A DNA stretch of 64,000 nucleotides, taken from NCBI GenBank assembly GCA_018303855.1, contig JAGVXI010000012.1, positions 2,403 to 66,402 of the forward strand. The letters run 5' to 3'. Source of the stretch: Candidatus Pacearchaeota archaeon (GTDB lineage Archaea; Nanobdellota; Nanobdellia; Pacearchaeales; GW2011-AR1). The position numbers were made by a program, and so were the translations under genes. This document shows positions 1-64,000 of the stretch, piece after piece. Every line of letters starts with the position of its first letter. Positions within the stretch are counted from its first letter, which is position 1. The notes below the pieces were generated by a model. It saw nothing but the letters and a program-made list of their open reading frames with translations, searched no databases and had not been told where the DNA came from.

Positions 1-1030
1 AGTATGAATTTATGGACCTTAACTTCAGTCTCCATTGTTTTGGTCTCGGAACAGTGCCTTACGCACTGCCCCGGTTTCCTGTCTTATTCAGTTTACAGTT
101 TCTGAGTTAGAAAAAATTTCGTAAGCATTTGCTCCTGCAAATTTTATCTGTACTATACTCCATAAACAAGAAAGACAAGACTATACGAAGGCATATTTCA
201 ACAGGAACCAGCCATCGCCAGATTAGATAGGCTTTTCACCCCTATTCGCAGATCATTCAAGTGCATGTACACAACACTGGTTCAGGCCTCCATCCCCCTT
301 TCGGGAGACTTCACCTTGCCCACGAATAGATCATCTGGCTTCAGGTCATACCCATGTGACTCGCGCCTTTTCAGACTCGCTTTCGCTTCGATTACCTTTT
401 TAAAAAAGTTAGTCTTGCCACATAAGTAAACTCCCTGGCCCGTTCTTCGAAACGTACGTTACAACTCCCGCATCATTGCTGAGCAGAGCAGTAACAATCT
501 GTAACTGTTAGATTTCAAGTCTTTTAACCCTCTGTTAAGAGTACTTTTCAGCTTTCCCTCGCGGTACTAGTGCGCTATCGGACTTTGGTTATATTTAGGG
601 TTAGCAGTTAATCCTGCTATATTCAGACCTCTAATTCGAGAGGCCCTACTCTTTTGAAACCTGCCATAGATTTTTCATCTACAGGACTATCACCTTCTAA
701 AGTATGGCGTTCCAGCCAACTTCGATTCAATTCCTTAGGCTAAGTTTTCACCACATCTCTGCCTCACTTTCGCAAGGAGATTCAGTTTGCCCTATGCCCT
801 TTTCGCTCGCTGCTACTAAGAGCATCATTATTTATTTTCTTTTCCTGCCGGTACTAAGATGTTTCAATTCCCGGCGTATTTGCCCTTCTCAGGACAATCG
901 GAGATCTTGGGATCAAAGTTTGCATGCAACTCCCCCAAGCTTATCGCAGCTTGCCACGTCCTTCATCTTTACCAAAACCAAGCTATCCGTCTAACAGTAT
1001 TTGTAGTAGTATTCATTTCCTAGAACTTTA
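1..1030 (-). rRNA. rrl: 23S (LSU) rRNA, 5' ~1 kb; gene continues beyond window start
   Basis: Plus strand carries reverse complement of conserved LSU motifs: ggtactaagatgtttcaattcc (RC of GGAATTGAAACATCTTAGTACC near 23S 5' end), cttttcagctttccctcgcggtact (RC of the ~470 region), ccacgtccttcatc (RC of GATGAAGGACGTGG at the 5' terminus). 5' end estimated, +/-30 nt. Confidence 0.8.
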
Positions 1031-1453
1031 TTAAGTTCTAACTAGTGGAATATTCTCCTGCTACTTTATCATCGAACATAAGTTCTCATAACGATCCCAT
1101 ATCCCCTGATATGGAACCGGTTTTTGTTTTTTAGTGACGTTTTCTCGTCGCCTCAACAGTGTTTTACACTTTAAGGGACAAAAATCTTTTTAGATTTTTG
1201 GATTTCAAATTGAACACAGCTGCAGGAAAAAAATCCGCAGGTGGTTTTTAATTTGAATATGATTTGTAATTTTTAGTTTTATCTGCTAATTTGTTTGGTT
1301 GTTGGACTTAATAATTTTCTAACCTTAACTATTAACTCATTCTTTGTTTATTTAATATTAACCTTTTAAATTTAATCATCTTATCTTTAATTTATTTAAT
1401 ACTGGCTTCTTAAATCTTATCATCTAAGCAATATCCATTTTTCTTAGAAAAAT

Positions 1454-1523
1454 GGACCTGCCGTGAATTGAACACGGGTCTCCTCGGTGCAAGCGAGGTA
1501 TTCTACCGTTAGACTACAGGCCC
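1454..1523 (-). tRNA. tRNA-Ala (anticodon TGC) in the 16S-23S spacer
   Basis: RC reads gggcctgtagtctaacggtagaatacctcgcTTGCAccgaggagacccgtgttcaattcacggcaggtcca: 7-bp acceptor stem with G3:U70 Ala identity pair, D-loop, anticodon loop cTTGCAc, T-arm gttcaattc; CCA not encoded. Spacer tRNA-Ala is typical of archaeal rRNA operons. Confidence 0.85.
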
Positions 1524-1887
1524 TTGTAATTATTTCGGCCTGTGAGTTTTTAATGTTTTCTATTTTGAAGGCTTTTATAGTAAAATTCTTGCTCCATTGC
1601 ACTTACTTTGTCTGAATTAACTATACCGCTAACGATAGGAGGTGCAATAAGCACAAAATATGCTGCAATTTCTAAATATTTATTCAATTCAATTTCTGAT
1701 GCCAACACGATTCCTTTTATAAAACCTACGCCAAATAAAATTGATGCAAGTGTTTTTGCCATTTTTATTATCCTTTATAATGTAAATTCACGCATGTTAA
1801 TATTTTCATCTTAAACAAAAGATGATGGTATGTAGAGCAATTAAATAATTATTTGTCTCTTTATTCTAGTTATCCAATTTAAAATTT

Positions 1888-3290
1888 AGGAGGTGATCCA
1901 TCTGCAGGTTCCCCTACAGATACCTTGTGACGACTTAACCTACCTTGTCATGCTAAAATTCTCCTTCGAAAAGTTTCATTATAACAGTGTGTGCAAGAGA
2001 CAGGGACAGATTCACCGTTCGCTGCTAACGAACGATTACTACGGATTCCAGCGTCATGAGGCTGGGTTGCAAACCTCAATCTGAACTGAGATGGATTTTA
2101 GGGGATTAGCTTCTCTTTTCAGAGTTGCATCCAATTGTATCCACCATTGACGCGCGCGTGTCGCCCAGGGGATTCAGGCTGTACTCACCTAACGTAGCCC
2201 GCACTTTCATCCATGTTACCATGGCAATCTGCATATTGTACACGTAGTAAATATGCACGCGGGTCTTGCCTGTTACCTGATTTAACAGGTCACCTCACGG
2301 CACAGGCTGACGTTGGCCATGCAACTCCTCTCAGCGTGTCAGGTAAGCCCTTCAGACTGACCTTCATTCTGCTGTCGCTCCTGGTGAGGTTCACGGTGTC
2401 GAATCTAATTGAACCGCACGCGTCACCCGTTGTAGTGTCTCCCCGCCAATTCCTTTAAGTTTCGGCCTTGCGGCTATACTTCCCAGGTAGCACACTTTTC
2501 GCCTTCGCTACAGCACCGAAGCCTCTCGAGGAGGTCCCGATGTTTAGTGTGCAGTGTTTACTGCTAGGACTACATGGGTATCTAATCCATTTTGCGCCCC
2601 TAGCCTTCATCCCTTACTGTCAGAACTGTACTCGTAGGATGCCTTCGCTGTTGTGAGTCCAACCAAGATCAACACATTTTACCGCTACTTTGATTGTACT
2701 TCCTACGTCTTCCAATCTCTAGCTTAGCAGTACTTCTTGCACGCCTTATACTTGAGATATAAGATTTCACAAGAAACTTATTAAGCAAGCTACGGATGTT
2801 TTAGACCCAATAATGATGGCTGCGACTTGGACCGCTAGTATTACCGCGGCGGCTGGCACTAGTCTTACCCAGTCCTTATTCGCCAAACTTTTTAGATTTA
2901 GCAAAAGCGTCTCATTGAGACGCACTTTGGTTCGCTCTGTCACGCTTTCGCGCATTGCAGAAAATACCTAACTGCTGCACCCCGTAGGGCTGGGAGTAGT
3001 GTCTCAGACTCCCTCTCAGGGCCTCTCCGCTAAGAGCCCTTACTGATCATCGGCTTGGTGGGCCTAATCAGCCGCAGTCCCATCCTATGGCACGAATTTG
3101 AAAGACAAATCTTTCCAGGGTATGTCTTCTATCAGGTATTAGCCTCAGTTTCCCGAGGGTATCCCTGACCTTAGGGTAGGTTAACTACGTGTTACTGAGC
3201 AGTTCGCTTTGCTCTTATTTCTAAAAACAAAAACTTGCATGTCTAAATGCAAACCAAAGAGCCGCAGCCGCCAGCAGGATCAACTGGATT
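1888..3290 (-). rRNA. rrs: 16S (SSU) rRNA, ~1.4 kb
   Basis: Plus strand shows RC of the SSU 3' end (aggaggtgatcc...ccttgtgacgactt), the 515 region (gtattaccgcggcggctggcac = RC of GTGCCAGCCGCCGCGGTAATAC, archaeal form), the 907-926 region (ccgccaattcctttaagtttc) and the 5' end (cagcaggatcaactgga). Divergent in places; see findings. Confidence 0.9.
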
Positions 3291-3619
3291 TGAAACAACT
3301 TCACAGATTTAATTAAATTAGCATTTAAAATAATCTCAATTGCGCATTTGTTATATAAGATAAACAAATACTTCACACATTCTCCTACTATTGACTGATT
3401 GGCCTAAAATAAATTTATCGACGATAAATTTGAGAATTACAACTAAATGACTGCTTCTACATACCTCATACCTTAATGCAAACAGCGTTAATATTATAAC
3501 CACTGTGTTTATACACGCACAATATTAAGGCAATCATCTTAGTTACGATTTAAGATGATTATAGGTATTTATAAAGGTTTCGCTGATTTTTTATATCTTT
3601 TTAGCGTCGAGAATTATTT

Positions 3620-3811
3620 TTATTTTTTTTCAAACAAGCTCCAGATAACATAAATAATTAAGGCAGAGATTAATGCACTTGTTATATACCTAATATTATA
3701 CCACTCACACGCTATTTTATCGCAATTAGCAGTTGTCGATATTAATAAATTAATAGATATTAAAACTAAAACAGAAACAACCACTTTCCACAAAGTTGGT
3801 TTAAAATTCAT
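3620..3811 (-). CDS. hypothetical small membrane protein (63 aa) upstream of rRNA operon
   Basis: ORF with one long hydrophobic stretch; no recognisable motif; could be spurious in the AT-rich leader. Confidence 0.25.
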   Translation of the reverse strand: MNFKPTLWKVVVSVLVLISINLLISTTANCDKIACEWYNIRYITSALISALIIYVIWSLFEKK

Positions 3812-3859
3812 AAACTAATTAAGCAATTAATATTTATAAACTTGTCCGAGAGTTAAAAT

Positions 3860-4552
3860 TTATTGGACATGCTTTTCAATATCAATATCTTCTCCAGACT
3901 TTTTATTTAATCTTTCCTCAGCTACTTTAACTATAATATCTGCAACTTTGCTTGGGTGTATGCCTTCAAAGTTTGACATTCTTGTAGCTGTCATTCCAGG
4001 ATTTATAGAATATAATTTTATGTTTGTATCTTCATATTCTTTTGCTAAACCTTTAGTAAATCCTCTTACGCCAAATTTGCTTGCAGCATAAGGAGCCATT
4101 TCAGGCCATTTAATTCTTTTTCCAGCCATACTTGCAATATTTATTACTATACCCAAATTTTGTCCTTGCATATAGGGAAGCACAGTTTTTGTTATATTCA
4201 TCAAACCAATCAAATTAACTTCTATCTGATTTCTTATTTCTTTATTGTTTTGTTCTATAAATCTTTTTTCTATATAAATTCCTGAATTGTTTACAAGAAT
4301 ATGAATCGCTCCGAACTTCTCTATTACTTCTTCAACGCATTTTTTTATAGAGCTTTCATTTGTTACATCAAGTTGAATTAATATGCAATCACTATACTTT
4401 TTGCATTCTTTTAATGTTTCTTGCCCTTGTTTTTTACTTTTATTATATGTAACAATTACTTTAGCTTTTTGTTTTGCAAGAGCAATTGCAGTCGCTTTCC
4501 CAATTCCCTCACTGCTTCCTGTAACTAAAATAACTTTGTCTTTTAAATACAT
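3860..4552 (-). CDS. short-chain dehydrogenase/reductase (SDR) family oxidoreductase
   Basis: N-terminal TGSSEGIGKA Rossmann motif, NNSG, catalytic YAASK (YxxxK). Confidence 0.85.
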   Translation of the reverse strand: MYLKDKVILVTGSSEGIGKATAIALAKQKAKVIVTYNKSKKQGQETLKECKKYSDCILIQLDVTNESSIKKCVEEVIEKFGAIHILVNNSGIYIEKRFIEQNNKEIRNQIEVNLIGLMNITKTVLPYMQGQNLGIVINIASMAGKRIKWPEMAPYAASKFGVRGFTKGLAKEYEDTNIKLYSINPGMTATRMSNFEGIHPSKVADIIVKVAEERLNKKSGEDIDIEKHVQ

Positions 4553-4672
4553 AATAAAATAAGTAAAAAAAGATTTAACTACTTTTTGGATTTTTATAAA
4601 ATGTGATTAGAGAACCATATAATTCTGCATAAAATCAAAAACTTTAAAAATAACATTTTATTTTTTTATTGC

Positions 4673-4888
4673 ATGGATGCAAATAATATCCAGCAGAGAA
4701 TGCAGGAAATACAAAAAAACGATGATGTTTTAGATGCTTTTTCAAAAATAGTTTTAGGAGGAAAAGCTGGTTATAAAACAGTAATAGAAAAAAAGCCAAT
4801 AATAATTAAATGTCACAGCTGTCAGACGGTTGTTGATATCAGCCAAAAATTCTGTCATGAGTGCGGTGCAAAAGTTGAAAAGAATTAG
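4673..4888 (+). CDS. small zinc-ribbon protein
   Basis: 71 aa with CHSCQ...CHECG (two CxxC pairs). Confidence 0.5.
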   Translation: MDANNIQQRMQEIQKNDDVLDAFSKIVLGGKAGYKTVIEKKPIIIKCHSCQTVVDISQKFCHECGAKVEKN

Positions 4889-5070
4889 TTTTACGCATGA
4901 TAATCAATCTGTTTTGATTTAAACTTAAAATTTAGCACATAAATCTTAATCTAAAATAAACTATGAGTCGTGTGTTAATCATGGTTAATTAATTTAATAG
5001 AAGCTGTCAATGCAGTTTTTAATCATAACCTGTTATTAAATTGGTTATAAACCCGAGGTTTAATATTAAC

Positions 5071-5188
5071 ATGTCAAGAATTGTTTTTTATGTGAGCTCC
5101 CTACTTTAGTTCGCGAGAGAATAAAAACAATTCTTGAGCATGCTCAAGAACCAGACACGCCATACAATTTATTGTATGGTTCTTGACA
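5071..5188. mobile_element. MITE-like palindromic repeat, copy A (118 bp, perfect 9-bp TIRs TGTCAAGAA/TTCTTGACA)
   Basis: Non-coding element in a convergent intergenic gap; shares ~100 nt with a second copy at 49815-50023 (atgtcaagaattgttttttatg...ctccctactttagttcgcgaga...aataaaaacaattcttgagca...gctcaagaaccagacacgccata); internal inverted repeats caagaattgttttt/aaaaacaattcttg. Confidence 0.5.
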
Positions 5189-5242
5189 ATTAATAAAATT
5201 TGATGAATATAACTTGCTGGTTTTATTTAACTAAATAAAAAA

Positions 5243-5614
5243 TCATCTTAATTTTTTATATTCTATAAACGCTAAAATAACAAGAACTAAATCAATTACA
5301 GGAACTACAAGGTATGCTAAGCTTTTAATTTCTGACACTACAGATAATGCAATCCCTAAATCTATCAATCCTATTACTGCTGCAATAATTGTGCCCCACT
5401 TCTTTTTATAGATTACTCCTACAAACGCAATTCCGTAGGCAATTGAGAAAATAAGAGAAGTTGGCAGTCCGACAATTTCCTGTAAAATTATAAGTGCTCT
5501 CCGCAGTTGAAAAACAAATCTCACTGCTAAAATAAGAAGTAGGGTGATGGTAACAAATGTAAATTCTCTTTTTGGTAATATCTGTTTATCCTCTTTCTCC
5601 AGCTTCTTTTTCAT
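5243..5614 (-). CDS. hypothetical integral membrane protein (3-4 TM)
   Basis: 123 aa, multiple hydrophobic helices, K-rich N-terminus. Confidence 0.5.
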   Translation of the reverse strand: MKKKLEKEDKQILPKREFTFVTITLLLILAVRFVFQLRRALIILQEIVGLPTSLIFSIAYGIAFVGVIYKKKWGTIIAAVIGLIDLGIALSVVSEIKSLAYLVVPVIDLVLVILAFIEYKKLR

Positions 5615-5794
5615 AAGTAGTAATGGGATTTTTTATTTAAAAAGCTATTTATGTTATTATGATTATTTTATACTCTATCTAAAAACTATTCGTTAGCACT
5701 TCTCCGCTTAATAATTAAAAAATTGAATTACCTAGATGTTCTAACCAAGATTTATGATCAATAAATTAATTTAATCAGCTTATTTTGTATATTC

Positions 5795-6160
5795 TTAAAT
5801 ATTTTTCACATTAATACTTTTCCTGTATTTATCTACTATTTTTATAGCTTCGTGTTTTTTTAATTTTCCAGTATGATGATAAAATCCGTATCCTTCAACT
5901 TCTTGTTCAATTATTGTTCCAAAAATGCCTTCTCTTTTTGTCTTAAAGCTGATAATTCTTCCATGCAATTTGCTGTCTAATGCTCCGTAATAATAAATTA
6001 ACTTTATTGAATTCTCACTATCTTCGCCAAATAAATCATCTATTGTTAAAAGTGTAAGGTTTTTGCCTAAAACTTTAACTTCCAACAGCTCTCCAGTAAT
6101 TCCATCTATAAAATATTCCATCTTTTTTATTTTTAAACCAGTTATACTCCAGTATGGCAT
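5795..6160 (-). CDS. hypothetical protein
   Basis: 121-aa ORF with protein-like composition; no motif recognised. Confidence 0.4.
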   Translation of the reverse strand: MPYWSITGLKIKKMEYFIDGITGELLEVKVLGKNLTLLTIDDLFGEDSENSIKLIYYYGALDSKLHGRIISFKTKREGIFGTIIEQEVEGYGFYHHTGKLKKHEAIKIVDKYRKSINVKNI

Positions 6161-6218
6161 ATTATTAAGTTTTATTGCGTTTCAAAAACTATTTAATCTA
6201 TGGATTGCTTTTTAAATC

Positions 6219-6683
6219 ATGTCTTCAAAACTTTTAGCCTACAAATCAAAACGCAATCTGAAAAAGTCAGGAGAGCCCATAGCGATTATAAAAAAAGAGA
6301 AGATTGGTAATAAAAGGATAATTTTTGTGATACATAATCATTATGCCAGCCACCATCATTATGATTTGCGTCTTGAAATGAGTGGTGTTTTAAAATCCTG
6401 GGCAGTGCCAAAAGAGCCACCGAGAGCAAAAGGCATAAAGAGATTAGCAATTCAAGTTGAAGACCATCCATTATCATATGCAAAATTTCAAGGAGAGATA
6501 AAAGAAGGGTATGGAAAAGGAATAGTAAAAATCTGGGACAAAGGGACTTATGAGTTGATTGATAAAACTAGCAAAAAACTGATTATCAAGTTAAATGGCA
6601 AGAAGTTAAAAGGCGAATATGTTTTAGTAAAAACAAAATATGGTAATAAGCCAGAAAAAAGCTGGCTGTGGTTTAAGGTTTAG
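6219..6683 (+). CDS. stand-alone DNA ligase D-type 3'-phosphoesterase (LigD PE) domain protein
   Basis: HYDLRLE...LKSWAVPKEPP...VEDHPLSY...G.YGKG.V.IWD.GTYE matches the LigD N-terminal phosphoesterase signature (HxDxRLE, SWAVPKGP). Confidence 0.7.
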   Translation: MSSKLLAYKSKRNLKKSGEPIAIIKKEKIGNKRIIFVIHNHYASHHHYDLRLEMSGVLKSWAVPKEPPRAKGIKRLAIQVEDHPLSYAKFQGEIKEGYGKGIVKIWDKGTYELIDKTSKKLIIKLNGKKLKGEYVLVKTKYGNKPEKSWLWFKV

Positions 6684-6688
6684 CCTTT

Positions 6689-6904
6689 CTAACGCAATTT
6701 GTCAAGGGCTGATATCCTTTCATCAAGAGGTAAACTGTCTAAAAAAAGGATAATCTTTCTTACATTTTCAGGAACAATTTCAAGATACCTGTTTACTTCT
6801 TTTACATTACCTAATCCATCCCATTTGAATCTTAAATAAGCCTCGCACATTCCAGCGACTTCACGAGGAGTATAATTTCTCTTTTCTTTTACCATTTTTT
6901 TCAT
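6689..6904 (-). CDS. hypothetical small protein (71 aa)
   Basis: ORF only. Confidence 0.35.
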   Translation of the reverse strand: MKKMVKEKRNYTPREVAGMCEAYLRFKWDGLGNVKEVNRYLEIVPENVRKIILFLDSLPLDERISALDKLR

Positions 6905-7216
6905 TAAATAGCTTAGTTTATATTAATTATTGTTCTAGGATGTGTGTTTTAAGGTTTAATCAAGCTATATCTCAAAACCCTCACTGCTCTTCCCTCATTA
7001 ATAAACTTTGCCTCATCGTCTTTTTTTCTGTAACACAATTCCCCTGAGTACAAATTATCTAATGACACTTTTTTAGTGCCTGTTAAAAATAATTAAATTT
7101 CTTCACTTGCAAGTCCGCTAATTTTATCTCGATTAATAGGTTCTCTTGTTCTTATATCAATTATGAAACTATAATTAAACTCAAGAACGCCTTTTGATTT
7201 TGCCATTTTATTTAAG

Positions 7217-7561
7217 TTAATCCACAAGAATAGAACACCCTTCTACGAAATCAGAAATATCTTCTAACCAATTTTTGCGAGATTTTTCTCTTAATTCTAC
7301 TCTTGCATTTCTAGACATATCTTCTCTCATTTTGTCTATTTGTTCATTACTCCCGCGTATTGAAACTCCATTGTTTACTAAATCAAAATGAATTTCTTCT
7401 CCGCTTTCTTCATGTCCTTTTGGATAAAATGACCTTCCCATTCTGTGCCATTCATCGTCTTTTCTTATTGTATATTTGTTAGTAAAAACTAATGCAAACA
7501 TGCTTTTCCATAAATCTTCTTCGGAAACTTTATAACGTGTAACAACATATTCTTTATCCAT
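7217..7561 (-). CDS. hypothetical protein (114 aa)
   Basis: ORF with balanced composition; no motif recognised. Confidence 0.4.
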   Translation of the reverse strand: MDKEYVVTRYKVSEEDLWKSMFALVFTNKYTIRKDDEWHRMGRSFYPKGHEESGEEIHFDLVNNGVSIRGSNEQIDKMREDMSRNARVELREKSRKNWLEDISDFVEGCSILVD

Positions 7562-7617
7562 ATTAAATTATGATAAAAAAGATTTTTAAATACTATTATA
7601 ATTTGTTATAACTATCA

Positions 7618-8547
7618 CTACACCCCAAACTCAGCGCCCTTGCCTTCTTCCTCTACTTTTTTAATTGATTTCTTCACAGCTTCTTTTTCTTCTAATTCTC
7701 CTGTCCACCATTCTAAATCTGGAATATTACATTCAATGCCGCGAGCCTTGCAATACCCCCTTGTTAATAAATAAAAAATTACTCCTAAGCTTTTTGGGCT
7801 TTTATTATTACCAATTATTATTTTATTTGCGCCTACACCAAAATTATTTGTATCACAAATCATTAAAACTTGCTTGTTGACTTTTAATATATCATGCAAA
7901 GCATTTTTATCAAGCCAAGAATCTGCTATTATAACCAGCTCTGTTTCAAAGAAATCAGGGAGCGTTACATTTGTTAGAATTCCGGCAGGATATTTTTTTG
8001 TAAACGCCCTTATGCCTGTTAATTGCGAAAACTTTTCAGCTACTTTCCAGCCAGCTTGCCTTTTGCATGCAACAATAACATTATCTGGGGTAAACTTGCT
8101 TAAGTATTCAATTCCTTCTTTAAGTTTTTCATCAATAGTGTCTGTATTAAGTATCGCCAATCCATCTGCTCTTCTTCTATAAACATACTGCCTCATGTTT
8201 GGAGTGACAACCCGCGTTCCAAGATAGATTCCAGATTTAACATATTCATCTAAAGGCAATAAAGTATCGCTCTTTTTCTTTACCTTAACTTTTTCTTTAA
8301 GCTCTTCTGTTTTTGTCTTCTGAATTTTATCAGCCAGCTTTTTTGCTTTTTCAAAAAGTTTTTTTCTTTTTTCATTTAAACTTTCATTTGCAACACTTGG
8401 AATTTCTGTTATTAATGATTCAGCTTCAGCTGCTTCAATTAATTCCTCTTTAGGAATTTCTTTTAGCTTGCCTTTACCGGCTTCTTCTGATAATTCTTTT
8501 TTTGTTTCCATGTCTTCTATTGTTTCTTCTTTCTTTTTTCGTAGCAT
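7618..8547 (-). CDS. rps2: 30S ribosomal protein S2 (uS2) with ~95-aa K/E-rich N-terminal extension
   Basis: Core YLGTRVVTPNMRQYVYRRRADGLAILNTDTIDEKLKEGIEYLSKF...ACKRQ...TGIRAFTKKYPAGILTN aligns with archaeal uS2; conserved eno-rps2 pairing. Confidence 0.85.
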   Translation of the reverse strand: MLRKKKEETIEDMETKKELSEEAGKGKLKEIPKEELIEAAEAESLITEIPSVANESLNEKRKKLFEKAKKLADKIQKTKTEELKEKVKVKKKSDTLLPLDEYVKSGIYLGTRVVTPNMRQYVYRRRADGLAILNTDTIDEKLKEGIEYLSKFTPDNVIVACKRQAGWKVAEKFSQLTGIRAFTKKYPAGILTNVTLPDFFETELVIIADSWLDKNALHDILKVNKQVLMICDTNNFGVGANKIIIGNNKSPKSLGVIFYLLTRGYCKARGIECNIPDLEWWTGELEEKEAVKKSIKKVEEEGKGAEFGV

Positions 8548-8579
8548 GAATATTCAAAGAAAAAGTGTGTTTTTAAACC

Positions 8580-9764
8580 TTACTTTAAACTTCCCTCAAT
8601 TTCAATTAATCTCTTAATTTTCGATTCTCGTTCTTTGCCATCTATTCCACATTTAAAAAAATCAGCACCAAATCCAAAAGCTAAATCAGCTAATATATTC
8701 TCTTCTGTTTCACCGCTTCTATGGCTAAAAACAAGTTTAATATTGTGTTTTTTTGCGAGCTCACAGATTCGTGCTACTTCTAATAAAGAACCATTTTGAT
8801 TAGGTTTGATAATGATGCTGTTGATAGCCTTGAACTGAATAGCCTTTTTTAATCTCTCATGATTAGTAACCACCAAATCATCTCCGACAATTAACGATTT
8901 TGGAAATTTTTTAAGTAACTTGGAAAAAGATTCAAAGTTTTCTTCATTAAAAGAGTCTTCAATATAAAACAAATTAAAATTGCTTATTAGGTTGCTTATA
9001 TACTCAACCTGCTCTTCATTTGTTCTATCTAACTTTGGATTTAAATAATGGTATTTTTTTCTGCTATAAAAGCTTGATGAAGCAACATCTAATCCAATAT
9101 CGAGCCCAAACATTTCCTTTAATTTATACAAAATATCCATAACAAGTTTTTCATTTAAGCTTGTTTGCCACGCATTTTCATCATTTTTCTGGGATTTAAA
9201 TGTCTCGTCAAATTTTTTTAAAAGAAATTCAGCCTCTTGTTTTATCTTTTTATTCAATTCAAAAGCTTGTTTTATTGTTTTTGTATTAGGAATTAAAAGA
9301 AACTCCTGAAAGTCTGGTTTTTTATCAGATTTGCTATGCTTACCTCCCCCAATAACATTCCCAACTAATCTTGGAAGTTGCTTTGCTTTTAGATTAATTA
9401 ACTGCCAAACCTGTTTTTTCTGCTCTTTTGCCATTGCCTTTAAAACTGCGCTTTCTAAGGCAAAAAGAGTGTTTGCTCCAATATGCCCTTCGCAAATTGC
9501 TTCAACTTTTCTTAAATCATAAAAATTCACAATATCTTCATCGCTAAAATACTCAGAAATTTGTTTTATTTTTTTAATGTCATCATCAATGCTTTTTATG
9601 TATGGTTTTGCTTCAAACTTGCCAGTTGATTTTCCAGTTGGTGCGCTTGCGCTGAAATTGCCGGCATTTGTTTTAATGCTGACAAGAATTGTTTTTTCAT
9701 TCCGTGAATCTAAAATTGCTGTTGCTGAAACCTCTTTTATCTTGACCATAAATGATTCAAGCAA
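8580..9764 (-). CDS. eno: enolase (phosphopyruvate hydratase)
   Basis: SAPTGKSTGKFEA (enolase SGASTG motif), C-terminal SHRSGETEENILADLAFG; upstream of rps2 as in other archaea. Confidence 0.9.
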   Translation of the reverse strand: MLESFMVKIKEVSATAILDSRNEKTILVSIKTNAGNFSASAPTGKSTGKFEAKPYIKSIDDDIKKIKQISEYFSDEDIVNFYDLRKVEAICEGHIGANTLFALESAVLKAMAKEQKKQVWQLINLKAKQLPRLVGNVIGGGKHSKSDKKPDFQEFLLIPNTKTIKQAFELNKKIKQEAEFLLKKFDETFKSQKNDENAWQTSLNEKLVMDILYKLKEMFGLDIGLDVASSSFYSRKKYHYLNPKLDRTNEEQVEYISNLISNFNLFYIEDSFNEENFESFSKLLKKFPKSLIVGDDLVVTNHERLKKAIQFKAINSIIIKPNQNGSLLEVARICELAKKHNIKLVFSHRSGETEENILADLAFGFGADFFKCGIDGKERESKIKRLIEIEGSLK

Positions 9765-9994
9765 TAAGGATTTTTATAGTTTGTTAATTTTGATTAAGGG
9801 AGATTAATGATGAAAATGTATAATAATGTTAACTGCTAATTAGATTGATTAACTCCTGCGTTTTATAGTTAATTTTTTATCTTTGAATTATTCCCGCCCA
9901 CCAAGCTAAGCTAATTGTTGGAACTTTTAAGTTTGAGGTAATATTTAGTAGTATAAATAATCATCAACAATAATTTTTCAACAGCCAGAATAAT

Positions 9995-10417
9995 TCATTC
10001 TCTAATCATGCTCACTTTTAAAATCCCTGTATAATTTCCAATTTCAGCATTTTTTGGTATGTCTATGGTAAGATTTAGTGTTTTATTCTGCATAGAAAGG
10101 ATATTAAAGTTATTTTCTGAAATTACTGCAAAATCTTTTATGTTCCCATTAATTGCTATTGCAACTTTAACATCAAAATCAAACGGGTTTAATATTGTTA
10201 AGTCTTTTGTTAATTTATTGCCTGGCATTCCTGCGCCAAAATTTAGATCAGGGTCTGTATTAATGCCAAGATAATCTGAAACCTTGACATTTAAAGGCAT
10301 TTCCTGCATATGAACAATTTTTGTTTTGCCGGCATTAGAGATTATGATAATTGAGGTAAATGAAGCTATTGCTGTTAAGATTATAATAAGAATAATGACT
10401 TTTTGTTGCTTGTTCAT
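9995..10417 (-). CDS. membrane-anchored secreted hypothetical protein
   Basis: N-terminal signal/anchor helix, then N/I-rich extracellular domain. Confidence 0.5.
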   Translation of the reverse strand: MNKQQKVIILIIILTAIASFTSIIIISNAGKTKIVHMQEMPLNVKVSDYLGINTDPDLNFGAGMPGNKLTKDLTILNPFDFDVKVAIAINGNIKDFAVISENNFNILSMQNKTLNLTIDIPKNAEIGNYTGILKVSMIRE

Positions 10418-10424
10418 TTTTTAA

Positions 10425-11396
10425 TTATAAGCCCTGCTGAAATTGCTGAAATTGCTGTGCTTGTGGTTGTTGAAATTCTGGTTGTTCTTGAATCGGAAAC
10501 TCTTGGGCATCATTTTTTTTCTTTTTTTCCCTCAACAAAAAAATAAGAAATAAAATCAGTAAAATTATAAATATTACAATGGTTACCCAAAACCAAGCAC
10601 TTCCAATGATTCCCTGTTTTTCAAGAACCTCCATTGTTGTTTGAGCTGTAACTGTCCTTGAATCATAAAAAACTTCAACCAAGATATTTAAAACTCCAGG
10701 AACTATCTTTTTTGTATTAAAACTGGTTTTTAATGAGCCTTGCTCCTGTGGTTCAAGATTAATCTCATTTGTTTTAAGCATTTCAATTTGTTCTTTTCCG
10801 CGAGAAACATTAACTTCTGCATAAATTCCGCTAAGAGCTGTATCTGACTTACTCTTAATATTTGCAGTAATCATTGCTTCTTCTCCTTGAATAACATTAG
10901 GGGCTTCAATATTTATGATTTCAAGCCTTTTTATTTTTGCAAATTTATCAGAGGCATATTCTGGCGCAACATTAATGAAAACTCTTATTTCATTGCCTGC
11001 AATTACCTGTATCCCTTCATCTCCTGAAGAAATTGCAGGCCTTGCGCCGATTCTTAACTCATGTTTTCCGGCTGTTGAAAAACCTGCTGGGAAATTAATA
11101 ATAATATTAGAAGTTTTTGAGGTTTCATCCTGGCTAAAAGAAAGTTGTTTTGTGCCTATTTCCACTATGTTCTCAAACTCAGGAATAATGTTCTTATCTA
11201 ACTGATTATAGTTGACATAAACTTCTGCATTTTGGTCTTTTGCGGGCATGTTATATATCTGCATATCAAAGTTAACTTTGGCATTTGGTTGAAAATCAAA
11301 TTCAATAATCCCAGGCGAAACTCCCAAAGCAGAGATTAAATTGCTTACTAAAATTGCAAATAGTAATAAAAACAGGATTAAGGTATGTTTTCCCAT
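10425..11396 (-). CDS. type I membrane surface protein with Q/F/P-rich cytoplasmic tail
   Basis: Signal peptide, ~260-aa ectodomain, C-terminal TM helix, tail QEFPIQEQPEFQQPQAQQFQQFQQGL. Confidence 0.55.
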   Translation of the reverse strand: MGKHTLILFLLLFAILVSNLISALGVSPGIIEFDFQPNAKVNFDMQIYNMPAKDQNAEVYVNYNQLDKNIIPEFENIVEIGTKQLSFSQDETSKTSNIIINFPAGFSTAGKHELRIGARPAISSGDEGIQVIAGNEIRVFINVAPEYASDKFAKIKRLEIINIEAPNVIQGEEAMITANIKSKSDTALSGIYAEVNVSRGKEQIEMLKTNEINLEPQEQGSLKTSFNTKKIVPGVLNILVEVFYDSRTVTAQTTMEVLEKQGIIGSAWFWVTIVIFIILLILFLIFLLREKKKKNDAQEFPIQEQPEFQQPQAQQFQQFQQGL

Positions 11397-11681
11397 ATAA
11401 AGTCTAGAAATTTTTAATATATTAACTTTTCCTTGTCAAATTGCAGCAGTTATTTGCTCACAAATTATAACAAAGGACGCTTTTGTTTACCAGCATTTTG
11501 CGCTTTTGCTAGATAGCAAACTACAAAGAAAGTAGAGGAAAATTAAAGTTGTTTATTATAATTATAAAAAGTGGGTTCGCATAGTTTAATAGGTTAATTT
11601 ACATTGGGTATTATTTATCTCCTCAATTAAAAATTAAATGAATCTATTAGAATCGATATAGATTATATCTGCTAAATAAAA

Positions 11682-12401
11682 TTATATTAAAACAGATTGT
11701 GTTCCTGTCACAACAACAATAGTAGATTTTGGAGTTGTTGTCTCTTCTGTTGCAGCTTTAATAGCTATATGCATCTGTACTTCATCCGTATTATCGTCAG
11801 GGAATAAAGCTCCGACATCTGCTAAGGAATTTGTTGCTTGAAGGTCACATTTTGATGTACTAATGCATCCATATCCCTCATTTATGTAGTTAAATCCTAT
11901 ACTATAACATTCTCCACTTTGAGAAAGCGTACAGTCATCAAACTGCACTAAAACTCCTTCATTTTGGTAGTTTGTAGGATTTTCAAACCAGTATTTAACA
12001 TAACTTGAAGGACTTGAGAATAAAGATGTTCCAGAATAGCTAACACTTAAATCGGAAGTAACACTTCCATCATTTCTTATTAAGAATGGTCTTGGCGGAG
12101 GAGGTGCTCCTCCAGCAGCATCATTTGTAGTGCTTGTTGTGTACTCAACTGTTCTTACGACATTGCTAAAAGCAACAGTATCAGAAACATCTGCTTTAAC
12201 ACTGCTGTCAACAATTATAATATTAATTAAATCTCCTGCAAGCGCAACATTTAATGTTCCTTCTTGTGCTGGGCCAAATAATGCCTGACGCTGTAAAGAA
12301 ATTGTCAAGTAACTGACAGCACCTGCAACTATTATAACCAAAATCAAACTCAAAATAATAAAATTTTTTTTCTTCATTTTAACTTTCTTTTGCGAAATCA
12401 A
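11682..12401 (-). CDS. secreted/anchored hypothetical protein (T/S-rich, PPPPRP motif)
   Basis: N-terminal TM/signal, low-complexity T/S-rich exodomain with paired Cys. Confidence 0.5.
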   Translation of the reverse strand: MISQKKVKMKKKNFIILSLILVIIVAGAVSYLTISLQRQALFGPAQEGTLNVALAGDLINIIIVDSSVKADVSDTVAFSNVVRTVEYTTSTTNDAAGGAPPPPRPFLIRNDGSVTSDLSVSYSGTSLFSSPSSYVKYWFENPTNYQNEGVLVQFDDCTLSQSGECYSIGFNYINEGYGCISTSKCDLQATNSLADVGALFPDDNTDEVQMHIAIKAATEETTTPKSTIVVVTGTQSVLI

Positions 12402-12594
12402 CTTTTATATCTCCAAACTCATCTCCGCCACCATTCATCCTAACAACAATCTGACCTGTGTCCAGGGATTTTTGGTTAATTGCAGGCTGAGAAATATTAA
12501 CAACTAACAGGCTGATAATAACTGACAAAATAAAAGCGATAATCAAAATTGCAACTACTTCTCTATTGCTTATTTCTTCCCTGCTCTTTTTCAT
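12379..12594 (-). CDS. small membrane protein (71 aa)
   Basis: Single TM helix; overlaps the downstream gene start by 23 nt. Confidence 0.3.
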   Translation of the reverse strand: MKKSREEISNREVVAILIIAFILSVIISLLVVNISQPAINQKSLDTGQIVVRMNGGGDEFGDIKVDFAKES

Positions 12595-12742
12595 AGTAAA
12601 ATTGAGTAAAGGGCATTTAAATATCTTTCGCGTTTTGCGGTTTTAATTAATAAAATAATAGCTTATATATTAAATTGGTATTTACTATATGAAAAAGCTT
12701 TTTTATCACTTATTAGCTTAGCAACATCAGCGTTTTTTATAC

Positions 12743-13180
12743 CTAACATTTCACAACCATTTTTGCATTAAGAATACAGTCATTAATTTTTAAAATAGCT
12801 TCTTTAAACTCCCAGTTCTCAGCAGATGTAGTGCTAAAAAAATAAGTTTTTTTGCTGTTTGGTTTAAGGATAACGCAGTTTCCGCAATTATCAGAGCAAA
12901 ACCACTCTTCTCCCCCAATTATAAATTCAATATCTTCAAAATAATAGTTGTCAAGACTTCTTCCCAGTGTAACTTCAAACTCTTCTGTTTCCAAATTGTA
13001 ACACGCATATTCTATTTTTATTGGTGTGTTTATCTGTATATCCAAGCAATCAAATTTTGGAGCTAAAGCTGGCTCATTTATTATACTGTTAACCACCACC
13101 CAAACCAAAGAGATTGCAACTAAACTGATTAATATTGTAATCACTGTTGCAATGACTTCTGAAATTCCTTTCTTGTTCAT
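12743..13180 (-). CDS. archaeal pilin-like protein (class III signal peptide)
   Basis: MNKKG|ISEVIATVITILISLVAISLVWVV resembles the archaeal type IV pilin N-terminal domain (prepilin peptidase site after KKG). Start taken at the second Met to avoid overlap with the upstream gene. Confidence 0.5.
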   Translation of the reverse strand: MNKKGISEVIATVITILISLVAISLVWVVVNSIINEPALAPKFDCLDIQINTPIKIEYACYNLETEEFEVTLGRSLDNYYFEDIEFIIGGEEWFCSDNCGNCVILKPNSKKTYFFSTTSAENWEFKEAILKINDCILNAKMVVKC

Positions 13181-13191
13181 TTTATCATTTA

Positions 13192-14307
13192 TTATTTTAA
13201 TTTTTTGCATGGTTTATTATCTATACCCTCTAAATTTATTTCTGTTATTACTTCTCCATCCGAAAGAATTTCAAAAGATTTTGAATCTTCAACTACAGGT
13301 GCTTTTAGCAAAAATTCTCCTTCATTTATCAAGACATCACCAATAATCTCCCCACTTTCAGAATCAATATCTGTAAAAATAAATTCTGGGTTAAATTCTC
13401 CGTCTATAGCAGCAGAACCATCTGTTTTAATTAGTGCATAATTAAAATCCCCAATACCGTTTTTTCCAACACATCCTTTTTCAATATTCTTATTTTTAAT
13501 TTTAATCTCTCCATCACTATGCTCCCCCTCAATTAAATAATACTCTTTGTTCTTACAATTCTTAACGCTTTCTATCACAAATCCAGTTATGCTCTGTTTT
13601 CCCTCCTCTATTTTATCCAAAATTAGTCTTTCATTAAACAAGCCATAATCATTTGAAAGCAGACTTTTCATAATTCCACTGTTAACAGACCTAAAATAGT
13701 TTTCCTTAGAACAACCTTCAAAACATCCGTCTTTTTTATCAGAAAATTTTTCGCATGATGCAACACAATTCCTGGCTTTTCTTGGAAGTTTTGCAGGTAC
13801 ATACTCATCAGCAAGATATGCAAAATTATGCCCAAACTCATGGGCAATTATTGTTTTTTGGTTTTGTGAGTTAATGCTTAGAACATTCATGTATGAAGAG
13901 CTTCTGACATTTGCATTTTCATTATTAATAACAATTATATGGTCATTCGGGCATGATGAAGATTTTTTAACAAGTTCCTTTGAATAGCAGAACAAAGCAA
14001 TGCCTTTGTATATCTCGCATTCTGGCTTGTAAGTATCAATATAGTAAAAATTAAAAAAATCCCTGTTATCGCTAAACGGCTTTATATTAAATAAAATCTC
14101 TGAATATTCTTTTGCAGTATTTTTATTGCTAAAAAAAAGAATATTCACGGCCCCCTCGCCTTCATAACTGAGTGTTTTACATTCCTCAAGTATCGTAGCC
14201 CCAGAACCAGGACTTAATAATTTATTAGGATTTAGTATGATAAAGATTATTAATATGAGGATTATAGCAGATAAGATTGCTCCAGCATAAATAAAAGCTC
14301 TTTTCAT
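13192..14307 (-). CDS. secreted zinc metallopeptidase, M64 (IgA-peptidase)-like
   Basis: Signal peptide; HEFGHNFAYLADEY (HExxH followed by ADEY, as in M64 peptidases). Confidence 0.6.
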   Translation of the reverse strand: MKRAFIYAGAILSAIILILIIFIILNPNKLLSPGSGATILEECKTLSYEGEGAVNILFFSNKNTAKEYSEILFNIKPFSDNRDFFNFYYIDTYKPECEIYKGIALFCYSKELVKKSSSCPNDHIIVINNENANVRSSSYMNVLSINSQNQKTIIAHEFGHNFAYLADEYVPAKLPRKARNCVASCEKFSDKKDGCFEGCSKENYFRSVNSGIMKSLLSNDYGLFNERLILDKIEEGKQSITGFVIESVKNCKNKEYYLIEGEHSDGEIKIKNKNIEKGCVGKNGIGDFNYALIKTDGSAAIDGEFNPEFIFTDIDSESGEIIGDVLINEGEFLLKAPVVEDSKSFEILSDGEVITEINLEGIDNKPCKKLK

Positions 14308-14550
14308 GGTTTAATTAAAGAAAAAGAATTATAAAAACCTTTTTAACACGTTGGTTATTTAACTGATATTAGTTATTATTAAAATATTAAGGTTGGCGGA
14401 TAAATTTAGTTAATTACAAAATCTTATTATTCTAAACTTGTTCTGTTAGGCTTCCTCCTAGTGTGGTTTACCAACGAAAAACTTAACGAAGTCTGTTTTA
14501 AGTAATTAATAGGTGAGCGAAGCGAATGTAGTTAATTAATCATCAAAAAC

Positions 14551-14928
14551 TCATTCAGTTTCTCCGGGTTCTTCTTCTGCAACTTCCTCAACTTCGTCTT
14601 CTGGCTGTGCCAATTCCATAATCTCTCCCTCTTTTGCAATGTCTTCTTCTTCTTTTTGCTCCAGCTCTTTCTTTTTTTCATCACTGATCTTTTTGTCAGC
14701 AACTTTCTTAAGCTCTTCTTCTATTTTTTTAGGAAACGGCTTTTTGATTGAAATTGGCAATACTCCTGACTCAAGCTCAATTTCAGCGATTTTAATAGGA
14801 TTATACTTTATCTTTTCCAAATCTTCTGGGGTTATTTTAATTAGAAGAGGCGCGTTCATTGATATCTGCAAAGCTCTTGCTCCAAGAATTCTTGCGGTTT
14901 CGTACTTAGAAAAATCTTGTAAATTCAT
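14551..14928 (-). CDS. rpoK: DNA-directed RNA polymerase subunit K (Rpo6/omega-like) with K/E-rich acidic C-terminal tail
   Basis: SKYETARILGARALQISMNAPLLI matches the RpoK/Rpb6 core. Confidence 0.8.
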   Translation of the reverse strand: MNLQDFSKYETARILGARALQISMNAPLLIKITPEDLEKIKYNPIKIAEIELESGVLPISIKKPFPKKIEEELKKVADKKISDEKKKELEQKEEEDIAKEGEIMELAQPEDEVEEVAEEEPGETE

Positions 14929-15199
14929 TTTTATTGTTTTTTGATGAAATTGTTAAGCCTTATTATAAACTTGCTGTTATTAGTTATAACATTAAAACTT
15001 TTTAACCTTCTTAACTGGTTTTTAGTCTTATAATCGTATTTTATTCCTTCTGCCATTTTATTATAGTTATTGATTATCAATATAATATAATTTATACACA
15101 TAGTTTTTTGTTTAAATTATCAGTCCATGGATTTTTTAGTATTCTTTATGCCTGTTTTGAACGTTATTTTTAATTAATTATCGCTTACTAAAAAGTTTT

Positions 15200-16000
15200 T
15201 TACTTTAAAAACTTTTCAAGTTTGGGCCAAATTTTTTTATACGCTTTTTCAGCAATCTCAAATATTTGCCAAACTTCTTCTATGTTTAATTCTTTGCTGT
15301 TTCCTTTTTGCATAGATGAAAATAACGGGCCTTCACTTAATCCCATTGTCAGCCTGGTTTCAGATGCATCTTCTTCTTCTTTTGAAGGGTCAATAATTAA
15401 ACTGTTATCTATCTTGTGGACTGTTATAGACAAAGGAATTGTTTTATTTAATGGCAATGGCTCTTTTGTCAGTTCTCCAAACTCAACCTTCTCAGTTTTT
15501 TCATTATACTTAGGCATTTTCGCATTTTTCAATGCTGCTAAAGCTCCAATGCCAGCAGCATCCAGCAAATTTCCGTCGTCATTTATTGAATAAATATCAA
15601 TGAAAACTGTCCAAACTTTTTCTCCTTCTTTGATGCATAATTTGCTGAAGTCAATAAATTTGCTTTCTCTTATTCCCCTGTCAATCACTCTTGCAAGTTC
15701 AATTGCTGCAATTGTTGGAGGCCCAAGCTCAAACCTGTCAGAACTTAACGGCAATAATTCAGTAGTCACCATCATATTTCCCTCATCCTGCGAGTCAGGG
15801 TAAGGTTCGCCAACATCTAATTTTACGCCAACCATAACCTCTGTTTTGCCTATTTTAACTCTCGCGCTTCCTTCTGCTTTTTTTGAAATTCCAGTTTCTA
15901 TTTTTATATCCCTGTATTCATCAAGCCCACGCTCATCAAACCTTTTGCCTTGCTCAAGATATTCTTTTATTCTCTCTATTGTTAATATTGAAGTTTTCAT
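15200..16000 (-). CDS. rrp42: exosome complex component Rrp42 (RNase PH-like, non-catalytic)
   Basis: RNase PH fold sequence; follows rrp41 in the conserved rrp4-rrp41-rrp42 order. Confidence 0.85.
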   Translation of the reverse strand: MKTSILTIERIKEYLEQGKRFDERGLDEYRDIKIETGISKKAEGSARVKIGKTEVMVGVKLDVGEPYPDSQDEGNMMVTTELLPLSSDRFELGPPTIAAIELARVIDRGIRESKFIDFSKLCIKEGEKVWTVFIDIYSINDDGNLLDAAGIGALAALKNAKMPKYNEKTEKVEFGELTKEPLPLNKTIPLSITVHKIDNSLIIDPSKEEEDASETRLTMGLSEGPLFSSMQKGNSKELNIEEVWQIFEIAEKAYKKIWPKLEKFLK

Positions 16001-16179
16001 TTTGTTTTTTTATCTGATTTAAGTTTAATTCTTCTTTCTAATTTTGATGGCATTATACTATCTTCATCTACTCCTGTTGGTTTTGGATAATTATCTATGA
16101 AAGGATATGGTTTTCCTAAAAATCTGTCCTGATTATACCACTCACTCCAAATCGTGTTTACCATCTTATTGCTCCTCAT
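15997..16179 (-). CDS. small hypothetical protein (55-60 aa) inserted between rrp41 and rrp42
   Basis: W/Y/P-rich ORF; overlaps rrp42 start by 4 nt (ATGA); internal Met sits 1 nt after the rrp41 stop. Confidence 0.4.
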   Translation of the reverse strand: MRSNKMVNTIWSEWYNQDRFLGKPYPFIDNYPKPTGVDEDSIMPSKLERRIKLKSDKKTK

Positions 16180-16885
16180 TTATGCTTTCTTTTAAAGCTT
16201 TTTTCTGAACTTCATAAACTTGTTTAATTGCTTTTCTTGCCAACTCCATTGCTTCTTTATACTGCTTTGGAGTTATGTTCCCATCAAGCTGCATTAATGT
16301 TAATTTATCCTGTGTTGATAAAAATGCAAAAGGCATATCAGTTGCACCTTCTCCTTCTTCCCAGTCTTCTTCATCTTTGTTAACATCTACCACTAGTTGC
16401 TTGTCAAGTTTTCCGATTGATACGCTTGATACTAAGTCTTTCATTGGCACACCAGCATGAGCTAATGCAATGGCAGCAGCATTTATTCCAGCACATCTGG
16501 TTGAAGCATCTGCTTGAATTATGCTTATATGGACGTCAACTACTGTGCTAGGAAATTGCTCAATCTTAAGAGCAGGCGCTAATGCCCATTCTGTAATTTT
16601 GCTTATTTCCTGACTTCTTCTTGACGGCCCTGGTCTAATTCTTTCTGTAACAGAAAAGCTCATCATATTATAAGTGCATCTTAATGTGCCTGTAGCAGGA
16701 TTTTGCGAATGCTGTGGGTGCATTTCTTTTGGACCATAGACTGCAGCTATTGCAATAGTGTCGCCAAATTGAAACATTGCACTTCCGTCGGCATTTGGAA
16801 CAACTCCAACTTTTGCGCTCATGGTTCTAATTTCATCAACTTTTCTTCCGTCTGGTCTTTTGAATGTTTTTTCTTTTGTTGTCAT
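16166..16885 (-). CDS. rrp41: exosome complex exonuclease Rrp41 (RNase PH catalytic subunit)
   Basis: FKRPDGRKVDEIR (RxDGR phosphate-binding motif), RNase PH domain. Confidence 0.9.
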   Translation of the reverse strand: MTTKEKTFKRPDGRKVDEIRTMSAKVGVVPNADGSAMFQFGDTIAIAAVYGPKEMHPQHSQNPATGTLRCTYNMMSFSVTERIRPGPSRRSQEISKITEWALAPALKIEQFPSTVVDVHISIIQADASTRCAGINAAAIALAHAGVPMKDLVSSVSIGKLDKQLVVDVNKDEEDWEEGEGATDMPFAFLSTQDKLTLMQLDGNITPKQYKEAMELARKAIKQVYEVQKKALKESINEEQ

Positions 16886-16887
16886 TT

Positions 16888-17112
16888 TTAATCTTTAACT
16901 TTAATGGTAAATTCTAATTGTTTATTTGGTCTTTTAAATTCTTTTATAATATTTTTAGCCACTCTTAATAATCCTTTTTGAGAAAGCTTTGCTGATTCTC
17001 CGCTCATTGTACTGCTTTCATAGTTAAATGCATACTTAGCTCTACCAACTATTATATCAAAGCGTCCACATTCATTCCCAACAGGCTCTATGAATATTTT
17101 ATATCTATTCAT
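16888..17112 (-). CDS. small hypothetical protein (74 aa) inserted between rrp4 and rrp41
   Basis: Overlaps rrp4 3' end by 8 nt; stop abuts rrp41 start codon. Confidence 0.4.
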   Translation of the reverse strand: MNRYKIFIEPVGNECGRFDIIVGRAKYAFNYESSTMSGESAKLSQKGLLRVAKNIIKEFKRPNKQLEFTIKVKD

Positions 17113-17794
17113 TTTTCTTTCCCCCTTTATTTTTTTTATTAAACCATTCCTGCAATTTTTCAGTTAAACCATTAATTGTTGCATTCTCTGTTACAAATAA
17201 AATGCCATTTTTAGCTAAAAGTTCGTCTTCAGTTGTATCGCCTTTTATCCATACATATCCATTTTGTCCAACTGTGATGTTGCATTTTGTTTCATCTTTA
17301 ATAACATTTATCATGCTTCCGCCTTTTCCAATTACTCTTGGCACTTTATTTGAGTTTATTTTTATAATCATGCCGTCATTTAATCTGCCTAACCCTCTTA
17401 GTTTTACGCTTAAATCTATTGATTTTCTTTTTACGCCCATAACTTTTGCTGCAACAATATCCCCAATTTTTATAAATTCTTCAAGTTCATCTGCATGCAC
17501 ATACTTTGGAAATTCGCTAACAGGTAAAAATGCATTTGATGGTGAGCCAATATCAAGTATCCATCCATTAAAGGTTACATTCACACACTCTCCGATAACC
17601 ACATTTCCTTTTCTTGCAGAATATGTTCCCGACAATGAAATAACCTTCACAAGCCTATTTTGTTCTTCTGCAAGCCCATATCTTATTGCAATAATATCAT
17701 TTCCCTGCCTTTCTGTTCCTTCACTCGGCAGATAATCCTCGCCACTGGCTATTACTTCTCCTGGAATTACTATTTTTCTTTCTTCTTCTATCAT
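17105..17794 (-). CDS. rrp4: exosome RNA-binding subunit Rrp4 (S1 + KH domains)
   Basis: N-terminal barrel, S1 domain, KH motif VIGKGGSMINVI; position between SBDS and rrp41. Confidence 0.85.
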   Translation of the reverse strand: MIEEERKIVIPGEVIASGEDYLPSEGTERQGNDIIAIRYGLAEEQNRLVKVISLSGTYSARKGNVVIGECVNVTFNGWILDIGSPSNAFLPVSEFPKYVHADELEEFIKIGDIVAAKVMGVKRKSIDLSVKLRGLGRLNDGMIIKINSNKVPRVIGKGGSMINVIKDETKCNITVGQNGYVWIKGDTTEDELLAKNGILFVTENATINGLTEKLQEWFNKKNKGGKKNE

Positions 17795-17796
17795 TT

Positions 17797-18471
17797 TTAA
17801 TTTCCCTTAATCTCTTCTGTCACAGCACTTCCGTGCGTGACGTTGTTTAATTTATCATAAAAGTCCATTATTAAACCTGCTGGTACTGAAACTACAATCT
17901 CCAGATCTCCATTGCTTAACCAATCTTCTTTTTCTTTATACTTGCTAGCAACTCCATATGCTTTTCCAGTGTGCATTGCAGGAATAATTATCTTTACTTT
18001 TTTTGTTTCAACTTTGATTGGGATAATCTTTGAAATAGCATCAATAATATCACTCATCTGCTCTTCAATAGGGGTGTTTTTTATATTAATATGTGCCTGT
18101 GTAATTGCAGATTTAATTCTTTCAGGAGTATGTGGACTACCTGTTTTAGGGTCAACAGCATTTTTAACAATCAATTCAATTATCTGCTTCAGTTTTTTTT
18201 CTCTTTCCTCATCCCTGTGTTCCTGTGTGAGTAAAACCTCCCCTTTTTTTACAATCTGCCCAGCAATTTCATAGGTGTCTGTTCCTCCAAAAGCTGTTTT
18301 AAGATCAGCATCAGAAGCTTTGAATCCTTTTTTATGATCAGAAAATATTTGATCTATTTCTAAAAAGTCTATCTGACTTGACTCTCCTTTTTTATACTTT
18401 AATGCCTTGTCAATGTCAACGATAATCTCAAAATTTTTACCTTTTTGTTTTAATCTTGCTGTTGTATTCAT
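17797..18471 (-). CDS. sdo1: SBDS (Shwachman-Bodian-Diamond) family ribosome maturation protein
   Basis: N-terminal TARLKQKGKNFEIIVDIDKALKYKKG...DFLEIDQIFSDHKKGFKASDADL matches the SBDS/FYSH domain; canonical position between psmA and rrp4. Confidence 0.8.
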   Translation of the reverse strand: MNTTARLKQKGKNFEIIVDIDKALKYKKGESSQIDFLEIDQIFSDHKKGFKASDADLKTAFGGTDTYEIAGQIVKKGEVLLTQEHRDEEREKKLKQIIELIVKNAVDPKTGSPHTPERIKSAITQAHINIKNTPIEEQMSDIIDAISKIIPIKVETKKVKIIIPAMHTGKAYGVASKYKEKEDWLSNGDLEIVVSVPAGLIMDFYDKLNNVTHGSAVTEEIKGN

Positions 18472-18540
18472 TTTCTACATTCCTTAGAGAAAATTAATGC
18501 TAAAAAATGTTTTACTTTTTTTATATTCATTTTGATAATT

Positions 18541-19266
18541 TTATTTTGAGTAATCTTTTAACTCCTCTCCTTCTATTCTTTTTAACTTTCCTTTGTCTTT
18601 GTCAATATAAACTAATTCAAATTTGTCAATCTCAAATTCTTTCCCTTTCAATTCCTTGAAAATAGATAAAGCAAGCTTTACTCCTTGTTTAATTGTTGAT
18701 TTTTGACTATATCTGTCCTTAAGTTTATCCTTAATAACTGAATCATTCTCGCCTATTGCGTTTGCAAGATACGAAGCATAATTTCCTGTAATGTCGCTTG
18801 TAAATAACTCTGGTTTTTTTCCATTTATTCCTGCCAAGAGAATTGAAACTCCGAACGGCCTAGCCCCTCCGTATTGTGTGAACTGCTGCTTGATATTTGA
18901 CAATTCCCTAATTATAACTTCTGGTTCAATTTCAGAATCATAAGTTACTCTATGCTGCTGCGCTAATAACTGGGCTTTTTCCATTAAAATTCTTCCGTCA
19001 GAAACAATTCCAGCAGAACTTGCGATTATATGTTCGTCAATTTCATAAATTTTGCTTGCTGACTTTGGAGCTATTAAAATATCATGTATTCGCTTATCAG
19101 CTAATATAAAAACTCCGTCACTGCAAACCATACCAATGCTTGAGTTTCCAAGCCTCACAGCTTTTTCCCCATATTCAACCTGTAAAAGTTTCCCTTCTGG
19201 AGAAAACATAGTTGCTGTTCTATCATAGCCCATTGCTTGATGCTGTACATCTACAGGCATTTCCAT
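18541..19266 (-). CDS. psmA: proteasome subunit alpha
   Basis: YDRTATMFSPEGKLLQVEYGEKAV (alpha-subunit N-terminal motif). Confidence 0.9.
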   Translation of the reverse strand: MEMPVDVQHQAMGYDRTATMFSPEGKLLQVEYGEKAVRLGNSSIGMVCSDGVFILADKRIHDILIAPKSASKIYEIDEHIIASSAGIVSDGRILMEKAQLLAQQHRVTYDSEIEPEVIIRELSNIKQQFTQYGGARPFGVSILLAGINGKKPELFTSDITGNYASYLANAIGENDSVIKDKLKDRYSQKSTIKQGVKLALSIFKELKGKEFEIDKFELVYIDKDKGKLKRIEGEELKDYSK

Positions 19267-19355
19267 TTTATTTGTATTTTGCTAGAAGTTTATAATAATA
19301 AACTCAAATTTACTTCTTTATCTCCTTCCTCAATTTTTACAAGAACTTATGGTTT

Positions 19356-19679
19356 TTAAATTTTTCCTAAGCTTTTTTTAACAACCCCAAGCCCCTTTAA
19401 ACTTCCACTTACTCTTTTAACTGTTATTTTTTCAGGCCAAATTGCCAAGCTTGCTCTGACTAAATCTATTGCCTCGCGGTTAACAGCAACAACAGCTTTA
19501 TTTTTTCCGACATCTAACTCAATAAACCCAGGCGAGGCTTTTTTCAAGCCAAGTATTCCACTAAACTCCAAAATAGCCTGCTCAATATTCCTGTCAAGGT
19601 TTTTTCCTTCAACCAGCAAGTATCTTTTATTTTCTCTCATGCTTGGTTTTAAGGGTTTTAATTTGTGGGGGTTTTTCAT
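19356..19679 (-). CDS. rnp2: RNase P protein component Pop5 (Rnp2)
   Basis: MRENKRYLLVEG... N-terminus; position upstream of psmA as in the archaeal exosome superoperon. Confidence 0.7.
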   Translation of the reverse strand: MKNPHKLKPLKPSMRENKRYLLVEGKNLDRNIEQAILEFSGILGLKKASPGFIELDVGKNKAVVAVNREAIDLVRASLAIWPEKITVKRVSGSLKGLGVVKKSLGKI

Positions 19680-19987
19680 GTTCTTTTTTGTTTAGTAAAA
19701 TATTTTTCAAAAAATTTATAACCGACGAGGATGCAGTATGGAACCAATAAGAAAAATAAATAGTCTTCTAAAGGGAGATAACCAATGAATATACCCAGTG
19801 TCTCTTTACCAGAGTAAGTCCAATGTCCATTATAAACAGCATAATTATCCCAAGCTGTACCTATAATGAATGTTAAGATGTACAATAAAATCATTTGTGT
19901 GCTACTTTTAAATATTTTAACTTTAGAAATCTTGTGAATTGCAAAAAATATAACAAAAAAGGCTATCTCAATTAATAGATATTCCAT
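19676..19987 (-). CDS. lycopene cyclase domain-containing small membrane protein
   Basis: GTAWDNYAVYNGHWTYSGKETLGIFIGYLPLEDYLFFLLVPY matches the ~100-aa lycopene cyclase domain signature; 3 TM. Confidence 0.55.
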   Translation of the reverse strand: MEYLLIEIAFFVIFFAIHKISKVKIFKSSTQMILLYILTFIIGTAWDNYAVYNGHWTYSGKETLGIFIGYLPLEDYLFFLLVPYCILVGYKFFEKYFTKQKRT

Positions 19988-20207
19988 AATATAAATAACA
20001 CAAAAAGGTTATTAAAGGTTATTGAAAGATATTTAAAGCAATGTTAATTTAGTAGAATATTAAAAAGAGGCAATGAATTAGAAATTTAAAAAGATAGTTT
20101 GAATAAAAATTAATAATAAAATTATTTAAAGTTGGTAATAATTTAAATATACTAAACGCAGATTATGAGATTAAATGAAAGTAGTAATATATAATAAAAA
20201 ATAAAAA

Positions 20208-21557
20208 ATGATAGAAATATGCACTATAGGCGGTTATGAAGAAGTAGGCAAAAATATGACTGCTGTGAAAATTGGCGAGGATGTTGTTATATTTGACTGC
20301 GGGACTTATCTGCCTGTTTTAATTGAACATAAAGAAGGGCTTGAAACTGGAGGAAAATACTCGCCCCAGCATTTAAGAAAAATAGGGGCACTTCCAAATG
20401 ACCTTGTTTTAGACAAGCTTGGCTGGACAAAAAAAGTTTGTGCAATTGTTATAGGGCACGCCCATTTAGATCATATCGGAGCTGTTCCTTATATTGCGCA
20501 AAGATATCCGCAAGCAGAAATTTTAGCTTCTCCTTTTACAATAGAAGTATTGGAGTCTATACTAAACGATGAGGGCATCAAATTAAGCAATAAAAGAAAA
20601 AAAATTCATGCTAATTCGATATATTTCATTAAAGGCAAATCAGGAAAAATAAAACTGGAATTTGTTCACACAACTCATTCCACTTTGCAGTGTGTTTTGC
20701 CTGTTTTACATACAAAAGAAGGAACTGTTTTTTATGCTCTTGATTTTAAATTTGACAATTACCCAACAATAGGCGCACCTCCAAATTATAAAAGACTAAA
20801 AGAGCTTGGGAAACAAGGAATAAAAGTTCTTGTTGTTGATTCTCTTTATTCTGGCGTTGACAGGAGAACAGCAAGTGAAAGAATTGCCAGAAATTTGATA
20901 GAAGATGCCTTATCTTTTGTAAGAGATAAAAATGCAGCACTTTTCGTAACAACTTTCTCAAGTCATATTGCTAGATTAAAAAGTATTGTTGAATTTGGAA
21001 AAAAAACCAACAGGCAGATAGTTTTCATAGGGAGAAGTTTAAACAAATATGTTGAAGCAGCAAAAAGAGTAAATTTGTGCCCTTTTTATAAAAGCATACG
21101 GCTTCTCAAATATAAAGATCAAGTCAACTCATTTTTGAAAAAAGTTGAAAAAAATCGCGGCGATTACCTTGTTGTTTGTACAGGGCATCAAGCAGAGCCT
21201 GGAAGTATTTTAGATAGAATAGTTGGAGATCAAACTCCGTTTAAGTTTATGCCAGGAGACCACTTAATTTTTTCATCAAGCATTATTCCTGCTACGCCGA
21301 ATATTAATGCCAGAGAAGCAATGGACAAAAAACTAAAAAAGAAAGGTGTAAGAATACAGACAGATATTCATGTCTCAGGGCATGCTGGCAGAGAAGATTT
21401 AAGGGATTTGCTTAGCATGCTAAAACCTCAGCATATTATTCCAGCGCACGGTTCTCTAAAACAAGAAACTCCTATGATTGAACTAGCATCTGAAATGGGC
21501 TATAAACCTCATGAAAATTCACATCTATCCCATGATGGTAAAGTGTTGAGGTTTTGA
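20208..21557 (+). CDS. rnj: archaeal ribonuclease J (metallo-beta-lactamase/beta-CASP)
   Basis: GHAHLDHIG motif II, beta-CASP motifs, ~450 aa, no KH domains. Confidence 0.85.
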   Translation: MIEICTIGGYEEVGKNMTAVKIGEDVVIFDCGTYLPVLIEHKEGLETGGKYSPQHLRKIGALPNDLVLDKLGWTKKVCAIVIGHAHLDHIGAVPYIAQRYPQAEILASPFTIEVLESILNDEGIKLSNKRKKIHANSIYFIKGKSGKIKLEFVHTTHSTLQCVLPVLHTKEGTVFYALDFKFDNYPTIGAPPNYKRLKELGKQGIKVLVVDSLYSGVDRRTASERIARNLIEDALSFVRDKNAALFVTTFSSHIARLKSIVEFGKKTNRQIVFIGRSLNKYVEAAKRVNLCPFYKSIRLLKYKDQVNSFLKKVEKNRGDYLVVCTGHQAEPGSILDRIVGDQTPFKFMPGDHLIFSSSIIPATPNINAREAMDKKLKKKGVRIQTDIHVSGHAGREDLRDLLSMLKPQHIIPAHGSLKQETPMIELASEMGYKPHENSHLSHDGKVLRF

Positions 21558-21760
21558 AAATTAAGGACTAATTTTGTGGAGTAATTATTTGGGAAATTAA
21601 GCAGATTATATTTATTAAACATTAACAGCTTTGTAGTTATTGCTAATAATTATTAATCACCGCTTTTTTAGTATTAAATCATTTAAACAAAAAACCCCAT
21701 AATTTTTAAATACCATTATTCTAGCTATATTATTGTAACGTCTTATTAAAAGAGGATAAA

Positions 21761-22324
21761 ATGGTAAGAAGAGATCTTGTCGAGGGAATGTATTACGCTC
21801 TTGCTAAAGGGGAATCATTAAGAAAGGCAATGGAAAGCTTTTATAATGCAGGTTATTCAAAATCGGAAATTGAAGAAGCTGCAAAATATTTGCAGAGATT
21901 TTCCCAGCAGCAACGAACTTCACAGCAGTTTACTCAATTTCCTTCTCAGCAATTTCAAACTCCTATGCAATCTTCAATCCAACCAGCGAAAAAACCTCAG
22001 TTTCAACCAGTATATACTCAACAGGCATCACAGCAACAACTTCAAACACAACTTAAGCCACAGCAACCAAAACCCCAACCTTTATTGCATGAGCAGGTTC
22101 AGCCAGTAACACAGTTAGCTAGCCAGTTTCCACAACAAATGCAACCTCAATTTCAACAGCCACTTCAAAGGGTTTCAGCTTATGGCGAACAACCTGTGCA
22201 AAAGAAAAGTATGGGGCTTATAATCTTTTTAGTTATTCTTCTTTTAATTCTTATTGGAGGATTAATAACCTTAGTACTATTCAGAACAGAGATAATTGAT
22301 TTTTTTAGCAAGACTTTTGGTTAA
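21761..22324 (+). CDS. tail-anchored membrane protein with Q/P-rich low-complexity linker
   Basis: ~45-aa N-terminal domain, ~100 aa Q/P/F-rich, C-terminal TM LIIFLVILLLILIGGLITLVLF. Confidence 0.5.
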   Translation: MVRRDLVEGMYYALAKGESLRKAMESFYNAGYSKSEIEEAAKYLQRFSQQQRTSQQFTQFPSQQFQTPMQSSIQPAKKPQFQPVYTQQASQQQLQTQLKPQQPKPQPLLHEQVQPVTQLASQFPQQMQPQFQQPLQRVSAYGEQPVQKKSMGLIIFLVILLLILIGGLITLVLFRTEIIDFFSKTFG

Positions 22325-22513
22325 GGTTTGTGTAAGATTATTAAGTTTTAATTTACAACTAATTTATGAGGATTAGTAATTTAGGCTAATAAAGGGGCTA
22401 TCCATCTTTTATATCCTGCCTTAGGTTAAGTTTAAATGTATAATATTATGCATTACCATTATTTTTATATATCCCTGCTTTTATTCTAATCTTAGAAGAA
22501 AGATTAAACAAAA

Positions 22514-23674
22514 ATGGTGAAATTCGCGCATATGGCTGACGTGCATCTTGGCTCCTGGAAACAACAACCAATGCAAGACTTAAACTTGCAAAGTTTTCAA
22601 CAAGCAATAGATACATGTATCAAAGAAAAAGTTGAGTTTGTTTTAATTGCCGGAGATTTATTTGATTCAGCTTATCCCCCAATTGATGTTCTTAAAGAAA
22701 CTTTTGCACAGTTTAAAGAACTAAAAGAAGCGAAAGTTCCATGCTTTATAATTGCAGGAAGCCATGATTATTCTGTTTCAGGAAAAACTTTTTTAGATGT
22801 GTTGGAAAAAGCAGGTTTTTGCAAAAATGTAGAGGATTATGAAGAGAAGCAAGATAAGCTAATTTTAAACCCCACTATTTATGCGGGCACAGCAATTTAT
22901 GGTTATCCAGGAAAAAAATCAGGTTTAGAAGTTGAGGATTTAAGAAGAATAAAACTTCAAGAGGCTCCAGGAATGTTCAGAATTTTTATGCTGCACACTA
23001 CAATAGACAAAGTTAAAGGAACTTTGCCTGTAGATGCAATAGAAACAGAGCTTTTGCCCCAAGCAGATTATTATGCCCTTGGACACATCCATTTGGATTT
23101 CCAGTATGAAAAATTTATTTATCCGGGCCCGGTTTTCCCAAATAATTTTCAAGAGCTTGAAGATTTGGAGCAGGGAAGTTTTTACATTGTAGACACAGAG
23201 CTTAATCAGCCTCTTAAAAAAATAAGCCTTAAAACAAAAGATATGGTTTCAATTAATATAAAAGTAACCAATGCTTCAACAGCTACTGACCAAATAATTT
23301 CAGAAATAAAAAAACACGAAATTTCAGATAGCGTTGTTTTGTTAAGAATAAGCGGACTTCTGGAAGACGGTAAGCATTCTGATATAAAATTTTTGCAGAT
23401 TGAAGAGTTTGTTAAGCAAAAAGGAGCATATTTTTTGTTAAAAAATACTCATGAGCTTAAAACAAAAGAGCTTGAGTTGGAAATTGAGATGCAAAATGCT
23501 GAGAATATAGAAGAAGAGACTATAAGTATTTATTCAAAGGAAAACCCCTCTAAACTCAACAAATTAATTCAGCCGTTAATAAATTCCTTGGGCATGGAAA
23601 AGCAGGAAGATGAAAAAAACGTCATTTTTGAAAATCGGGTTTTTGATAGCGCGAAGAAAATTTTGGAGTTATAA
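22514..23674 (+). CDS. mre11: DNA double-strand break repair nuclease Mre11
   Basis: MVKFAHMADVHLG phosphoesterase motif I, GDLFD, GSHD, GHIH motifs. Confidence 0.85.
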   Translation: MVKFAHMADVHLGSWKQQPMQDLNLQSFQQAIDTCIKEKVEFVLIAGDLFDSAYPPIDVLKETFAQFKELKEAKVPCFIIAGSHDYSVSGKTFLDVLEKAGFCKNVEDYEEKQDKLILNPTIYAGTAIYGYPGKKSGLEVEDLRRIKLQEAPGMFRIFMLHTTIDKVKGTLPVDAIETELLPQADYYALGHIHLDFQYEKFIYPGPVFPNNFQELEDLEQGSFYIVDTELNQPLKKISLKTKDMVSINIKVTNASTATDQIISEIKKHEISDSVVLLRISGLLEDGKHSDIKFLQIEEFVKQKGAYFLLKNTHELKTKELELEIEMQNAENIEEETISIYSKENPSKLNKLIQPLINSLGMEKQEDEKNVIFENRVFDSAKKILEL

Positions 23675-23683
23675 TCAGTTAAA

Positions 23684-25738
23684 ATGCTGTTAAAAAAAAT
23701 ATATCTAAAAAACATAAGGAGCTATAAAGAGCAGGAAATATTCCTTACAAGTGGCTCTACTCTTTTATCAGGGGATATCGGCTCTGGAAAAACCTCTGTT
23801 CTTTTGGCAGTGGAATTTGCTTTATTTGGCTTGCAGCCAGGCCAAAAAGGTGCTTCATTGCTCAGAAATGGTGCAACAGAAGGTTGCGTTAAAATAGAAC
23901 TTGAGGTGAGCGGGCATGAAGTAATAATCGAACGTACACTTAAAAAAGGAAAAACCATAAACCAGGATTATTCAGCCATAATTATCAATGGAACCAAACG
24001 CGAAATTTCAGTAACAGAGCTAAAGAGTATTGTTCTTGGATTGTTAAACTACCCAAAAGAATTCTCTAAAAAACAAAATCTTCTTTATAAATTCACAGTT
24101 TACACTCCTCAGGAAGAAATGAAGCAGATAGTTCTGCAAGACCCAGAAACAAGGATTAACACTTTGCGCCATATTTTCGGCATTGATAAATACAAAAGAA
24201 TTATTGAAAATGTTACTATTGTTGCTTCCAAAATAAGAGAAGAACAAAGGAGGAACGAGGGGCTTGTTGCTAATTTAGAGCAGGATAAATCAAATCTTAT
24301 AACAAAAGAAGAAGAGCTTGAAACAAAATTTTTTAATCTTGCCTCAATAGAAAAAGAACTTTTTTTAAAAATAGAGCATAGAGAAAAAATGCAGGAAGAT
24401 GCAGAATTAATTGAAGAGAAGCTGCAGGAAAAAAGGAAGCTGGAAGGGGAGGTCGAAAAAACCAAGATAATGATTTCCAATAAAAAAGAAACCTTGTCGT
24501 CTAATAAAAAAACAATTGAAACATTAAGAAAGCAGATTGAGGAATTAACTAAGCTAAGGTTTGATGAAAGCAAATTGGCGCAAATAAAGCAGGATATGGA
24601 CAGCAAAAAAGAATTAAAAAAGAGTTTAAATGATGAAAATCTAAAAATTAGCTCGCAAATTTCTTCTTTAAATCTTAAAAATGACGAGAATAAAAATATA
24701 AAAAGTCAGATTATGCATCTTGAAATATGCCCCACATGCTTGCAGGATGTTGACCCAAACTACAAGGCAAATGTTGTTAATCAGCTGGATTCAGCAATAG
24801 TGCAGAATATTAAGCAAATTAAAGACTTAGAGCTGGAAAAAAAAGAGGTTATAGAAAAACTGCTCAGATTAGATTATGAATTATCTCTAAATGAAAAAGA
24901 ATTGCGCGATTTGGAAATATCAAAAATTAAGCTGCAGCAAGTTGATGAAAAACAAAAAGATCTTTCGGAAATAGAAAAAACCGTTAGCTTTTTGGAAAAA
25001 GATATTGTGTTATTAGAAAAACACATTAATATGCTTAAAGAGTCTGTTCTTAATCTAAGCAAGTTTAGTAATCTTTATGAAGAAAAGAAAAAAGAGCTTG
25101 AACTTGCACTGCATGAAGAAAAAATGGCTGAGATAAAAGTTGCTGAATTAAAAAGAGAAATTGAATTTTTCTCAAGGCAGATAGATGAACTAAAAATAAA
25201 AATAGAAAAAACAGAGAGCATCAAGGTGCATCTAGCTTATCTTGTAGAATTAGAAAATTGGCTTTCTAAGAACTTTGTTTCGCTTATTTCTTTTATTGAG
25301 AAAAATGTTATGACGAGGCTTAAAGTTGATTTTTCACAACTCTTTGCAAAGTGGTTTTTAATGCTTGTTTCTGATTCTTTAAATGTTGAACTGGATAATG
25401 ATTTTACTCCCATAATAATGCAGCAGGATTATGAGCTTGATTATGCCTATCTTAGCGGCGGCGAAAGAACAGCAGTAGCTTTAGCATACAGGCTTGCCCT
25501 TAATCAGGTTATTAACTCATTCCTTAGCAAAATAAATACAAAAGATTTGGTAATTTTAGACGAGCCAACAGACGGATTTAGTGAACAGCAACTCGACAAG
25601 ATGAGGGAGGTGCTTGAACAGTTAAATGTCAGCCAGCTTGTTCTTGTCAGCCACGAGCAAAAAATAGAGGGGTTTGTTGAGCATATTATTCGTTTCAAGA
25701 AAGAGCAGGGAGAGACAAAGGTTTTGGTTGTGGGGTGA
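23684..25738 (+). CDS. rad50: DNA double-strand break repair ATPase Rad50 (compact, 684 aa)
   Basis: Walker A SGDIGSGKTS, coiled coil with zinc hook CPTC, ABC signature LSGGERTAVALAYRLAL, Walker B LVILDEPTDG. Confidence 0.9.
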   Translation: MLLKKIYLKNIRSYKEQEIFLTSGSTLLSGDIGSGKTSVLLAVEFALFGLQPGQKGASLLRNGATEGCVKIELEVSGHEVIIERTLKKGKTINQDYSAIIINGTKREISVTELKSIVLGLLNYPKEFSKKQNLLYKFTVYTPQEEMKQIVLQDPETRINTLRHIFGIDKYKRIIENVTIVASKIREEQRRNEGLVANLEQDKSNLITKEEELETKFFNLASIEKELFLKIEHREKMQEDAELIEEKLQEKRKLEGEVEKTKIMISNKKETLSSNKKTIETLRKQIEELTKLRFDESKLAQIKQDMDSKKELKKSLNDENLKISSQISSLNLKNDENKNIKSQIMHLEICPTCLQDVDPNYKANVVNQLDSAIVQNIKQIKDLELEKKEVIEKLLRLDYELSLNEKELRDLEISKIKLQQVDEKQKDLSEIEKTVSFLEKDIVLLEKHINMLKESVLNLSKFSNLYEEKKKELELALHEEKMAEIKVAELKREIEFFSRQIDELKIKIEKTESIKVHLAYLVELENWLSKNFVSLISFIEKNVMTRLKVDFSQLFAKWFLMLVSDSLNVELDNDFTPIIMQQDYELDYAYLSGGERTAVALAYRLALNQVINSFLSKINTKDLVILDEPTDGFSEQQLDKMREVLEQLNVSQLVLVSHEQKIEGFVEHIIRFKKEQGETKVLVVG

Positions 25739-25823
25739 TATCTTTTTTACAAAATCATTTATATATTAATTATATAATGGTGACAATACAAATATTTAAA
25801 TAGTTTGAAATAAGGTTTGAACT

Positions 25824-26183
25824 ATGGGAAAAAATGGTTCATCTTCTACTAGCAATTCACTTGCATTTGCTGGAGTGGGTTTTGGATTAGCTGCTTTAAT
25901 TGGTTTTTTTACACTTGGGCCAATAGATTCGACTAGAATAGCATACAATTCTGTTGTGGGCGATATTCCTTTAGTAAGAGCAAGAGCAGTAGAATATTGC
26001 AGAAGAAATATTCAAAGAGAAAATCCTTTTTTTGATACAGAACAAGTTGAAACAATTTTAGCTAGAGATCTAAAATATGATTTGCATAAAGGGGAGAAAA
26101 TTAATCCTCAAGCAGTTAGGATGATGGAGTTATTGGATGCAACTGAAGATCATGCTTCTAGTTTTTACGCTAGGTGGGTTTGA
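25824..26183 (+). CDS. hypothetical protein with N-terminal TM helix
   Basis: ORF only. Confidence 0.4.
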   Translation: MGKNGSSSTSNSLAFAGVGFGLAALIGFFTLGPIDSTRIAYNSVVGDIPLVRARAVEYCRRNIQRENPFFDTEQVETILARDLKYDLHKGEKINPQAVRMMELLDATEDHASSFYARWV

Positions 26184-26323
26184 CCAACTTTGCCTGAATA
26201 ATTATTTTCCAAAAATCAACTAATCATCCGAAACATTTAAAAATGCTTCATGCTCTTAAGATTTATAGATTCTAAATAAAGTTATGTGTGTTTTAATTAA
26301 TAAACAATAGAAATAAAGATAAA

Positions 26324-27001
26324 ATGGACGATGATTTTAAATCTGAATTAAAAAATTCAATTTTGAAAACAGGAACAACTATCCTTGGAATTGTCTGCAA
26401 AGACGGAGTTGTAATGGCTGCAGACAGGCAAGTTACTGCAGGAAATTTTGTAATGAGTAAAACTTTTAAAAAAGTTAATCAAATAAACGATTACCTAGTT
26501 GTATCCTGGACAGGCGGTGTTGCAGATGCCCAAAGACTTTCAAAACTGATTGCAGCAGAATTAAGATTAAAAGAATTGCGCTCAAAATCTCGTCCGAGTG
26601 TCAAGCAATCTGCAAATTTAGTTGCTTCACTTACTTATTCTCAAATAAGGCAGCCTTCAATGCTTCCAAATATTGTTGGAACACTTATTGGGGGATTTAA
26701 TGAAGATGGCTCTGCTGAATTATACACAATAGAACCTGCTGGCTCTATAATTAGAGTAGAAGATTATGACGCTAATTTTGGAAGTGGAATGCCTTATGTT
26801 TTAGGTTTGCTTGAAAGGCAATACAAACCAGGTTTAAGTGTGAAAGAAGGTGTTGAATTAGCTCAAGAAGCATTAAAAGCTTCAACACAAAGAGATGTTG
26901 GAAGCGGTTATGGAATTGATGTTTTTACAATTACCAAAGAAGGAATTAAAAAAGTTGTTGAGCAGGAAATTCAGCCAACATATAAGGATAAGGAAAAATA
27001 G
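26324..27001 (+). CDS. psmB: proteasome subunit beta
   Basis: Propeptide then LKTGTTILGI (G|TT processing site, Thr1 nucleophile). Confidence 0.85.
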   Translation: MDDDFKSELKNSILKTGTTILGIVCKDGVVMAADRQVTAGNFVMSKTFKKVNQINDYLVVSWTGGVADAQRLSKLIAAELRLKELRSKSRPSVKQSANLVASLTYSQIRQPSMLPNIVGTLIGGFNEDGSAELYTIEPAGSIIRVEDYDANFGSGMPYVLGLLERQYKPGLSVKEGVELAQEALKASTQRDVGSGYGIDVFTITKEGIKKVVEQEIQPTYKDKEK

Positions 27002-27346
27002 GGATAAGTTTAATAGTAAAAATTCAAGAGGTTCGGGGTTAATTTAAGGTTATAAAATGCAACTTAATATAATGCTAAACAAATTATGGAAGACAGGAGT
27101 TAGTAAAAATTAATTATTATTTTTTAATTTAAGCATTATTAAATCAGAGGTGATTTTGTTTTAGTTTGTTAGGTTAATTAAAATTGATTGATAAAATGAA
27201 TTTGTTAGGTATTAAGTTAATGTGGGAAAGTCCTATTAAATTATTGTAAAAAATTGTATAATAAATGATAAACTATGTACGTGGGTTAACAATGGTTTGT
27301 AAATTAATGTTTTACGATTAAAATTAATAAACAATAATAATAAAAA

Positions 27347-29233
27347 ATGGATATATTAAAAAGTATAACAAGCGAACTGCCTCCTGGAATGGTTACTGAA
27401 GCAAATTTTGAAGGCGCAAACATAGTTCTTTATACTAACAATGAGAAATTTCTTAAGGAAGGCGAGTTTAAAATTAAAGAAGCTGTAAACAAATTCAAAA
27501 AAAGAATTGAGCTTAGAGCTGACCAGAAAATCCTGCCAGAGCAGGAAAAAGTTGAAAAATCTATCCATGCAATCGTGCCACAAGATGCAGAAATTACAGG
27601 GATAATTTTTGATTTTCACAGAAGTATTGTGATAATTGAAGCAAAAAAACCAGGGTTGGTTATCGGCAAGCAAGGTTCTATTTTAGATGAAATAAAATCC
27701 CAAAATCTCTGGACTCCTCAAATCCAAAGAAGCCCTGCAATAAAAAGCAAAATTACAGAAAACATAAGGGAAGTTTTATATGCTAATAATAATTACAGAA
27801 GGCGTTTTCTAAATGATGTTGGCAAAAAAATTTACAGAGATTGGAATCCAGGAAAAGTTGAAGAGTGGGTGCGAATAAGCTTTTTGGGCAGTGCCCGTCA
27901 GGTTGGCAGAAGTTGCCTGCTTTTGCAGACCCCTGTTTCAAATGTTTTGCTTGATTGCGGAATAAACGTTGCAGCTCAAAACTCAGAAAAATTCCCTTAT
28001 TTTGATATTCCAGAATTTGATTTAAATAAATTAGATGCAATTATTTTAAGCCACGCTCACTTGGACCACATGGGGGTTATTCCATATCTTTTTAAAATGG
28101 GGTACAAAGGCCCGGTTTATATGACTCCTCCAACAAGGGACATAACTGCTTTAGTGAGCTTGGATTTTATTGGTGTAGCTTACAAGCAGGCTAATCAACC
28201 ACTATTTTCAAGTATAGATATTAAGGAAATGGTAAAACATTCTATTTGTTTAAATTACAACGAGGTTACAGATGTTACTCCTGATATAAGGCTTACATTT
28301 TATAATGCAGGGCATGCCTTGGGTTCTGCAATGATTCACTTAAATATTGGCAATGGGCTTCATAACCTGCTTTACTGCGCTGATTTTAAATACGGAAAAT
28401 CTCGTTTATTAGATCCTGCAATTAAAACTTTCCCAAGGTTAGAGACAGTAATTTCAGAGTCAACTTATGGGGCAAAAACAGATGTTCTGCCTCCTCGTAT
28501 TGATTCAGAAAACAAATTAATAGAAGCAGTTAATAATACAATTGAAAGAAAAGGAAAGATTTTAATTCCTGAACTTGGGCTTGGCAGAGCGCAAGAAACA
28601 ATGCTGATTATTGAGGATGCAATTAAATCAGGAAAAATGAAAAAAGTTCCTGTTTATATTGACGGAATAATGTGGGATATTAATGCTATTCATACAGCTT
28701 ATCCTGATTTTTTAAGCGCCCAAGTCCGCTCTTCAATTTTCCAAGATGATAATCCGTTTACTTCAAGCATCTTCCAGAGAGTTGGTTCTCCACAAGAAAG
28801 AAAAGCAGTTATTGAAGGAGGTCCTTGCGTGGTTCTCGCAACATCAGGAATGCTTGTTGGTGGTGCAAGTGTGGAGTATCTTAGAGAATTTGCAAGCAAC
28901 AAAAAAAACTCCTTGATTTTTGTTTGTTACCAAGGAATTGGAAGTTTAGGAAGGCAGATTCAAGAAGGGCTTAAAGAAACAAGAATGATGTCTGAGGGAA
29001 AAGAAGAACTGGTTCAAGTTAACATGGAAGTTCATACAATTACCGGTTTAACAGCGCATTCTGGGAGAAATGAACTCTTGGCTTTTTTTAATCATATACG
29101 GCCAAAGCCAAAAAGAATTATAATCAATCACGGTGAAATATCAAAAACACTTGATTTAGCAAGTGCATTATACAAGCTGAACAGAGTAGAAACTTCTGTG
29201 CCAAGAAATCTTGAAAGTGTGAGATTAAAGTAA
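27347..29233 (+). CDS. archaeal CPSF1-type beta-CASP ribonuclease (aCPSF1/FttA-like, 2 KH + MBL + beta-CASP)
   Basis: ~630 aa, N-terminal KH region, LSHAHLDHMG, beta-CASP motifs; downstream of psmB as in many archaea. Confidence 0.85.
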   Translation: MDILKSITSELPPGMVTEANFEGANIVLYTNNEKFLKEGEFKIKEAVNKFKKRIELRADQKILPEQEKVEKSIHAIVPQDAEITGIIFDFHRSIVIIEAKKPGLVIGKQGSILDEIKSQNLWTPQIQRSPAIKSKITENIREVLYANNNYRRRFLNDVGKKIYRDWNPGKVEEWVRISFLGSARQVGRSCLLLQTPVSNVLLDCGINVAAQNSEKFPYFDIPEFDLNKLDAIILSHAHLDHMGVIPYLFKMGYKGPVYMTPPTRDITALVSLDFIGVAYKQANQPLFSSIDIKEMVKHSICLNYNEVTDVTPDIRLTFYNAGHALGSAMIHLNIGNGLHNLLYCADFKYGKSRLLDPAIKTFPRLETVISESTYGAKTDVLPPRIDSENKLIEAVNNTIERKGKILIPELGLGRAQETMLIIEDAIKSGKMKKVPVYIDGIMWDINAIHTAYPDFLSAQVRSSIFQDDNPFTSSIFQRVGSPQERKAVIEGGPCVVLATSGMLVGGASVEYLREFASNKKNSLIFVCYQGIGSLGRQIQEGLKETRMMSEGKEELVQVNMEVHTITGLTAHSGRNELLAFFNHIRPKPKRIIINHGEISKTLDLASALYKLNRVETSVPRNLESVRLK

Positions 29234-29510
29234 TTTTTATATAGCTTTGTGGCAGGTAAGGCATTACTAACTAATAAACAAGGTAGATGAGTATAGATTA
29301 ATAAATTTTGATTGTCATTTTGCATATAATTTATAAATCAAATTTTCTTTGATAATTAATATGATACAATTAAAAATGGGTGAAGTTTATAAGTTTTAAG
29401 ACAGTTAGATAACATTTACAACTCGTTTAGCTCTATAGGATGTAAAATTAAGTTAATATGCAGTTTTAAGTTATAAAATTGTAAAATAAATCACTCTTAT
29501 ACAAACAAAA

Positions 29511-30458
29511 ATGAAGCACAATATTAAAGTAACATTAATTTTGCTTGCGATGTTTATGATTACCCAGCTAATTGGAATTTATGTTGTTAATTATTATTCA
29601 CCTGTAAAAATAATTGATGGGCAGGTTACTAAAGTGTCTGCGCCAGGTATACCTTATGGAATGCAGCCTCCAGAAATAAAAGAGCCTACAGAATACTTTC
29701 AGATGATGGTTTCTATCTTTGTGGCATTTGCTATTGCGATTGCTCTCATTTTTTTTCTAATGAAATTTGGGGTAGAATTTATTCTGAAATTATGGTTCTT
29801 TGTTGTGATAGTTATAGCATTAGGGATTGCATTTAATTCATTTATTCCGCAGTTTAAATTTGCGTCAGCTATTGTATCTCTTATTGCCTTGCCTCTGGCT
29901 TATATAAAAATCTATAAGCCGAATTTTTATGTTCACAATCTGACTGAACTGGTTATTTATCCAGGGATTGCAGCTGTTTTTGTGCCACTATTAAATATAT
30001 GGACAATAATTGCTTTATTGTTTGTAATCTCAATTTATGATATGTGGGCTGTCTGGCATTCAGGCATAATGCAAAAAATGGCAAAATACCAGATAAATAA
30101 GCTAAACATTTTCTCAGGGTTCTTTGTTCCATATATTGGAAAAAGAATAAGGGCAAAACTCAAAAAACTTTCAAAAGCAAAATTAAAAAAGGCTAAGATT
30201 AAAGTAAATGTGGCTATTCTTGGCGGCGGAGATGTTATCTTTCCTATAATTGCTGCAGGTGTAATGTTAAAAACAATTGGGTATATTAGTGTTGGCTCAA
30301 TTATTTTGCCAATTGCATCATTTTTTATTATTTTAGGAGCAGGTTTAGGGCTTGGTTATTTGTTTTTTGCAGCAGAAAAAAAGAAATTCTATCCCGCAAT
30401 GCCTTTTATTACAGCAGGAATATTATTAGGCATGCTTGTTTATTGGCTAGTTTTTTGA
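29511..30458 (+). CDS. presenilin / signal-peptide-peptidase family (A22) intramembrane aspartyl protease homolog
   Basis: ~9 TM; YD motif (ISIYDMWAV), GxGD motif (AILGGGDVIFP), PAL-like PAMPFIT. Confidence 0.7.
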   Translation: MKHNIKVTLILLAMFMITQLIGIYVVNYYSPVKIIDGQVTKVSAPGIPYGMQPPEIKEPTEYFQMMVSIFVAFAIAIALIFFLMKFGVEFILKLWFFVVIVIALGIAFNSFIPQFKFASAIVSLIALPLAYIKIYKPNFYVHNLTELVIYPGIAAVFVPLLNIWTIIALLFVISIYDMWAVWHSGIMQKMAKYQINKLNIFSGFFVPYIGKRIRAKLKKLSKAKLKKAKIKVNVAILGGGDVIFPIIAAGVMLKTIGYISVGSIILPIASFFIILGAGLGLGYLFFAAEKKKFYPAMPFITAGILLGMLVYWLVF

Positions 30459-30663
30459 TTATTATAGGCAATAAGATTGTTATGCTATAGAAAGTAATAT
30501 TGATATTGCTTTGCTGAAACCCTGTTAAAAATGTAAAAGTTATAATCATTAACAACTAATAAATTTGCTAAGGGTTTGTAAGTTAAAAGTGATTAAAAGA
30601 TGATTATTTATCATTAAAATTTATCATCACACTTAATATGGCTACTTAAATAATCTAAATTAA

Positions 30664-30936
30664 TTAGTATCTAACAGGAATTATTGTTTTTGGTTCTAAC
30701 ATTGCAATGTCTTTTATACTAATTCTTATAGGAGGGGTATTTGGCCTATCATCTTTTTGTAATAGCATTTCTCCATTAACAATTTGTTCAACACGTCCTT
30801 TTGCAACTCCCATGCCTCTAACCCCTACAGTCACTATCCTACCAATATACTGGGTGTATTGGTTTATGCCTGGGTTATCATCTAATTCTTGGGGCACATA
30901 GCCAATGCTCATTCTTTTTGCCATGTTTATTATCAA
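30664..30936 (-). CDS. hypothetical small protein (possible PRC-barrel-like)
   Basis: 90 aa, Gly/Val-rich beta-like core (RIVTVGVRGMGVAKGRV). Confidence 0.35.
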   Translation of the reverse strand: MIINMAKRMSIGYVPQELDDNPGINQYTQYIGRIVTVGVRGMGVAKGRVEQIVNGEMLLQKDDRPNTPPIRISIKDIAMLEPKTIIPVRY

Positions 30937-31055
30937 CTTACACGCTTTATAAATATTTGCATATTGTTCTTACTTCTAAAAGGTAACAAGATAGTAAGGT
31001 TTATAAAGCCTGTATTATTGCTATTTTTAAGTAATTAAAATATACTAAAAATAAA

Positions 31056-31442
31056 ATGACAAGAAATAGAGAAAGATATTTTATATCAGAACATGATGCA
31101 AGCTCTGCTGAAGCAGATTCATCTTTACTAGATAGGATTGGCAATAAAATTATGGAAATTCCAGGCATAAAAAAAGTTATAATCGACACAACAAATTTCA
31201 TAGTAAATGGTCAAGTTAAAAAAAGAATAAATTTCGGAGTTTTAGGTTGTCTTGAACGGCCAGAACTTTATAGTGTTTATGATGTTATAGCAGAAAATCT
31301 TGGTTATTGTTCTATTAAACATATAGAACCTAAAATTCCTGCTGAATTAGATGGAGAAAGAAGAGTTTATGTTCAGGAATTAAGACAAGCTTATAACCCC
31401 TTAAAAAATTCTGAAACTGGATTAGGCGCGATATTACAATAA
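31056..31442 (+). CDS. hypothetical protein
   Basis: 128-aa ORF, soluble-protein composition. Confidence 0.4.
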   Translation: MTRNRERYFISEHDASSAEADSSLLDRIGNKIMEIPGIKKVIIDTTNFIVNGQVKKRINFGVLGCLERPELYSVYDVIAENLGYCSIKHIEPKIPAELDGERRVYVQELRQAYNPLKNSETGLGAILQ

Positions 31443-31443
31443 A

Positions 31444-31845
31444 ATGGCACAAGAAAAAAATCACCAAACAGAGAAGCCAGGAATTAATCTGGAAAAACTA
31501 GTTGAAGAAGCGAATTTTGGTTCTGTCAATGATGGTCTTGCAGGAAGTAGGGGTTCACTTAAGGAGTATGTTGCTTTTAAAAAAGATGAAAAGGCTTATT
31601 ATTTGTGGAGAAATTTTGGAGATGCGTTAAAAGAGAAAATAGCTATAGCAGTTTTTAAGGATAATGATTTTTCAACATTAAAAATATATGAGCTCCCAAC
31701 ATCTGAATTCTTAAGTCAATCATTAATTGCAGGAGAAAAGATTAAACTAAGCAAAGAAATACTTAAATATTCTGGTGAAAAAGCTTTGGAAGTTCTTAAA
31801 CATTGTGCGGAAGTTATTAAATATAGATTTAGGCATGGGGGATAA
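31444..31845 (+). CDS. hypothetical protein
   Basis: 133-aa ORF; stop followed by RBS-like ggggga and the TrmB ATG. Confidence 0.4.
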   Translation: MAQEKNHQTEKPGINLEKLVEEANFGSVNDGLAGSRGSLKEYVAFKKDEKAYYLWRNFGDALKEKIAIAVFKDNDFSTLKIYELPTSEFLSQSLIAGEKIKLSKEILKYSGEKALEVLKHCAEVIKYRFRHGG

Positions 31846-31846
31846 A

Positions 31847-32626
31847 ATGATAGTAAAACAAGAACTTATAAACAAAATAAAGGATTATTTTGATTTGAAT
31901 ATTTATGAAACTAAAGTTTGGTTAGCTTTGCTTGCTAAAGGTGTTGCTTCTGCAGGCGAAATTGCTGAGATTTCCGGGGTTCCAAGAAGCAGAACATATG
32001 ATGTCTTGGAGGGTTTGGAAAAGAGAGGGTTTGCAATAGTAAAGCTGGGCAAACCTGCAAAATATCTTGTAGTTAAACCACATATGATAATTGAAAAAAT
32101 GAAGAACAATACTGTTAGAGATGCAGAAGAAAGAGTTCAGATACTTTCAAAAGTAAAAGAAACAAAAGAATACCAAAATCTTGAGGATTTGTATAGGGAA
32201 GGAATAACTCCTATAAAAACCGAGGATGTTTCTGCTTCCTTGAAAGGAAAATCAAATATCTCTAATCATCTGCGTGAAATTTTGCAAAATGCCAAAAAAG
32301 AAGTTATAATCTGCACAAATGCTGCAGATATTTCAAATAAAATAAAGCTATTTGAGCAAACATTTGAAAGGCTTAAAAGCTCCGGGATTAAGATAAAAAT
32401 AGCTTTAACAGGGGATGAGGAACTTATTACCCAGCTTAGCAAAAAACTGAACATAAAGATTAAGCCAATTGGCATAGAAGCTAAATTTTTCATTATAGAC
32501 AGGAAAGAAATTTTATTTTACACCTCAAATTCAACAAAAGCAGCTGAAGACGATATAGCAATATGGCTTAATTCAGAATTTTTCGCAGAAGCTTTTGCAA
32601 GTTTGTTTGACAGGGCTGTGGGATAG
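31847..32626 (+). CDS. TrmB family transcriptional regulator
   Basis: N-terminal winged HTH: LNIYETKVWLALLAKGVASAGEIAEISGVPRSRTYDVLEGLEKRGFA. Start placed at ATG 31847 after the upstream stop (track ORF begins at 31775 inside the previous gene). Confidence 0.7.
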   Translation: MIVKQELINKIKDYFDLNIYETKVWLALLAKGVASAGEIAEISGVPRSRTYDVLEGLEKRGFAIVKLGKPAKYLVVKPHMIIEKMKNNTVRDAEERVQILSKVKETKEYQNLEDLYREGITPIKTEDVSASLKGKSNISNHLREILQNAKKEVIICTNAADISNKIKLFEQTFERLKSSGIKIKIALTGDEELITQLSKKLNIKIKPIGIEAKFFIIDRKEILFYTSNSTKAAEDDIAIWLNSEFFAEAFASLFDRAVG

Positions 32627-32638
32627 GAGAAAGACAAA

Positions 32639-32863
32639 ATGACAAATGCATTAAGAGATTCATTAAAAGCATTGGATGTGTGTCTTGTACCAACCTCTCT
32701 CCTTAGATTGATGCATAGTGATATAAAAGATGCCAGCAATGTTGGTATGCCCTATTCATTAAAAGAAAAATCAATATTATGCGGTTCAGTATTAGGAGCA
32801 GAAACAATAAGATTGGGTGTTTATGCCGGCGGAGTTGCTTTGTATAATATTCTTAGTTCTTAA
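32639..32863 (+). CDS. hypothetical small protein (74 aa)
   Basis: ORF only. Confidence 0.3.
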   Translation: MTNALRDSLKALDVCLVPTSLLRLMHSDIKDASNVGMPYSLKEKSILCGSVLGAETIRLGVYAGGVALYNILSS

Positions 32864-32874
32864 ATTAATTAAAA

Positions 32875-33135
32875 ATGGCAAAAGAAAATTTTTCTGAGGG
32901 CTACTTTCCTATGGGAATCATGGCTAAACAAAAATTAGAAGAGGTTAGAAATCTTTTAGAGGGGATTGTTGAAGTGTATAGAGATATACAGGATACAGGT
33001 CAGGAAAGAGTCAGAGATGCTACTTATTTTTTTATTAATGGCGGGATAATAAGGCTAGATAGTAAAGGAGTTAAACTATCTGAAAAAGTTAATAAAAACT
33101 TAACAAGTAGGATAAGGTTAATGCTTGGTTTTTGA
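32875..33135 (+). CDS. hypothetical small protein (86 aa)
   Basis: ORF only. Confidence 0.35.
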   Translation: MAKENFSEGYFPMGIMAKQKLEEVRNLLEGIVEVYRDIQDTGQERVRDATYFFINGGIIRLDSKGVKLSEKVNKNLTSRIRLMLGF

Positions 33136-33281
33136 CGAATAATAAGTGGAGATGAAAGTTGAATATATCTTTTAAGTATTAATAGTTTAGTTGTTTTATT
33201 ATTAAATGTTCTTACTCTGTTTTTGTTAAATGATTATTTTTTGGCATCAATAAATATGTGTTATATGCAAGGCTAAAGAGT

Positions 33282-34574
33282 TTATCCAACAATCCTCAAC
33301 TCTCTTATACTCATCTCATTAATTCTTCTTGCGTTTTTCTTTTTCCAGTTGTTTATGGAATTGTTAATTGAAAAATCAACCTTATTCTTAGCATAAAGTC
33401 TGCTGTTCTTTATTAAGTAATTTTTATGTGCTTTTTTAAAAGCCCTAGCATTATTCTTATCAGTTGTATGAGGCCCCTGCGTAATTATCTCTTTTTTAGC
33501 CTTTGCAGTAAAATAAACTTGCGCTGATTTTTTGTTGTAATAATCAAATCCCTTGCTTTTTACATCAAAATATATGCTTATTTCCTGCACCAAGAAATTA
33601 TAAAATTTAAATAGTTTACTTCCGGCTATGTCTCCTTCTTGTTTGTCTGTCGTTATTTCAAGCTGGATAAATTCTCGCTTATTTTTTTTAGCATTTTCTT
33701 TAATTTCATTAATGTTTGCACCTTTTAATTCAAATGCTTCCACTTTTGGATTATTAATAAATTTTTTACAAGTCTCTTTAAACTTTTCAAAAGTTTGTTC
33801 AGACAAGGCAGCCAAAGCATTTCTTTGTTTAAAAGTCGGATCAACTAAGATTATCGGCGACAGCAGTTTTGAGCTGTTAATATCCATCAGAATATTGGAT
33901 TTATTTTTATAATGCTTTTGCAAGTCTATTACAATTTTATCTTTCCCATTAGACTTAGCAACAGCCTTGATAAAGTTTATAAAACTCTTATAATGCAGAA
34001 TTAATAGCTCTAAAGAATACCCAGAAAAACCCCGAATATAGCTTTCAGCACCATAGCATTTATTTGCATAGCAAAACGCTTTAACCAGCATAACCTCATC
34101 AACAAGTTTTTTTGTCTTCAACTTATTTTTAACATACTTCACGTGGCTGTAAGACAAATCGGTTATGTTCTGAGCTTGATTGGGCTTTGATATTTTCATA
34201 ACAGGGATTAATTCAATGCAGAAATTATTAGCAGGAGTTACTTTAAAATAATCCCTTGAGCCGTGGATTAAGGTGTATTTTTCTCTGCTTGTTTTTAGTA
34301 TTTTTTCAGTTAAAGCTGAGATAGTATCTTGATTGTACTTTTTATCAAATCGTATAAAGATATCCACATCATAGATTTCTCTTTTTATGATTGTTCTTTT
34401 AGCAAAGCTTCCGCCAACAAAAACCTCTGCCTTAATCTTTTGTTTTTTTATCCCACGTTTTAATTTTTCCAGAAATTTGTTTAATATGGGGGTTATTTCT
34501 TTAAAATCATTTGAGGGGTTAACTTTAATTAAAACTTCTTTGAATATAGAGTTAACAGCGCTTTTGCTTTTCAT
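33282..34574 (-). CDS. cca: CCA-adding tRNA nucleotidyltransferase (archaeal class I)
   Basis: VFVGGSFAKRT...YDVDIFI (GS...DxD motif), ~430 aa. Confidence 0.75.
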   Translation of the reverse strand: MKSKSAVNSIFKEVLIKVNPSNDFKEITPILNKFLEKLKRGIKKQKIKAEVFVGGSFAKRTIIKREIYDVDIFIRFDKKYNQDTISALTEKILKTSREKYTLIHGSRDYFKVTPANNFCIELIPVMKISKPNQAQNITDLSYSHVKYVKNKLKTKKLVDEVMLVKAFCYANKCYGAESYIRGFSGYSLELLILHYKSFINFIKAVAKSNGKDKIVIDLQKHYKNKSNILMDINSSKLLSPIILVDPTFKQRNALAALSEQTFEKFKETCKKFINNPKVEAFELKGANINEIKENAKKNKREFIQLEITTDKQEGDIAGSKLFKFYNFLVQEISIYFDVKSKGFDYYNKKSAQVYFTAKAKKEIITQGPHTTDKNNARAFKKAHKNYLIKNSRLYAKNKVDFSINNSINNWKKKNARRINEMSIRELRIVG

Positions 34575-34776
34575 GAACTGATAAAGCTAAAGTAGTTTTT
34601 ATTTCTTTTCTTTGGTTAAATTTTGGTATATTGAAGTGTTGTGAAAATAAAATATGCAGGTTAATCTGCTAAACATTAAGATGCCAGTTACAATTGAGCA
34701 ACTTATATTTTGTTTTATCATTAAAATACTGCCTTAGTCTGCTTAACTCTGCTTTCTTAACAATCTTTTAAAGGAA

Positions 34777-35181
34777 TTATTCCGGTTCCCTAATCTCCTT
34801 AATATCTCTCATGTCTTTCTGCAAAGTTGAAGCTAAGTCAATTATATATTTCCCTTCTTCTAACTTGTAAATAAGGGGTCTTTTTTTGTTGAAAAGATTA
34901 ACAATATCAAGCTGAAATTTTCCCTCTCCCATAACCCTTATAGATTCAAGGTCAAGTATAACAGGAGCAGTGTCTTCTGAAATTCCAGCCATTTCCCTGA
35001 CATCTTTCTCAATCTGTTTTTTGTCTTCTGTAGGAATTTCAATTGGCTGTTCTCTTATTTGCTGCAATTGTTCATCTTTAATGTAAAAGAAAAAATGCCC
35101 CTTGCACTCCTTGCAACCCTCTAATAATTCACGGCTTCCAGACTCAATAATTTTACCGCAATGAACACATTGGTGAGGCAT
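34777..35181 (-). CDS. Zn-ribbon protein (archaeal DUF2072-like)
   Basis: N-terminal CVHCG...CKEC zinc ribbon; in a conserved Zn-ribbon / DUF2073 / GTPase triplet. Confidence 0.5.
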   Translation of the reverse strand: MPHQCVHCGKIIESGSRELLEGCKECKGHFFFYIKDEQLQQIREQPIEIPTEDKKQIEKDVREMAGISEDTAPVILDLESIRVMGEGKFQLDIVNLFNKKRPLIYKLEEGKYIIDLASTLQKDMRDIKEIREPE

Positions 35182-35453
35182 TTTATGATTTTTATTACTC
35201 TTGGTTTAATTAATCTAAAAATTATATAAACTTAATAAAGTTATCTGTGCTGTTTGTGTTTATTCTTGGGTTTTAGTGGGAAATAAATAGATAGTTAACC
35301 ATGGAACATAGGCGGGGTGACAAATGAAATATTATCGTGCATAAACTTTTGAGCTAATTATTGGTTTTAACTATTAAAAATTATAATGCCTTAGTTATAG
35401 ATATTATTAAACTCCAAGCATTAAAATTCTCAACCACAATAAAAAATTGAAGT

Positions 35454-35861
35454 TTACTTCAGTAACAATTCAATCTTTTTAGGATTTCGTTTCATTTCTT
35501 TAACAATTGTTGCGGGTCCTATAATTGTAACAGCGTTTATGTTTCCGCCTGTTAAAGCACTTGCAAGCCCTGATTTAAACTTGCTGTAAAATCCTTCATT
35601 TTCATTATTGCCGCTTATCACTGCTAATTCTATTCCCTTAAAACTTTTAATATGTCCAATCATTGCCATTGTATCCCCAATTAATCTTGTTTCTTCATCT
35701 GGCTGCAGTTTACCCTGCAGAATAAGAATATTATTGCCAAGAACAATTGACAGGATTTTTCTGATTCTTTGGGTGCTGTCTAAATCTCTGATTTCAGAAA
35801 ACGGTAAAAACTGTATGCTAAATCCCTTTATCTTTCCAAGCCTCTTCTCTATTTTTTTCAT
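35454..35861 (-). CDS. archaeal conserved hypothetical protein (DUF2073-like)
   Basis: 135 aa; position between Zn-ribbon protein and GTPase. Confidence 0.45.
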   Translation of the reverse strand: MKKIEKRLGKIKGFSIQFLPFSEIRDLDSTQRIRKILSIVLGNNILILQGKLQPDEETRLIGDTMAMIGHIKSFKGIELAVISGNNENEGFYSKFKSGLASALTGGNINAVTIIGPATIVKEMKRNPKKIELLLK

Positions 35862-36049
35862 TTTTCCCTCTTTTTTATGCCTTATTCTTTAATTGATAAT
35901 GTTTAATATGGCTTAGTCCTATGTAATATCACCATACTACTATCATTGACACGTTTGTATTAATTAACTTTTTCTCTTACCTCTTTTAATTTTACTAACT
36001 TTTTGCTTATCCTATATTAACCAATATTTTTTCCTTTTTAATTCTTACT

Positions 36050-36691
36050 CTAAATTTTTTTGCTTAATTCAAAAACTGATTCGTAAAATTCTTCAAGATT
36101 TGCTCCATATTTTGCAGATATTCCTACAACATCATATTCTGGAAATGCTGCTTCTATCTTTTTTATGTCTGCCTTTTTTAAATCAATTTTATTAGCAACA
36201 ACCAAAACCGGAATGTTTCTCGCTACGAGGTTGCCTATAATTGTAATATTAACTTGGTTATACGGATTTTCAGTTGCATCCAATACAACTACAACAACAT
36301 CCATATCATCAAGCCATTTTATTGCATCAACAACCCCCTGGGTTGCCTCTTTTGCCCTTTTTTTAGCCTCATTCTTTTTCAGCTTGAATTTCATGAAATC
36401 TTCATAATCAATTTTAGTAGCGATGCCAGGTGTATCAATGAGCTTAAATGTCATTACTCTCCCCTTGTATTCTATATCAACTTTTTCTTTAAACTGGACA
36501 CTTCTTGTTTCATGGGGGATTTTGCTGATTTTCCCAATTTCTTCTCCTGTAAAATCCTTGCAAATTCTGTTTGCAAGAGAGGTTTTTCCCGCATTTGGCG
36601 GTCCATAAAATCCGAGTTTTATATGGCTCTTACTCTTAAAAATATTAGAGAAGATTCTTTTAAAAAAATTCTTAAATATCTTAATAACCAT
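36050..36691 (-). CDS. small GTP-binding protein (Era/EngB-like GTPase)
   Basis: G1 GPPNAGKTS, G3 DTPG, G4 NKID. Confidence 0.75.
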   Translation of the reverse strand: MVIKIFKNFFKRIFSNIFKSKSHIKLGFYGPPNAGKTSLANRICKDFTGEEIGKISKIPHETRSVQFKEKVDIEYKGRVMTFKLIDTPGIATKIDYEDFMKFKLKKNEAKKRAKEATQGVVDAIKWLDDMDVVVVVLDATENPYNQVNITIIGNLVARNIPVLVVANKIDLKKADIKKIEAAFPEYDVVGISAKYGANLEEFYESVFELSKKI

Positions 36692-36749
36692 ATTAAATAT
36701 TGTTTAAAGTCTTTATTAAAGTTTTCTGTGGTTTATTGCTTATTTTGTG

Positions 36750-39428
36750 CTACCTTTCTTCTGGTTTTTTAACAGAAGGGCCTTTTGGACTTTGAGGCAT
36801 GATTTTTTTCTTATCTATTCCAAACGGGATAGATGGTCCAGGCATCCAGGTTTTTTTTCCAGAATATTTTTTAATGGCATAACTTATTTGCTCTCCAGAC
36901 CAACCAGCACTTTTTAGTTTTTCTTTAATCTGGCTGTCTGTGAGCCCCCTACTTTTTGCATTGTGTATATATGCAAGTATGTTAAAAAGATCATTTCTGT
37001 TTTTGAATAAATGGCTTTCATACCTTTGCTTATACCATATTTGCATCCCAATATAAGCTACAATCCCAATTAAAATTACTATAGCTAAAATTATAAGGAA
37101 AAGAGCAATAGGAAAAGGAACTGGTTTTGGAGGCTTTATCTCTGTTTCTATTGGCAATTCCTCTAAACTAGGCGAAATAAAAACCGGCAAATCAACAAAA
37201 CTAAAATCTTCTGTTGTAGAAAACATAAGTTTAGTATTGGGATTTTCTAATTCTATATAAGCATAGCCCTCTTTCACTTTTTCTGAATAATACTTATCAA
37301 ATTTTAAATTATCAATGCCTTCAAATATCACAAAAACAGGATAATCAAATGCCTCATTTGCTGACATATCTAACTCAAAAACATTCAGAGCAGGCGTTGA
37401 ATATCCGTCATATTCCGCAGTAAATTCTTCAAATTTTATCTTTGTATCTAAATTCAAGGCATTCCAGCCATAAACAGAGTCAATAGAATTATCTGTATCA
37501 CCGCTAAATTCGCTTCCGCCAATTTCTTCTAATATGTATAAATCAATAATCTCTCTTTCTGGAAAATACGGCAATAGCCCAGTGCTTTTGGTTTTTTGAA
37601 TTGATTCAGGAATATTTAAATTATTTAATTCCAGCATGATTTCAATGTATTTTTGCTCGGTTGCCGCATTTTTATATGCTTGCTGTAAACTTTTTATTTT
37701 ATCTTCTGTTCCAGCTGTATCAAACAAATTTTCCAGGCTTTCTCTAACAAATAAGCTGTAGCCAGTGATATTTAATTTTAAGTTTTCAAGAGCTTTTCTT
37801 TTTTCTTCCAGGGTTGTATTAACTATTTCTTGCGGCGAGCCGACTAAGATACTGAAAGTTTTCAAAGATGTTAAAAGCTCAGCATCTGTAACACTTAATT
37901 TCAATTCATATGTGCCTGTTGAATTATACATGTGGGTGGCTCTATTTATACTGGTTATTTGTTGTGCGCCATCGCCGAATTCCCATTCATATTTAGTAAT
38001 ATTTGTTTCTCCTTTTGTTATATAAGCAACAAATTCAGTTGGATTTCCAGCAGCAGCAGACTGGGGAAGAACTATTCTAATAGTTGGAATTTTCTCAATG
38101 GAGATTTCTTTTAATAATATCTCATCTCCTTTAAACTTTAAAGTGATAGTAGTATTGCCATATTCATTTGGAACAGAAAGGTGTGCCTCATCTAATTTTA
38201 AAATGCCATGATTCCCGCTGATTTTTGCAGCATTCTCGCTTAAGTCATAAATCCTGTCATCAACAATTAATCCCCCGGAAGTTTGCACTCTTGCTGTTAG
38301 ATTAGATAAAGTTATTTCCTGGGATGTTTCAGACACAAATTTTATTGGAATTATGCACCCAGCAGGCGCAGGGCAGTAATTGCTGTATTTTTCAGTTAAA
38401 TAATTGCTCATCTCGCTTGCTAAATTTATTCCATTAGACAATGAATTTTTTATTGTTTTGGCTCCAAATGCCTGGAATTTTTTTGGCTGCATAAAAATAT
38501 TGTAAGCAGCTATTTCTGTCGGGTTTGAATAAGGCAAGCCATAAAATCCGCATGCTGTTGCAGGAGCATCATTCCCCTGTATTCTATAATCCCCTGCTCC
38601 TGTGCTGGAACGGATGCATACATAATAATCTCCTGGTTCAAATAATTGCTTTATATCGCATGAAATTTCTGTTCCGTCTGGACTGGCACTTTGCGTTGGC
38701 AATTCACATCTTGTGCTCGGCAAACTATAGCCTTCTGTATCAAACACTTCCATATACAATTTCGCACTTGATTCAGATATCTTTTTCACCCATGCTCCGA
38801 TTCTAAATCCAGGAGCTTCTGGGAAATTTATTTTTTGGCAATAATAATTAACACCAAGAACATACTCTTTATTGGCTGATGTAAAACAACCTTTGCGTTT
38901 TAAAGAAGAGCATAAGGAATTAGATAAATTTTCGTTTTTAATTTCGAAAGTTTCATCATCAAAAATATCTATTTTTAATTGATTTGTGCAAGATTCTCCT
39001 GCATCACTTTTTATGGTTAGTTCAAATGATTCTACTGCAGAAACATCATTGCCGGTAAATTTTAATCCATAAACTGTAGATTGTCCTGGCAACAAGCTAA
39101 ATGTTTTTGTTGTCTCGCTGTTAGAACCAGCATATGCTGTGCCGCAATCTCCAGGCACACAAGAATAATCATATTCGTCATTTAATTCAAGCAATTTAAT
39201 AAGTGATATATTATCTCTATCATCTATCTGAAAAAGTGAGGTTGCAGGCTCATTGTTAAAACTTATGTTAATCCAACCCCTTAATGCATCATTCGGGGCA
39301 TATTGCTTTTCTATTGAATAATTGCTGACACTAAAGCTGGCTGATAAAACATTAAGGTTGATTAATAATAGGAAGGTTGTTAATAATAATAGCATGTTTA
39401 GTTTATTGTTAAACTTTTTAACTTTCAT
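36750..39428 (-). CDS. large type I membrane surface protein with PKD domain
   Basis: Signal peptide; ~800-aa ectodomain with PKD-like segment (KYEWEFGDGAQ...THMYNSTGTYELKLSVTD); C-terminal TM; ~110-aa K-rich cytoplasmic tail. Confidence 0.7.
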   Translation of the reverse strand: MKVKKFNNKLNMLLLLTTFLLLINLNVLSASFSVSNYSIEKQYAPNDALRGWINISFNNEPATSLFQIDDRDNISLIKLLELNDEYDYSCVPGDCGTAYAGSNSETTKTFSLLPGQSTVYGLKFTGNDVSAVESFELTIKSDAGESCTNQLKIDIFDDETFEIKNENLSNSLCSSLKRKGCFTSANKEYVLGVNYYCQKINFPEAPGFRIGAWVKKISESSAKLYMEVFDTEGYSLPSTRCELPTQSASPDGTEISCDIKQLFEPGDYYVCIRSSTGAGDYRIQGNDAPATACGFYGLPYSNPTEIAAYNIFMQPKKFQAFGAKTIKNSLSNGINLASEMSNYLTEKYSNYCPAPAGCIIPIKFVSETSQEITLSNLTARVQTSGGLIVDDRIYDLSENAAKISGNHGILKLDEAHLSVPNEYGNTTITLKFKGDEILLKEISIEKIPTIRIVLPQSAAAGNPTEFVAYITKGETNITKYEWEFGDGAQQITSINRATHMYNSTGTYELKLSVTDAELLTSLKTFSILVGSPQEIVNTTLEEKRKALENLKLNITGYSLFVRESLENLFDTAGTEDKIKSLQQAYKNAATEQKYIEIMLELNNLNIPESIQKTKSTGLLPYFPEREIIDLYILEEIGGSEFSGDTDNSIDSVYGWNALNLDTKIKFEEFTAEYDGYSTPALNVFELDMSANEAFDYPVFVIFEGIDNLKFDKYYSEKVKEGYAYIELENPNTKLMFSTTEDFSFVDLPVFISPSLEELPIETEIKPPKPVPFPIALFLIILAIVILIGIVAYIGMQIWYKQRYESHLFKNRNDLFNILAYIHNAKSRGLTDSQIKEKLKSAGWSGEQISYAIKKYSGKKTWMPGPSIPFGIDKKKIMPQSPKGPSVKKPEER

Positions 39429-39552
39429 CTTTTATTCTATATAATTAATACTTTTTATTATATATTCAAACCTCTTTTTATAAATAAATTATTATTAATC
39501 TGCTTATATGCTATCAATATGTGTTATTATTAGCAACTTCTAATCTCTTTTT

Positions 39553-41211
39553 TTATCTAAGTAATAATCTTCTTTTAACAATCAGGGAAGTATAAATAAT
39601 TATAAGTATAATGCTTGAAACCAAAAAATTAAACCAGCTGAAAAATCCAAGTTCAAGTGCTCCTTTGCATGGAATTGTCCTGCTTCCGTTAATGCAGGAT
39701 TGACTTTCTTGATTAGGATCATAATGGCAAACGCTTCCATCAGTATTGCAAATAAAATCGTCTTCTTGGCCAACAGGGATATCACTAGCCGTATAACTAT
39801 TTGATACATGCCAATCCCATCTTGCTGTCCAATCATATTTTAAAAAACCATCTGCGCAATTATCATCTGAACGTTTGTCAAATGTGCACTCTCCAACATT
39901 TGGGGAAATTCCCGTAGGGGTATCATCTATATCGGTTTCATAACCATAAACACCTTCACATTTTTCTTCAGCTACTTCCCATTCACACCTGCAATTTACA
40001 AGTTTTATCAATATTCCTTCATAGCTTGGATCATCCTCCCGCGCAATAAACCAATCACTCTCACAATTTCTCTCATCCTCTCTAAAAAAGCTTACAGTTT
40101 CCAAAGCTACTGAATATTCAGGACTAGTTTCATCTACACTATTACAGGTAGTTGGATCTCCATATTTACTGCAAAGAGTATCTGGAACTGATAGGACGCA
40201 TTCATCTGCAACACAATCATATCCGTTTAAGCAGCAAGATCCAATATAATCTGGTCTTTCACAATTAATTGATGCATCGCTTTCAAAAATTCCGTCTGCA
40301 AACCATTGCGGAAATGCTCCGCTTGTATCACATGTGATCACAGGTCCAGGAATTTCAGGTGCTTCTGTTACTATTAATTCTCCTGATTCTAATGTAGCAG
40401 AACCATCAAAATTATTTGTTGTAAAAACATATTCTGGGTCATTTGAAGGTATAACTAGAGGGTTGTCATTTTCCCATAAAGTTGTCCATGTAACAAGTGC
40501 AAACCCTCTGTCAACATCTGTTTGTAGTACAGTATATGAACCGGTTTTAATTAGGTCATCAATTAAAAAATCTCTCTCATAAATTCTATAATTAATTACT
40601 TCACCAACAGACAAATCAATTTCAAATTTCATATTCACCTCAGTTGGTGCTTGCACTGTTGTAACTTGTGTATTTGCATCATTTGCATCTACCCACGAAA
40701 GAGTTTCAGTTGGAGGAACAAAAGTCTGCTTACAGCAGATTTTAGTGGGGTAATCAGCAAATGCACCAACATGTGCATTATCGGGTGAAGACAGGGAAAA
40801 CAATTCTATATACCCATTAGAAATATCACAAGAGTTTGAACTTGCAACACATTCCAAATCTGCAAAACAGATATCTATAGGATAAGTGGTTCTTGCCGGT
40901 TCTTGTGCGTGGGCATTTGTTTGTGCAGATAAACCAACAACCTTATTTGTTCCAGAGCATGTGTGAGGATTTGCTGAGGTGAAATCACAACAGACTGTAT
41001 ATTGGTATGGATTAGGATCATCCCAAGTTTGTGCGTGAGCATTTGTCAAATCTGATAAACCCAAAATAATTTCATTAGTGTTTGTACAAGCACTTCTTTG
41101 TACAATAGAACAGCCGTCAGCACTCACAATCCAAGCTGAGAATATAACCAAGAGTATCCCAAAAACTAAAACCAATAATTCCCTCTTTAATTTCATGAAT
41201 ACTACAGCCAA
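39553..41211 (-). CDS. Cys-rich secreted/anchored surface protein with three internal TNAHAQ-type repeats
   Basis: Signal peptide; repeats LSDLTNAHAQTWDD...CC, LSAQTNAHAQEP...C, LSSPDNAHVGAF...CC; >30 Cys; C-terminal TM. Confidence 0.6.
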   Translation of the reverse strand: MAVVFMKLKRELLVLVFGILLVIFSAWIVSADGCSIVQRSACTNTNEIILGLSDLTNAHAQTWDDPNPYQYTVCCDFTSANPHTCSGTNKVVGLSAQTNAHAQEPARTTYPIDICFADLECVASSNSCDISNGYIELFSLSSPDNAHVGAFADYPTKICCKQTFVPPTETLSWVDANDANTQVTTVQAPTEVNMKFEIDLSVGEVINYRIYERDFLIDDLIKTGSYTVLQTDVDRGFALVTWTTLWENDNPLVIPSNDPEYVFTTNNFDGSATLESGELIVTEAPEIPGPVITCDTSGAFPQWFADGIFESDASINCERPDYIGSCCLNGYDCVADECVLSVPDTLCSKYGDPTTCNSVDETSPEYSVALETVSFFREDERNCESDWFIAREDDPSYEGILIKLVNCRCEWEVAEEKCEGVYGYETDIDDTPTGISPNVGECTFDKRSDDNCADGFLKYDWTARWDWHVSNSYTASDIPVGQEDDFICNTDGSVCHYDPNQESQSCINGSRTIPCKGALELGFFSWFNFLVSSIILIIIYTSLIVKRRLLLR

Positions 41212-41771
41212 AGCTATTTTATAAATGTTTTTCTACTGTCTTATATAGTTAATAATTGATAACCACTAACCTAAAAAATAATAAGCAATGTTGTTAACTC
41301 ATAAAACAACCGCTATAAGTCTCTCTTTTAATAATCTCTTAATCTTATTTTATATTGATTTTTTAGCAAGTAATTCATCGTTAATCACTTTTACCAACTT
41401 TTAAACTAATAGCTTCAATTTATTGACAATTTAATTTATTATTAATTGCGGTTAACAAAACTTATTAGCAAGATTAATCTTAGTTTAATAACACGCCATT
41501 TTCAACAAGTTTTTATAATTAATTAAATGTTTAAGAACTAATTAAATATTTAGCAAGAAATCCAATTACTTTAGTTGCTGTATGAATTGCATTATACGTG
41601 TTTATACAAGTGAGATATTTCTACGAGTATAATATTAACATATGCTAAATCTTGCTAGTGATTAGTAAATAATTAATTACAAAAACGCCATGGGCTTTAG
41701 CTCATGGAGAAACTAATATTAGTCACATGTTTTTATTTCTTAAAATTAATTTTACTAATATTTTAAAAAAT

Positions 41772-43190
41772 TTATCCCTTAACAACAACCAAGGGTTTTA
41801 ATCTAGCAACTTTTTTGGATATTCCAAGCTCGTCGACAACCTCAACTACTTCATCAATGTCTTTGTAAGCTTCAGGCGCTTCTTCTGCAAGTGATTTCCA
41901 GCTTCCAGCTTTAACCTCTATACCTATTTTACTTAGACTCTTTTTAATTTCTTCTCCTCTAAAACTCCTTATTGAATCTGCTCTGCTTTTAACCCTTCCT
42001 GCTCCATGAACAGTGCTTGAAAATGTTAATTCTTCTGCTTTTTCTGTTCCGACTAAAATATACGACGCTGTGCCCATGCTTCCTGGAATTAAAACAGGCT
42101 GTCCTACTTGCCTGTACACGTCAGGAATTTCTTTTCTTCCTGCACCAAAACTTCTTGTGGCGCCTTTTCTGTGCACACAAACAATTTGTTTTTTGCCATT
42201 TACAACATGCTCTTCAAATTTCGCAATATTGTGGCAAATATCATATAAAACATCAATTTTTATTTTAGGAAAAAGCTTTTGCATTTCTTCTCTTACCCAA
42301 TGAGTTATAACCTGCTTGTTTGCAAAAGCAAAATTCACAGCACAGCACATTGCTTCATAATAATCCTTACCTAGTTTGCTTTCTATAGGTGCATTTATTA
42401 ATTCCCTATCAGGCAAATCTTTAAAGCCATACTCCTGTTCCATTAGTTTAATGTAATCTGAAGCAACTTGATGCCCTAATCCACGACTTCCGCAGTGAAT
42501 CATTATCACAACCTGCTCTTTTTCCAGTCCAAAAGCTTTTGCTATCTCTTTGTCAAAAATGTCGTCGACAAATTGCACTTCAAGGAAATGATTGCCAGCC
42601 CCTAAAGTTCCAACTTGTCCAATTCCTCTTTTTTTTGCTCTTTCACTTACTTTATCAGGATTTGCATTTTTCATACATCCTTCTTCTTCTGTATGCAGAT
42701 AATCTTCTTTAAACCCAAATCCTTTTTTAACAATATACTGCGCTCCACTTTTTAGCAATTCATCAAGCTCTTTATAAGAAATTTGAAATGTGCTTCCTCT
42801 ACCAACCCCCGAAGGTATTTTTCTATAAAGCGCTTCAACAATTTCTTTTTGTTTTTTTAAAATATCCTGTTTTTTCAAATTAGTTTTTAAAATTCGCACC
42901 GAGCAGTTAATATCGTACCCGACACCGCCAGGGCTTATTATTCCTTTGTCCATATCAAATGCTGCAACCCCACCAATTGGGAATCCGTAGCCTTGATGTG
43001 CATCTGATAATGCAATTGATGCTTTTAAAATGCCAGGCAGCATTGCAACATTTTTCACTTGCTCCAAAGTCTTATCTTTTTTAATCGCATTTAACAGTTT
43101 TTCAGAAGCATAGACTATACCAGGCACATTCATGTTGCCTGTTTTCGGTAGTTCATATGTATTTTTTGATATTTTTTTGAGTTCAGGCAT
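41772..43190 (-). CDS. rtcB: RNA 3'-phosphate ligase RtcB (tRNA-splicing ligase)
   Basis: DAHQGYGFPIGGV, GYDINCSVR, GAGNHFLEVQ, HNIA motifs. Confidence 0.9.
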   Translation of the reverse strand: MPELKKISKNTYELPKTGNMNVPGIVYASEKLLNAIKKDKTLEQVKNVAMLPGILKASIALSDAHQGYGFPIGGVAAFDMDKGIISPGGVGYDINCSVRILKTNLKKQDILKKQKEIVEALYRKIPSGVGRGSTFQISYKELDELLKSGAQYIVKKGFGFKEDYLHTEEEGCMKNANPDKVSERAKKRGIGQVGTLGAGNHFLEVQFVDDIFDKEIAKAFGLEKEQVVIMIHCGSRGLGHQVASDYIKLMEQEYGFKDLPDRELINAPIESKLGKDYYEAMCCAVNFAFANKQVITHWVREEMQKLFPKIKIDVLYDICHNIAKFEEHVVNGKKQIVCVHRKGATRSFGAGRKEIPDVYRQVGQPVLIPGSMGTASYILVGTEKAEELTFSSTVHGAGRVKSRADSIRSFRGEEIKKSLSKIGIEVKAGSWKSLAEEAPEAYKDIDEVVEVVDELGISKKVARLKPLVVVKG

Positions 43191-43454
43191 TTTTATTGTT
43201 TGTTATTTAATGCAGTTAAGTAGTTAGTTGTAGATTAGTTTAAGTAATATATAAGATTTGTTATTTTGTCCCTAGGTTATTAAGCTTAGAATGTGTGTAT
43301 TTAAATAATAGTTAAATTACATAAAAGTTGTTGTTAGGTAGTTAACTATCTTTTAGCTAATTAATTAAGAATAAACGCCTTTGTAAAACCAGTATGCTAA
43401 TTTTAACAATTAATTTGCTATGCTCTTGGTTTTGCTAATTACTTTATTAAACAA

Positions 43455-43910
43455 TCAAACATCAACAACAACCTGACAAATCCACTGCTTTTTCTTTTTG
43501 TCATGTTTGACAAACATATCGTTATAGGTTATTGCTTTAACATGTCCTGATAATTCATAATTTTTAACCTTATCGCCGGCAAGTTCAGCCTCAAGCCTAA
43601 ATTTCTCTTTATTAATTTTAATTTTCTTAACTTTATCTAATAAAAATCCTTTAGTCTCCAACACATAAATAACTTCTTCTAAAAAATTATACAATAAGCT
43701 TTCTAAGTCATTCCCGTTTACTTTTATATCAATTCTTTTTAACCCTTTAATCTGGTCATCACATATTATATTCGTTAATGCCAAAGTAGAATTGTCAAAT
43801 GCTTCTTCAAGGCTTTTTCCAAAAGCCTGAAATTTTACATCTGCAGTATGGCTTAAAAATTTGAAGTTTTTTATTTTTGGGGTTTTTTGTCTCATAAATA
43901 AATTAAACAA
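43455..43910 (-). CDS. archease (RtcB activator)
   Basis: FKFLSHTADVKFQAFGKSLEEAF matches the archease N-terminal motif; adjacent to rtcB. Confidence 0.8.
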   Translation of the reverse strand: MFNLFMRQKTPKIKNFKFLSHTADVKFQAFGKSLEEAFDNSTLALTNIICDDQIKGLKRIDIKVNGNDLESLLYNFLEEVIYVLETKGFLLDKVKKIKINKEKFRLEAELAGDKVKNYELSGHVKAITYNDMFVKHDKKKKQWICQVVVDV

Positions 43911-44001
43911 AGAAGTTATATAAACATTTTTAATTATTTAAGTTAGAGTACAGCTCAAAAAAGCATAATGTATTTAAATACTGTTTTCTTTATTTAATAT
44001 A

Positions 44002-44430
44002 ATGGAAAAAAAGAGGCTTAATCTCATAATAGTGGGAATAGGAGTAATTTTTATTTTAGGTTTCTTTGTTTATGCTTACACAGTTAATATACCAAATCCA
44101 GGGCATGGAGGAGATGAAGTTTCAGTTTTTATTTCAGGGCAAACAAAAACATTACAACAATCAATTGACGATGGGAGTTTTGAGAGTGTTGTTTTAGGGT
44201 CACCTGGTTTTAATTGTAATATTAAATATCTTGATGCAAATCAGCCCACAATAATCTGCCCTTCAGATTATCCAGAGTTAGTTGGAGGGGGATGCACATC
44301 TTTTTGGGGTGAAGCTTGGAGAGAATTTTTGCCATCTAAATCAACTGAATCATTTCATTGTAACGACGCTTCAGCAGGAGGAGGTGTTTATACTGCTTGG
44401 GCAATGTGCTGTAAATCTATAACTTCATAA
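44002..44430 (+). CDS. Cys-rich small secreted protein, paralog 1 of a tandem triplet
   Basis: N-terminal TM/signal helix; C-terminal domain with GGGC...W...AMCCK motif shared with the next two genes. Confidence 0.55.
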   Translation: MEKKRLNLIIVGIGVIFILGFFVYAYTVNIPNPGHGGDEVSVFISGQTKTLQQSIDDGSFESVVLGSPGFNCNIKYLDANQPTIICPSDYPELVGGGCTSFWGEAWREFLPSKSTESFHCNDASAGGGVYTAWAMCCKSITS

Positions 44431-44431
44431 A

Positions 44432-44854
44432 ATGAAAACTCAAAATCATTATAAAAGATATTTCAATTTACTAATTGCATTGGCAATGTTAATTATTTTA
44501 ACTTTTGTAGTGGTAGCAGTTTTTGGACATTCTGCAAGTCAAACTTTGGTTAACACACCAAAATGCGGGGAAGTAGATTTGCAATATGCCTTGGATAATA
44601 ATTGTTTTACAACTAAACATCTTGAATGTTCAAGGGTTGCTGGTTCTCTTCAAGAAGCTTCTTTTGTGCCATGTCCTACTGGTACAGTTACTTTAGGAGG
44701 GGGTTGTGTTAGATCTAGCGGAACTAATTGGGATCATATTAGCAGGCCACAAGGAAGGACTGTTAATGGGCAATATTTAGAGGGATGGGCTTGTCAAGTT
44801 ACAGGGGGAAGTGTTACTGCATATGCAATGTGTTGTAGTGTAGTTGGAAATTAA
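44432..44854 (+). CDS. Cys-rich small secreted protein, paralog 2
   Basis: 8 Cys; NNC, GGGC and AMCCS motifs; 1-nt gap to paralog 1. Confidence 0.55.
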   Translation: MKTQNHYKRYFNLLIALAMLIILTFVVVAVFGHSASQTLVNTPKCGEVDLQYALDNNCFTTKHLECSRVAGSLQEASFVPCPTGTVTLGGGCVRSSGTNWDHISRPQGRTVNGQYLEGWACQVTGGSVTAYAMCCSVVGN

Positions 44855-45293
44855 AATGAACAAAAAAATAAATAAATCTTGGGCTAAAAAGACATTTGTT
44901 TTAGTTTTGTCTTTATTTATTATTGTTGCTGCTTCGGTTTTTATTTACTCAGCTGTTCCAGGAGTTTCACATACAAGCGATGAAATATTTTTAGACACTT
45001 CTTCTTGTGGTTCTGTTACTTTAAAGTATGCTATAGATAATAATTGTCTTCCTTCATCTGCTACACTTAATTGTGCTGAGGTTTCTGTTAGGAGTGCTAC
45101 TACAAATACAGCTACTGCTGCATGTAGCGCAGGATATATTGCTGTGAGTGGTGGTTGCGCATCTCCAAATGGAGATAGATGGACAAGACTTTTACCAGAA
45201 GATTTAAATTCTGATGGGATATATGAAAGTTTTGTTTGTTCAAACAATTTAAATGATGTTACAGCAAAAGCAATTTGTTGCAAATTATCTTAG
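44844..45293 (+). CDS. Cys-rich small secreted protein, paralog 3
   Basis: 8 Cys in the same spacing (C..NNC..C..C..GGC..C..CC); overlaps paralog 2 by 11 nt. Confidence 0.55.
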   Translation: MEIKMNKKINKSWAKKTFVLVLSLFIIVAASVFIYSAVPGVSHTSDEIFLDTSSCGSVTLKYAIDNNCLPSSATLNCAEVSVRSATTNTATAACSAGYIAVSGGCASPNGDRWTRLLPEDLNSDGIYESFVCSNNLNDVTAKAICCKLS

Positions 45294-45333
45294 ACTTTGT
45301 GATTAATATCTTTCTAATTTCGTTTAGTATTCC

Positions 45334-45786
45334 TCACCTCACCCAGCAAAACATTTTCAACTGTCTTGGGTTATATACGGTGGAAGTTGCAGTTATCGCA
45401 ATGCTCTCAGCATAAATGTCTTTTCCAAGAGCTTCATTAGGAATAGAATTAAGCTTGCAAAGCGTATCTAACTCGCATATTTTGGCTGCACAATTCAAAT
45501 AATTAGGTATTCTATTGGTGATTTTGTTGATAACATTTGCTGGAACGTTATCATCAGGATTTTCATCTGGGTTATCGGGAATATTTACCCCCAAAACCTC
45601 GTTTCTTAAATTATCATTCAGCTCAATCTCTCTTAACACAGCCCATTCTGCATCTCTCACTTGCCCAGAGATGTCTTTTTTTCCAATATATCCTTTATTC
45701 ATCACTAAAAGCAAAACTCCTGTAATTAGCAATATTGCAACAAACGCTTCAACAATTCTTATCCATCCTCTTTTTCCTTGTAGCAT
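45334..45786 (-). CDS. pilin-like protein with class III-type signal
   Basis: MLQGKRG|WIRIVEAFVAILLITGVLLLV (basic leader, Gly, hydrophobic helix with Glu). Confidence 0.5.
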   Translation of the reverse strand: MLQGKRGWIRIVEAFVAILLITGVLLLVMNKGYIGKKDISGQVRDAEWAVLREIELNDNLRNEVLGVNIPDNPDENPDDNVPANVINKITNRIPNYLNCAAKICELDTLCKLNSIPNEALGKDIYAESIAITATSTVYNPRQLKMFCWVR

Positions 45787-46146
45787 TTTTTGTTTTCTGG
45801 GATTTAAGCAATAATCTTTTCAACTTTGGAATTATTAACCATTTAATCGTAGCCTGCTTTAATTAATTAACTTCAACTTAATTTATGACAACACCACCTT
45901 ATCACATTTATATTATTAGCATTCATTACATTTTATTAATCTAATGCACTAATAATCTCTAACCCCACATCTTTTTTATTAAAAGCAACTCCTACCTCTT
46001 TAATATTTACTAATCTTACCATTTTATTATTAATTATACTATCACCTAAACATTATATAGGTTATACTTTTAATCTTATAGTAACATGCTGGTTTAATAC
46101 CTCTTATTATCAATAAATTTATCAATATTTACTATTTTTTAAATCT

Positions 46147-46980
46147 TCACCAGACTTTTATTGTAAGTGTTCCACTATTTATGCTTGCTATCTGATTGAT
46201 GAACTGAACAGGAATTTCTTTTGAGTAAATACTTGCTCTGGTTTCTTTTTCGGCAGGCTGAACTATTTCGCCAGTTTCTTCATCTGTAAAAATAAAAATA
46301 AATTCAGTATCAGATGGAATATCTAACTGTTGCTTTAAATTGTTATATCCTGCTTCATAAGATGTTTTAAACTCATCAACCTTTGTTTTGAAAGCGTAAT
46401 TGCTTGTTTTTATAAATCCAATAGTATAAGTATTATCACTTAATGGCGTGGTAGCAATATAATTCAGGTTTTTAGTTGATGTGCAACTAACTGCACCTGT
46501 TGGCTCAAAAGGCTCATCAGCATAATCAATTTTAAAAGATACATCAGCAGAACTGCCAGCACTTATAGAACTTTTTAATCCTATTTTTAAATAACTTGTG
46601 GATAGTAAATATGGCTGAATTGTTTCAATTCCTGTAGATGTTTCTATTTGCCTAACAACTATACTCTTTCCCTGAATGCCTGCAATAAAATTTTCTGGTG
46701 AGCCATCAGATAAAAGTGAGATGCAGTCTATACTCATTCCTGTAGGTGGAGGTTCAATGGTAATTTTTGCCTTAATTACCGCATTTGTCAGCTCAGCAGA
46801 AACCGAGCTGATTATCTCTTCTTTTAACAAGTCTAATACTATCTGCTTGTCTTTGTTTAATTTTACTGCTGGCTGTATAGTTGTGTAAATGAAAATTAAA
46901 AATGTTACAAATATGACAAAACTAAGTATTACTCCTACATGTGTGCCGCCTCTTTTTTTTTCAAACATTTTATGCCCCAA
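46147..46980 (-). CDS. pilus-associated membrane-anchored protein (pilin-like N-terminus)
   Basis: MFEKKRGG|THVGVILSFVIFVTFLIFIY then ~240-aa exodomain. Confidence 0.45.
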   Translation of the reverse strand: MGHKMFEKKRGGTHVGVILSFVIFVTFLIFIYTTIQPAVKLNKDKQIVLDLLKEEIISSVSAELTNAVIKAKITIEPPPTGMSIDCISLLSDGSPENFIAGIQGKSIVVRQIETSTGIETIQPYLLSTSYLKIGLKSSISAGSSADVSFKIDYADEPFEPTGAVSCTSTKNLNYIATTPLSDNTYTIGFIKTSNYAFKTKVDEFKTSYEAGYNNLKQQLDIPSDTEFIFIFTDEETGEIVQPAEKETRASIYSKEIPVQFINQIASINSGTLTIKVW

Positions 46981-47824
46981 AAATAATATTTGCTCCTGCA
47001 GAAGTTAAAAATGAGCCAAGCATTAGTATAAAAGAGTGTTTCACGCCTGCTTTAATGCTTTCTTCTGCAAGTTTGCCTATTGCTAGTCCGCTAAAAAAAC
47101 CCTGAACTAAAAGCAAATACAAAAATGAGTTTGAAATCTCTTGCTGGTTTATTCCGCTGCCGCCTCCAACAATTCCGCCTATATCTTCGGTTGTTGTTCC
47201 AACATCAGTTAGCCCAGTCAATAATGGTAAGATTTTAAACTGCATTACTAAGATAATAATCAGGAAAATTATAAAAATGATATAGCCTTGGACAACCAAT
47301 GTTGAAATAATTGCTTTTCTCTCTTTTTTTAAAGCATCTGAAGTAGTAACTGCTCCTGCAACTGCCTCTAGAATCTGTCCAATGTCTCCTCCTGCTTGTT
47401 CTGCCTGCCCAATTAATGTAAGAGCTCGTGAAATTGTATTATTGTTAACATCATTGGCGAATGTTTGTAATGCTTTATTAAGAGGAATTCCCAGTGAAAT
47501 TTGGTTTGCTAATTTCTGCACATTCTCACTCAATACCCCGTAAGATTTGTCTTTTACATTCACAATACTCCTGCTGATTGGTGTGCCTGCTTTGACGCTT
47601 TCAACCAGGTTACGTGCAAATTCCAAGAACATCTCTTCTTTTTCATTGGTTATTTGGGTTTCAATAATAACAGAGATTACAAAAGGCAAAATTCCTATTA
47701 TAACTCCTATCCCGATGATCAATGCAAACCAGTTAGTCCCATAAGCAAAAAAAGAACTGCCTATGATAAGCGCAGCTATTATCACACCGCCCATATGCAC
47801 TGCCTTTATTTCCATTTTATTCAA
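46970..47824 (-). CDS. T2SS-F domain membrane platform protein (TadC/FlaJ-like), smaller of two
   Basis: Polytopic; ...LIGQAEQAGGDIGQILEAVAG... typical of GspF/TadC cytoplasmic loop. Confidence 0.65.
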   Translation of the reverse strand: MNKMEIKAVHMGGVIIAALIIGSSFFAYGTNWFALIIGIGVIIGILPFVISVIIETQITNEKEEMFLEFARNLVESVKAGTPISRSIVNVKDKSYGVLSENVQKLANQISLGIPLNKALQTFANDVNNNTISRALTLIGQAEQAGGDIGQILEAVAGAVTTSDALKKERKAIISTLVVQGYIIFIIFLIIILVMQFKILPLLTGLTDVGTTTEDIGGIVGGGSGINQQEISNSFLYLLLVQGFFSGLAIGKLAEESIKAGVKHSFILMLGSFLTSAGANIIFGA

Positions 47825-47826
47825 AT

Positions 47827-48141
47827 CTATTCAGTAATGATACGTCGTACAATGAATACTAAAGTAAATATTAGCGAAGAGATTATAAAATATTTTCTCC
47901 ATAATTTCATTTCTAACCAAGTAGCTATATAGATAGTGCTTATTGTAGTAAGTAGGTAAAGACCCCCAAGAATAACTAAACTATATGGAGCTGATCTAAT
48001 AAAAAATCCAGTTATGGCTTGAGTCAGAAAAATTGATGCAAAAGCCAATCCTGCAGCTGATATAAATGTAAAATAAAATAGAAAAAATAAATAATCTCTT
48101 TTCTTTATGTAATCTGTATGGTACTCTTTATTTTTTTTCAT
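47827..48141 (-). CDS. small membrane protein (3 TM) between the platform genes
   Basis: 104-aa hydrophobic ORF tightly packed between neighbours. Confidence 0.35.
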   Translation of the reverse strand: MKKNKEYHTDYIKKRDYLFFLFYFTFISAAGLAFASIFLTQAITGFFIRSAPYSLVILGGLYLLTTISTIYIATWLEMKLWRKYFIISSLIFTLVFIVRRIITE

Positions 48142-48142
48142 T

Positions 48143-49495
48143 TTATTTTGATGGCTGTTTTAAATGTAAAAATGTTAGGAAGACAATATTAATAGCTGTA
48201 ACACCCAAAATCATTAGCAAGGTTATCATTTGGTTGCTTAAAGCAATTCCCAAACCGCTAATTTTAATCATCATCAGCAAAAGCATAAAAATCATCGGAG
48301 CAGCAATTACAACGCTGATATAAATGTCCATAAAAGTTTCAGCAGTTCTGGTATATTTTTCCCTCTCAAGCCTGTAATCAAATAAAAGGCTTTGAGCTCT
48401 TTTATCAAAAAAATCCGGCAAATTTCCACCAGAACTTATTGTTGTTGCTATCCCATTAAAAAGTTCAGCCAGTTTTTTGCTTGGGCTGTTCGTTGCATTG
48501 TTTCTTAGAGCACTTACAAGATCATAGCCATAGACATTAATTTCATTTATTAGTTTTGTAAATTCCCTTGTTAAATACGGGTATTCTTCTGTTGAAATAA
48601 TAATGCTGAATATCTTGCTTGGCTCTATCATTGAGCCGGATATTGCTGCCATATGTATTGTTGCAAAAGGCAATTCCTGATCAATTCTGCTTTCATTGGA
48701 CTTTTTTTCAAGCGAAGGATAAACATACATGGATAAGAATGTTAATACTGGTACAGCAAGAATAATCCAAAAAACTTTCAGAAATCTTTCAAATAATGAG
48801 CCAGTTACTTGGGTAATAATTGGAAGTTCTGCAACAATATTAAAGAATAAAAAAAAGATAAACAACAAAAAGCCCGCAAAAAGAGAGATAATTGTGGTCA
48901 GCAGCGTGATAGCAATATAGCTTGTAGGGAGTATGGAAATATTTGCTTTTACCAAATTCCGTTTTAATGCTCTGAACATTTTTTTTTGCATAAGATTTAA
49001 TGAAATTCCTGAAAATAAATTGTTAGCAAATTTGATGTAACTGCTTGGTTTTTTTATTTTCTTTTTTGTTACTTTTTTGCTCTTTTTTCCCAGTCTTTTT
49101 AAAGTAAATCTTTCAAATTCTGTGGTCTTTTTGAAATAATTTCTTGCAGTTAGAAGTGGGTTGATGTTATGCTGGGCCATTGTTCTATGGTTAGCCTGCA
49201 CTCTTTCATATTTTTTTCCTAAATCATTTTCTCCTTTTTCAATGTTTTTTGTCGCTTTATCAAATCCAAAGGTGTCTTTTTGTTCAGAGGATAGTGGTTT
49301 AACCAGCATTATTCTATGCAAAATTTGCAGAATATTCTCATTGGTTTGTTTTAGCTTTTCAAGAAGTAATCTTCCCATTTTTTCGTCTGTCTTTTTTTGA
49401 GAAAGAATGCCTATCTGTTCAACTAAAATTTTTTCCTGGGCAATATGCTGTTGTAGAACTTCAAATGTTTTTAATTCATCTATTCCAGACTTCAT
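48143..49495 (-). CDS. T2SS-F domain membrane platform protein (TadB/FlaJ-like), larger
   Basis: 450 aa, multiple TM, T2SSF-like loop (NGIATTISSGGNLPDFF...). Confidence 0.65.
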   Translation of the reverse strand: MKSGIDELKTFEVLQQHIAQEKILVEQIGILSQKKTDEKMGRLLLEKLKQTNENILQILHRIMLVKPLSSEQKDTFGFDKATKNIEKGENDLGKKYERVQANHRTMAQHNINPLLTARNYFKKTTEFERFTLKRLGKKSKKVTKKKIKKPSSYIKFANNLFSGISLNLMQKKMFRALKRNLVKANISILPTSYIAITLLTTIISLFAGFLLFIFFLFFNIVAELPIITQVTGSLFERFLKVFWIILAVPVLTFLSMYVYPSLEKKSNESRIDQELPFATIHMAAISGSMIEPSKIFSIIISTEEYPYLTREFTKLINEINVYGYDLVSALRNNATNSPSKKLAELFNGIATTISSGGNLPDFFDKRAQSLLFDYRLEREKYTRTAETFMDIYISVVIAAPMIFMLLLMMIKISGLGIALSNQMITLLMILGVTAINIVFLTFLHLKQPSK

Positions 49496-49656
49496 TTTAT
49501 AGCATCAGACATCCTTCTATTAATCTGAAGCATGAATTTTTTTATTTTATTGAACTCTTCGCTATCTTTTTTATAATAAGCTTCTCTAAGTTTTGATTCA
49601 GCCTCATTTAAAGATTCAACTAACTGTTTTAGAAAGACAATATCATCCTCTTTCAT
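49492..49656 (-). CDS. small helical protein (54 aa) translationally coupled to the platform gene
   Basis: ORF below track threshold; its TGA overlaps the ATG of the 48143-49495 gene (ATGA). Confidence 0.3.
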   Translation of the reverse strand: MKEDDIVFLKQLVESLNEAESKLREAYYKKDSEEFNKIKKFMLQINRRMSDAIK

Positions 49657-49814
49657 AGCTAAAAAAGGTTATTTGCATTATTAAATTTAATGGTTTTTGG
49701 GATTAAATTTAATTAACTATCCGCAATAAATTCATTTAATTTGGTTTATAGGTGAATTGTGCTACATAAAATTATGCATTTTGTATATTCCGTAAGCATG
49801 ATAATAATTTGATA

Positions 49815-50023
49815 TGTCAAGAATTGTTTTTTATGCAAACTCCCTACTTTAGTTCGCGAGACTTCAAGATTGTTATTAGGATTGGCAATCTTGACAGCAC
49901 TCAAGAATCTTCGATTCTTGATGGAATAAAAACAATTCTTGAGCACTTCAAGATTCTTTTATAGAATCTTGATAGTCGTCAAAAACAATGTTTTTGAGAT
50001 GCTCAAGAACCAGACACGCCATA
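49815..50023. repeat. MITE-like palindromic repeat, copy B (~210 bp, expanded, lacks right TIR)
   Basis: Shares termini and core with copy A; extra internal palindromes built on TCAAGAAT/ATTCTTGA (e.g. ctcaagaatcttcgattcttgatgg). Confidence 0.5.
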
Positions 50024-50120
50024 AGATAGTTAATAATTGATGCTAGAGATTAAGCTCAATGCAGTTGATAATGCGACATTCAAATTAAAATTGTACTCTA
50101 AAACTAGTTTTTCTATTTAA

Positions 50121-51677
50121 CTATTGCACCCCAAATTTCTGCAAAACTTCTTTAGGCTTTTTATAATATTCATTTATAATCTCCTGCACTTTTTTAAATT
50201 CAAATATTTTTTGCTGATATAACTTGTAAATTATCTGAACTCTTCTTTTAAATTCTAAATCGAGCTCATTCATTGTCAATCCATATCGCTTGGCAATTTT
50301 TTCAAATATCTTGCTGTTTTTTTTGAAATAAAACTGGTCATCTTTTGGGTTCCAAACATAAGGCGTGTTGGTTAATGCAATTCCATCAGGAGTGACATTA
50401 ATAATTTCAACTATTGATTTGAGTTTTCTTGTCTCCTGCTTTTTAACAATTGCATGCGTCATAATACAAACACAATCAAGAACATTCAGCAAAGTTGGAG
50501 ATAAATTAATCGGGGGGGTTTCTAATCTTTTAATAACTGTATCAACTGATTCAGCATGAATAGTGCTTATTGAACTATGCCCAGAAGCCATACCCTGAAA
50601 CAGCACATACGCTTCTTTTCCCCTAACTTCCCCAACAATAACATAATCAGGAGTTTGTCTAAAAGAGCTTTTTAATAATGCAAAAAGGTCAATTTCTCCA
50701 ATATTTCCTAAACCAGTTGCACTCCTGACAACACTTGGAAGCCAGTTTTCCCTTGGCAAATTTAGTTCTCTAGTATCTTCAATTGAAACAACTCTTGCTT
50801 CAGGAGGGATGAAAAATGCAATAGCGTTTAGCAAGGTTGTTTTTCCAGATGCAGTGCCTCCTGTTATAAGGACATTCATTTTATACTGAATTAACAGCCA
50901 TAAATAAGCAAGCATTTCAGGGCTTAATGTATTGAACCCTATTAACCTTGTAGGAGTCCAGGGCGTTTTTGTAAACTTTCTCATCGTAAATGTTGGTCCC
51001 CTGGTTGTTACATCTGTTGTATAAGTAGCATTAACTCTGCTTCCATCAGGCAGGCTTCCATCTAAAATCGGATTTGCATAAGAAATATATTTTCCGCATC
51101 TTTGCGCGAGTTTTTCAACAAAACTTGCGAGGTACTCAGTATCATTAAAAATAACATTTGTCTTGAGGTTCCTGTAAAGTCTATGAACAATGTAAAGGGG
51201 CGTATTTGCCCCATTGCATTCAATGTCTTCAATAAAATAATCTCTTAATAATGGGTCAATTTCATTAAATCCCATAAAATCCCTGCATAAATAATAATAG
51301 ATTTTTCTGTAACTTCCATACGGGATATCAAATCCAAGCTCTATTGCTATAATCTTAAACATTCTATCAATATATTCCAATAAGGCTTCCCTGCTTTTTT
51401 CAACAATGACATTGAAATTAACCATCTCTCTCATAGCAGTTTTTATTTGCTCCAGCACAGCACTTTCATCAGGGGTTAATATTGGTTCTTCAATTTCATA
51501 AAGAACTTCAGAAATCTGAGGATTCCAGTAAATGTGGGCAAATGCAAAGGGGTAAATGAGGTTATATCTTATGTTTATTTTTGTCTTATCCTTGAACTTT
51601 CTCATTGGTTTAATTTCCGGATTAAAATCAATTTCCACCCTCGGATAATTTTGCATGTTTATTTTTTCCTGTTCCAT
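50121..51677 (-). CDS. type IV pilus/archaellum-family assembly ATPase (FlaI/TadA/VirB11-like secretion NTPase)
   Basis: Walker A VLITGGTASGKTT, E-rich box, His box; ~520 aa. Confidence 0.85.
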   Translation of the reverse strand: MEQEKINMQNYPRVEIDFNPEIKPMRKFKDKTKINIRYNLIYPFAFAHIYWNPQISEVLYEIEEPILTPDESAVLEQIKTAMREMVNFNVIVEKSREALLEYIDRMFKIIAIELGFDIPYGSYRKIYYYLCRDFMGFNEIDPLLRDYFIEDIECNGANTPLYIVHRLYRNLKTNVIFNDTEYLASFVEKLAQRCGKYISYANPILDGSLPDGSRVNATYTTDVTTRGPTFTMRKFTKTPWTPTRLIGFNTLSPEMLAYLWLLIQYKMNVLITGGTASGKTTLLNAIAFFIPPEARVVSIEDTRELNLPRENWLPSVVRSATGLGNIGEIDLFALLKSSFRQTPDYVIVGEVRGKEAYVLFQGMASGHSSISTIHAESVDTVIKRLETPPINLSPTLLNVLDCVCIMTHAIVKKQETRKLKSIVEIINVTPDGIALTNTPYVWNPKDDQFYFKKNSKIFEKIAKRYGLTMNELDLEFKRRVQIIYKLYQQKIFEFKKVQEIINEYYKKPKEVLQKFGVQ

Positions 51678-52069
51678 TTTGCCTCTTTTTTGTTTTTATG
51701 CATTATTTAACTTAGCAAATATATAAGCTTTAATATGCTAATCTTAATTCACTTAACATTTAATTGATAGCAGCTGATATATGCGCAACATAGTTAATAT
51801 TGACTTCACAGCCTTTTTACATTAACCAACTCCCACTTCTTTCCATTAGCAACTTTTTTTAATAAATTACCGCCTATTTTTTACTTAATAATCTCTTTTT
51901 TAACAACTTTTTTACTTTAATGATATACCTTAAGTATCCTTATTAACTGATGCTTTTTATCTAATTTGTGTTATTATCTTGTCAGCTTTATCTTACCTGT
52001 TTAACATAACTATTATCATTTAACCCAACAATCGCTCTCTAATATAATAAACTCTGCAATTTTTTAAAT

Positions 52070-52663
52070 TTAACTGACTACATTAATATTGATTTTAATT
52101 GGAGTATCAGCAGGGGCTGATGGTTCTACACCATTATTTTCTAATTTTACTTTGTAGGGAATAGGAGCTTTTGTTATTGTTTTTGCTTCTACTTCTGAAT
52201 TGTCATACTGCAGGTTATATTTGTTTGTATAATCAAGAGTTAAGGTTACATCATAAACTTTGCTTCCTTTTTTTTCTGTAAGAATGTTAATATTCCCATC
52301 CTTAATTGTTCTTCCTGGCTCACTATACATGCTCTTACTTTCACTTAATGTAAAAATTATTGAATCAGAATTACTGTCAAATTTCAAATTTCCTTTTTTT
52401 ATTCCTATCTCAACTATCCTTGTATTTCCTTCTCCCCCTCTGGTAATCTCTGATACAACTGAATCAATATACCTCATAATCTCTATTGTTTGTTCAATTA
52501 CTGCCTGGTCCTGTACTTCTTGTATCTTTGGTTTAACAAATGCCAACGTTGTTCCGATTATAACCAGTCCAATTAGGGTGTAGATAACAGTTTCAACCCA
52601 AATCTGTGCAAGCTTATTCATAGCTTTAAAACCTCTTTTATATTTAATGCAAGAAGAACTCAT
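52070..52663 (-). CDS. pilin-like membrane-anchored protein
   Basis: KRGFKAMNKLAQIWVETVIYTLIGLVIIG N-terminal helix then beta-rich domain. Confidence 0.45.
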   Translation of the reverse strand: MSSSCIKYKRGFKAMNKLAQIWVETVIYTLIGLVIIGTTLAFVKPKIQEVQDQAVIEQTIEIMRYIDSVVSEITRGGEGNTRIVEIGIKKGNLKFDSNSDSIIFTLSESKSMYSEPGRTIKDGNINILTEKKGSKVYDVTLTLDYTNKYNLQYDNSEVEAKTITKAPIPYKVKLENNGVEPSAPADTPIKININVVS

Positions 52664-52696
52664 TTAAATAATTAATTGTTTAGGTTAAATCAAGGC

Positions 52697-53341
52697 TTAA
52701 GAAACAATTATTCCTGCAGCGCATTTTCCTATCTCAGAAGCTATGTCAACAACCCCGCAGTCTTGTCCATCTATGAACGCAGAAAGTTTTACTGATTCTG
52801 GCACATCAGTGAAGCTGAAAAATGGCAGGCTAGTGTCGACAATATATGTTTTTCCAGCATTTTTTCCAGGAAGTTCAAGAGGATTCCCAAAGTTAGTTCC
52901 TGCCCCTGAATTTTTAATAAAAATGGCAGATTGTCCATCAATTAATTCAAATCCTTTTGAATTTCCTTTTGACATAATAGAAACTCCAAATTTCTCAACT
53001 TCTATATTTTCAACATTTATTGAAACCTGAGTCATATCATTATATGTTCCATCACTCTGGTTCTGCCAGCAGGTATAAACTTTGTTTAACTTTATTTTAT
53101 CAAAAATATCTGAACAAGTTCCTGCCTGTTCTAAATTTCCTTTAATCATCTGGTTTATTACTGTCCAAATTATCCCTATTGCTACAACAACCAAAGTGAT
53201 TAGAATTAAAACGCTAATAACTCCTGATAAACCTTTTTTATCACAAAGTCCTTGTGTGTTTTTGTTTGGACTTTGTGGGACAGAAAACAAAAGACAATTG
53301 CTATGCAATTTGTTTTCTGTATAAACTGTTTTTTTGCCCAT
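52697..53341 (-). CDS. archaeal type IV pilin (class III signal, long leader)
   Basis: ...DKKG|LSGVISVLILITLVVVAIGIIW; start taken at Met15 (track ORF extends to 53383 and overlaps the upstream pilin gene). Confidence 0.55.
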   Translation of the reverse strand: MGKKTVYTENKLHSNCLLFSVPQSPNKNTQGLCDKKGLSGVISVLILITLVVVAIGIIWTVINQMIKGNLEQAGTCSDIFDKIKLNKVYTCWQNQSDGTYNDMTQVSINVENIEVEKFGVSIMSKGNSKGFELIDGQSAIFIKNSGAGTNFGNPLELPGKNAGKTYIVDTSLPFFSFTDVPESVKLSAFIDGQDCGVVDIASEIGKCAAGIIVS

Positions 53342-53342
53342 T

Positions 53343-53819
53343 TTACAACTCTTTTTCAACACCTGTTCGAGCATCGCAAACATAAGCAGTTTTTCCGTCT
53401 TCAGAACTTCCTAATAAAACAGGAATTATTAAAATCCTGTTAGCGTCTGTAAGTACCAGAGATATATCATCAGATGTCCAGCTTCCGCCTTGCCTTAATC
53501 CTCCTGCAGGCCAACTACTATCCAAATCTCTTATATCCTGCTCAGAATAATCCCCTCCCTCGTAAATTCTTATTTTTAATCCATAAAGAGGGGTATTTCC
53601 GTTAACTATACTCAACTTTCCGTTTGTATAAGTTACAGTAAAGCTTATGTCATCTTCGCAAACAAGTGCTATATTCTTTTCAAATTTTGTAACTGGTGTT
53701 TTAATTGTCATTCTAAACCATAAGAAAATGATCAATGCAATTGCCACAACTATTGCAATCAACAAAACAGTTGCAATAACAGGCGAAAGTCCCCTTTTCT
53801 TATTTATTCTTTTAAGCAT
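53343..53819 (-). CDS. archaeal type IV pilin (class III signal peptide)
   Basis: MLKRINKKRG|LSPVIATVLLIAIVVAIALIIF, the archaeal pilin N-terminal consensus (G-LSPVIATVLLIAI). Confidence 0.7.
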   Translation of the reverse strand: MLKRINKKRGLSPVIATVLLIAIVVAIALIIFLWFRMTIKTPVTKFEKNIALVCEDDISFTVTYTNGKLSIVNGNTPLYGLKIRIYEGGDYSEQDIRDLDSSWPAGGLRQGGSWTSDDISLVLTDANRILIIPVLLGSSEDGKTAYVCDARTGVEKEL

Positions 53820-53966
53820 TTTTATCTTTTTGTTAATATTTAAATCTGATTTATATTTATTAATCTTAATCTGTTTATGATGGTTAATCTGGTATTAGGC
53901 TTTTTACAATTAAAACTTTTTTGATTTTATTCTATTATATCAAGTTTACTTAGTTTTAAAATCTTT

Positions 53967-54503
53967 TTATATTGTAGCGCAGGTTATTTCTTCTTTTATT
54001 TTTCCTTCATCACAAGAAACAATCCTCTCAACTCTTTTTTCATCTATCTGGACTTTTGCTGGAATAATCTCAATTGAATGGATTGTTTGTGGGGCACCAG
54101 TTTCATCTACAACAAGAGCCATATTTATCTCTTTTTCTGCAGATTCTCTACCTGGTTTTAACAAACCTCCTCCAAATGAAACATATCCTGGATTTTGAGG
54201 TTGTACTATATTAACTAAATCAAAAGTTGCTGTTTCTTGATTAGGCTCAATTGTTGCTCTAATAAAATAACCATCAATATCGAATCTCCCGTTATTTTTT
54301 AGTTTGAAGATTAATTGATTCCCACTGCATTCAATCTGCGTCAGCATTAAAGAAGTTCCTTCAGGGCATTTTTGCATTCCTTCTCGTGGAATATTGACTT
54401 TTAAAAATTGATAGACTATTAAACTCATAACAACAGCAATGCTGATTAGTAGTATATAACTAATCATAATGCTTATCCCTTTTTTATTTTTCCTATTTAT
54501 CAT
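53967..54503 (-). CDS. archaeal type IV pilin-like protein
   Basis: MINRKNKKG|ISIMISYILLISIAVVMSLIVY. Confidence 0.6.
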   Translation of the reverse strand: MINRKNKKGISIMISYILLISIAVVMSLIVYQFLKVNIPREGMQKCPEGTSLMLTQIECSGNQLIFKLKNNGRFDIDGYFIRATIEPNQETATFDLVNIVQPQNPGYVSFGGGLLKPGRESAEKEINMALVVDETGAPQTIHSIEIIPAKVQIDEKRVERIVSCDEGKIKEEITCATI

Positions 54504-54652
54504 TGTTGATTTTTTGTTAGCTTTTATAAGGTATTTTTTATTTTCAAACCTTTAACTATAATTAATTTAATTTATATTACCAGCACCTGCTTTAATTGTT
54601 AACACTTGCTGGCTATTTAATCTTTCTTGATTTGGTTATGTTTTTTAATTTC

Positions 54653-55183
54653 TTAGCTTTTAGCAATGTATGTTTCTTCTCCAATATTCTGCAATATTAC
54701 AAAATAAAAGTTTTCACCAGGTTTTAAATTGAATTGATAGTCCACTTCTTTACCAGTCTGTTCATTTTCTATTTTTATAATAATATCAGTTTCTCCCCCA
54801 ACAGAAATTGTCTTTTTTTTATATGCATCTCCTTCTATTTTGATTTTTGGACTTCCTTCTCCAAGTGTTATGCTTATGCCCCCTAAAATAATTTCTTCAA
54901 ATGTTGCAATAGTTATTGTATCGGTATTTCCATAAGCAAAATACAAGTTTCTCCCCTCTTCTTTAGAATATTTATGGTAAAGCGTCGTGAAGTCTTCAAT
55001 TTTATTGTCATCACTGAATGTTCCATATTCCAAAACTTTTCCGCCTTCAAAACCCAACTCATCTTTCAAATTATAAATTTTAACATCAGATTTTCTTACA
55101 TAATTTTGCACAATAGCAAACCCAAGAATAATCGCAATAATCACAATTGCTGCTATAAGGTAAAACTGCCCCTTTTTTTGCAT
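54653..55183 (-). CDS. archaeal type IV pilin-like protein
   Basis: MQKKG|QFYLIAAIVIIAIILGFAIV. Confidence 0.6.
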   Translation of the reverse strand: MQKKGQFYLIAAIVIIAIILGFAIVQNYVRKSDVKIYNLKDELGFEGGKVLEYGTFSDDNKIEDFTTLYHKYSKEEGRNLYFAYGNTDTITIATFEEIILGGISITLGEGSPKIKIEGDAYKKKTISVGGETDIIIKIENEQTGKEVDYQFNLKPGENFYFVILQNIGEETYIAKS

Positions 55184-55279
55184 GATATACTTAACAAATC
55201 ACTTTTTATAAATCTTATCAATAACCAACTCTGTGCTAGCGCCGACGATAAAATAAATCATCAATGTTAAAAAATCTCA

Positions 55280-55560
55280 AAACTTCGGGACTTTTACTTG
55301 AAAAGTAGACCCGAAGGCTAGCCTCAAGATTATTAAAAAGCTTCCCTCATTCTTTCTCAGCTCTGCGACCCACCAAGCATCTTGACAAATGTTTAGGGCT
55401 GCTCCGATCAAAGTCTGACCCGTTTCGCATCTGCAAGATCGAAGTGGACAGAACCTCAACGTCCGAACAAGGACTTTTTAATCCACTTGTCACATACCTT
55501 CTTGCAGTCTGCCGTAAAGCCCGTTTGCAAACAGCGGAGGGCTAACCCGCTAACCTGGTC
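55280..55560 (-). ncRNA. candidate structured ncRNA, unidentified (SRP RNA and IS-associated RNA are untested possibilities)
   Basis: ~280-nt island at ~50% GC in ~30% GC DNA with no credible ORF; long-range complementarity on the minus strand (CUGCAAGA/UCUUGCAG, AAGUGGA/UCCACUU, GUCC/GGAC hairpin); 3' end is a GC stem-loop (55283-55316) followed by a U-tract. Confidence 0.4.
55283..55316 (-). terminator. intrinsic terminator-like hairpin plus U-tract at the candidate ncRNA 3' end
   Basis: cttcggg-acttttacttgaaaagtag-acccgaag stem-loop followed on the minus strand by UUUUGAGAUUUUUU. Confidence 0.3.
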
Positions 55561-55620
55561 TACATATTTCATAGAGGAAAATAGGTTTTTAAGATTATTG
55601 TTTTGGGGGAGTGTTAGGAA

Positions 55621-56850
55621 TTAGGGAGTTATCGTCATTTTCTCCTCTCCTGTTAAGTCACGGGAGTTTTGATGTTTAATTGATTGTAAAAGCATAGTTT
55701 CCCAAGCATTCCCGTTTATTCCAACTCCAACCTTATCCGCAGGAGTTAAGCCCTGTCTTGCGTTCTTTCTTACGAAGTTATGGAATACCTTAAAGCCATC
55801 TTGATATTCTTGAACGTTTGTTATTCCACGCCTTACTTTCTGAAACTCTTTTTGGTGTGAGTGATGGCTTTCTATCGCATTATTGTTTATTTCTTTCCTA
55901 TGCCCTTTAATTGATGTAAATTTAACCTTTCTTTCATTACCCCAATTTCTAAATGTCTTTCTAACTCCGTCTTGATAACCAGCATAACCATCAACTATAA
56001 TCTGAAATGGGATTTTTCCGTTTTGCTTATATGCTTCTTCCATAACTTTCTGTGCGTCTTTAGAACTTCTTGAACGCCCTGAACATTCAGACGCTAAAAG
56101 GAATTTACTTTTATTATCCATAACATTCCAAACATAATCAAAGTTTGTGTTCTGTTTATTTTTTCCACGCTTTGTTAAAACCAAAGTTTCGTCAGCGTTC
56201 CAAACTCCTTTTATTTGGGGTTGGATTGTCTTGCTGTATTTTTCCATAACTCTTGAAAATCTTAAAACCCATTCCCTTATTGTAACGTGGGAAATCTTTA
56301 GTCCATAGAACTGATTAAACTGATGGCTTATATCTCTATAAGACAAGCCCCTGTAATAACAATCCATAGCAAGACAAACGAGTTTAGTGTTTCCTTTGAT
56401 GTTCTTTATCGGGCTTAATACAAATCTCTTATGACAATTTCTACATTCATATCTTTGCTTTGTGCCTATCTTTGTTTTTCTTATTCCTGATTTCATTAGG
56501 TTTTCAGAGTTACATTCAGGGCATAAATCCTTTTGTGGTGTGTCTATGATTAACTCTATTTCTTGTTCTAATTCTGGTTTGACTTCATACTTCTGCTTTA
56601 TTCTTTGGAATAAAATTATTGCCTTTATGTGCTTACAATAAAGGTTTTTACCCTGACATCTTCTCTTAAAGTCCTCACATTCACAGGAATAAGCGTCTAT
56701 GTGGGTTACTCTATATTTCCTGTCTGAACTTTGAGAGGGAACTAAATAAGTAAATTCGTCAAGAGTTTCAGGGTTGCCTATCTCTAATATGGCTCTTGCC
56801 CTTTCTTCTCTTGTGTTTGAGAACTGCTTAATGTCTTGTGTGTTTTCCAT
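55621..56850 (-). CDS. IS6-family-like DDE transposase with N-terminal SWIM-type zinc-finger extension
   Basis: C-terminal ~230 aa parallel IS26/IS6 Tnp (SYRDIS...HVTIREWV..., WNADETLV, IIVDGYAGY, NNNAIESHHSHQK); N-terminal CECEDFKRRCQGKNLYCKHIKAI (CxC...CxH, SWIM) and CPEC...CRNCH. Confidence 0.8.
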   Translation of the reverse strand: MENTQDIKQFSNTREERARAILEIGNPETLDEFTYLVPSQSSDRKYRVTHIDAYSCECEDFKRRCQGKNLYCKHIKAIILFQRIKQKYEVKPELEQEIELIIDTPQKDLCPECNSENLMKSGIRKTKIGTKQRYECRNCHKRFVLSPIKNIKGNTKLVCLAMDCYYRGLSYRDISHQFNQFYGLKISHVTIREWVLRFSRVMEKYSKTIQPQIKGVWNADETLVLTKRGKNKQNTNFDYVWNVMDNKSKFLLASECSGRSRSSKDAQKVMEEAYKQNGKIPFQIIVDGYAGYQDGVRKTFRNWGNERKVKFTSIKGHRKEINNNAIESHHSHQKEFQKVRRGITNVQEYQDGFKVFHNFVRKNARQGLTPADKVGVGINGNAWETMLLQSIKHQNSRDLTGEEKMTITP

Positions 56851-56889
56851 ATAATACTATAATACTGATAGTATTTAAACACTATGGTA

Positions 56890-56913
56890 GTTCAGTATTA
56901 TATAATACAGAAC
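56890..56913. promoter_or_regulatory. 24-bp near-perfect palindrome upstream of the RHH gene (putative operator)
   Basis: gttcagtattatATaatacagaac, one mismatch, 37 nt upstream of ATG at 56950; further palindrome aatactgatagtatt at ~56858. Confidence 0.35.
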
Positions 56914-56949
56914 GTAAATGTTTATAAAGCGATAATACCATAATACTCT

Positions 56950-57087
56950 ATGGAAAGGAAGACAACAAGCATTAAGGTTAGTCCGCAGTTGTGGGAAGAT
57001 GTTAAGATATTCTGCATAAGGCAGAAGATAGATATTTCTGATTGGTTGGAGAAAATCATCAGGGAAAATTTGAAGAAATCTAAATAA
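56950..57087 (+). CDS. ribbon-helix-helix (CopG/Arc-like) small DNA-binding protein, 45 aa
   Basis: MERKTTSIKVSPQLWEDVKIFCIRQKIDISDWLEKIIRENL: beta strand then two helices, RHH pattern; below the ORF-track size cutoff. Confidence 0.5.
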   Translation: MERKTTSIKVSPQLWEDVKIFCIRQKIDISDWLEKIIRENLKKSK

Positions 57088-57178
57088 TTCTAAATTTTTA
57101 CCGAAAGTATTATAAGTATTACTTATATTATTAGTATTATTAATCATATTGATGTGATTAATATGTAAAGGTATAAAA

Positions 57179-59458
57179 ATGAAAAAGTCATATTCTAATT
57201 ATGAAAAGAGGGGCGGAAAAAAAAGGCAGATTAAGTGCAACAATAAACCCTCAAACCCTCAAAAAATTCAACGAATACTGCGACAAAAATTCCATAAACA
57301 AATCTCAATTATTAGAGAAGCAAATAATAAAAATTCTGAAAGAGGTGGGACTATGGCAAGAAAAATAAAAACCACTGAAGTTCTTTCATATAGGTTTATT
57401 CTCAATGAATTAGAAGCATTAGGTTGGAATATTAGCAATCCACTTTCCAATCCAGAGGGGCAAGTTTATACTCAAAGACAATGTTTAGACGATAAAAGAA
57501 TTCAAGAACAATTAAAAGGAATTCACCCTGAAAATGTTGTTAAACTTACTGAAAAAGAAGTTTATGTTATTGAAGCAAAAAAAGATAGGGAAATGGTTGA
57601 TAAAGCCATAGGGGAAGCAGAAAAAGATTACTCTGATAAAATAAATAAAAGTAGCAAAATAAAGGCAGTTATATGTTCAGGGGTGGGTGGAAATGAAATT
57701 GATGGGTATTTGGTTAAAAGTCAATTTTTAGAAAATGGGAAATGGAAAACTATTACAATAAATAAAAAAGAATTAACAGGGCTTGTTTCCCCCGAAATTG
57801 CTAAACTTCTTCTTGAACAGAAAAAGGCAGATATTGATGAAATACCTATTGATGAAAAATTATTTATGGAAACTGCCCAAAGAATAAATGCAATACTTCA
57901 TACTGGCGGAATAATAAGAGATTATAGGGCAAGAGTTATGGCTTGTTTATTATTGGCTTTATCAGAAGACGCAAAATTAAATCTAAATGAAAGCCCAGCA
58001 ATTTTAATAAATTCAATAAATGCAAGAGTTAATGCTGTTTTACAAAGAGAGGGGAAACCAAATTTTTACCAATATTTAGATATTGCATTGCCATCATCAA
58101 CAGAAAATCACGTTAAGTTTAAACAAGCATTGGTTTTAACAATTCAAGAATTACTTAACCTAAACATCCGTTCTGCTATGAACTCTGGAACAGATGTTCT
58201 TGGAAAGTTCTATGAGGCATTTTTAAAATATGGAAATGGGGCAAAAGAAATCGGGGTTGTTTTAACGCCAAGACATATAACCAAATTTTCAGCGGAAACT
58301 CTTGACATAAAAAAGAATGATTTAGTTTTAGATGTGGCTTGTGGAACGGGTGGTTTTCTTGTTTCCGCTTTTGATTATGTAAAAAAGAATTCAACCGAAG
58401 AAGAATTAAACATATTTAAGAAAAATAATATATTCGGAACAGAATTACTTGATGGTGTTGTTGCATTAGCTATTGTCAATATGATTTTTAGAGGAGATGG
58501 CAAAAACAATATTATGGGTGGAGATTGTTTCAAGTATTGGTATCACTTAATAAGAAAAAGAGATGGAACAAATACAGCCGATTTTATAGAAAATACAGAA
58601 AAGTATTATTATCCAGATAAAAAGAATAAAGATAAGAAAGAAGAAAGAATAAATCCAATAAGTAAAGTTTTAATGAACCCACCTTTTGCTTTAAAGACAA
58701 GTCAAGAAAAAGAGTATAAGTTTATTGAACACGCATTAAAGCAAATGAGAAAAGATGGTTTATTGTTTTCTGTTTTGCCAACGTCAAATATGGTTAAGGC
58801 AGGTGGTTATCTTAAATGGCGTAGAGATAGTTTGTTGAGGGAAAATACTCTTTTGGCAGTTATAACTTTCCCAAATGATTTGTTTTATCCGATTGGGGTT
58901 GAGAGTTGTGGGGTTTTTATTAAGAAAGGAAATCCACACCCAAAAGGACAAAAAGTTTTATGGGTTAAAATAAGAAATGATGGGTTTTTGAAAAGCAAAG
59001 GAAAGAGATTACCAAGCAATAAAATTAAAGATGAACTTGCAGAAGTAAAAGATTTAGTTAAAGATTTCCTAAAAAATCCAGAAACAAAGGTGGAAAATAA
59101 AAAAGAATTCCAAAAGGCGTGTGCGATAGATTTTGAGGATAAGAATTTGGAATTATTGCCAGAGGTTTATCTTGATGAGAAAAAACCAACAGATATAGAA
59201 TTAAAAAAGAGAATTGACAAAACAATAAGGGACGCAATTTCCTTAATGGTTAAGTTTGATACTTTCAAAGATTTCAAAATTAATGTGGATATATCGCAAG
59301 TTTTATCAAAACCAAAAAAAGTAAATAATACTAATTTTGTTGAAATCCCAATTACTGATTTATTTAAAACTCCTATTAAAACAGGACATTATCATAAAAG
59401 TAGTGCAACAGATGATGGACAAATTCCCCTTGTTTCTTGTGTTAGTGATAATGGGTGA
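57179..59458 (+). CDS. MmeI-like fused restriction-modification enzyme (N-terminal PD-ExK-like nuclease + gamma-class N6-adenine MTase), truncated by in-frame TGA
   Basis: MTase motif I LDVACGTGGFLVSAF, motif IV LMNPPFA; N-terminal EVYVIEAKKD (ExK). Likely real start at ATG 57353 (MARKIKT..., preceded by agaggtggg). Frame stays open for 131 codons past the TGA at 59456. Confidence 0.75.
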   Translation: MKKSYSNYEKRGGKKRQIKCNNKPSNPQKIQRILRQKFHKQISIIREANNKNSERGGTMARKIKTTEVLSYRFILNELEALGWNISNPLSNPEGQVYTQRQCLDDKRIQEQLKGIHPENVVKLTEKEVYVIEAKKDREMVDKAIGEAEKDYSDKINKSSKIKAVICSGVGGNEIDGYLVKSQFLENGKWKTITINKKELTGLVSPEIAKLLLEQKKADIDEIPIDEKLFMETAQRINAILHTGGIIRDYRARVMACLLLALSEDAKLNLNESPAILINSINARVNAVLQREGKPNFYQYLDIALPSSTENHVKFKQALVLTIQELLNLNIRSAMNSGTDVLGKFYEAFLKYGNGAKEIGVVLTPRHITKFSAETLDIKKNDLVLDVACGTGGFLVSAFDYVKKNSTEEELNIFKKNNIFGTELLDGVVALAIVNMIFRGDGKNNIMGGDCFKYWYHLIRKRDGTNTADFIENTEKYYYPDKKNKDKKEERINPISKVLMNPPFALKTSQEKEYKFIEHALKQMRKDGLLFSVLPTSNMVKAGGYLKWRRDSLLRENTLLAVITFPNDLFYPIGVESCGVFIKKGNPHPKGQKVLWVKIRNDGFLKSKGKRLPSNKIKDELAEVKDLVKDFLKNPETKVENKKEFQKACAIDFEDKNLELLPEVYLDEKKPTDIELKKRIDKTIRDAISLMVKFDTFKDFKINVDISQVLSKPKKVNNTNFVEIPITDLFKTPIKTGHYHKSSATDDGQIPLVSCVSDNG

Positions 59459-59854
59459 TTTGAAGCATTTATTGAAAGCCCAAATAAAATTAAGGTAAAA
59501 GACAAAAAGGGCAAGGAAAAAACAATAGAGATTAATCATAAAAATAATATAACAATCGCTTCTGATGGAACGCCTTTAACTTCCTTTTATCATTATTATG
59601 ATTTTACTGCAAAAGACAATGTGCTTATAGGTAAGCCAAAAGAAGATTATAGATTTACAACCTTACTTTTTATAACAACACAACTTAATGCTTTAAGGTG
59701 GCGTTTTTCTTATGGAAGAAAATGCTATGAAAATAAAGCCCACAAAGTAAAGATTTTCTTGCCAATGAAAGATAATAAGATAGATGAAGATTACATTGAA
59801 AATTTATTTAAGAATATAGAAAGTTGGGGAATTTTGGAGAAAATAATTGTTTAA
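59459..59854 (+). other. in-frame continuation (131 codons) of the RM gene after the TGA stop; probable detached C-terminal target-recognition segment
   Basis: Codons 59459-59851 are open in the same frame as 57179-59458; the track reports only the internal-Met ORF 59621-59854. Confidence 0.45.
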
Positions 59855-60048
59855 CTCCCGCCCCTTAACACCTTATTCATCTCCCGAAGACTTAACACTC
59901 CTTTGTTTTGGGTTTGGGGGTATAAGTTTGCGGGTTGATTAAATATATTATGGTAAGATGATTTACTGGCTTAAAATAAACGGTTATAACTTTTGAGTAT
60001 AGCGTAATATAGGCTAGATTATCTCAAGATTATTTTGTTTGTTTCACT

Positions 60049-60693
60049 TTACTTTTTTGTTAATGCAAAACCAAAAAGTATTATCACAAGCAACACACTC
60101 ATTGAAGCAAGCATCCACAATAAATAATCTTGTTTTTTTGCACTTTGTTTACCAGTTAAACCCTGTCCTGCTAAGCTCTCTGTTTCAGTATATTCACATC
60201 CAGAAGTTTCTATTGGCTTATTATACTCAACACTGCACATATTTTTATCATGGCACTGGCGCGTTCTTCCACCTTCACTACACTCGCTCCAATCAGAACA
60301 CTGCCAGTCAGCATAGCAAAACTCTGAACGGGAAAAAGCTATTGAAATACCAGAACCTATTGCCCGCAATATATTTTGGGTTTGATTCTGTTGAGTTTGG
60401 TTTTGTATTATTATAGAAGGGGTTGAATCACATGCATTACCAATGCCATCTAAATCAGCATCTTCTTGCCCAGGATTATAAGCTATTGGGCAATTGTCAA
60501 CATCGCTTCCAATTCCATCACCATCAGCATCATGAATAACCTGAGCATTAATTAGTGTTAAAAATAATAAAAAATAAAAAATTGAGGTGAAAATTAATAT
60601 TAATACTGGGGAGATAGCCAATTTAAAATTTAGGCTCTTAGTTAAAATTTTGATGCTTAAAGCATTAATTAATTTATTAAGTAAATCAATCAT
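60049..60693 (-). CDS. surface protein with thrombospondin type-3-like Ca-binding repeats and Cys-rich W-C domain, C-terminal TM
   Basis: DADGDGIGSDVDNCPIAYNPGQEDADLDGIGNACD (TSP3-like DxDxDG...DNC..NP.Q.D); CYADWQCSDWSECSEGGRTRQCHDKNMC; C-terminal anchor. Confidence 0.6.
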   Translation of the reverse strand: MIDLLNKLINALSIKILTKSLNFKLAISPVLILIFTSIFYFLLFLTLINAQVIHDADGDGIGSDVDNCPIAYNPGQEDADLDGIGNACDSTPSIIIQNQTQQNQTQNILRAIGSGISIAFSRSEFCYADWQCSDWSECSEGGRTRQCHDKNMCSVEYNKPIETSGCEYTETESLAGQGLTGKQSAKKQDYLLWMLASMSVLLVIILFGFALTKK

Positions 60694-60743
60694 TTTCTTG
60701 ACTAAACTTGAAATTATTTAAAGATTATTATGCTGAGAAATAT

Positions 60744-61517
60744 CTATTGCTTTTTCTTATTGTCTACTAGCTTCTTTTTGTTCATAATTACCATTGCAGC
60801 TGCAACAACTACTGCTATAAATATTAATCCTGCACCTGCTTTTGATTTGGCAAAATTTGCAACACCTCCAATAATATTCCCTGTAATTCCAGCCCACCCT
60901 TGATTAGGGCATTGTTTTATTGTTAACGGTTTTAATTCTTCTGTTCCGCAGTTGTTTGTGTCTCTGCACTCTCTTGAACCGCACTCATTATCTTCATTGC
61001 TCCATGCATCACACTGCCATCTTTCAATGCATGTTTCTTGTAGTAGACTTAAAGGAGTTACTCCTGGACTGTTTGAACTTGAACTACCTCCGCCTCCGCC
61101 GCCTCCGCCTCCACCATTGTTGCTTTCAGTTGCACAAGTTGATGAACATCCGTCACCATTTGTAGTATTTCCATCATCACAGCTCTCTCCTGCTTCAACA
61201 ATACTATTGCCGCAAACAGAAGAAGCATTGCATGCCTGGGTATTTCCACACTGCACAGGTTTTAGATTTACTGTTCCACACTGGTTTTTATCAATGCAAA
61301 TAAATGTCTGTTGATTATTATTGCAAGAACTCCATGTTGAACTGCTCCAGTCTTCTTCACAGCCCCCAGAACCAATAACTATTCTCCCCCCACCAACATC
61401 AACTCCAAAACTGCCATGATAAGTAGCAGCACTTGCAACACTTGCCGCTACTAACAAAACTGCCAAACTTACTAAGAATATTTTTGTATTCATCTTTTGT
61501 TTTTGTGATTGTATCAA
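60744..61517 (-). CDS. Cys-rich surface protein (two W-C domains + CGN...DGC repeat, poly-Gly linker, C-terminal TM)
   Basis: Signal peptide; CEEDWSSSTWSSC...QCGTVNLKPVQC and CIERWQCDAWSNEDNECGSRECRDTNNCG (same domain as the previous gene); CGNSIVEAGESCDDGNTTNGDGCSSTC; GGGGGGGGGG; TM. Confidence 0.6.
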   Translation of the reverse strand: MIQSQKQKMNTKIFLVSLAVLLVAASVASAATYHGSFGVDVGGGRIVIGSGGCEEDWSSSTWSSCNNNQQTFICIDKNQCGTVNLKPVQCGNTQACNASSVCGNSIVEAGESCDDGNTTNGDGCSSTCATESNNGGGGGGGGGGSSSSNSPGVTPLSLLQETCIERWQCDAWSNEDNECGSRECRDTNNCGTEELKPLTIKQCPNQGWAGITGNIIGGVANFAKSKAGAGLIFIAVVVAAAMVIMNKKKLVDNKKKQ

Positions 61518-61587
61518 TTTTTATTTAATAAAGATATCTGTAACTTATTTTATATTTTAAACCTTGTATATTTGAGTACTATCTAGC

Positions 61588-64000
61588 TTAATCTTCGCAG
61601 TTTACAGTGTCAATCCAGTATTCTAAGTCATGCACACCAGGGCCAATTTGCTGTACAACTTCGCTATTAAGTGTTAAGCTCAAACCAAATTCTGTCTGCT
61701 CGTTTATCTCTTCGCATGCCTCGCCAAGTTGTAGTATTCCTGCATCACTTTCAAATCCTTCATGCTGCAATCCTACAAATGTGCTATCGTTGTTATTTGA
61801 TATTTCTGCATTCATCATTGCAGGGGTTATAATTTCTCCAAGCTTGTTCATTCTGAATTGTATGTTACTATCCCCTCTTATGCATGTGTGGAATGTGAAA
61901 TCACACTCTCCTCCTAAAATTGGGTCTATGTTGCAGAATGCCGGAGAAATATACTCAACAAAAACAGTTTCAGATAGATATTCGCTTATTGAACTTGTTC
62001 CTTGATTCCCTAGGTTATCAGAAGTATAAACAACTAATTCATATTCGCCAGTTGGAAGAGATTTATCCATTAATGCCTCATACACATTTCCTTGCTCTCC
62101 GCTGTAAACAGATTTTCTTAGTGAGATGTTTCTAACAACTTCTTGTTGTGAATTTATTAGCTCAGCTCTGACACTCTCATTATTTATACCTGCTCCGTTA
62201 TCAAATACCTCAACAACAATTGCCTGCGAGCATCTTTGTATGTTTCCAGCTTCATTTTGAGTGGGGTTGTGTATAATTATTGTTGGGAGAGTATTGTCAA
62301 GCCAGTCTTCTTCTGTATTTTGTTCCTCTTCATTTCCAAGCAAATCAATTGAATCATAATACAAAGTGTAAAGCCCATCTTCTTCTTCTATGTTAAACTG
62401 CTCAGAATATATCTGTGGTTCATTCTCGTTAATTTGGTAAGAAGTGTAATCACATCCAACTTCTGAATCTGAGCATGTTAAATTAAACAAAGTTTCTGAA
62501 GTGATAAACAATGCACTTCCATTGTTATATTGCGGAGTTCCAATTGTTTTTGTTGTTGTTGGAGCTTGTGTATCTACCTTGTCTGTTTCATTTTTAATTT
62601 CTTCTGTGTTTTCTAATTCATCTGTGGAATAATATTCAATTTCATATACTCCATCTCCTTGTTCAAATGCGAAAGACTCTTCATAAACAAGCCATTCAGA
62701 CCAGTTTCCCTCAGCATATTTTATTCTATAATATGTTGCATCACACCCTACTACCACATCTTCATCACCATCGCTACATTCCAACACTATCTCTGTTTCA
62801 TCTGTAATAAACCAATCAATAACCCACTGAAGCCATTCAAAACCCTCAACTTTTGGCTCACCAACTGTCTTTGTTGTTTCAGGAGGGGTTCTGTCAATAT
62901 TAACGCTTACCCCATTTTCTCCAATATTACATGCTTTGTCTTTTGCTCTTTTTGTTATTGCACAATTTCCATCATCAGAACAATAAGTATCTAGTATTAC
63001 ATTAAAATTATTGTTGCAAATATCAGAACTCCATTCAGAAATATAAGGAGTATTCTGATTATTTTGTATTTCAATTTGACATTCTAATAAACTATTCTCT
63101 GCGTCAGCATCATTTTCACTTACATCAAAATTAGTATTGAACCAATCATCCTCTTGAGGTGCAGTTATTTCAACTGTTGGGTTTCCATTATCATAATAAA
63201 CATCTTCACTCCAAGAACTCCAATCTCCTGTGTTGCCAGCCATATCTACAGCCCTAACTCTTATTGAATATGTGTGCTCATTTGTTCCTGCAAGATTTAA
63301 ACTTAATAATTCTGGTTCTATTATTGGATTTATCTGTCCTGTATCATTTATCTCAACTTCATAATAATCAACAGGAGCACATCCATTGCTTGTTGCTTCT
63401 GTCCATGAGAATGAAATCTCCTCATTTGTATAGTCTTGTTCACAATTAAATGTGTTATCAACACTTACTTCAGGAGTTTCTGGTTCTTGGGTATCAACGC
63501 AAAATTCGCATGATGCAGTTTCTCCTTCATTATTAAATTCATCAATAGCATAAGCAGTTATTGTATGGTTTCCTTCTAAAAATGTTTCTTCAAATGGCTT
63601 TGTTTGCCAATCTTCTTCAACTTCATTGAAACTTCCATCGCTTGGATCAGAATTTGTATAATCATGGTTTGCATTATTACTATTGTCCTCGCTTTCTCTG
63701 CTATACTGAACATTATCTATTTCACTCCCTCCTGTTTCAGCATCACTTGCACTGCCACTTATATAAAGCTCTTGTTGATTTACATAAGGATTTTCAGTGC
63801 ATGACCATGTTTCATCTTCGTTGTTTTGATTTATTATTGTTAAAACATTAATTATTGGAGTTAACTCTAAAACATCTTCATTGTTTATCTCTACATTCCA
63901 GATATGGCTCTCAGATTCATAAATCCAGCCATCAACTTCAATTTCAATTTTAGTAATTTCTTCCTCACCATCACTTGCTTTCCATTCAGCTAAAGAATTG
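61588..64000 (-). CDS. large acidic (D/E/N-rich) secreted surface protein, 3' part; gene runs off the window end
   Basis: Minus-strand frame is open from 64000 down to the stop at 61588 (hand-translated 63244-64000: ...NSLAEWKASDGEE...LNLAGTNEHTYSIRVRAVDM-AGNTG...); the track ORF 61588-63243 starts at an internal Met. Confidence 0.6.
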   Translation of the reverse strand, partial: NSLAEWKASDGEEEITKIEIEVDGWIYESESHIWNVEINNEDVLELTPIINVLTIINQNNEDETWSCTENPYVNQQELYISGSASDAETGGSEIDNVQYSRESEDNSNNANHDYTNSDPSDGSFNEVEEDWQTKPFEETFLEGNHTITAYAIDEFNNEGETASCEFCVDTQEPETPEVSVDNTFNCEQDYTNEEISFSWTEATSNGCAPVDYYEVEINDTGQINPIIEPELLSLNLAGTNEHTYSIRVRAVDMAGNTGDWSSWSEDVYYDNGNPTVEITAPQEDDWFNTNFDVSENDADAENSLLECQIEIQNNQNTPYISEWSSDICNNNFNVILDTYCSDDGNCAITKRAKDKACNIGENGVSVNIDRTPPETTKTVGEPKVEGFEWLQWVIDWFITDETEIVLECSDGDEDVVVGCDATYYRIKYAEGNWSEWLVYEESFAFEQGDGVYEIEYYSTDELENTEEIKNETDKVDTQAPTTTKTIGTPQYNNGSALFITSETLFNLTCSDSEVGCDYTSYQINENEPQIYSEQFNIEEEDGLYTLYYDSIDLLGNEEEQNTEEDWLDNTLPTIIIHNPTQNEAGNIQRCSQAIVVEVFDNGAGINNESVRAELINSQQEVVRNISLRKSVYSGEQGNVYEALMDKSLPTGEYELVVYTSDNLGNQGTSSISEYLSETVFVEYISPAFCNIDPILGGECDFTFHTCIRGDSNIQFRMNKLGEIITPAMMNAEISNNNDSTFVGLQHEGFESDAGILQLGEACEEINEQTEFGLSLTLNSEVVQQIGPGVHDLEYWIDTVNCED

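Follow-up and report, generated by a model that had tools for sequence, protein, structure and literature searches.

Resistin and the RELM proteins, the V-domain of PCSK9, and the APCβ domain of apicomplexan perforin-like proteins are usually regarded as eukaryotic inventions, and, to our knowledge, the fold to which they belong is only known to work in threes. An invariant set of 10 to 11 cysteines ending CC-x(3-6)-end is the signature of resistin/RELM, and the resistin homotrimer is held by an N-terminal parallel coiled coil. A resistin chain starts with a signal sequence, continues through a variable middle, and ends in a disulfide-rich β-sandwich head; the chains form homotrimers (PMC8253364). 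RELMβ and resistin permeabilize bacterial membranes (PMC8253364). APCβ is a β-prism of three repeats, each ∼80 residues long and with two conserved disulfides, and a hydrophobic loop mediates its binding to membranes (PMC5943054); APCβ and the PCSK9 V-domain have been placed in one group (PMC6294395).

The DNA analyzed here, a 64-kb stretch (the window) from a Candidatus Pacearchaeota (DPANN) archaeon, contains an archaeal rRNA operon and, within 44002-45293, three co-directional paralogs on the plus strand: W1 (44002..44430; 142 aa, 6 Cys), W2 (44432..44854; 140 aa, 8 Cys), and W3 (the representative P0002; 44856..45293; 145 aa, 8 Cys). All three are in the ORF list; paralogy and public gene calls agree for W1 and W3, and W2 begins after a 1-nt gap. 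Pairwise BLASTP (E = 6e-6, 7e-20, and 5e-10, at 26 to 30% identity) confirms the paralogy of these adjacent small genes, which a sequence-only reading had recognized as three adjacent genes of 140 to 149 aa. The same reading had described a 1-nt gap between W1 and W2, which stands, and an 11-nt overlap between W2 and W3, which does not, as it needs an alternative TTG start at 44844 that makes W3 149 aa long. Since ATG 44856 leaves the same 1-nt gap as that between W1 and W2 and is used in public gene calls, it is the most likely start and gives 1-nt gaps throughout the triplet. No further copy was found within the 64-kb window, and the DNA of the triplet is identical across three independent metagenome assemblies.

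The triplet is divergent from archease/RtcB. A TATA-like box, ATTTAAAT (43972..43979, plus strand), can be read from the sequence ∼23 nt upstream of the first ATG, inside the 91-nt divergent spacer common to W1 and the archease gene. Judged by general knowledge of archaeal promoters, this box implies that transcription of the triplet may start from a promoter of its own and yield a leaderless or near-leaderless mRNA. A scan of the locus for bacterial-type promoters and terminators was uninformative, the host being an archaeon. As far as the gene layout tells, W1-W2-W3 is best explained as one short operon.

Each protein consists of a transmembrane-type helix, a 33-aa N-module, and a 76- to 80-aa Cys-rich C-module, in this order. 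The N-terminal segment is strongly hydrophobic in all three (19-aa Kyte-Doolittle means of 2.6 to 3.2) and is preceded by basic residues. It covers residues 6 to 26 of W1 (44017..44079; mean 2.58), preceded by KKR, residues 11 to 31 of W2 (44462..44524; mean 3.24), and residues 13 to 33 of W3 (44892..44954; mean 2.64); in the AF2 model of W2, residues 6 to 31 form a helix with a pLDDT of up to 97. The W1 helix looks like a signal-anchor or a long signal peptide. The N-terminal helices may stay as anchors or be removed at candidate V-x-A or S-A sites. These hydrophobicity values and the modeled W2 helix uphold the N-terminal signal/anchor helix proposed from the letters alone; the view of W1 to W3 as small, Cys-rich, probably extracytoplasmic proteins of an archaeon is likewise supported. 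The [KR]-[GA] motif for class III prepilin cleavage is absent from W1 (MEKKRLNLIIVG), W2 (HYKRYFNLLIAL), and W3 (WAKKTFVLVLSL), which have neither G nor A at the cleavage position; pilin-like genes of the same locus keep it (KRG/LSPVIATVLL, KKG/ISIMISY, and KKG/QFYLIAA).

The N-module has the consensus PNPGHGGDxVxVxxNGxxKTLQQAIDDGxF in an alignment of 50 modules. Its profile matches residues 29 to 62 of W1 (NIPNPGHGGDEVSVFISGQTKTLQQSIDDGSFES; 44086..44187; E 9e-21), residues 32 to 60 of W2 (44525..44611; E 3e-17), and residues 34 to 67 of W3 (44955..45056; E 2e-18); an extra cysteine pair is found in W2 (Cys45/Cys58) and, by alignment, in W3 (SSCG…NNC). DSSP assignment of the W2 AF2 model gives a β-hairpin and a short helix (strands 39 to 42 and 46 to 49, helix 50 to 55). 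No match was found among Pfam families and solved structures; hits of the N-module profile to NDM-1 and a copper ATPase among PDB sequences were rejected as chance matches. In relatives, the N-module is present once or three times in tandem, and the N-terminus plus N-module is joined to unlike C-terminal domains, e.g., RCC1-like repeats or large Cys-rich regions. The N-module appears, from its sequence, to be a new 33-aa neck that carries many different heads. Scanning genomes for the DNA pattern of PNPGHGGD returned mostly chance matches in GC-rich bacteria, along with seven useful archaeal loci.

The sequence-only reading could not assign the Cys-rich domain to a known family and proposed profile comparison and structure prediction; both were run, and they place the C-module with the resistin/PCSK9 V-domain/APCβ type. 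This module occupies residues 67 to 142 of W1 (44200..44427; profile E 4e-34; ending CCKSITS), residues 61 to 140 of W2 (44612..44851; an all-β resistin-like head by Foldseek), and residues 68 to 145 of W3 (45057..45290; profile E 6e-38, with hhalign agreeing; ending AICCKLS). In a Foldseek search with the W2 AF2 model (m14893a1e379a; mean pLDDT 87.8), the best PDB match was resistin 1rfx_A (probability 1.0, target-normalized TM 0.50, with a weak E of 0.024), followed by ∼25 PCSK9 chains (probability ∼1.0, rmsd ∼3.2 Å, ∼79 columns, 19 to 26% identity) whose matches span the full C-module; no pilin fold of any significance was among the matches. When 22 archaeal C-modules were aligned to the resistin and RELMβ heads with hhalign, the match ran end to end over 60 columns at E 2.6e-5, with a probability of only 75%, and superimposed LNC, CP, W, and the terminal CCK. 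The CP of resistin corresponds to CS in W3, and CCKL is also aligned between W3 and the resistin head.

Sequence searches point the same way. A profile of 50 C-modules had as its top three PDB sequence matches the APCβ domains of PvPLP1 and TgPLP1 (E 0.0011 to 0.049); among these 50 related modules, Pfam PCSK9_C3 matches 7 (best E 1.8e-6) and Pfam Resistin (PF06954) matches 3 (best E 0.031). W1, W2, and W3 themselves had no usable match among Pfam, NCBIfam, and PHROG models, none to PF06954 at E ≤ 1, and a profile of these three sequences returned only noise from PDB sequences. Hits to UL45 and StfA (E ∼0.02 to 0.05) were dismissed as noise, and viral fold matches in BFVD, many of them to tail-fiber or receptor-binding proteins, were weak (E ≥ 6e-3) and were set aside. 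The six-stranded, disulfide-rich β-sandwich head of resistin/RELM is recognizable in the W2 model and by hhalign. Because the fold search, the resistin profile-profile match, and the weak Pfam and PDB sequence matches agree, we assign the C-module, on sequence and model, as a single subunit of the double-layered β-prism of resistin, the PCSK9 V-domain, and APCβ.

The cysteines of the W2 C-module are at positions 66, 81, 92, 121, 134, and 135. The three proteins end in YTAWAMCCK, VTAYAMCCS, and VTAKAICCK, respectively, exactly as the sequence-only reading had quoted; its shared motifs held in part, with NNC present in W2 and W3 and missing from W1, which reads DDGSF there and lacks that cysteine pair, and GGGC exact in W1 and W2 and replaced by SGGC in W3. 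In W1 the N-module cysteines have been lost as a pair, so that it has 6 cysteines to the 8 of W2 and W3. Four core cysteines are conserved across 87 modules, and in these modules the terminal CC goes with an extra upstream cysteine (both present in 21, neither in 56, discordant in 10; Fisher p = 2e-11). The predicted disulfides join the CP cysteine to the first cysteine of the CC, the GGGC cysteine to that of W-x-C, and Cys45 to Cys58; a third disulfide of the archaeal C-module would link the cysteine of L-x-C with the second cysteine of the CC.

An alignment-based homolog search collected 12 proteins, a word-indexed search returned only the query itself, and W3 alone found no relatives in metagenomes. 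Among 90 profile matches, those with a C-module have one copy or, mostly, three in tandem. Single modules are carried by small archaeal proteins and a few longer ones; W1, W2, and W3 each have one per chain. Tandem modules, three in at least 18 relatives, occur in proteins fused to a trypsin-like protease, MACPF, or ricin-B, the protist relatives combining MACPF with three C-modules. The model of one three-repeat relative, P0041 (pLDDT 93, pTM 0.90), superposes on the PCSK9 C-terminal domain as a whole (7anq_A; TM 0.62/0.65, E 4e-8) and matches APCβ 5ouo (E 1e-7). Because the number of family genes per locus varies among relatives (one, two, or three), having three genes would seem to be dispensable for function. 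Another relative, P0023, with RelA and QueA nearby, was considered as a CPR bacterial protein; this was rejected, as archaeal SSU and LSU rRNA genes adjoin it.

Like resistin/RELM (PF06954; 1rfx, 1rh7), the triplet proteins have a hydrophobic leader, a variable middle, and a ∼60- to 80-aa disulfide-rich head, with one module per chain and CC plus a few residues at the end (CC-x(2-5)-end). They differ in having six core cysteines instead of 10 to 11, in lacking the C-x-C pairs of resistin and any match to PF06954, in a neck for which a β-hairpin/helix N-module, not a coiled coil, is predicted, in a membrane-anchor-like N-terminus in place of a cleaved signal peptide, and in a host that is an archaeon, not a vertebrate. 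The head is acidic, whereas that of resistin is cationic; since the ectodomains of W1 to W3 have pI values of 4.4 to 6.3 and net charges of -1 to -7.5, the lipid-binding mechanism is not simply transferable from RELM. The PCSK9 V-domain (PCSK9_C1 to -C3) has what the W2 model suggests is the same module fold (rmsd ∼3.2 Å over ∼79 columns), but there a single chain carries three modules following a subtilase, whereas the triplet has one per chain in three separate genes and lacks the His-rich surface and the protease of PCSK9. APCβ (5ouo, 6d7a, 7pln) resembles the C-module in its ∼80 residues, in two conserved disulfides linking inner and outer sheets, and in a CPxGxxvvGG motif common to C-modules and all three APCβ repeats. 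In contrast to the triplet, whose single modules come without MACPF, it is a single-chain pseudo-trimer on a pore-forming domain, with a Trp-tipped membrane loop, and it lacks the third disulfide predicted for the archaeal C-module. Archaeal type IV pilins also combine a hydrophobic helix with a β-rich extracellular domain, and some family genes lie by or in pilus loci; the triplet is unlike them in its missing [KR]-[GA] motif, in the lack of a pilin fold match, and in being encoded, within the window, on the strand opposite to the pilus operon.

The triplet had been placed at the head of a pilus locus. It in fact converges, on the plus strand, on the tail of a minus-strand pilus operon (45334-55183), from whose 3' end it is separated by a 40-nt gap. 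This pilus locus is complete: at least six of its genes are pilin-like and have class III signals, and they are accompanied by a FlaI-like ATPase and two FlaJ/T2SSF halves. Two of the seven loci of family members, the window and L134, have a T2SSE/T2SSF pilus context; none was seen within the ∼4- to 10-kb flanks obtained for the other five (L004, L011, L132, L133, and L135). In L134, a Woesearchaeota MAG, P0060 is co-directional inside a T2SSE-T2SSF-T2SSF-pilin operon. Ahead of it are four small pilin-type genes, three of which have clear class III signals, and the fourth ends 18 nt before P0060; a Cys-rich MopE-like protein and more pilin-like genes come after it. In L114, a three-N-module protein lies between pilin genes, and the ATPase is 75% identical to that of the window. 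Co-occurrence with pilus genes, which the sequence-only reading had suggested checking in related genomes, recurs in L134 and L114; obligate linkage is not supported, given the five contexts without T2SSE/T2SSF in the flanks obtained. PKD and Cys-rich 552-aa proteins are recurrent neighbors of family genes. N-module genes adjoin archease/RtcB at four loci (the window, L027, L051, and L092); a functional link was considered and judged to be lineage synteny, as other members adjoin unrelated housekeeping genes.

We favor, at roughly even chances, the explanation that W1, W2, and W3 are anchored, probably trimeric cell-surface binding proteins expressed from one operon. Each would be a type II protein (N-in, C-out) anchored in the membrane of the DPANN archaeon, with the 33-aa N-module as a neck between the helix and a 76- to 80-aa disulfide-locked β-sandwich head. 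The heads would trimerize on the cell surface, as suggested by a β-prism fold that works in threes (the resistin homotrimer, the three tandem repeats of PCSK9 and APCβ with their pseudo-threefold symmetry), and would present a ligand- or membrane-binding face. They are likely to act in contact with host or substrate surfaces, together with the neighboring type IV pilus and with large surface proteins of the Cys-rich/PKD kind. Of the earlier idea of disulfide-stabilized pilus tip adhesins, surface binding or adhesion remains the most plausible part; pilin-type subunits do not fit the missing [KR]-[GA] motif.

The closest viable form of that idea is a non-pilin pilus accessory or adhesin that is exported by Sec, loses its N-terminal helix, and docks on the tip or shaft of the adjacent type IV pilus, much as PilY1-type adhesins in bacteria are pilus bound without being pilins. 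Its appeal lies in the gene neighborhoods, i.e., the 40 nt that separate the triplet from a complete pilus locus and its last pilin-like gene, P0060 embedded in the Woesearchaeota pilus operon, the three-N-module protein within the L114 pilin cluster, and pilus-ATPase contexts at two of seven loci, where chance alone would give a few percent in a ∼1-Mb genome (rough binomial p ∼0.04). We nevertheless think it unlikely: the triplet and the window operon are on opposite strands, five of the seven contexts have no T2SSE/T2SSF in their flanks, archease/RtcB adjoins N-module genes at least as often, and the ∼21-residue hydrophobic segment resembles an anchor rather than a cleaved signal. Canonical minor pilins, cut at a class III signal by prepilin peptidase and built into the fiber, would likewise have an N-terminal hydrophobic helix before a β-rich domain and could be encoded next to a pilus operon, but the motif kept by the locus's own pilin-like genes is absent in three of three proteins, Foldseek found no significant pilin fold, and the same N-terminus and N-module occur on very different C-terminal domains; we regard this reading as highly improbable.

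Secreted soluble effectors, with the signal cleaved and resistin-like trimers that bind or perturb host or competitor membranes, would agree with the fold common to resistin/RELM and APCβ, the membrane permeabilization by RELMβ and resistin, the hydrophobic membrane-binding loop of APCβ, and the fusion of tandem-repeat relatives to MACPF or protease effector domains. We consider them a poor prospect, since W1, W2, and W3 have no effector domain, their ectodomains are acidic, unlike cationic host-defense proteins, and the long hydrophobic N-terminus together with a family-wide conserved N-terminal motif suggests membrane retention. A more novel reading is that the three genes, which would be translationally coupled, encode three different subunits of one heterotrimeric β-prism. 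Three transmembrane helices and a trimeric neck of N-modules would hold it on the archaeal membrane, where the episymbiont would use it to bind the membrane or surface of its host. This is a speculative variant to which we give little weight; if true, the heterotrimer would be a naturally "split" version of what PCSK9 and APCβ achieve as single-chain pseudo-trimers and resistin as a homotrimer.

The resistin-type fold was already known; its archaeal single-module form and the N-module appear to be new, as judged from sequences and models. The ∼90 relatives indicate that the β-prism module is widespread: DPANN archaea have it, and bacterial- or protist-looking proteins carry it in tandem, fused to proteases, MACPF, and lectins. 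The fold thereby gains a much deeper history and would have a general role in targeting or binding, working in threes. The series from a single gene to a pair or triplet to three tandem repeats offers a clean natural system in which to study how homotrimers turn into pseudo-trimers. For DPANN archaea, these findings define a family of small anchored surface proteins that are candidates for host contact.

Three adjacent plus-strand open reading frames (ORFs) encode W1 (44002-44430, 142 amino acids [aa]), W2 (44432-44854, 140 aa), and W3 (44844-45293 when listed from a TTG start). All three proteins are annotated as hypothetical only and fall below every Pfam and NCBIfam threshold, and a sequence-only reading had found no known family for them. 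Their C-terminal Cys-rich head, hereafter the C-module, can now be assigned to the resistin/PCSK9 V-domain/APCβ fold on the basis of Foldseek and hhalign matches and of weak matches to Pfam models and PDB sequences. The same reading had correctly recognized the genes as paralogs (pairwise BLASTP E values of 6e-6, 7e-20, and 5e-10 at 26-30% identity) and had quoted their C termini accurately, but of its two shared motifs, NNC is confined to W2 and W3, and GGGC is replaced by SGGC in W3. The 1-nt gap between W1 and W2 stands, while the 11-nt overlap between W2 and W3 depends on the TTG start. An alternative ATG at 44856 (145 aa) lies one base past the W2 stop codon, recreating the same 1-nt gap, and is the start used in public gene calls; thus, the overlap is probably an artifact of ORF listing. 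Profile searches in all six frames found no further copy in the window.

The DNA of 44002-45293 does not differ across three Rifle-type aquifer assemblies, and W2 is identical to an NCBI entry named Candidatus Pacearchaeota archaeon. By its rRNA genes, the window is archaeal: an archaeal operon on the minus strand (1-3290) comprises the small-subunit rRNA (1888-3290), a spacer tRNA (1453-1523), and the 5' part of the large-subunit rRNA (1-1014), cut by the window edge, and accounts for the elevated GC of the window's initial 4 kb. Archease (43455-43910) and RtcB (41772-43190) are transcribed divergently from the triplet. A TATA-like box, ATTTAAAT, is found ∼23 nt before the W1 start codon, the first ATG of the triplet, suggesting that the three genes may be transcribed from a promoter of their own into a leaderless mRNA.

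At the N terminus of each protein, a few basic residues precede a hydrophobic stretch of ∼21 residues (Kyte-Doolittle mean of 2.6-3.2 over 19 aa); in the AlphaFold2 (AF2) model of W2, residues 6-31 form a helix, with pLDDT up to 97. From this N terminus and the paired cysteines, we infer that W1 to W3 would be extracytoplasmic. A profile of the three ectodomains had 90 matches at E ≤ 1e-3 among 1.84 billion representative proteins, and domain mapping of these matches resolved two separable modules. The N-module (∼33 aa; consensus xIPNPGHGGDxVxVxxNGxxKTLQQAIDDGxF), a β-hairpin plus a short helix in the W2 model, matches no Pfam family, nor are there any meaningful matches among PDB sequences. 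It occurs singly in small proteins and as three tandem copies in many longer ones (P0008, P0010 to P0016, and others), which have DPANN-style N termini, and it also precedes differing C-terminal domains, such as RCC1-like repeats or Cys-rich regions. An additional cysteine pair (C…NNC) is present in the N-modules of W2 and W3; W1 lacks both members (6 cysteines versus 8), which is how a pair behaves. In an alignment of small archaeal members (A3) and at four loci (L027, L080, L081, and L097), most family N termini show an alternating M-x-Φ-x-Φ-x-Φ-x-K-[KR] pattern right before the transmembrane helix, e.g., MKFEVNVEKRY or MVTIEIKKNT, often with A-Y-[ST] at the helix end. This pattern, possibly a signal for recognition or for topology, is weak in W1 to W3.

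The C-module (76-80 aa) has the consensus L-x-C…CPxGYxxxGGGC…P…W-x-C…tAYAiCC-K. When the AF2 model of W2 (mean pLDDT 87.8; 22-sequence alignment) was compared with the PDB by Foldseek, the top match was resistin (1rfx_A; probability 1.0, target-normalized TM 0.50, E 0.024), followed by ∼25 chains of the PCSK9 C-terminal domain aligned over the whole C-module (rmsd of ∼3.2 Å, 19-26% identity) and, lower in the list, by the APCβ domain of Plasmodium vivax PLP1. Because these single-module E values are weak, we sought independent support. An hhalign comparison of 22 archaeal C-modules with the heads of mouse resistin and RELMβ, taken from verified PDB sequences, gave a probability of 75% (E 2.6e-5) and spanned 60 columns end to end, pairing LNC, CP, W, the W-x-C cysteine, and the terminal CCK. 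The best three PDB matches to a profile of 50 C-modules were all APCβ (7pln, E 0.0011; 5ouo, 0.031; 6d7a, 0.049), with a CPxGxxvvGG motif matched in each of their three repeats. Individually, 7 of the 50 modules matched Pfam PCSK9_C3 (best E 1.8e-6) and 3 matched Resistin (best E 0.031), and one full-length relative, P0045, reached 22.2 bits against a Pfam cutoff of 26.7. For P0041, a relative with three repeats, the model of residues 27-260 (pLDDT 93, pTM 0.90) is a single-chain pseudo-trimer that matches the PCSK9 C-terminal domain over its full extent (7anq_A; TM 0.62/0.65, E 4e-8) and also superposes on the APCβ domain of TgPLP1 (E 1e-7).

These reference folds have themselves been linked. 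The title of PDB entry 2qtw, a PCSK9 structure, states "structural homology to Resistin," and APCβ and the PCSK9 V-domain have been grouped as double-layered β-prisms of pseudo-threefold symmetry whose disulfides are conserved in the structures (PMC6294395). APCβ consists of ∼80-residue repeats with two signature disulfides and has a membrane-binding role (PMC5943054). Resistin, which trimerizes, consists of a signal sequence, a variable middle, and, at the C terminus, a disulfide-rich β-sandwich head (PMC8253364); its layout of leader, middle, and head is the same as that of W1 to W3.

Four cysteines (CP, GGGC, W-x-C, and YA-x-C) are common to all C-modules and match those of the two disulfides conserved in APCβ and PCSK9 modules. 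In the small archaeal proteins, these are joined by an L-x-C farther upstream and by another cysteine at the end (CC); among 87 modules, the two additions were both present in 21, both absent in 56, and discordant in 10 (Fisher P = 2e-11), which indicates a putative third disulfide tying the start of the C-module to its end. In 1RFX, the first head cysteine and the CP cysteine of resistin reportedly pair with the two C-terminal cysteines. The ectodomains of W1 to W3 are acidic (pI 4.4, 6.3, and 4.5) and contain no N-glycosylation sequons, whereas RELM proteins are cationic and permeabilize membranes; therefore, that activity should not be transferred uncritically.

A single C-module is found in ∼25 small archaeal proteins of 126-161 aa that share the architecture of W1 to W3 (A3). 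Three tandem copies, rarely four, occur in proteins of bacterial or protist appearance, behind a trypsin-like protease (P0025 and P0033), a ricin-B lectin (P0035), or MACPF (P0028, Pfam confirmed, and P0075, P0079, and P0080 by sequence similarity to it); the modules of these seven proteins match no Pfam family at threshold. The MACPF carriers resemble APCβ-type perforin-like proteins.

The triplet had been described as heading a pilus locus. The adjoining type IV pilus-like locus is real and complete (45334-55183): it encodes a FlaI-type ATPase (50121-51677; NCBIfam E 2e-117), two FlaJ/T2SSF halves (48143-49495 and 46970-47824) flanking a 104-aa transmembrane protein, and six or more pilin-like genes, of which five have clear [KR]-G class III signals. 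These include genes at 52697-55183 with classical signals (KRG/LSPVIATVLL, KKG/ISIMISY, KKG/QFYLIAA, and KKG/LSGVISVL, cleavage at the slash) and two more at 45334-46980. All of these genes are on the minus strand, so the triplet does not head the operon but converges on its 3' end across a 40-nt spacer. The locus is bordered upstream by a 409-aa DDE transposase (55621-56850, minus strand; Pfam IS66 E 2e-10, IS240 E 1.5e-8) whose N terminus carries zinc-ribbon/SWIM-like motifs. Since W1 to W3 lack the class III cleavage motif of the neighboring pilin-like genes and have no pilin fold match by Foldseek against the PDB, they are not pilins.

They could still be non-pilin accessories physically located on the pilus, a live alternative that we nonetheless consider unlikely. 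The genomic link to pili carries some weight, since co-occurrence with pilus genes is seen at two further loci. On a 615-kb Woesearchaeota contig (L134), the relative P0060 is codirectional within the order T2SSE, T2SSF, T2SSF, four small pilin-type genes (class III signals are clear in three), P0060, a 63-aa transmembrane protein, an 806-aa Cys-rich MopE-like protein, and two pilin-like genes; at L114, a closely related pilin cluster where the ATPase is 75% identical to that of the window, a three-N-module gene is inserted between homologs of 53967-54503 and 53343-53819, both pilin genes. However, T2SSE/T2SSF are absent from five of the seven contexts of members with both modules, within flanks of ∼4-10 kb, and N-module genes recur beside other partners. 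They directly adjoin archease-RtcB in four DPANN loci (the window at 43455-44002, L027, L051, and L092), with differing C-terminal domains; this reflects synteny that has been conserved or, alternatively, a divergent promoter region that the genes share. The window also encodes, on the minus strand, an 892-aa PKD-domain protein (36750-39428) and a 552-aa Cys-rich protein (39553-41211) with three NAH[AV] repeats, a C-terminal hydrophobic tail, and no Pfam match; homologs of one or both lie near N-module genes at L007, L081, L109, and L134, in what looks like a recurrent surface-protein neighborhood. In our reading, the family belongs to a loosely clustered cell-surface gene set that is often, not always, found with a pilus locus.

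To our knowledge, the β-prism fold occurs only in threes, as the resistin homotrimer or as the single-chain pseudo-trimers of PCSK9 and APCβ. N- and C-modules each occur once or three times per chain; therefore, we infer that single-module proteins would trimerize, with three transmembrane helices below a neck of three N-modules and a head that is likewise trimeric. That W1, W2, and W3 form one heterotrimer, and not three homotrimers, appears improbable. In its favor, exactly three tightly coupled genes are present, and small N-module genes form another tandem triplet on an unrelated metagenome contig (L129, 38-1499; 126, 168, and 146 aa). Against it, the C-terminal domains of the L129 proteins differ: a clear resistin-like head is found in the third protein only (P0017), and in the first a short Cys-rich segment leads to a terminal AYLCCR. 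Elsewhere, we observed a tandem pair separated by 1 nt (L135), a divergent pair (L004), and single genes (L010, L132, L133, L134, and L011, where the gene directly downstream is a weak profile match only). Copy number per locus is thus free to vary, and singletons, if oligomeric, must act as homo-oligomers. In relatives, the unit of three C-modules is joined to a protease, pore former, or lectin, which points to targeting or binding, not catalysis. A reasonable reading is that W1 to W3 are a predicted surface device with which this DPANN archaeon would bind a host or substrate.

The fold family of the C-module is already known; what distinguishes the archaeal members is an N-module without a Pfam or solved-structure match and a β-prism subunit encoded by separate genes for predicted membrane-anchored proteins. 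A limited literature search found no paper on archaeal or bacterial resistin-like proteins. Prokaryotic surface proteins are thereby linked to the fold of a mammalian hormone, to PCSK9, and to a domain with which apicomplexans bind membranes, and W1 to W3 become testable candidates for DPANN host contact.

Follow-up and report, generated by a model that had tools for sequence, protein, structure and literature searches.

A candidate SRP RNA gene without helix 6 beside a recent transposon insertion in a DPANN archaeon

Introduction

What is encoded by a GC-rich and apparently noncoding stretch of DNA that lies directly beside a transposon end in an archaeal genome? The locus was found in a window of 64 kb, by which we mean the whole 64,000-nt stretch of DNA that was analysed. 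The window also holds archaeal rRNA, with SSU rRNA, tRNA-Ala and the start of LSU rRNA at positions 1-3290. Exact matches to its proteins occur in aquifer groundwater metagenomes (PRJNA268031, ANAN16 scaffolds, JGI 3300002105). A sequence-only reading of the region had proposed a structured RNA on the minus strand. It guessed at SRP RNA from the motifs GGUCAGAC...GGAGCAGCC and named an RNA associated with the neighbouring, co-oriented transposase as the alternative.

The textbook archaeal SRP consists of 7S RNA, SRP19 and SRP54. In 81 archaeal SRP RNAs surveyed in 2010, helix 6 and SRP19 were found to 'coexist' in all groups (PMC2905702). Helix 6 is the binding site of SRP19, and an adenosine clamp ties the tetraloops of helix 6 and helix 8 together (PMC2905702). 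The helix 6 loop is GNAR, or AAAG in Thermoplasmatales, and the helix 8 loop is GRRA (PMC2905702). The same work argued that archaeal SRP19 is subordinate 'or may be defunct', citing a viable SRP19 deletion in Haloferax (PMC2905702).

Materials and methods

Relatives of the window RNA were found by a pattern scan of species-representative genomes for GGTCAGA-N8-GGAGCAGCC, in which the apical positions were left free. The scan returned at least 119 loci, many of them bacterial 4.5S RNAs of the usual kind or matches due to chance. At least about 30 of the loci lie in DPANN MAGs, carrying Woesearchaeota, Pacearchaeota, Nanoarchaeota or Nanoarchaeia labels, plus an Altarchaeum bin; several of the MAG taxon labels are unreliable. 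The relatives described below are among the matches listed, were all preselected for GGTCAGA...GGAGCAGCC and sample DPANN diversity in part.

Two alignments were made with MAFFT. Alignment A1 contains the window RNA and 15 relatives (16 sequences), and the joint alignment A2 contains 25 DPANN copies together with a canonical control, the SRP RNA of Methanomethylicus (L026). Base pairing was scored against an SRP-style test structure of 86 pairs, comprising helices 1, 2, 3, 4, 5 and 8 and the loop-loop pseudoknot between helices 3 and 4. Pfam family PF01922 was confirmed to be SRP19 with the Methanocaldococcus jannaschii protein, the sequence of which was checked against PDB 1LNG chain A.

Results

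We first describe the composition and coding potential of the locus. GC content climbs to 45-50% across 55300-55560 and amounts to 48.3% over 55303-55565, compared with 32.3% across the non-rRNA part of the window, confirming the GC-rich island that had been noticed earlier. The only ORFs overlapping this island are 33-60 aa long, in line with the view that no credible ORF exists there. A degraded coding remnant that is GC-rich by chance would be compatible with such short overlapping ORFs. However, in almost all of 15 relatives the three reading frames on the RNA strand contain 1-5 stop codons, indicating that the locus is not a coding remnant, and nucleotides are 70-85% conserved with compensatory changes in the stems. 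We therefore give a coding origin almost no credence.

The minus strand was predicted to fold into a single long rod closed by a helix between its 5' and 3' ends, with an MFE of -93.6 kcal/mol (z = -3.26). The strong minus-strand base pairing proposed earlier was thus recovered. The plus strand was likewise more stable than shuffled sequences (z = -3.0), so the strand was assigned from the Rfam match and the promoter rather than from folding energy.

In a permissive Rfam scan, the locus matched Archaea_SRP (RF01857) on the minus strand over model positions 1-317, which is the entire model. The score was 73.5 bits, with E-values of 2.6e-16 in a 1-kb search and 1.7e-14 in a search of the whole window. 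This was the only SRP-like match in the whole window under permissive settings. Archaea_SRP was also ranked first within the SRP clan by cmscan, for the window copy as for each of nine further DPANN copies. These nine RNAs measure 261-275 nt. Five (L039, L008, L117, L100 and L104) scored 110-138 bits, above the gathering score of 96.5. The AT-rich stems of the window copy bring its own score below that threshold, and for this reason a default Rfam scan of the whole window at gathering thresholds gave no match at the locus. Relying on the default scan would have led to a false refutation of the SRP guess, which the sub-threshold match to the full model upholds. RNase P RNA was also considered as a candidate and gave no match at the locus.

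Covariation among relatives supported the same identity. Among the matches listed, 15 DPANN relatives of ~260 nt aligned end to end with the window RNA and were 70-85% identical to it. RNAalifold predicted 81 pairs from the 16 sequences of A1, of which 39 showed compensatory double changes. Under the SRP-style structure 95.6% of pair cells were paired, compared with 38-53% when the 3' partners were slid by 1-3 columns; the former value is inflated because the structure was derived partly from the same sequences, and more weight is carried by the compensatory counts against the slid controls. Changes on both sides were seen in 44 of the 86 pairs across the 16 sequences, compared with 14-18 pairs in the slid controls, and none of 500 column shuffles reached any of the observed measures. 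Covariation in relatives, which had been put forward as a check on the RNA, was thus clearly present. Together with the Rfam match and a conserved archaeal promoter (below), it bears out the guess of SRP RNA.

The individual helices of the Alu domain were well supported. Helix 1 is formed by GUAGACC and GGUCUAC from the 5' and 3' termini; two of its seven pairs covary, with a compensatory change from UA to CG in 5 of the 16 sequences. In A1, 95% of cells were paired in helix 2, 99% in helix 3 (AGCGGG/CUCCGCU, with 4/6 pairs covarying) and 96% in helix 4 (UGC/GCA). The loop-loop contact between helices 3 and 4 (AGCCC/GGGCU) was paired in 100% of cells, with covariation in two of its five pairs. 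Helix 5 was also strongly supported in A1, with many covarying pairs. It contains an invariant internal loop, GACGUUGA/CUGAG, in the expected 5e hinge region, the position of which relative to the 11-nt 5e consensus is approximate. Judging from this covariation, the RNA of ~263 nt would consist of a complete Alu domain joined through a long helix 5 to helix 8.

Between helices 3 and 4, the linker reads UGUUU in the window and departs from the expected UGUNR U-turn motif. Close relatives have UAUUU, UGAUU or CAUUU here. Compared with L039, L008 and L117, which keep UGUAAC, two nucleotides are deleted in the window and in these relatives. Deviations from UGUNR occur in several archaeal groups (PMC2905702).

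The SRP54-binding core GGUCAGA...GGAGCAGCC is present in the window RNA. Its spacing is that of the canonical GGCCAGG-CCC-GGAA-GGG-AGCAGCC in the Rfam alignment. The symmetric and asymmetric loops of GGGUCAGA...GGAGCAGCCC were invariant in all 16 aligned sequences and their flanking stems were 100% paired. The sole variable site in the core was one C/U position, at which the pair was kept as C-G changed to U-G. Given this conservation of the motif, the internal loops of helix 8 should bind the M domain of SRP54.

The apical loop of helix 8 is not the GRRA tetraloop. It is UGAU in the window, closed by U·C on a 2-bp stem of C-G and U-G. The cap reads C-U-U/UGAU/C-G-G in the window and C-C-U/UGAU/C-G-G in most DPANN relatives among the matches listed. 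The segment CCUUGAUCGG, with the common UUGAUC, was found in at least about 20 DPANN MAGs, the window having CUUUGAUCGG in its place. One further copy (L104) has a UGAC loop, and a minority (L039, L048, L008 and L100) keep GGAA. The pattern scan also returned Planctomycetota MAGs with identical CCUUGAUCGG or with CCUUGAC(C/G)GG segments, among the matches listed.

Upstream of the RNA, a YTTAAAWA/TTTATAAA box centred about -27 from helix 1 was present in 16/16 genes, and in each of the 16 it was preceded by an A-rich stretch. This spacing is the standard geometry of archaeal promoters and predicts a minus-strand transcription start near 55565. The SRP RNA thus appears to be transcribed from a BRE/TATA promoter of its own. 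The strand proposed in the sequence-only reading was correct and its 5' end of ~55560 was close. Its limits of 55280-55560 overlap most of the gene and were shifted at both ends relative to the 55303-55565 found here.

At the 3' end, relatives have a T-rich stretch no more than about 10 nt from helix 1, at a variable position. The terminator-like hairpin and U-tracts described earlier do exist in the window (Table 1), the hairpin borrowing the 3' strand of the terminal helix. Two close relatives were checked for it (L079 and L115) and neither had a counterpart, so this hairpin appears to be specific to the window. From these results we regard the locus as a probable SRP RNA gene encoding a housekeeping RNA of a reduced variant.

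Table 1. Coordinates of the predicted SRP RNA gene, its parts and its neighbours in the window
Feature	Position	Strand	Basis or remark
Predicted SRP (7S) RNA gene, 263 nt	55303..55565	-	Archaea_SRP match, covariation, all 86 consensus pairs
Alu (small) domain, 5' part: helix 1 5' strand, helices 2-4, loop-loop pairs	55503..55565	-	covariation
Expected helix 6 branch site, ~40 nt absent	55431..55432	-	cmscan and alignment A2
Helix 8 core GGGUCAGA-CUU-UGAU-CGG-AGCAGCCC, SRP54-binding motif	55396..55421	-	alignment and Rfam spacing
Helix 8 apical loop UGAU	55407-55410	-
TATA box CTTAAAAA	55586..55593	-	conserved position in relatives
A-rich BRE-like stretch 5' of the TATA box	55594-55603	-
First oligo-T run, immediately 3' of the terminal helix	55301..55304	-	likely termination/3'-end region, inferred
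Hairpin CUUCGGG.UACUUUU...AAAAGU.CCCGAAG overlapping the RNA 3' end	55283..55316	-	-13.2 kcal/mol, z = -2.4
T-runs beyond the hairpin	55279-55282, 55269-55274	-
Mobile element end (...TAATTCCTAACACTCCC at the boundary)	55607	.	contig identity break
DDE transposase, 409 aa	55621..56850	-	Pfam DDE_Tnp_IS66 2.3e-10, DDE_Tnp_IS240 1.5e-8
176-aa protein, N-terminal hydrophobic pilin-like signal	54653..55183	-	synteny

The most conspicuous feature of the RNA is the absence of helix 6. At the site where this arm is expected, cmscan set 40 model positions against 1 nt of the window, and in the top-scoring DPANN copy (L039, 138.5 bits) it set 40 against 0. The same gap was found in 25/25 DPANN copies examined, among the matches listed, all of which are 256-275 nt long. 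Columns 147-187 of A2 were filled only by the control L026, an RNA of 312 nt which keeps a 40-nt helix 6 with a GGAG loop. In A1 the strands that flank the site pair continuously (columns 125-144 with 181-203), and 12 of these 17 pairs covary. No helix 6 branch appears in the folds of the nine further DPANN SRP RNAs either.

A decaying or redundant SRP pseudogene from which helix 6 was deleted, with a canonical copy elsewhere in the genome, could account for this gap. The sub-threshold Rfam score and the IS insertion alongside are in keeping with decay, and the visible part of the genome amounts to 64 kb. Against this, the architecture without helix 6 is conserved in 25 DPANN genomes, with covariation and an intact promoter, and the window copy satisfies 86/86 consensus pairs. 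SRP RNA is also normally single-copy. Decay of the window copy is thus very improbable, and a genuine RNA that lacks helix 6 is the reading we retain.

The protein that binds helix 6 has a matching record in the literature. PF01922.12 was dropped from the completeness markers for Woesearchaeota on account of its absence across 152/152 genomes (PMC8421398), and PF01922 is consistently absent in Parvarchaeales/Jingweiarchaeales (PMC10134863); these absences come from one Pfam HMM, which a very divergent SRP19 would escape. Both marker papers pass over what PF01922 is (PMC8421398, PMC10134863). Neither an SRP54 nor an SRP19 gene was seen within the 64-kb window. M. jannaschii SRP19 was also used as a tblastn query on the window and the DPANN loci; these are genome fragments, which gives the search negligible power, and nothing meaningful was returned. 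With SRP19 reported missing in all surveyed Woesearchaeota and helix 6 missing from the RNA, the two were most likely lost together, leaving a two-component, bacterial-style particle of SRP54 and RNA. Within the searchable literature, our searches on SRP19 or SRP RNA and DPANN returned no paper describing a DPANN SRP RNA or linking the two losses.

We also examined the relationship between the RNA and the adjacent transposon. The boundary of the element falls at 55607, with the TATA box 13 nt and the RNA 5' end 41 nt downstream of it; the second distance is in good agreement with the '~45 bp' estimated earlier for this junction. Three contigs from other samples (L005, L006 and L127) were 100% identical to the window from 64000 or 59850, on the side of the methylase, to 55607 and then continued into unrelated DNA (ArgRS). 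The Rfam scan found no SRP-like RNA at the alternative junction in L005. Self-BLAST showed the IS to be single-copy in the window, and a search of the window for terminal inverted or direct repeats and for a copy of the element end (up to 3 mismatches) revealed neither a second element end nor the target duplication proposed earlier. The DDE transposase itself has zinc-ribbon/SWIM-like motifs at its N-terminus.

Could the RNA instead belong to the co-oriented DDE transposase, for example as an IS-encoded guide or antisense RNA? The two are adjacent, share their orientation and are separated by the 41 nt between the element end and the RNA start. Nevertheless, the element stops outside both the RNA and its promoter, and in L005 and L006 the transposase end joins unrelated DNA without an SRP-like RNA. 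Among the matches listed, homologues of the transposase, the methylase or the small RHH ORF were found near the RNA at 0/28 DPANN loci, so the RNA occurs in these relatives without any transposase homologue. The full-length SRP match also speaks against a transposon RNA, and the alternative offered in the sequence-only reading can be set aside as having hardly any probability.

Downstream, the gene neighbourhood is shared with relatives. Pilin-like proteins of 176 aa and 178 aa are syntenic and co-oriented with the RNA in at least 12 relatives, and homologues of the 176-aa protein, which has no Pfam match, lie mostly about 50-90 nt downstream of the SRP RNA. This synteny and the 28 loci without a transposase indicate that the RNA is native and the transposon an unrelated neighbour. 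The transposase element thus inserted recently, immediately upstream of the core promoter, and left gene and promoter intact; the transposase is not functionally linked to the RNA.

Discussion

Taken together, our results are best explained by a promoter-driven 7S RNA without helix 6, lost along with SRP19, and a recent IS as its neighbour; we put the probability of this explanation at roughly 0.9. The 7S RNA gene would be single-copy, in a Woesearchaeota/Pacearchaeota-type DPANN archaeon of aquifer groundwater. SRP RNA is a universal housekeeping RNA, and its presence as such is expected and of limited surprise.

The comparison with known systems defines what is unusual about it. With canonical archaeal 7S RNA (RF01857; Methanocaldococcus jannaschii, Archaeoglobus fulgidus) the window RNA shares helices 1-5 and 8, the loop-loop contact, the SRP54-binding loops (...CAG...AGCAGCC), a TATA promoter of its own and alignment to the full-length model. 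By contrast, it lacks helix 6 and hence the SRP19 site and the clamp between helices 6 and 8, has UGAU in place of GRRA and UGUUU in place of UGUNR, and measures about 263 nt compared with about 300-320 nt. With no helix 6 and URRU for GRRA, the window RNA departs from every archaeal SRP RNA in the 2010 review, and its Rfam score is sub-threshold.

The Bacillus subtilis scRNA is about 270 nt long, and the protein partner of the Bacillus Alu domain is HBsu. The inventory of this bacterial large SRP RNA (RF01854) is the same as that of the window RNA, namely an Alu domain, helices 5 and 8 and no helix 6, and the S-domain particle is presumably formed with SRP54/Ffh alone, as it would be here. 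Unlike RF01854, the window RNA has an archaeal host, an archaeal promoter and its best score to the archaeal family. URRC and URRU loops are recognised bacterial alternatives to GNRA on helix 8 (PMC4091067), and the window shares this U-R-R-Y loop whilst archaea are listed with GRRA only (PMC2905702).

These similarities raise the question of whether a bacterial 'large' SRP RNA of the Bacillus scRNA type was acquired horizontally, rather than helix 6 being lost from an archaeal RNA. The helix set is that of Bacillus-type RNAs, other descriptions of a URRU/URRC loop come from bacteria (PMC4091067) and the CCUUGAUCGG loop is shared with Planctomycetota MAGs. On the other hand, Archaea_SRP was the best SRP-clan family for the window and nine DPANN copies, the TATA promoter is archaeal, and L039, L008 and L100 look typically archaeal (GGAA loop, UGUAAC linker) save for the missing helix 6. 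Horizontal transfer is accordingly a very improbable origin, if a slightly less remote one than pseudogene decay. The existence of the archaeal-looking GGAA subgroup suggests instead a stepwise loss within the lineage. 

Loss of the clamp would have allowed the helix 8 loop to drift in one sublineage. Docking of FtsY on the helix 8 loop has been described in bacteria. The change from GGAA to UGAU after loss of the helix 6 clamp would then be a natural experiment on what constrains this loop, contact with helix 6 or FtsY docking.

How widely the reduced particle is distributed is a broader claim, which we hold with rather less assurance and consider somewhat better than an even bet. It would extend over a whole radiation within DPANN, the Woesearchaeota/Pacearchaeota-type Nanoarchaeota and maybe further lineages such as Parvarchaeales, in which the SRP consists of SRP54 and an Alu-bearing 7S RNA without helix 6 or SRP19, with URRU replacing GRRA, elsewhere universal in archaea, in one sublineage. 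The Haloferax volcanii SRP19 deletion (cited in PMC2905702) offers a precedent, as an archaeal SRP works there without SRP19, as is proposed here. That case is a laboratory deletion in which helix 6 is kept, whereas here both the protein, according to the literature survey, and the arm were apparently lost naturally and lineage-wide.

Linking the missing marker PF01922 to the missing helix 6 turns two absences into one coherent co-loss of RNA and protein, a natural minimisation of the particle. If true, the particle would be the first case in nature of an archaeal SRP that lacks both SRP19 and helix 6, and it would confirm the conjecture made in 2010 that archaeal SRP19 is dispensable. It would also explain why PF01922 behaves as a 'missing marker' in completeness estimates for DPANN genomes. 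In practical terms, default pipelines would call genomes of this subgroup SRP RNA-less, and a lineage-specific model built from the alignment would fix this.

A minor observation concerns the mobile element. Within its contig family, the alternative junction returns to sequence lying ~20 kb away, giving a ~20-kb periodicity, and following these contigs leftwards did not reveal the other IS end. This loop-back is compatible with two IS copies in direct repeat, or with a segment that exists in circular or tandem form.

Two subgroups of DPANN SRP RNA

In alignment A2 (25 DPANN copies and the canonical control L026), the DPANN SRP RNAs split into two subgroups. Five copies (L039, L008, L100, L117 and L104) retained the UGUAAC linker, mostly carried a GGAA loop and scored above the Rfam gathering threshold (RF01857, 96.5). 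By contrast, members of the window's subgroup had a linker shortened by a deletion of 2 nt and a UGAU loop, and mostly scored below gathering. Helix 6 was absent from both subgroups, suggesting that it was lost first and that the loop changed later.

The unusual helix 8 apex of DPANN archaea (CCUUGAUCGG, CCUUGACCGG or CCUUGACGGG) was also found in four bacterial loci (L016, L020, L038 and L082), all from Phycisphaerae/Planctomycetota MAGs. The URRY loop common to DPANN and Planctomycetota loci may reflect convergent use in unrelated lineages.

DPANN-type SRP RNAs were also found in MAGs labelled as bacterial or as non-DPANN archaea, namely L064 ('Dojkabacteria'), L097 ('bacterium CSMAG_44'), L008/L014 ('Methanosarcinales') and L117 ('Altarchaeum'). 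The L097 helix 8 core is exactly that of the window, and the L064 RNA is 76% identical from end to end. Mis-binned contigs or mislabelled bins probably account for these cases.

Surroundings of the SRP RNA gene

Downstream of the SRP RNA gene, on the same strand, is a cluster encoding small proteins of 176, 178, 158 and 228 aa with pilin-like N-terminal signals, after which come T2SSE-type ATPase and T2SSF genes (see table). This adjacency is kept in at least 12 DPANN relatives (including L031, L048, L052, L079, L114, L115 and L121), in most of which the gap from RNA to pilin gene is approximately 50-90 nt, compared with 120 nt in the window. It is conceivable that the SRP RNA and these genes for SRP substrates are co-transcribed by read-through. 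A hairpin at the 3' end of the RNA, followed by two T-runs, was found in the window but had no counterpart in L079 or L115, two close relatives. This hairpin may act as a terminator or an insulator, or be an alternative fold specific to the precursor.

Features of the window
Feature	Position	Strand	Remarks
rRNA operon	1-3290	-	tRNA-Ala(UGC) within 16S-23S spacer
RNase J-like beta-CASP protein	20208-21557		
Rad50/SMC-like ATPase	23684-25738		
FttA/aCPSF1	27347-29233		
CCA-adding enzyme	33282-34574		SMODS-like N-terminus
RtcB ligase	41772-43190		
Pilin-like cluster	48143-55183	-	small proteins, then T2SSE-type ATPase and T2SSF genes
Hairpin	55283-55316	-	3' strand of terminal helix region (CUUCGGGUCUAC...) paired with downstream sequence
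45-aa ORF	56950-57087	+	RHH-like on inspection by eye
N6-adenine DNA methylase	57179-59458	+	759 aa; PF02384

The methylase-transposase block (55607-64000) has two alternative neighbours at base 55607. The SRP RNA locus adjoins it there in the window and in L001-L004, and a block of ArgRS, adenylate kinase and an 808-aa gene takes its place in contigs L005, L006 and L127 (JGI 3300002105 contig C687J26635_10000187). Positions 1-587 of L127 recur at 20059-20645, a period of approximately 20,058 bp, which suggests either a pair of IS copies in direct orientation or a ~20-kb segment in circular or tandem form. RHH/PIN, SNase, Big_13 and N6-methylase genes lie on this segment. The methylase gene and the 45-aa ORF, whose product looks by eye like a ribbon-helix-helix protein, separate the transposase from the remainder of the block.

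Other genes of the window

Several genes for RNA processing are found between 20208 and 43190. The 16S rRNA is only 1403 nt long against a model of 1478 positions, with several helices shortened, a feature to be expected in the reduced genome of a DPANN archaeon.

Follow-up and report, generated by a model that had tools for sequence, protein, structure and literature searches.

Within the 64-kb stretch of a DPANN archaeal contig analyzed here (the window), a 4,296-bp transposon is bounded by terminal inverted repeats (TIRs) and a target-site duplication, which bears out an earlier note that had read the locus as a genuine transposon. The element, its genes and the duplication are as follows.

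55607-59902: whole transposon (L010/L011 divergence point and the family-wide rule of TIRs with a 9-bp duplication)
55598-55606: left copy of the target-site duplication, 9 bp, TTGTTTTGG (sequence, L010/L011 comparison, boundary script)
59903-59911: right copy of the duplication, 9 bp, TTGTTTTGG (sequence, boundary script)
55621-56850, minus strand: transposase, 409 aa (Pfam and NCBIfam, invariant residues in homologs, ISCpe7 alignment, AF2 model)
56851-56949: divergent promoter/operator region, 99 bp (conserved across RHH1-bearing elements)
56950-57087, plus strand: RHH1, backbone ribbon-helix-helix (RHH) regulator, 45 aa (conserved beside the transposase; weak RHH matches)
57098-57145, plus strand: putative cargo promoter region, BRE/TATA-like ACCGAAAGTATTATAA and three further GTATTA repeats (sequence)
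57201-57368, plus strand: RHH2, 55 aa, overlapping the start of the restriction-modification (RM) gene (Pfam RHH_3, E 0.004)
57353-59854, plus strand: single-chain RM gene of Type IIG architecture, with an in-frame TGA at 59456-59458 (Pfam, hhalign, homolog alignment)

The transposon is present at 100% identity in four further assemblies of the same population. Two population assemblies, L010 and L011, have the element in common and differ in one flank. Their divergence directly after ...TAACACTCCC puts the start of the element at 55607 and its end at 59902, and makes the duplication the 9-mer TTGTTTTGG. A mis-assembly could account for the hybrid junction in L011. Related loci were delineated with a script that allowed duplications of 7-11 bp at offsets of 0-4; the 9-bp solution stood alone in all 41 delineable loci, the other output being a 7-mer nested within the same duplication. 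Delineation succeeded for 23 of the 24 loci having enough flanking DNA. A 10-bp duplication had been proposed earlier, and the 10-mer TTGTTTTGGG does lie at both ends (55598-55607 and 59903-59912) and nowhere else in the window, where 0.27 copies are expected. However, a 10-bp model leaves the T at 59902 unaccounted for; the length is 9 bp at the window element and a perfect 9 bp at 42/42 independent related insertion sites in Nanoarchaeota, Pacearchaeota and Woesearchaeota genomes. An empty-site allele, which would read ...GATTA-TTGTTTTGG-GTTTGGGGG..., was not found among the 46 contigs with the flanking genes, all of which contain the element; beyond these, the nearest relatives of the flanking gene reach no more than 51% identity.

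Each end of the element carries two transposase sites, one terminal and one subterminal.

55607-55630, plus strand: near (transposase-side) TIR, terminal transposase site, GGGAGTGTTAGGAATTAGGGAGTT (repeat and pattern searches)
55646-55668, plus strand: near-end subterminal copy, TGTTAAGTCACGGGAG, within the 3' end of the transposase ORF (pattern search)
59853-59875, minus strand: far (cargo-side) subterminal copy, TGTTAAGGGGCGGGAG (pattern search)
59879-59902, minus strand: far-end TIR, AGGAGTGTTAAGTCTTCGGGAGAT (repeat and pattern searches)

The 21-bp inverted repeat described previously lies where it was placed (55608-55628 and 59881-59901, 17/21 identical), and a degenerate form of it matches these two places alone in the window (chance expectation 0), but the termini are in fact 24 bp long (18/24 identical) and are accompanied by the subterminal copies. 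The pattern shared by the sites, TGTTA-N{6,7}-GGGAG (~22 bp), occurs four times in the window, each time at an element end, against 0.2 expected. Across the family, the subterminal copies hold fixed positions at +31/32 and +43, the near-end copy being at +43 in all members. Sites fall into two classes, GGGAG and GTGGC, and the four sites of any one element are of the same class. With the C-terminal codons that overlap the sites themselves set aside, the classes (16 vs 18 elements) are split by just three transposase positions, 121, 133 and 135. All three belong to the Zn ribbon, the part that probably recognizes the half of each site that varies.

As the earlier note had it, a SWIM-containing, IS6-like DDE transposase is encoded, with RHH and fused single-chain RM genes as cargo. 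The protein begins with a helical part and a SWIM finger (C56, C58, C72, H74), followed by a Zn ribbon (C110, C113, C136, C139), an HTH (~155-206) and a DDE core (D220, D287, E327, K334). Homologs of 25-90% identity keep the four SWIM residues, D220 and E327 without exception, and D287 nearly always. The AF2 model (pLDDT 83.6) matches DDE-transposase folds. Among NCBIfam models the top match was IS6 (E 1e-25), with an IS1/IS1595-type Zn ribbon also found; the IS6 score of 90.6 bits is below the NCBI cutoff of 125, so the kinship must be remote. Of the annotated relatives in plasmid records, those ranked highest are IS6 family transposases, and an alignment with the ISCpe7 IS6 transposase (26% identity) spans the Zn ribbon, the HTH and the DET / D / NNxIE-x6-K motifs.

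By these comparisons the transposase is a distant relative of IS6, closest to clades h (ISCpe7-type, Zn finger) and i (Zn finger plus an extra N-terminal domain). It shares with IS6 the top HMM match, a Zn ribbon upstream of the HTH, and the signature of the DDE core; its TIRs have a G-rich tip and TGTT at positions 6-9, resembling the IS6 end consensus GG...cTGTt (PMC7986276). Unlike IS6, with which identity is just 22-27% and under the curated cutoff, the family makes a 9-bp rather than an 8-bp duplication and doubles the site at each end, where IS6 has a single IR of 14-20 bp. It also differs in its SWIM-containing N-terminal domain, strict promoter-edge targeting, divergent RHH regulator, and length of 2.3-6.8 kb with passenger genes always present; for IS6, a passenger gene is recorded in one ISfinder member (PMC7986276).

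The earlier description of the element as composite does not hold. IS6-family elements typically form compound or pseudo-compound transposons (PMC7986276), in which two IS copies mobilize the DNA between them. However, the window element has one transposase gene and no flanking IS copies, the four transposase sites are at the outer ends alone, a second TIR pair is absent from the window, and all 42 related elements share the single-transposase layout. The absence of both a second IS copy and an internal TIR beside the transposase start already refutes this reading, to which we give next to no weight. The element is a mobile 4.3-kb unit transposon with intact ends (tIS, in ISfinder terms). It would be just as surprising if an ordinary, transposase-only IS had come to lie by chance beside an unrelated chromosomal RM gene, with the outer and direct repeats coincidental. 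RM homologs (73-77% identity) do exist without this transposase, but no TIR separates the transposase from the RM gene, both site copies at the far end are in the correct inverted arrangement, and the 9-bp duplication brackets the whole 4.3 kb. Moreover, the arrangement recurs at 42 sites with unrelated cargo. None of these is cargo-free, although the script could detect elements down to 150 bp; the smallest is 2,348 bp.

The unit transposon belongs to a family uncatalogued until now, distantly related to IS6 and common in DPANN archaea. Two cases of an identical element at two sites with different 9-bp duplications were found, one with the P0008 transposase (L003, L004) and one of 4,117 bp (L071, L072). 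The family nearly always carries DNA-modification or defence genes, with DNA methyltransferase or RM genes in at least 25 of 36 distinct elements; between RHH1 and the far end lies an exchangeable cargo slot. A single transposition module, a variable slot dominated by RM and other defence genes, and targeted "safe" sites are also features of unit transposons with defence cargo such as Tn7-like elements (PMC8649781). Unlike those, these much smaller DPANN elements use one small transposase, not TnsABC(D/E), and what they target is generic, a promoter feature, rather than a single conserved gene or a guide RNA.

In the window element, the slot holds an RM enzyme with three recognizable domains.

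~57392-57757, plus strand: PD-(D/E)XK-like nuclease (E60, E74-A-K76) (hhalign to the L003 enzyme, whose N-terminus matches HSDR_N)
58190-59125, plus strand: HsdM-type N6-adenine methylase with NPPF motif (Pfam N6_Mtase)
~59330-59851, plus strand: HsdS-type TRD (Pfam Methylase_S)

Single-chain Type IIG/IIC enzymes with an HsdM-like methylase and an HsdS-like TRD have the nuclease-methylase-TRD order of AloI/CjeI-type enzymes. The window protein agrees with these in joining an N-terminal PD-(D/E)XK nuclease, a gamma-class N6-adenine methylase (NPPF) and a Methylase_S TRD in one polypeptide, and differs in its single, half-size TRD, its truncation by a stop codon and its RHH controller in place of the usual HTH C-protein. 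It had been called MmeI-like, a label we drop; no MmeI-family Pfam domain was found, and the methylase and TRD are of HsdM and HsdS type. Its likeness to MmeI lies in the domain order alone. A GGA->TGA nonsense mutation falls in the specificity domain, where 7/7 aligned homologs have Gly. TGA is an ordinary stop codon in the host genome, and the mutation, seen in every assembly of the population, has inactivated the enzyme. The broken frame had gone unnoticed, as had the doubled transposase sites and the presence of two RHH genes, one of the backbone and one of the cargo.

RHH2 is the companion of the RM gene, a cargo RHH; its alternative frame is open and conserved upstream of the RM homologs located outside any transposon (73-77% identity), which retain it. 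RHH1 adjoins the transposase in about half of the elements, and its matches are weak but consistent (RHH_4 in 8/10 members; Omega_Repress; 56B_RHH; PDB 2kel). The divergent region between RHH1 and the transposase has two TATA boxes (TTTATAAA, TTTAAATA) with six GTATTA/TAATAC repeats around them; 6 of the 47 window copies of this repeat lie there, in a span of 95 bp. In elements with another type of small regulator, the repeat motif differs. RHH1 most likely binds the six repeats bracketing both TATA boxes, and would thereby repress the transposase and the cargo operon after the element is established.

Outside the element, the left flank holds a host RNA gene and its promoter.

55303-55565, minus strand: host SRP (7S) RNA gene, the promoter of which is the insertion target (Rfam Archaea_SRP)
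55586-55597, minus strand: host promoter, TATA-like octamer CTTAAAAA (55586-55593) and 4-nt BRE-side spacer (55594-55597) (sequence)

The SRP RNA aligns to the full-length Rfam model with 73.5 bits (E 1e-16), less than the gathering score of 96.5; an ortholog with the same synteny, from the related genome L125, reaches 76.7 bits. The 5' end of the RNA lies 20-21 nt downstream of the octamer. This promoter-edge position, a family-wide trait, was missed in the first reading. Family members insert at a distance of exactly 4 bp from a host promoter's TATA box, on its upstream side. A TATA-like octamer at an offset of exactly 4 bp from the duplication was found at 40/42 sites, compared with 3.3% of host positions (p 4e-57), the two exceptions being L106 and L017; perfect octamers were found at 25/42 sites, compared with a background of 0.28%. 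The offset profile peaks sharply at 4, offsets 7 to 15 having 0-3 sites apiece, and the oriented target consensus, ..aaA-aAan-TTTATAAA-cc, is that of BRE plus TATA. An ATG-ORF that points outward begins no more than 120 nt away at 25/42 sites when the TATA side is considered (mode 21 nt, 7 sites); for the opposite side the figure is 11/42, and there is no mode. At L090, a tRNA-Met gene begins 23 nt past the TATA box. Host genes begin 20-23 nt beyond the octamer and are directed away from the element, and insertion is on the BRE side at every site where orientation could be judged. This upstream-only polarity could stem in part not from recognition but from selection that removes elements landing between TATA box and transcription start.

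Placement beside TATA boxes might be passive, a preference for AT-rich targets combined with purifying selection, after which no insertions but intergenic ones would be seen. A+T content is ~68% in these gene-dense genomes, AT-rich or bent DNA attracts many IS families, and selection surely purges insertions within genes and between TATA and start site. We nevertheless consider it improbable, as a single-base spacing (40/42 octamers at offset 4) is beyond selection or a general AT preference, and a motif on one side only of the duplication is unexpected for a symmetric transpososome reading just its own cut sites.

Active promoter recognition could take two forms. The simpler, that the transposase directly reads naked BRE/TATA sequence with no host factor, has chances somewhat short of even. 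The information content resides chiefly in the octamer and the BRE-like A residues, and three modules of the transposase (SWIM, Zn ribbon, HTH) could bind DNA. However, the accepted octamers (TTTATAAA, TTTAAATA, TTTTTAAA, CTTATAAA, TTAATAAA, CTTAAAAA and others) are as degenerate as TBP sites, and the octamer is nearly palindromic, yet insertion is BRE-sided wherever orientation was judged, which a bound TFB/TBP complex would naturally explain. We lean, if only slightly, towards the promoter being recognized while bent and bound by TBP/TFB. The archaeal pair, TBP and TFB, has homologs in TFIIIB, namely TBP and Brf1. Precedents may be found in the Ty3 and Dictyostelium TRE5-A retrotransposons, which target Pol III promoters via TFIIIB (PMC8632968, PMC6101501). 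They too insert, in either orientation, at a fixed, base-precise distance at the edge of a promoter complex of the TBP/TFIIB type, on the upstream side of genes for tRNAs and other small RNAs, and spare coding sequence in compact genomes. The present family differs in that its members are not LTR retroelements but DNA transposons whose DDE enzyme is IS6-like, and that protein-gene promoters are among their targets, with a hypothetical role for TBP/TFB.

Taken as a whole, we are confident in an IS6-related unit transposon with promoter-edge targeting, probable RHH1 regulation and an exchangeable cargo that includes a broken RM gene. The 409-aa DDE transposase would bind the four ~22-bp sites and, by replicative or cut-and-paste chemistry, join the ends to target DNA in which the cuts are staggered by 9 bp. 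The RHH2 and Type IIG module, found elsewhere outside transposons, occupies the cargo slot of this copy and has since been inactivated by the nonsense mutation. The unexpected and most interesting result is the promoter-edge targeting, for which the family-specific, SWIM-containing N-terminal domain is a candidate module. Target choice is nonrandom: the transpososome places the 9-bp duplication exactly 4 bp upstream of the TATA box, on the BRE side and in either orientation, so that the host gene retains an intact BRE/TATA and the compact genome is left unharmed.

The window holds an archaeal 16S / tRNA-Ala / 23S operon at 1-3290 and is DNA of a DPANN-type archaeon; the contigs matching it come from Rifle groundwater metagenomes. 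The 21-bp inverted repeat reported in the earlier note is present at 55608-55628 and 59881-59901 (17 of 21 positions), and it is not recurrent, since a degenerate pattern matches those two places only in 64 kb, with 0 matches expected. The 10-mer TTGTTTTGGG, read in that note as a target duplication, does occur only at 55598-55607 and 59903-59912 (0.27 expected), but the duplication proper is 9 bp, and the 10-bp reading leaves an orphan T at 59902. L010 and L011, two assemblies of one population, are identical across the whole element and diverge exactly after ...TAACACTCCC, which places the element tip at 55607. Given this tip, the element spans 55607-59902 (4,296 bp), flanked by copies of the 9-mer TTGTTTTGG at 55598-55606 and 59903-59911, and the reconstructed empty site is ...TTTTTAAGATTATTGTTTTGGGTTTGGGGGTATAAG... 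Each element end, near (transposase side) and far (cargo side), carries two copies of a ~22-bp site. The pattern TGTTA-N{6,7}-GGGAG has four copies in the window, all at the element ends, where 0.2 would be expected. The features are as follows.

Features of the window element
55607-55630: terminal site, near end
55621-56850, minus strand: transposase, 409 aa, matching DDE_Tnp_IS240, DDE_Tnp_IS66 and rve, and SWIM weakly
55646-55668: subterminal site, near end
56950-57087, divergent from the transposase: RHH1, a 45-aa ORF with weak but consistent RHH matches
57201-57368, downstream of RHH1: RHH2, a small ORF with an RHH match
57353-59854: restriction-modification (RM) gene, with a central HsdM-type N6-adenine methylase and a C-terminal HsdS-type target recognition domain (TRD)
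59853-59875: subterminal site, far end
59879-59902: terminal site, far end

The element had been called a composite transposon. It has one transposase gene, and TIR sites lie at the two outer ends only, so that name does not fit. It is instead a unit transposon (tIS), with one transposase and its passengers inside a single TIR pair, a target duplication, and occurrence at more than one site. We searched for the empty site through contigs encoding the two flanking proteins, and all 46 contigs that were read either carry the element or break within it. The flanking pilin-like protein has homologs of at most 51% identity, so that no nucleotide-level empty site was found. In L125, a related genome, the promoter of the SRP RNA gene abuts the upstream gene with no element between them; this genome is too divergent to serve as an empty site.

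The transposase was described previously as a SWIM plus IS6-like DDE enzyme. The DDE matches and IS6 as the best model hold, and SWIM is weak by profile with its residues invariant, but the score falls below the IS6 cutoff: the best NCBIfam model is IS6 (NF033587, E 1e-25, span 6-202/202), at 90.6 bits against a cutoff of 125. An IS1/IS1595-type Zn ribbon was also matched in NCBIfam. Among plasmid records, the top-ranked annotated relatives are IS6 family transposases (22-27% identity), and when ISCpe7 is aligned pairwise (26%, E 5e-20), its Zn ribbon, HTH and WxADET / D / NNxIE-x6-K motifs coincide with those of the window enzyme. A comparison of 60 homologs (25-90% identity) shows no variation at SWIM residues C56, C58, C72 and H74, at ribbon residues C113, C136 and C139, or at D220 and E327, and next to none at C110 and D287. 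The AlphaFold model (pLDDT 83.6) matches DDE transposases and integrases; its best match is ISCth4, a transposase of the IS256 family, and TnsB and retroviral integrases come next. IS1, IS66, IS256, ISH6 and Mutator were rejected as the transposase family, their sequence-profile matches being weaker than that of IS6. A phage or plasmid origin was likewise rejected because the plasmid and phage collections held no close relatives; in IMG/VR, a relative was found in only 2 of 2.9 million contigs.

There are 391 close transposase homologs, with identities of 70-95% among the best 120 of them, and the hosts are mostly Nanoarchaeota, Pacearchaeota and Woesearchaeota MAGs. More distant relatives (30-44% identity) comprise 142 cluster representatives at E<=1e-30, many of them full length. 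Loci were taken from GTDB representative genomes (27) and JGI metagenomes (80), with several more from exact-protein look-up. Elements were delineated with a script in which the duplication could be 7-11 bp long and the tip offset 0-4, and genes were called with a simple ORF script. Upstream sequence of 8 kb or more was present at 24 loci, 23 of which were resolved, and there are 42 distinct insertion sites. Every solution is a perfect 9-bp duplication with the tip at a constant position, and none is 8 bp. The earlier remark that the duplication is not the 8 bp of canonical IS6 is thus borne out, 9 bp being the length both in the window and at 42/42 related sites. A 9-bp duplication is also found in four members that are more divergent and whose TIRs, for example GGGAGTGTCGCAGATT, are closer still to IS6 IRs. 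Identical elements are found at different sites with different duplications (L003/L004 and L071/L072), which demonstrates mobility.

The only hints of cointegrate transposition are two unusual junctions. L011 (JGI 3300002105 contig, 13077-13100) has the window element and the window far-end flank, with the near end joined to an ArgRS/adenylate kinase flank, without a matching duplication; the candidate second-copy flank on the ArgRS side is ...AATTAACAA, and this could be a second copy, an inter-copy rearrangement or a mis-assembly. In L005, the 19-nt flanks (1-19 and 3909-3927) are exact reverse complements, which could be an assembly artefact or an inversion-type product; the same element in L004 has a normal direct 9-bp duplication. 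Rather than recording replicative transposition, both the hybrid junction and the mirrored flanks may have arisen in assembly. IS6-type cointegrates require resolution. A serine recombinase (Resolvase) gene lies directly outside the near end of a related element (L006, 2627-3430). Another contig (CAWJRC010000004.1, 293 kb) carries two family members ~70 kb apart with different cargo, one with small unknown ORFs (L013) and the other with GmrSD-HNH, an EcoRI-type methylase and a RelA/SpoT-like gene (L017).

The family shares its catalytic core and Zn ribbon with IS6 and resembles it in the IR motif. IS6 elements have 8-bp repeats and single 14-20 bp IRs with a GG tip and a cTGTt motif, and are 0.7-0.9 kb long, clades h and i reaching 1.76 kb; the review of that family does not mention target specificity and gives a passenger gene in a single member (PMC7986276). 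In the present family the duplication is 9 bp, the ends are 24 bp with a second, subterminal copy, and the tips are G(A/G)G, or GG in divergent members, with TGTT at positions 6-9. Whereas IS6 members are simple ISs without passengers, these elements are 2,348-6,822 bp long (median 4.1 kb), and all have extra ORFs, with no bare IS among them. We therefore file the family, from its sequence features, as a new IS6-related group and not as a member of IS6, because the duplication is not 8 bp, the elements are not simple ISs and the score does not reach the curated HMM cutoff.

Two classes of ends can be told apart, ...GGGAG(T/A)T and ...GTGGCTT, and the four sites of any element share one class. 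Transposases of opposite classes can be up to 90% identical. Once the C-terminal codons overlapping the sites were set aside, the only positions separating 16 class-A from 18 class-B transposases were 121, 133 and 135, all in the Zn ribbon. This points to the ribbon as the probable reader of the variable half-site, and the residues co-varying with GGGAG/GTGGC offer a candidate code of protein-DNA recognition that can be tested directly.

The 42 reconstructed target sites were aligned and scored for TATA-like octamers (at least 7/8 match to TTTWWAWA), with the same host DNA under the same scoring as background. At 40 of the 42 sites, one flank has such an octamer at a distance of exactly 4 bp from the duplication, against a background of 3.3% (binomial p 4e-57), and at 25 of the 42 it is perfect (background 0.28%, binomial p 3e-53). 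The offset profile has a sharp peak at 4, with 0-3 sites per offset between 7 and 15. The oriented target consensus, ..aaA / aAan / TTTATAAA / cc, reads as a purine-rich BRE followed by a TATA box. On the TATA side, 25 sites have an outward ATG-ORF within 120 nt, with a mode at 21 nt (7 sites; distances of 22 and 23 nt occur once each); on the opposite flank such ORFs number 11 and show no mode. ORF starts ~21 nt past the TATA box fit the geometry expected of leaderless archaeal mRNAs. Stable RNA genes are spaced similarly. For example, a tRNA-Met gene begins 23 nt past the octamer in L090, and in the window the predicted 5' end of the SRP RNA lies 20-21 nt past CTTAAAAA. The octamers thus stand where an archaeal promoter has its TATA box, 20-25 nt upstream of the inferred transcript start and with a purine-rich BRE before them. 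A sigma-70 promoter scan was set aside as uninformative, being a bacterial model applied to an archaeon.

Insertion occurs in either orientation: at 20 sites the TATA box is by the far end and at 15 by the near end, the other 7 being ambiguous. The duplication falls at roughly -43 to -35 relative to the inferred transcript start. Judging from these alignments, the family integrates at the upstream edge of predicted promoters and leaves the BRE/TATA intact. We consider placement beside TATA, precise to the base, to be essentially established, with very little room for doubt. Moreover, we regard it as mechanistic targeting, because selection or a general AT preference cannot fix the spacing to a single base.

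How the promoter is recognized is a less certain matter. It is possible, if somewhat short of probable, that integration is guided by host factors, through recognition of the archaeal pre-initiation complex (TBP/TFB on BRE/TATA). Alternatively, the transposase could read the BRE/TATA DNA directly. However, the accepted octamers are degenerate in the manner of TBP sites, insertion takes place on the BRE side although the box is nearly palindromic, and the family has a SWIM domain that is absent from canonical IS6; we therefore lean slightly toward the TBP/TFB-bent complex. If the complex is what is recognized, the SWIM N-terminal domain would be the probable module that recognizes it.

In the window, the promoter concerned is that of the SRP RNA gene (55303-55565, minus strand). 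This gene scores 73.5 bits in Rfam (E 1e-16) against a gathering score of 96.5, so default annotation would overlook it; the L125 ortholog scores 76.7 bits. The sequence GGCTAG..CTCAAGATTATT from the 3' part of the gene (55316-55338) is present again ~110 bp past the far end of the element (60011-60033), and AAGATTATT is present too at the SRP promoter (55591-55599). One flank of the element (52070-55183, minus strand) encodes, in a cluster, small proteins whose signal peptides are of the archaeal class-III (pilin-like) type. The other (60049-63243, minus strand) encodes large secreted/adhesin-like proteins, one with a poly-Gly/Ser run (60744-61517).

Among 36 distinct elements surveyed for cargo, 11, the window element included, carry HsdM-type RM fusions or M+S pairs, and 8 carry a GmrSD_N-HNH nuclease with an EcoRI-type methylase, often together with a RelA/SpoT-like, Fic or ATPase gene. 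N6_N4 methylases were found in 5 (one a complete Type III Res/Mod) and a C5 methylase in 1, the remaining elements having small unknown ORFs. One ApaLI-type endonuclease was also found among the cargo. Between the window and L003, the RM proteins are only ~25-30% identical whereas the transposases are 84% identical, which indicates that cargo is exchanged on a conserved backbone. In four loci (L017, L094, L018 and L064), the GmrSD_N-HNH and EcoRI-type methylase pair occurs with a further gene, either RelA/SpoT-like (possible toxSAS) or Fic, which suggests three-gene defence or toxin modules, maybe undescribed. Two delineated elements contain tRNA genes, apparently as cargo: a 90-nt tRNA-Gly CCC (L022, 8978-9067) and a tRNA-Asp GTC (L127, 638-710).

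The RM gene of the window had been described as an MmeI-like single-chain enzyme. None of MmeI_N, MmeI_hel, MmeI_Mtase, MmeI_TRD or MmeI_C is found in the protein, which at E<=0.01 matches only N6_Mtase (E 1.5e-34) and Methylase_S; its PDB sequence and profile matches are HsdM, with type I M subunits alone matching the central domain, so the MmeI likeness is not upheld. Sequence searches of the PDB failed to reveal the nuclease domain. It was assigned by hhalign (probability 99.6) to the N-terminus of a paralogous transposon-borne enzyme that has an HSDR_N match there, and the invariant E60...E74-A-K76 motif is kept. With the methylase and the TRD, this N-terminal alignment argues for a Type IIG architecture in which all three modules are present. 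A longer N-terminal extension (ORF from 57179) was rejected, as its upstream part is the RHH2 gene in another frame. The single-chain description thus holds for the modules, which lie in one gene, but an in-frame TGA at 59456-59458 breaks the frame. Seven of seven aligned homologs (60-79% identity; SDNG-G-FEGF) have Gly at this position, so the change would be GGA->TGA, and it is present in every assembly of the population. Recoding of TGA as Gly (code 25) was discounted: TGA ends 6/42 long ORFs, and read-through barely lengthens ORFs. The window RM copy is almost certainly dead.

An RHH regulator had also been noted, and there are in fact two RHH ORFs. RHH1 is part of the element backbone. 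The RM homologs nearest to the window protein, at 77% and 73% identity, are found outside such transposons, beside tyrosine-recombinase genes, and both keep the overlapping RHH2 ORF in an alternative frame; RHH2 and the RM gene are therefore a captured module. A nine-A run within the 5' part of RHH2 (57216-57224) could be slippage-prone, and every assembly examined has it at this length.

A conserved region of 99 bp separates the transposase from RHH1. Its two TATA boxes each precede a tandem GTATTA repeat, and an inverted pair lies in the centre. Six of the 47 window copies of GTATTA/TAATAC lie in these 95 bp, and three more are upstream of RHH2. In elements with an AbrB-like or CopG-like small regulator, the repeated motif differs. 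We infer from this pattern that the regulator binds the repeats, a change of motif with regulator type being as expected. Accumulation of RHH1 would then likely repress the transposase and the cargo operon.

Defence cargo and targeted insertion are already known from Tn7-like elements (PMC8649781), as is integration targeted via a promoter complex from Ty3 and TRE5-A (PMC8632968, PMC6101501). The TATA-adjacent targeting rule is the most interesting aspect of the family. The full-text literature, as far as our incomplete coverage of it goes, yielded no description of the family or of TATA-adjacent transposition in archaea, which is absence of evidence only. The IS6 superfamily gains a clade with traits beyond the 2021 review, namely a duplication of 9 bp, a pair of sites at each end, obligatory cargo and a putative repressor of its own. 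If recognition of the pre-initiation complex is true, the family would parallel Ty3/TFIIIB targeting with a DNA transposon of archaea. The fixed TATA distance suggests a "safe-haven" strategy, convergent with that of eukaryotic Pol III-targeted retrotransposons. As a small one-protein system with predictable promoter-side insertion, it could become an archaeal genetic tool.

DPANN archaea are host-dependent and have tiny, gene-dense genomes, and to our knowledge their mobile elements are almost undescribed. The family shows a route by which RM systems move in these archaea, and may be the main vehicle shuttling RM and other defence or toxin genes between reduced DPANN genomes.
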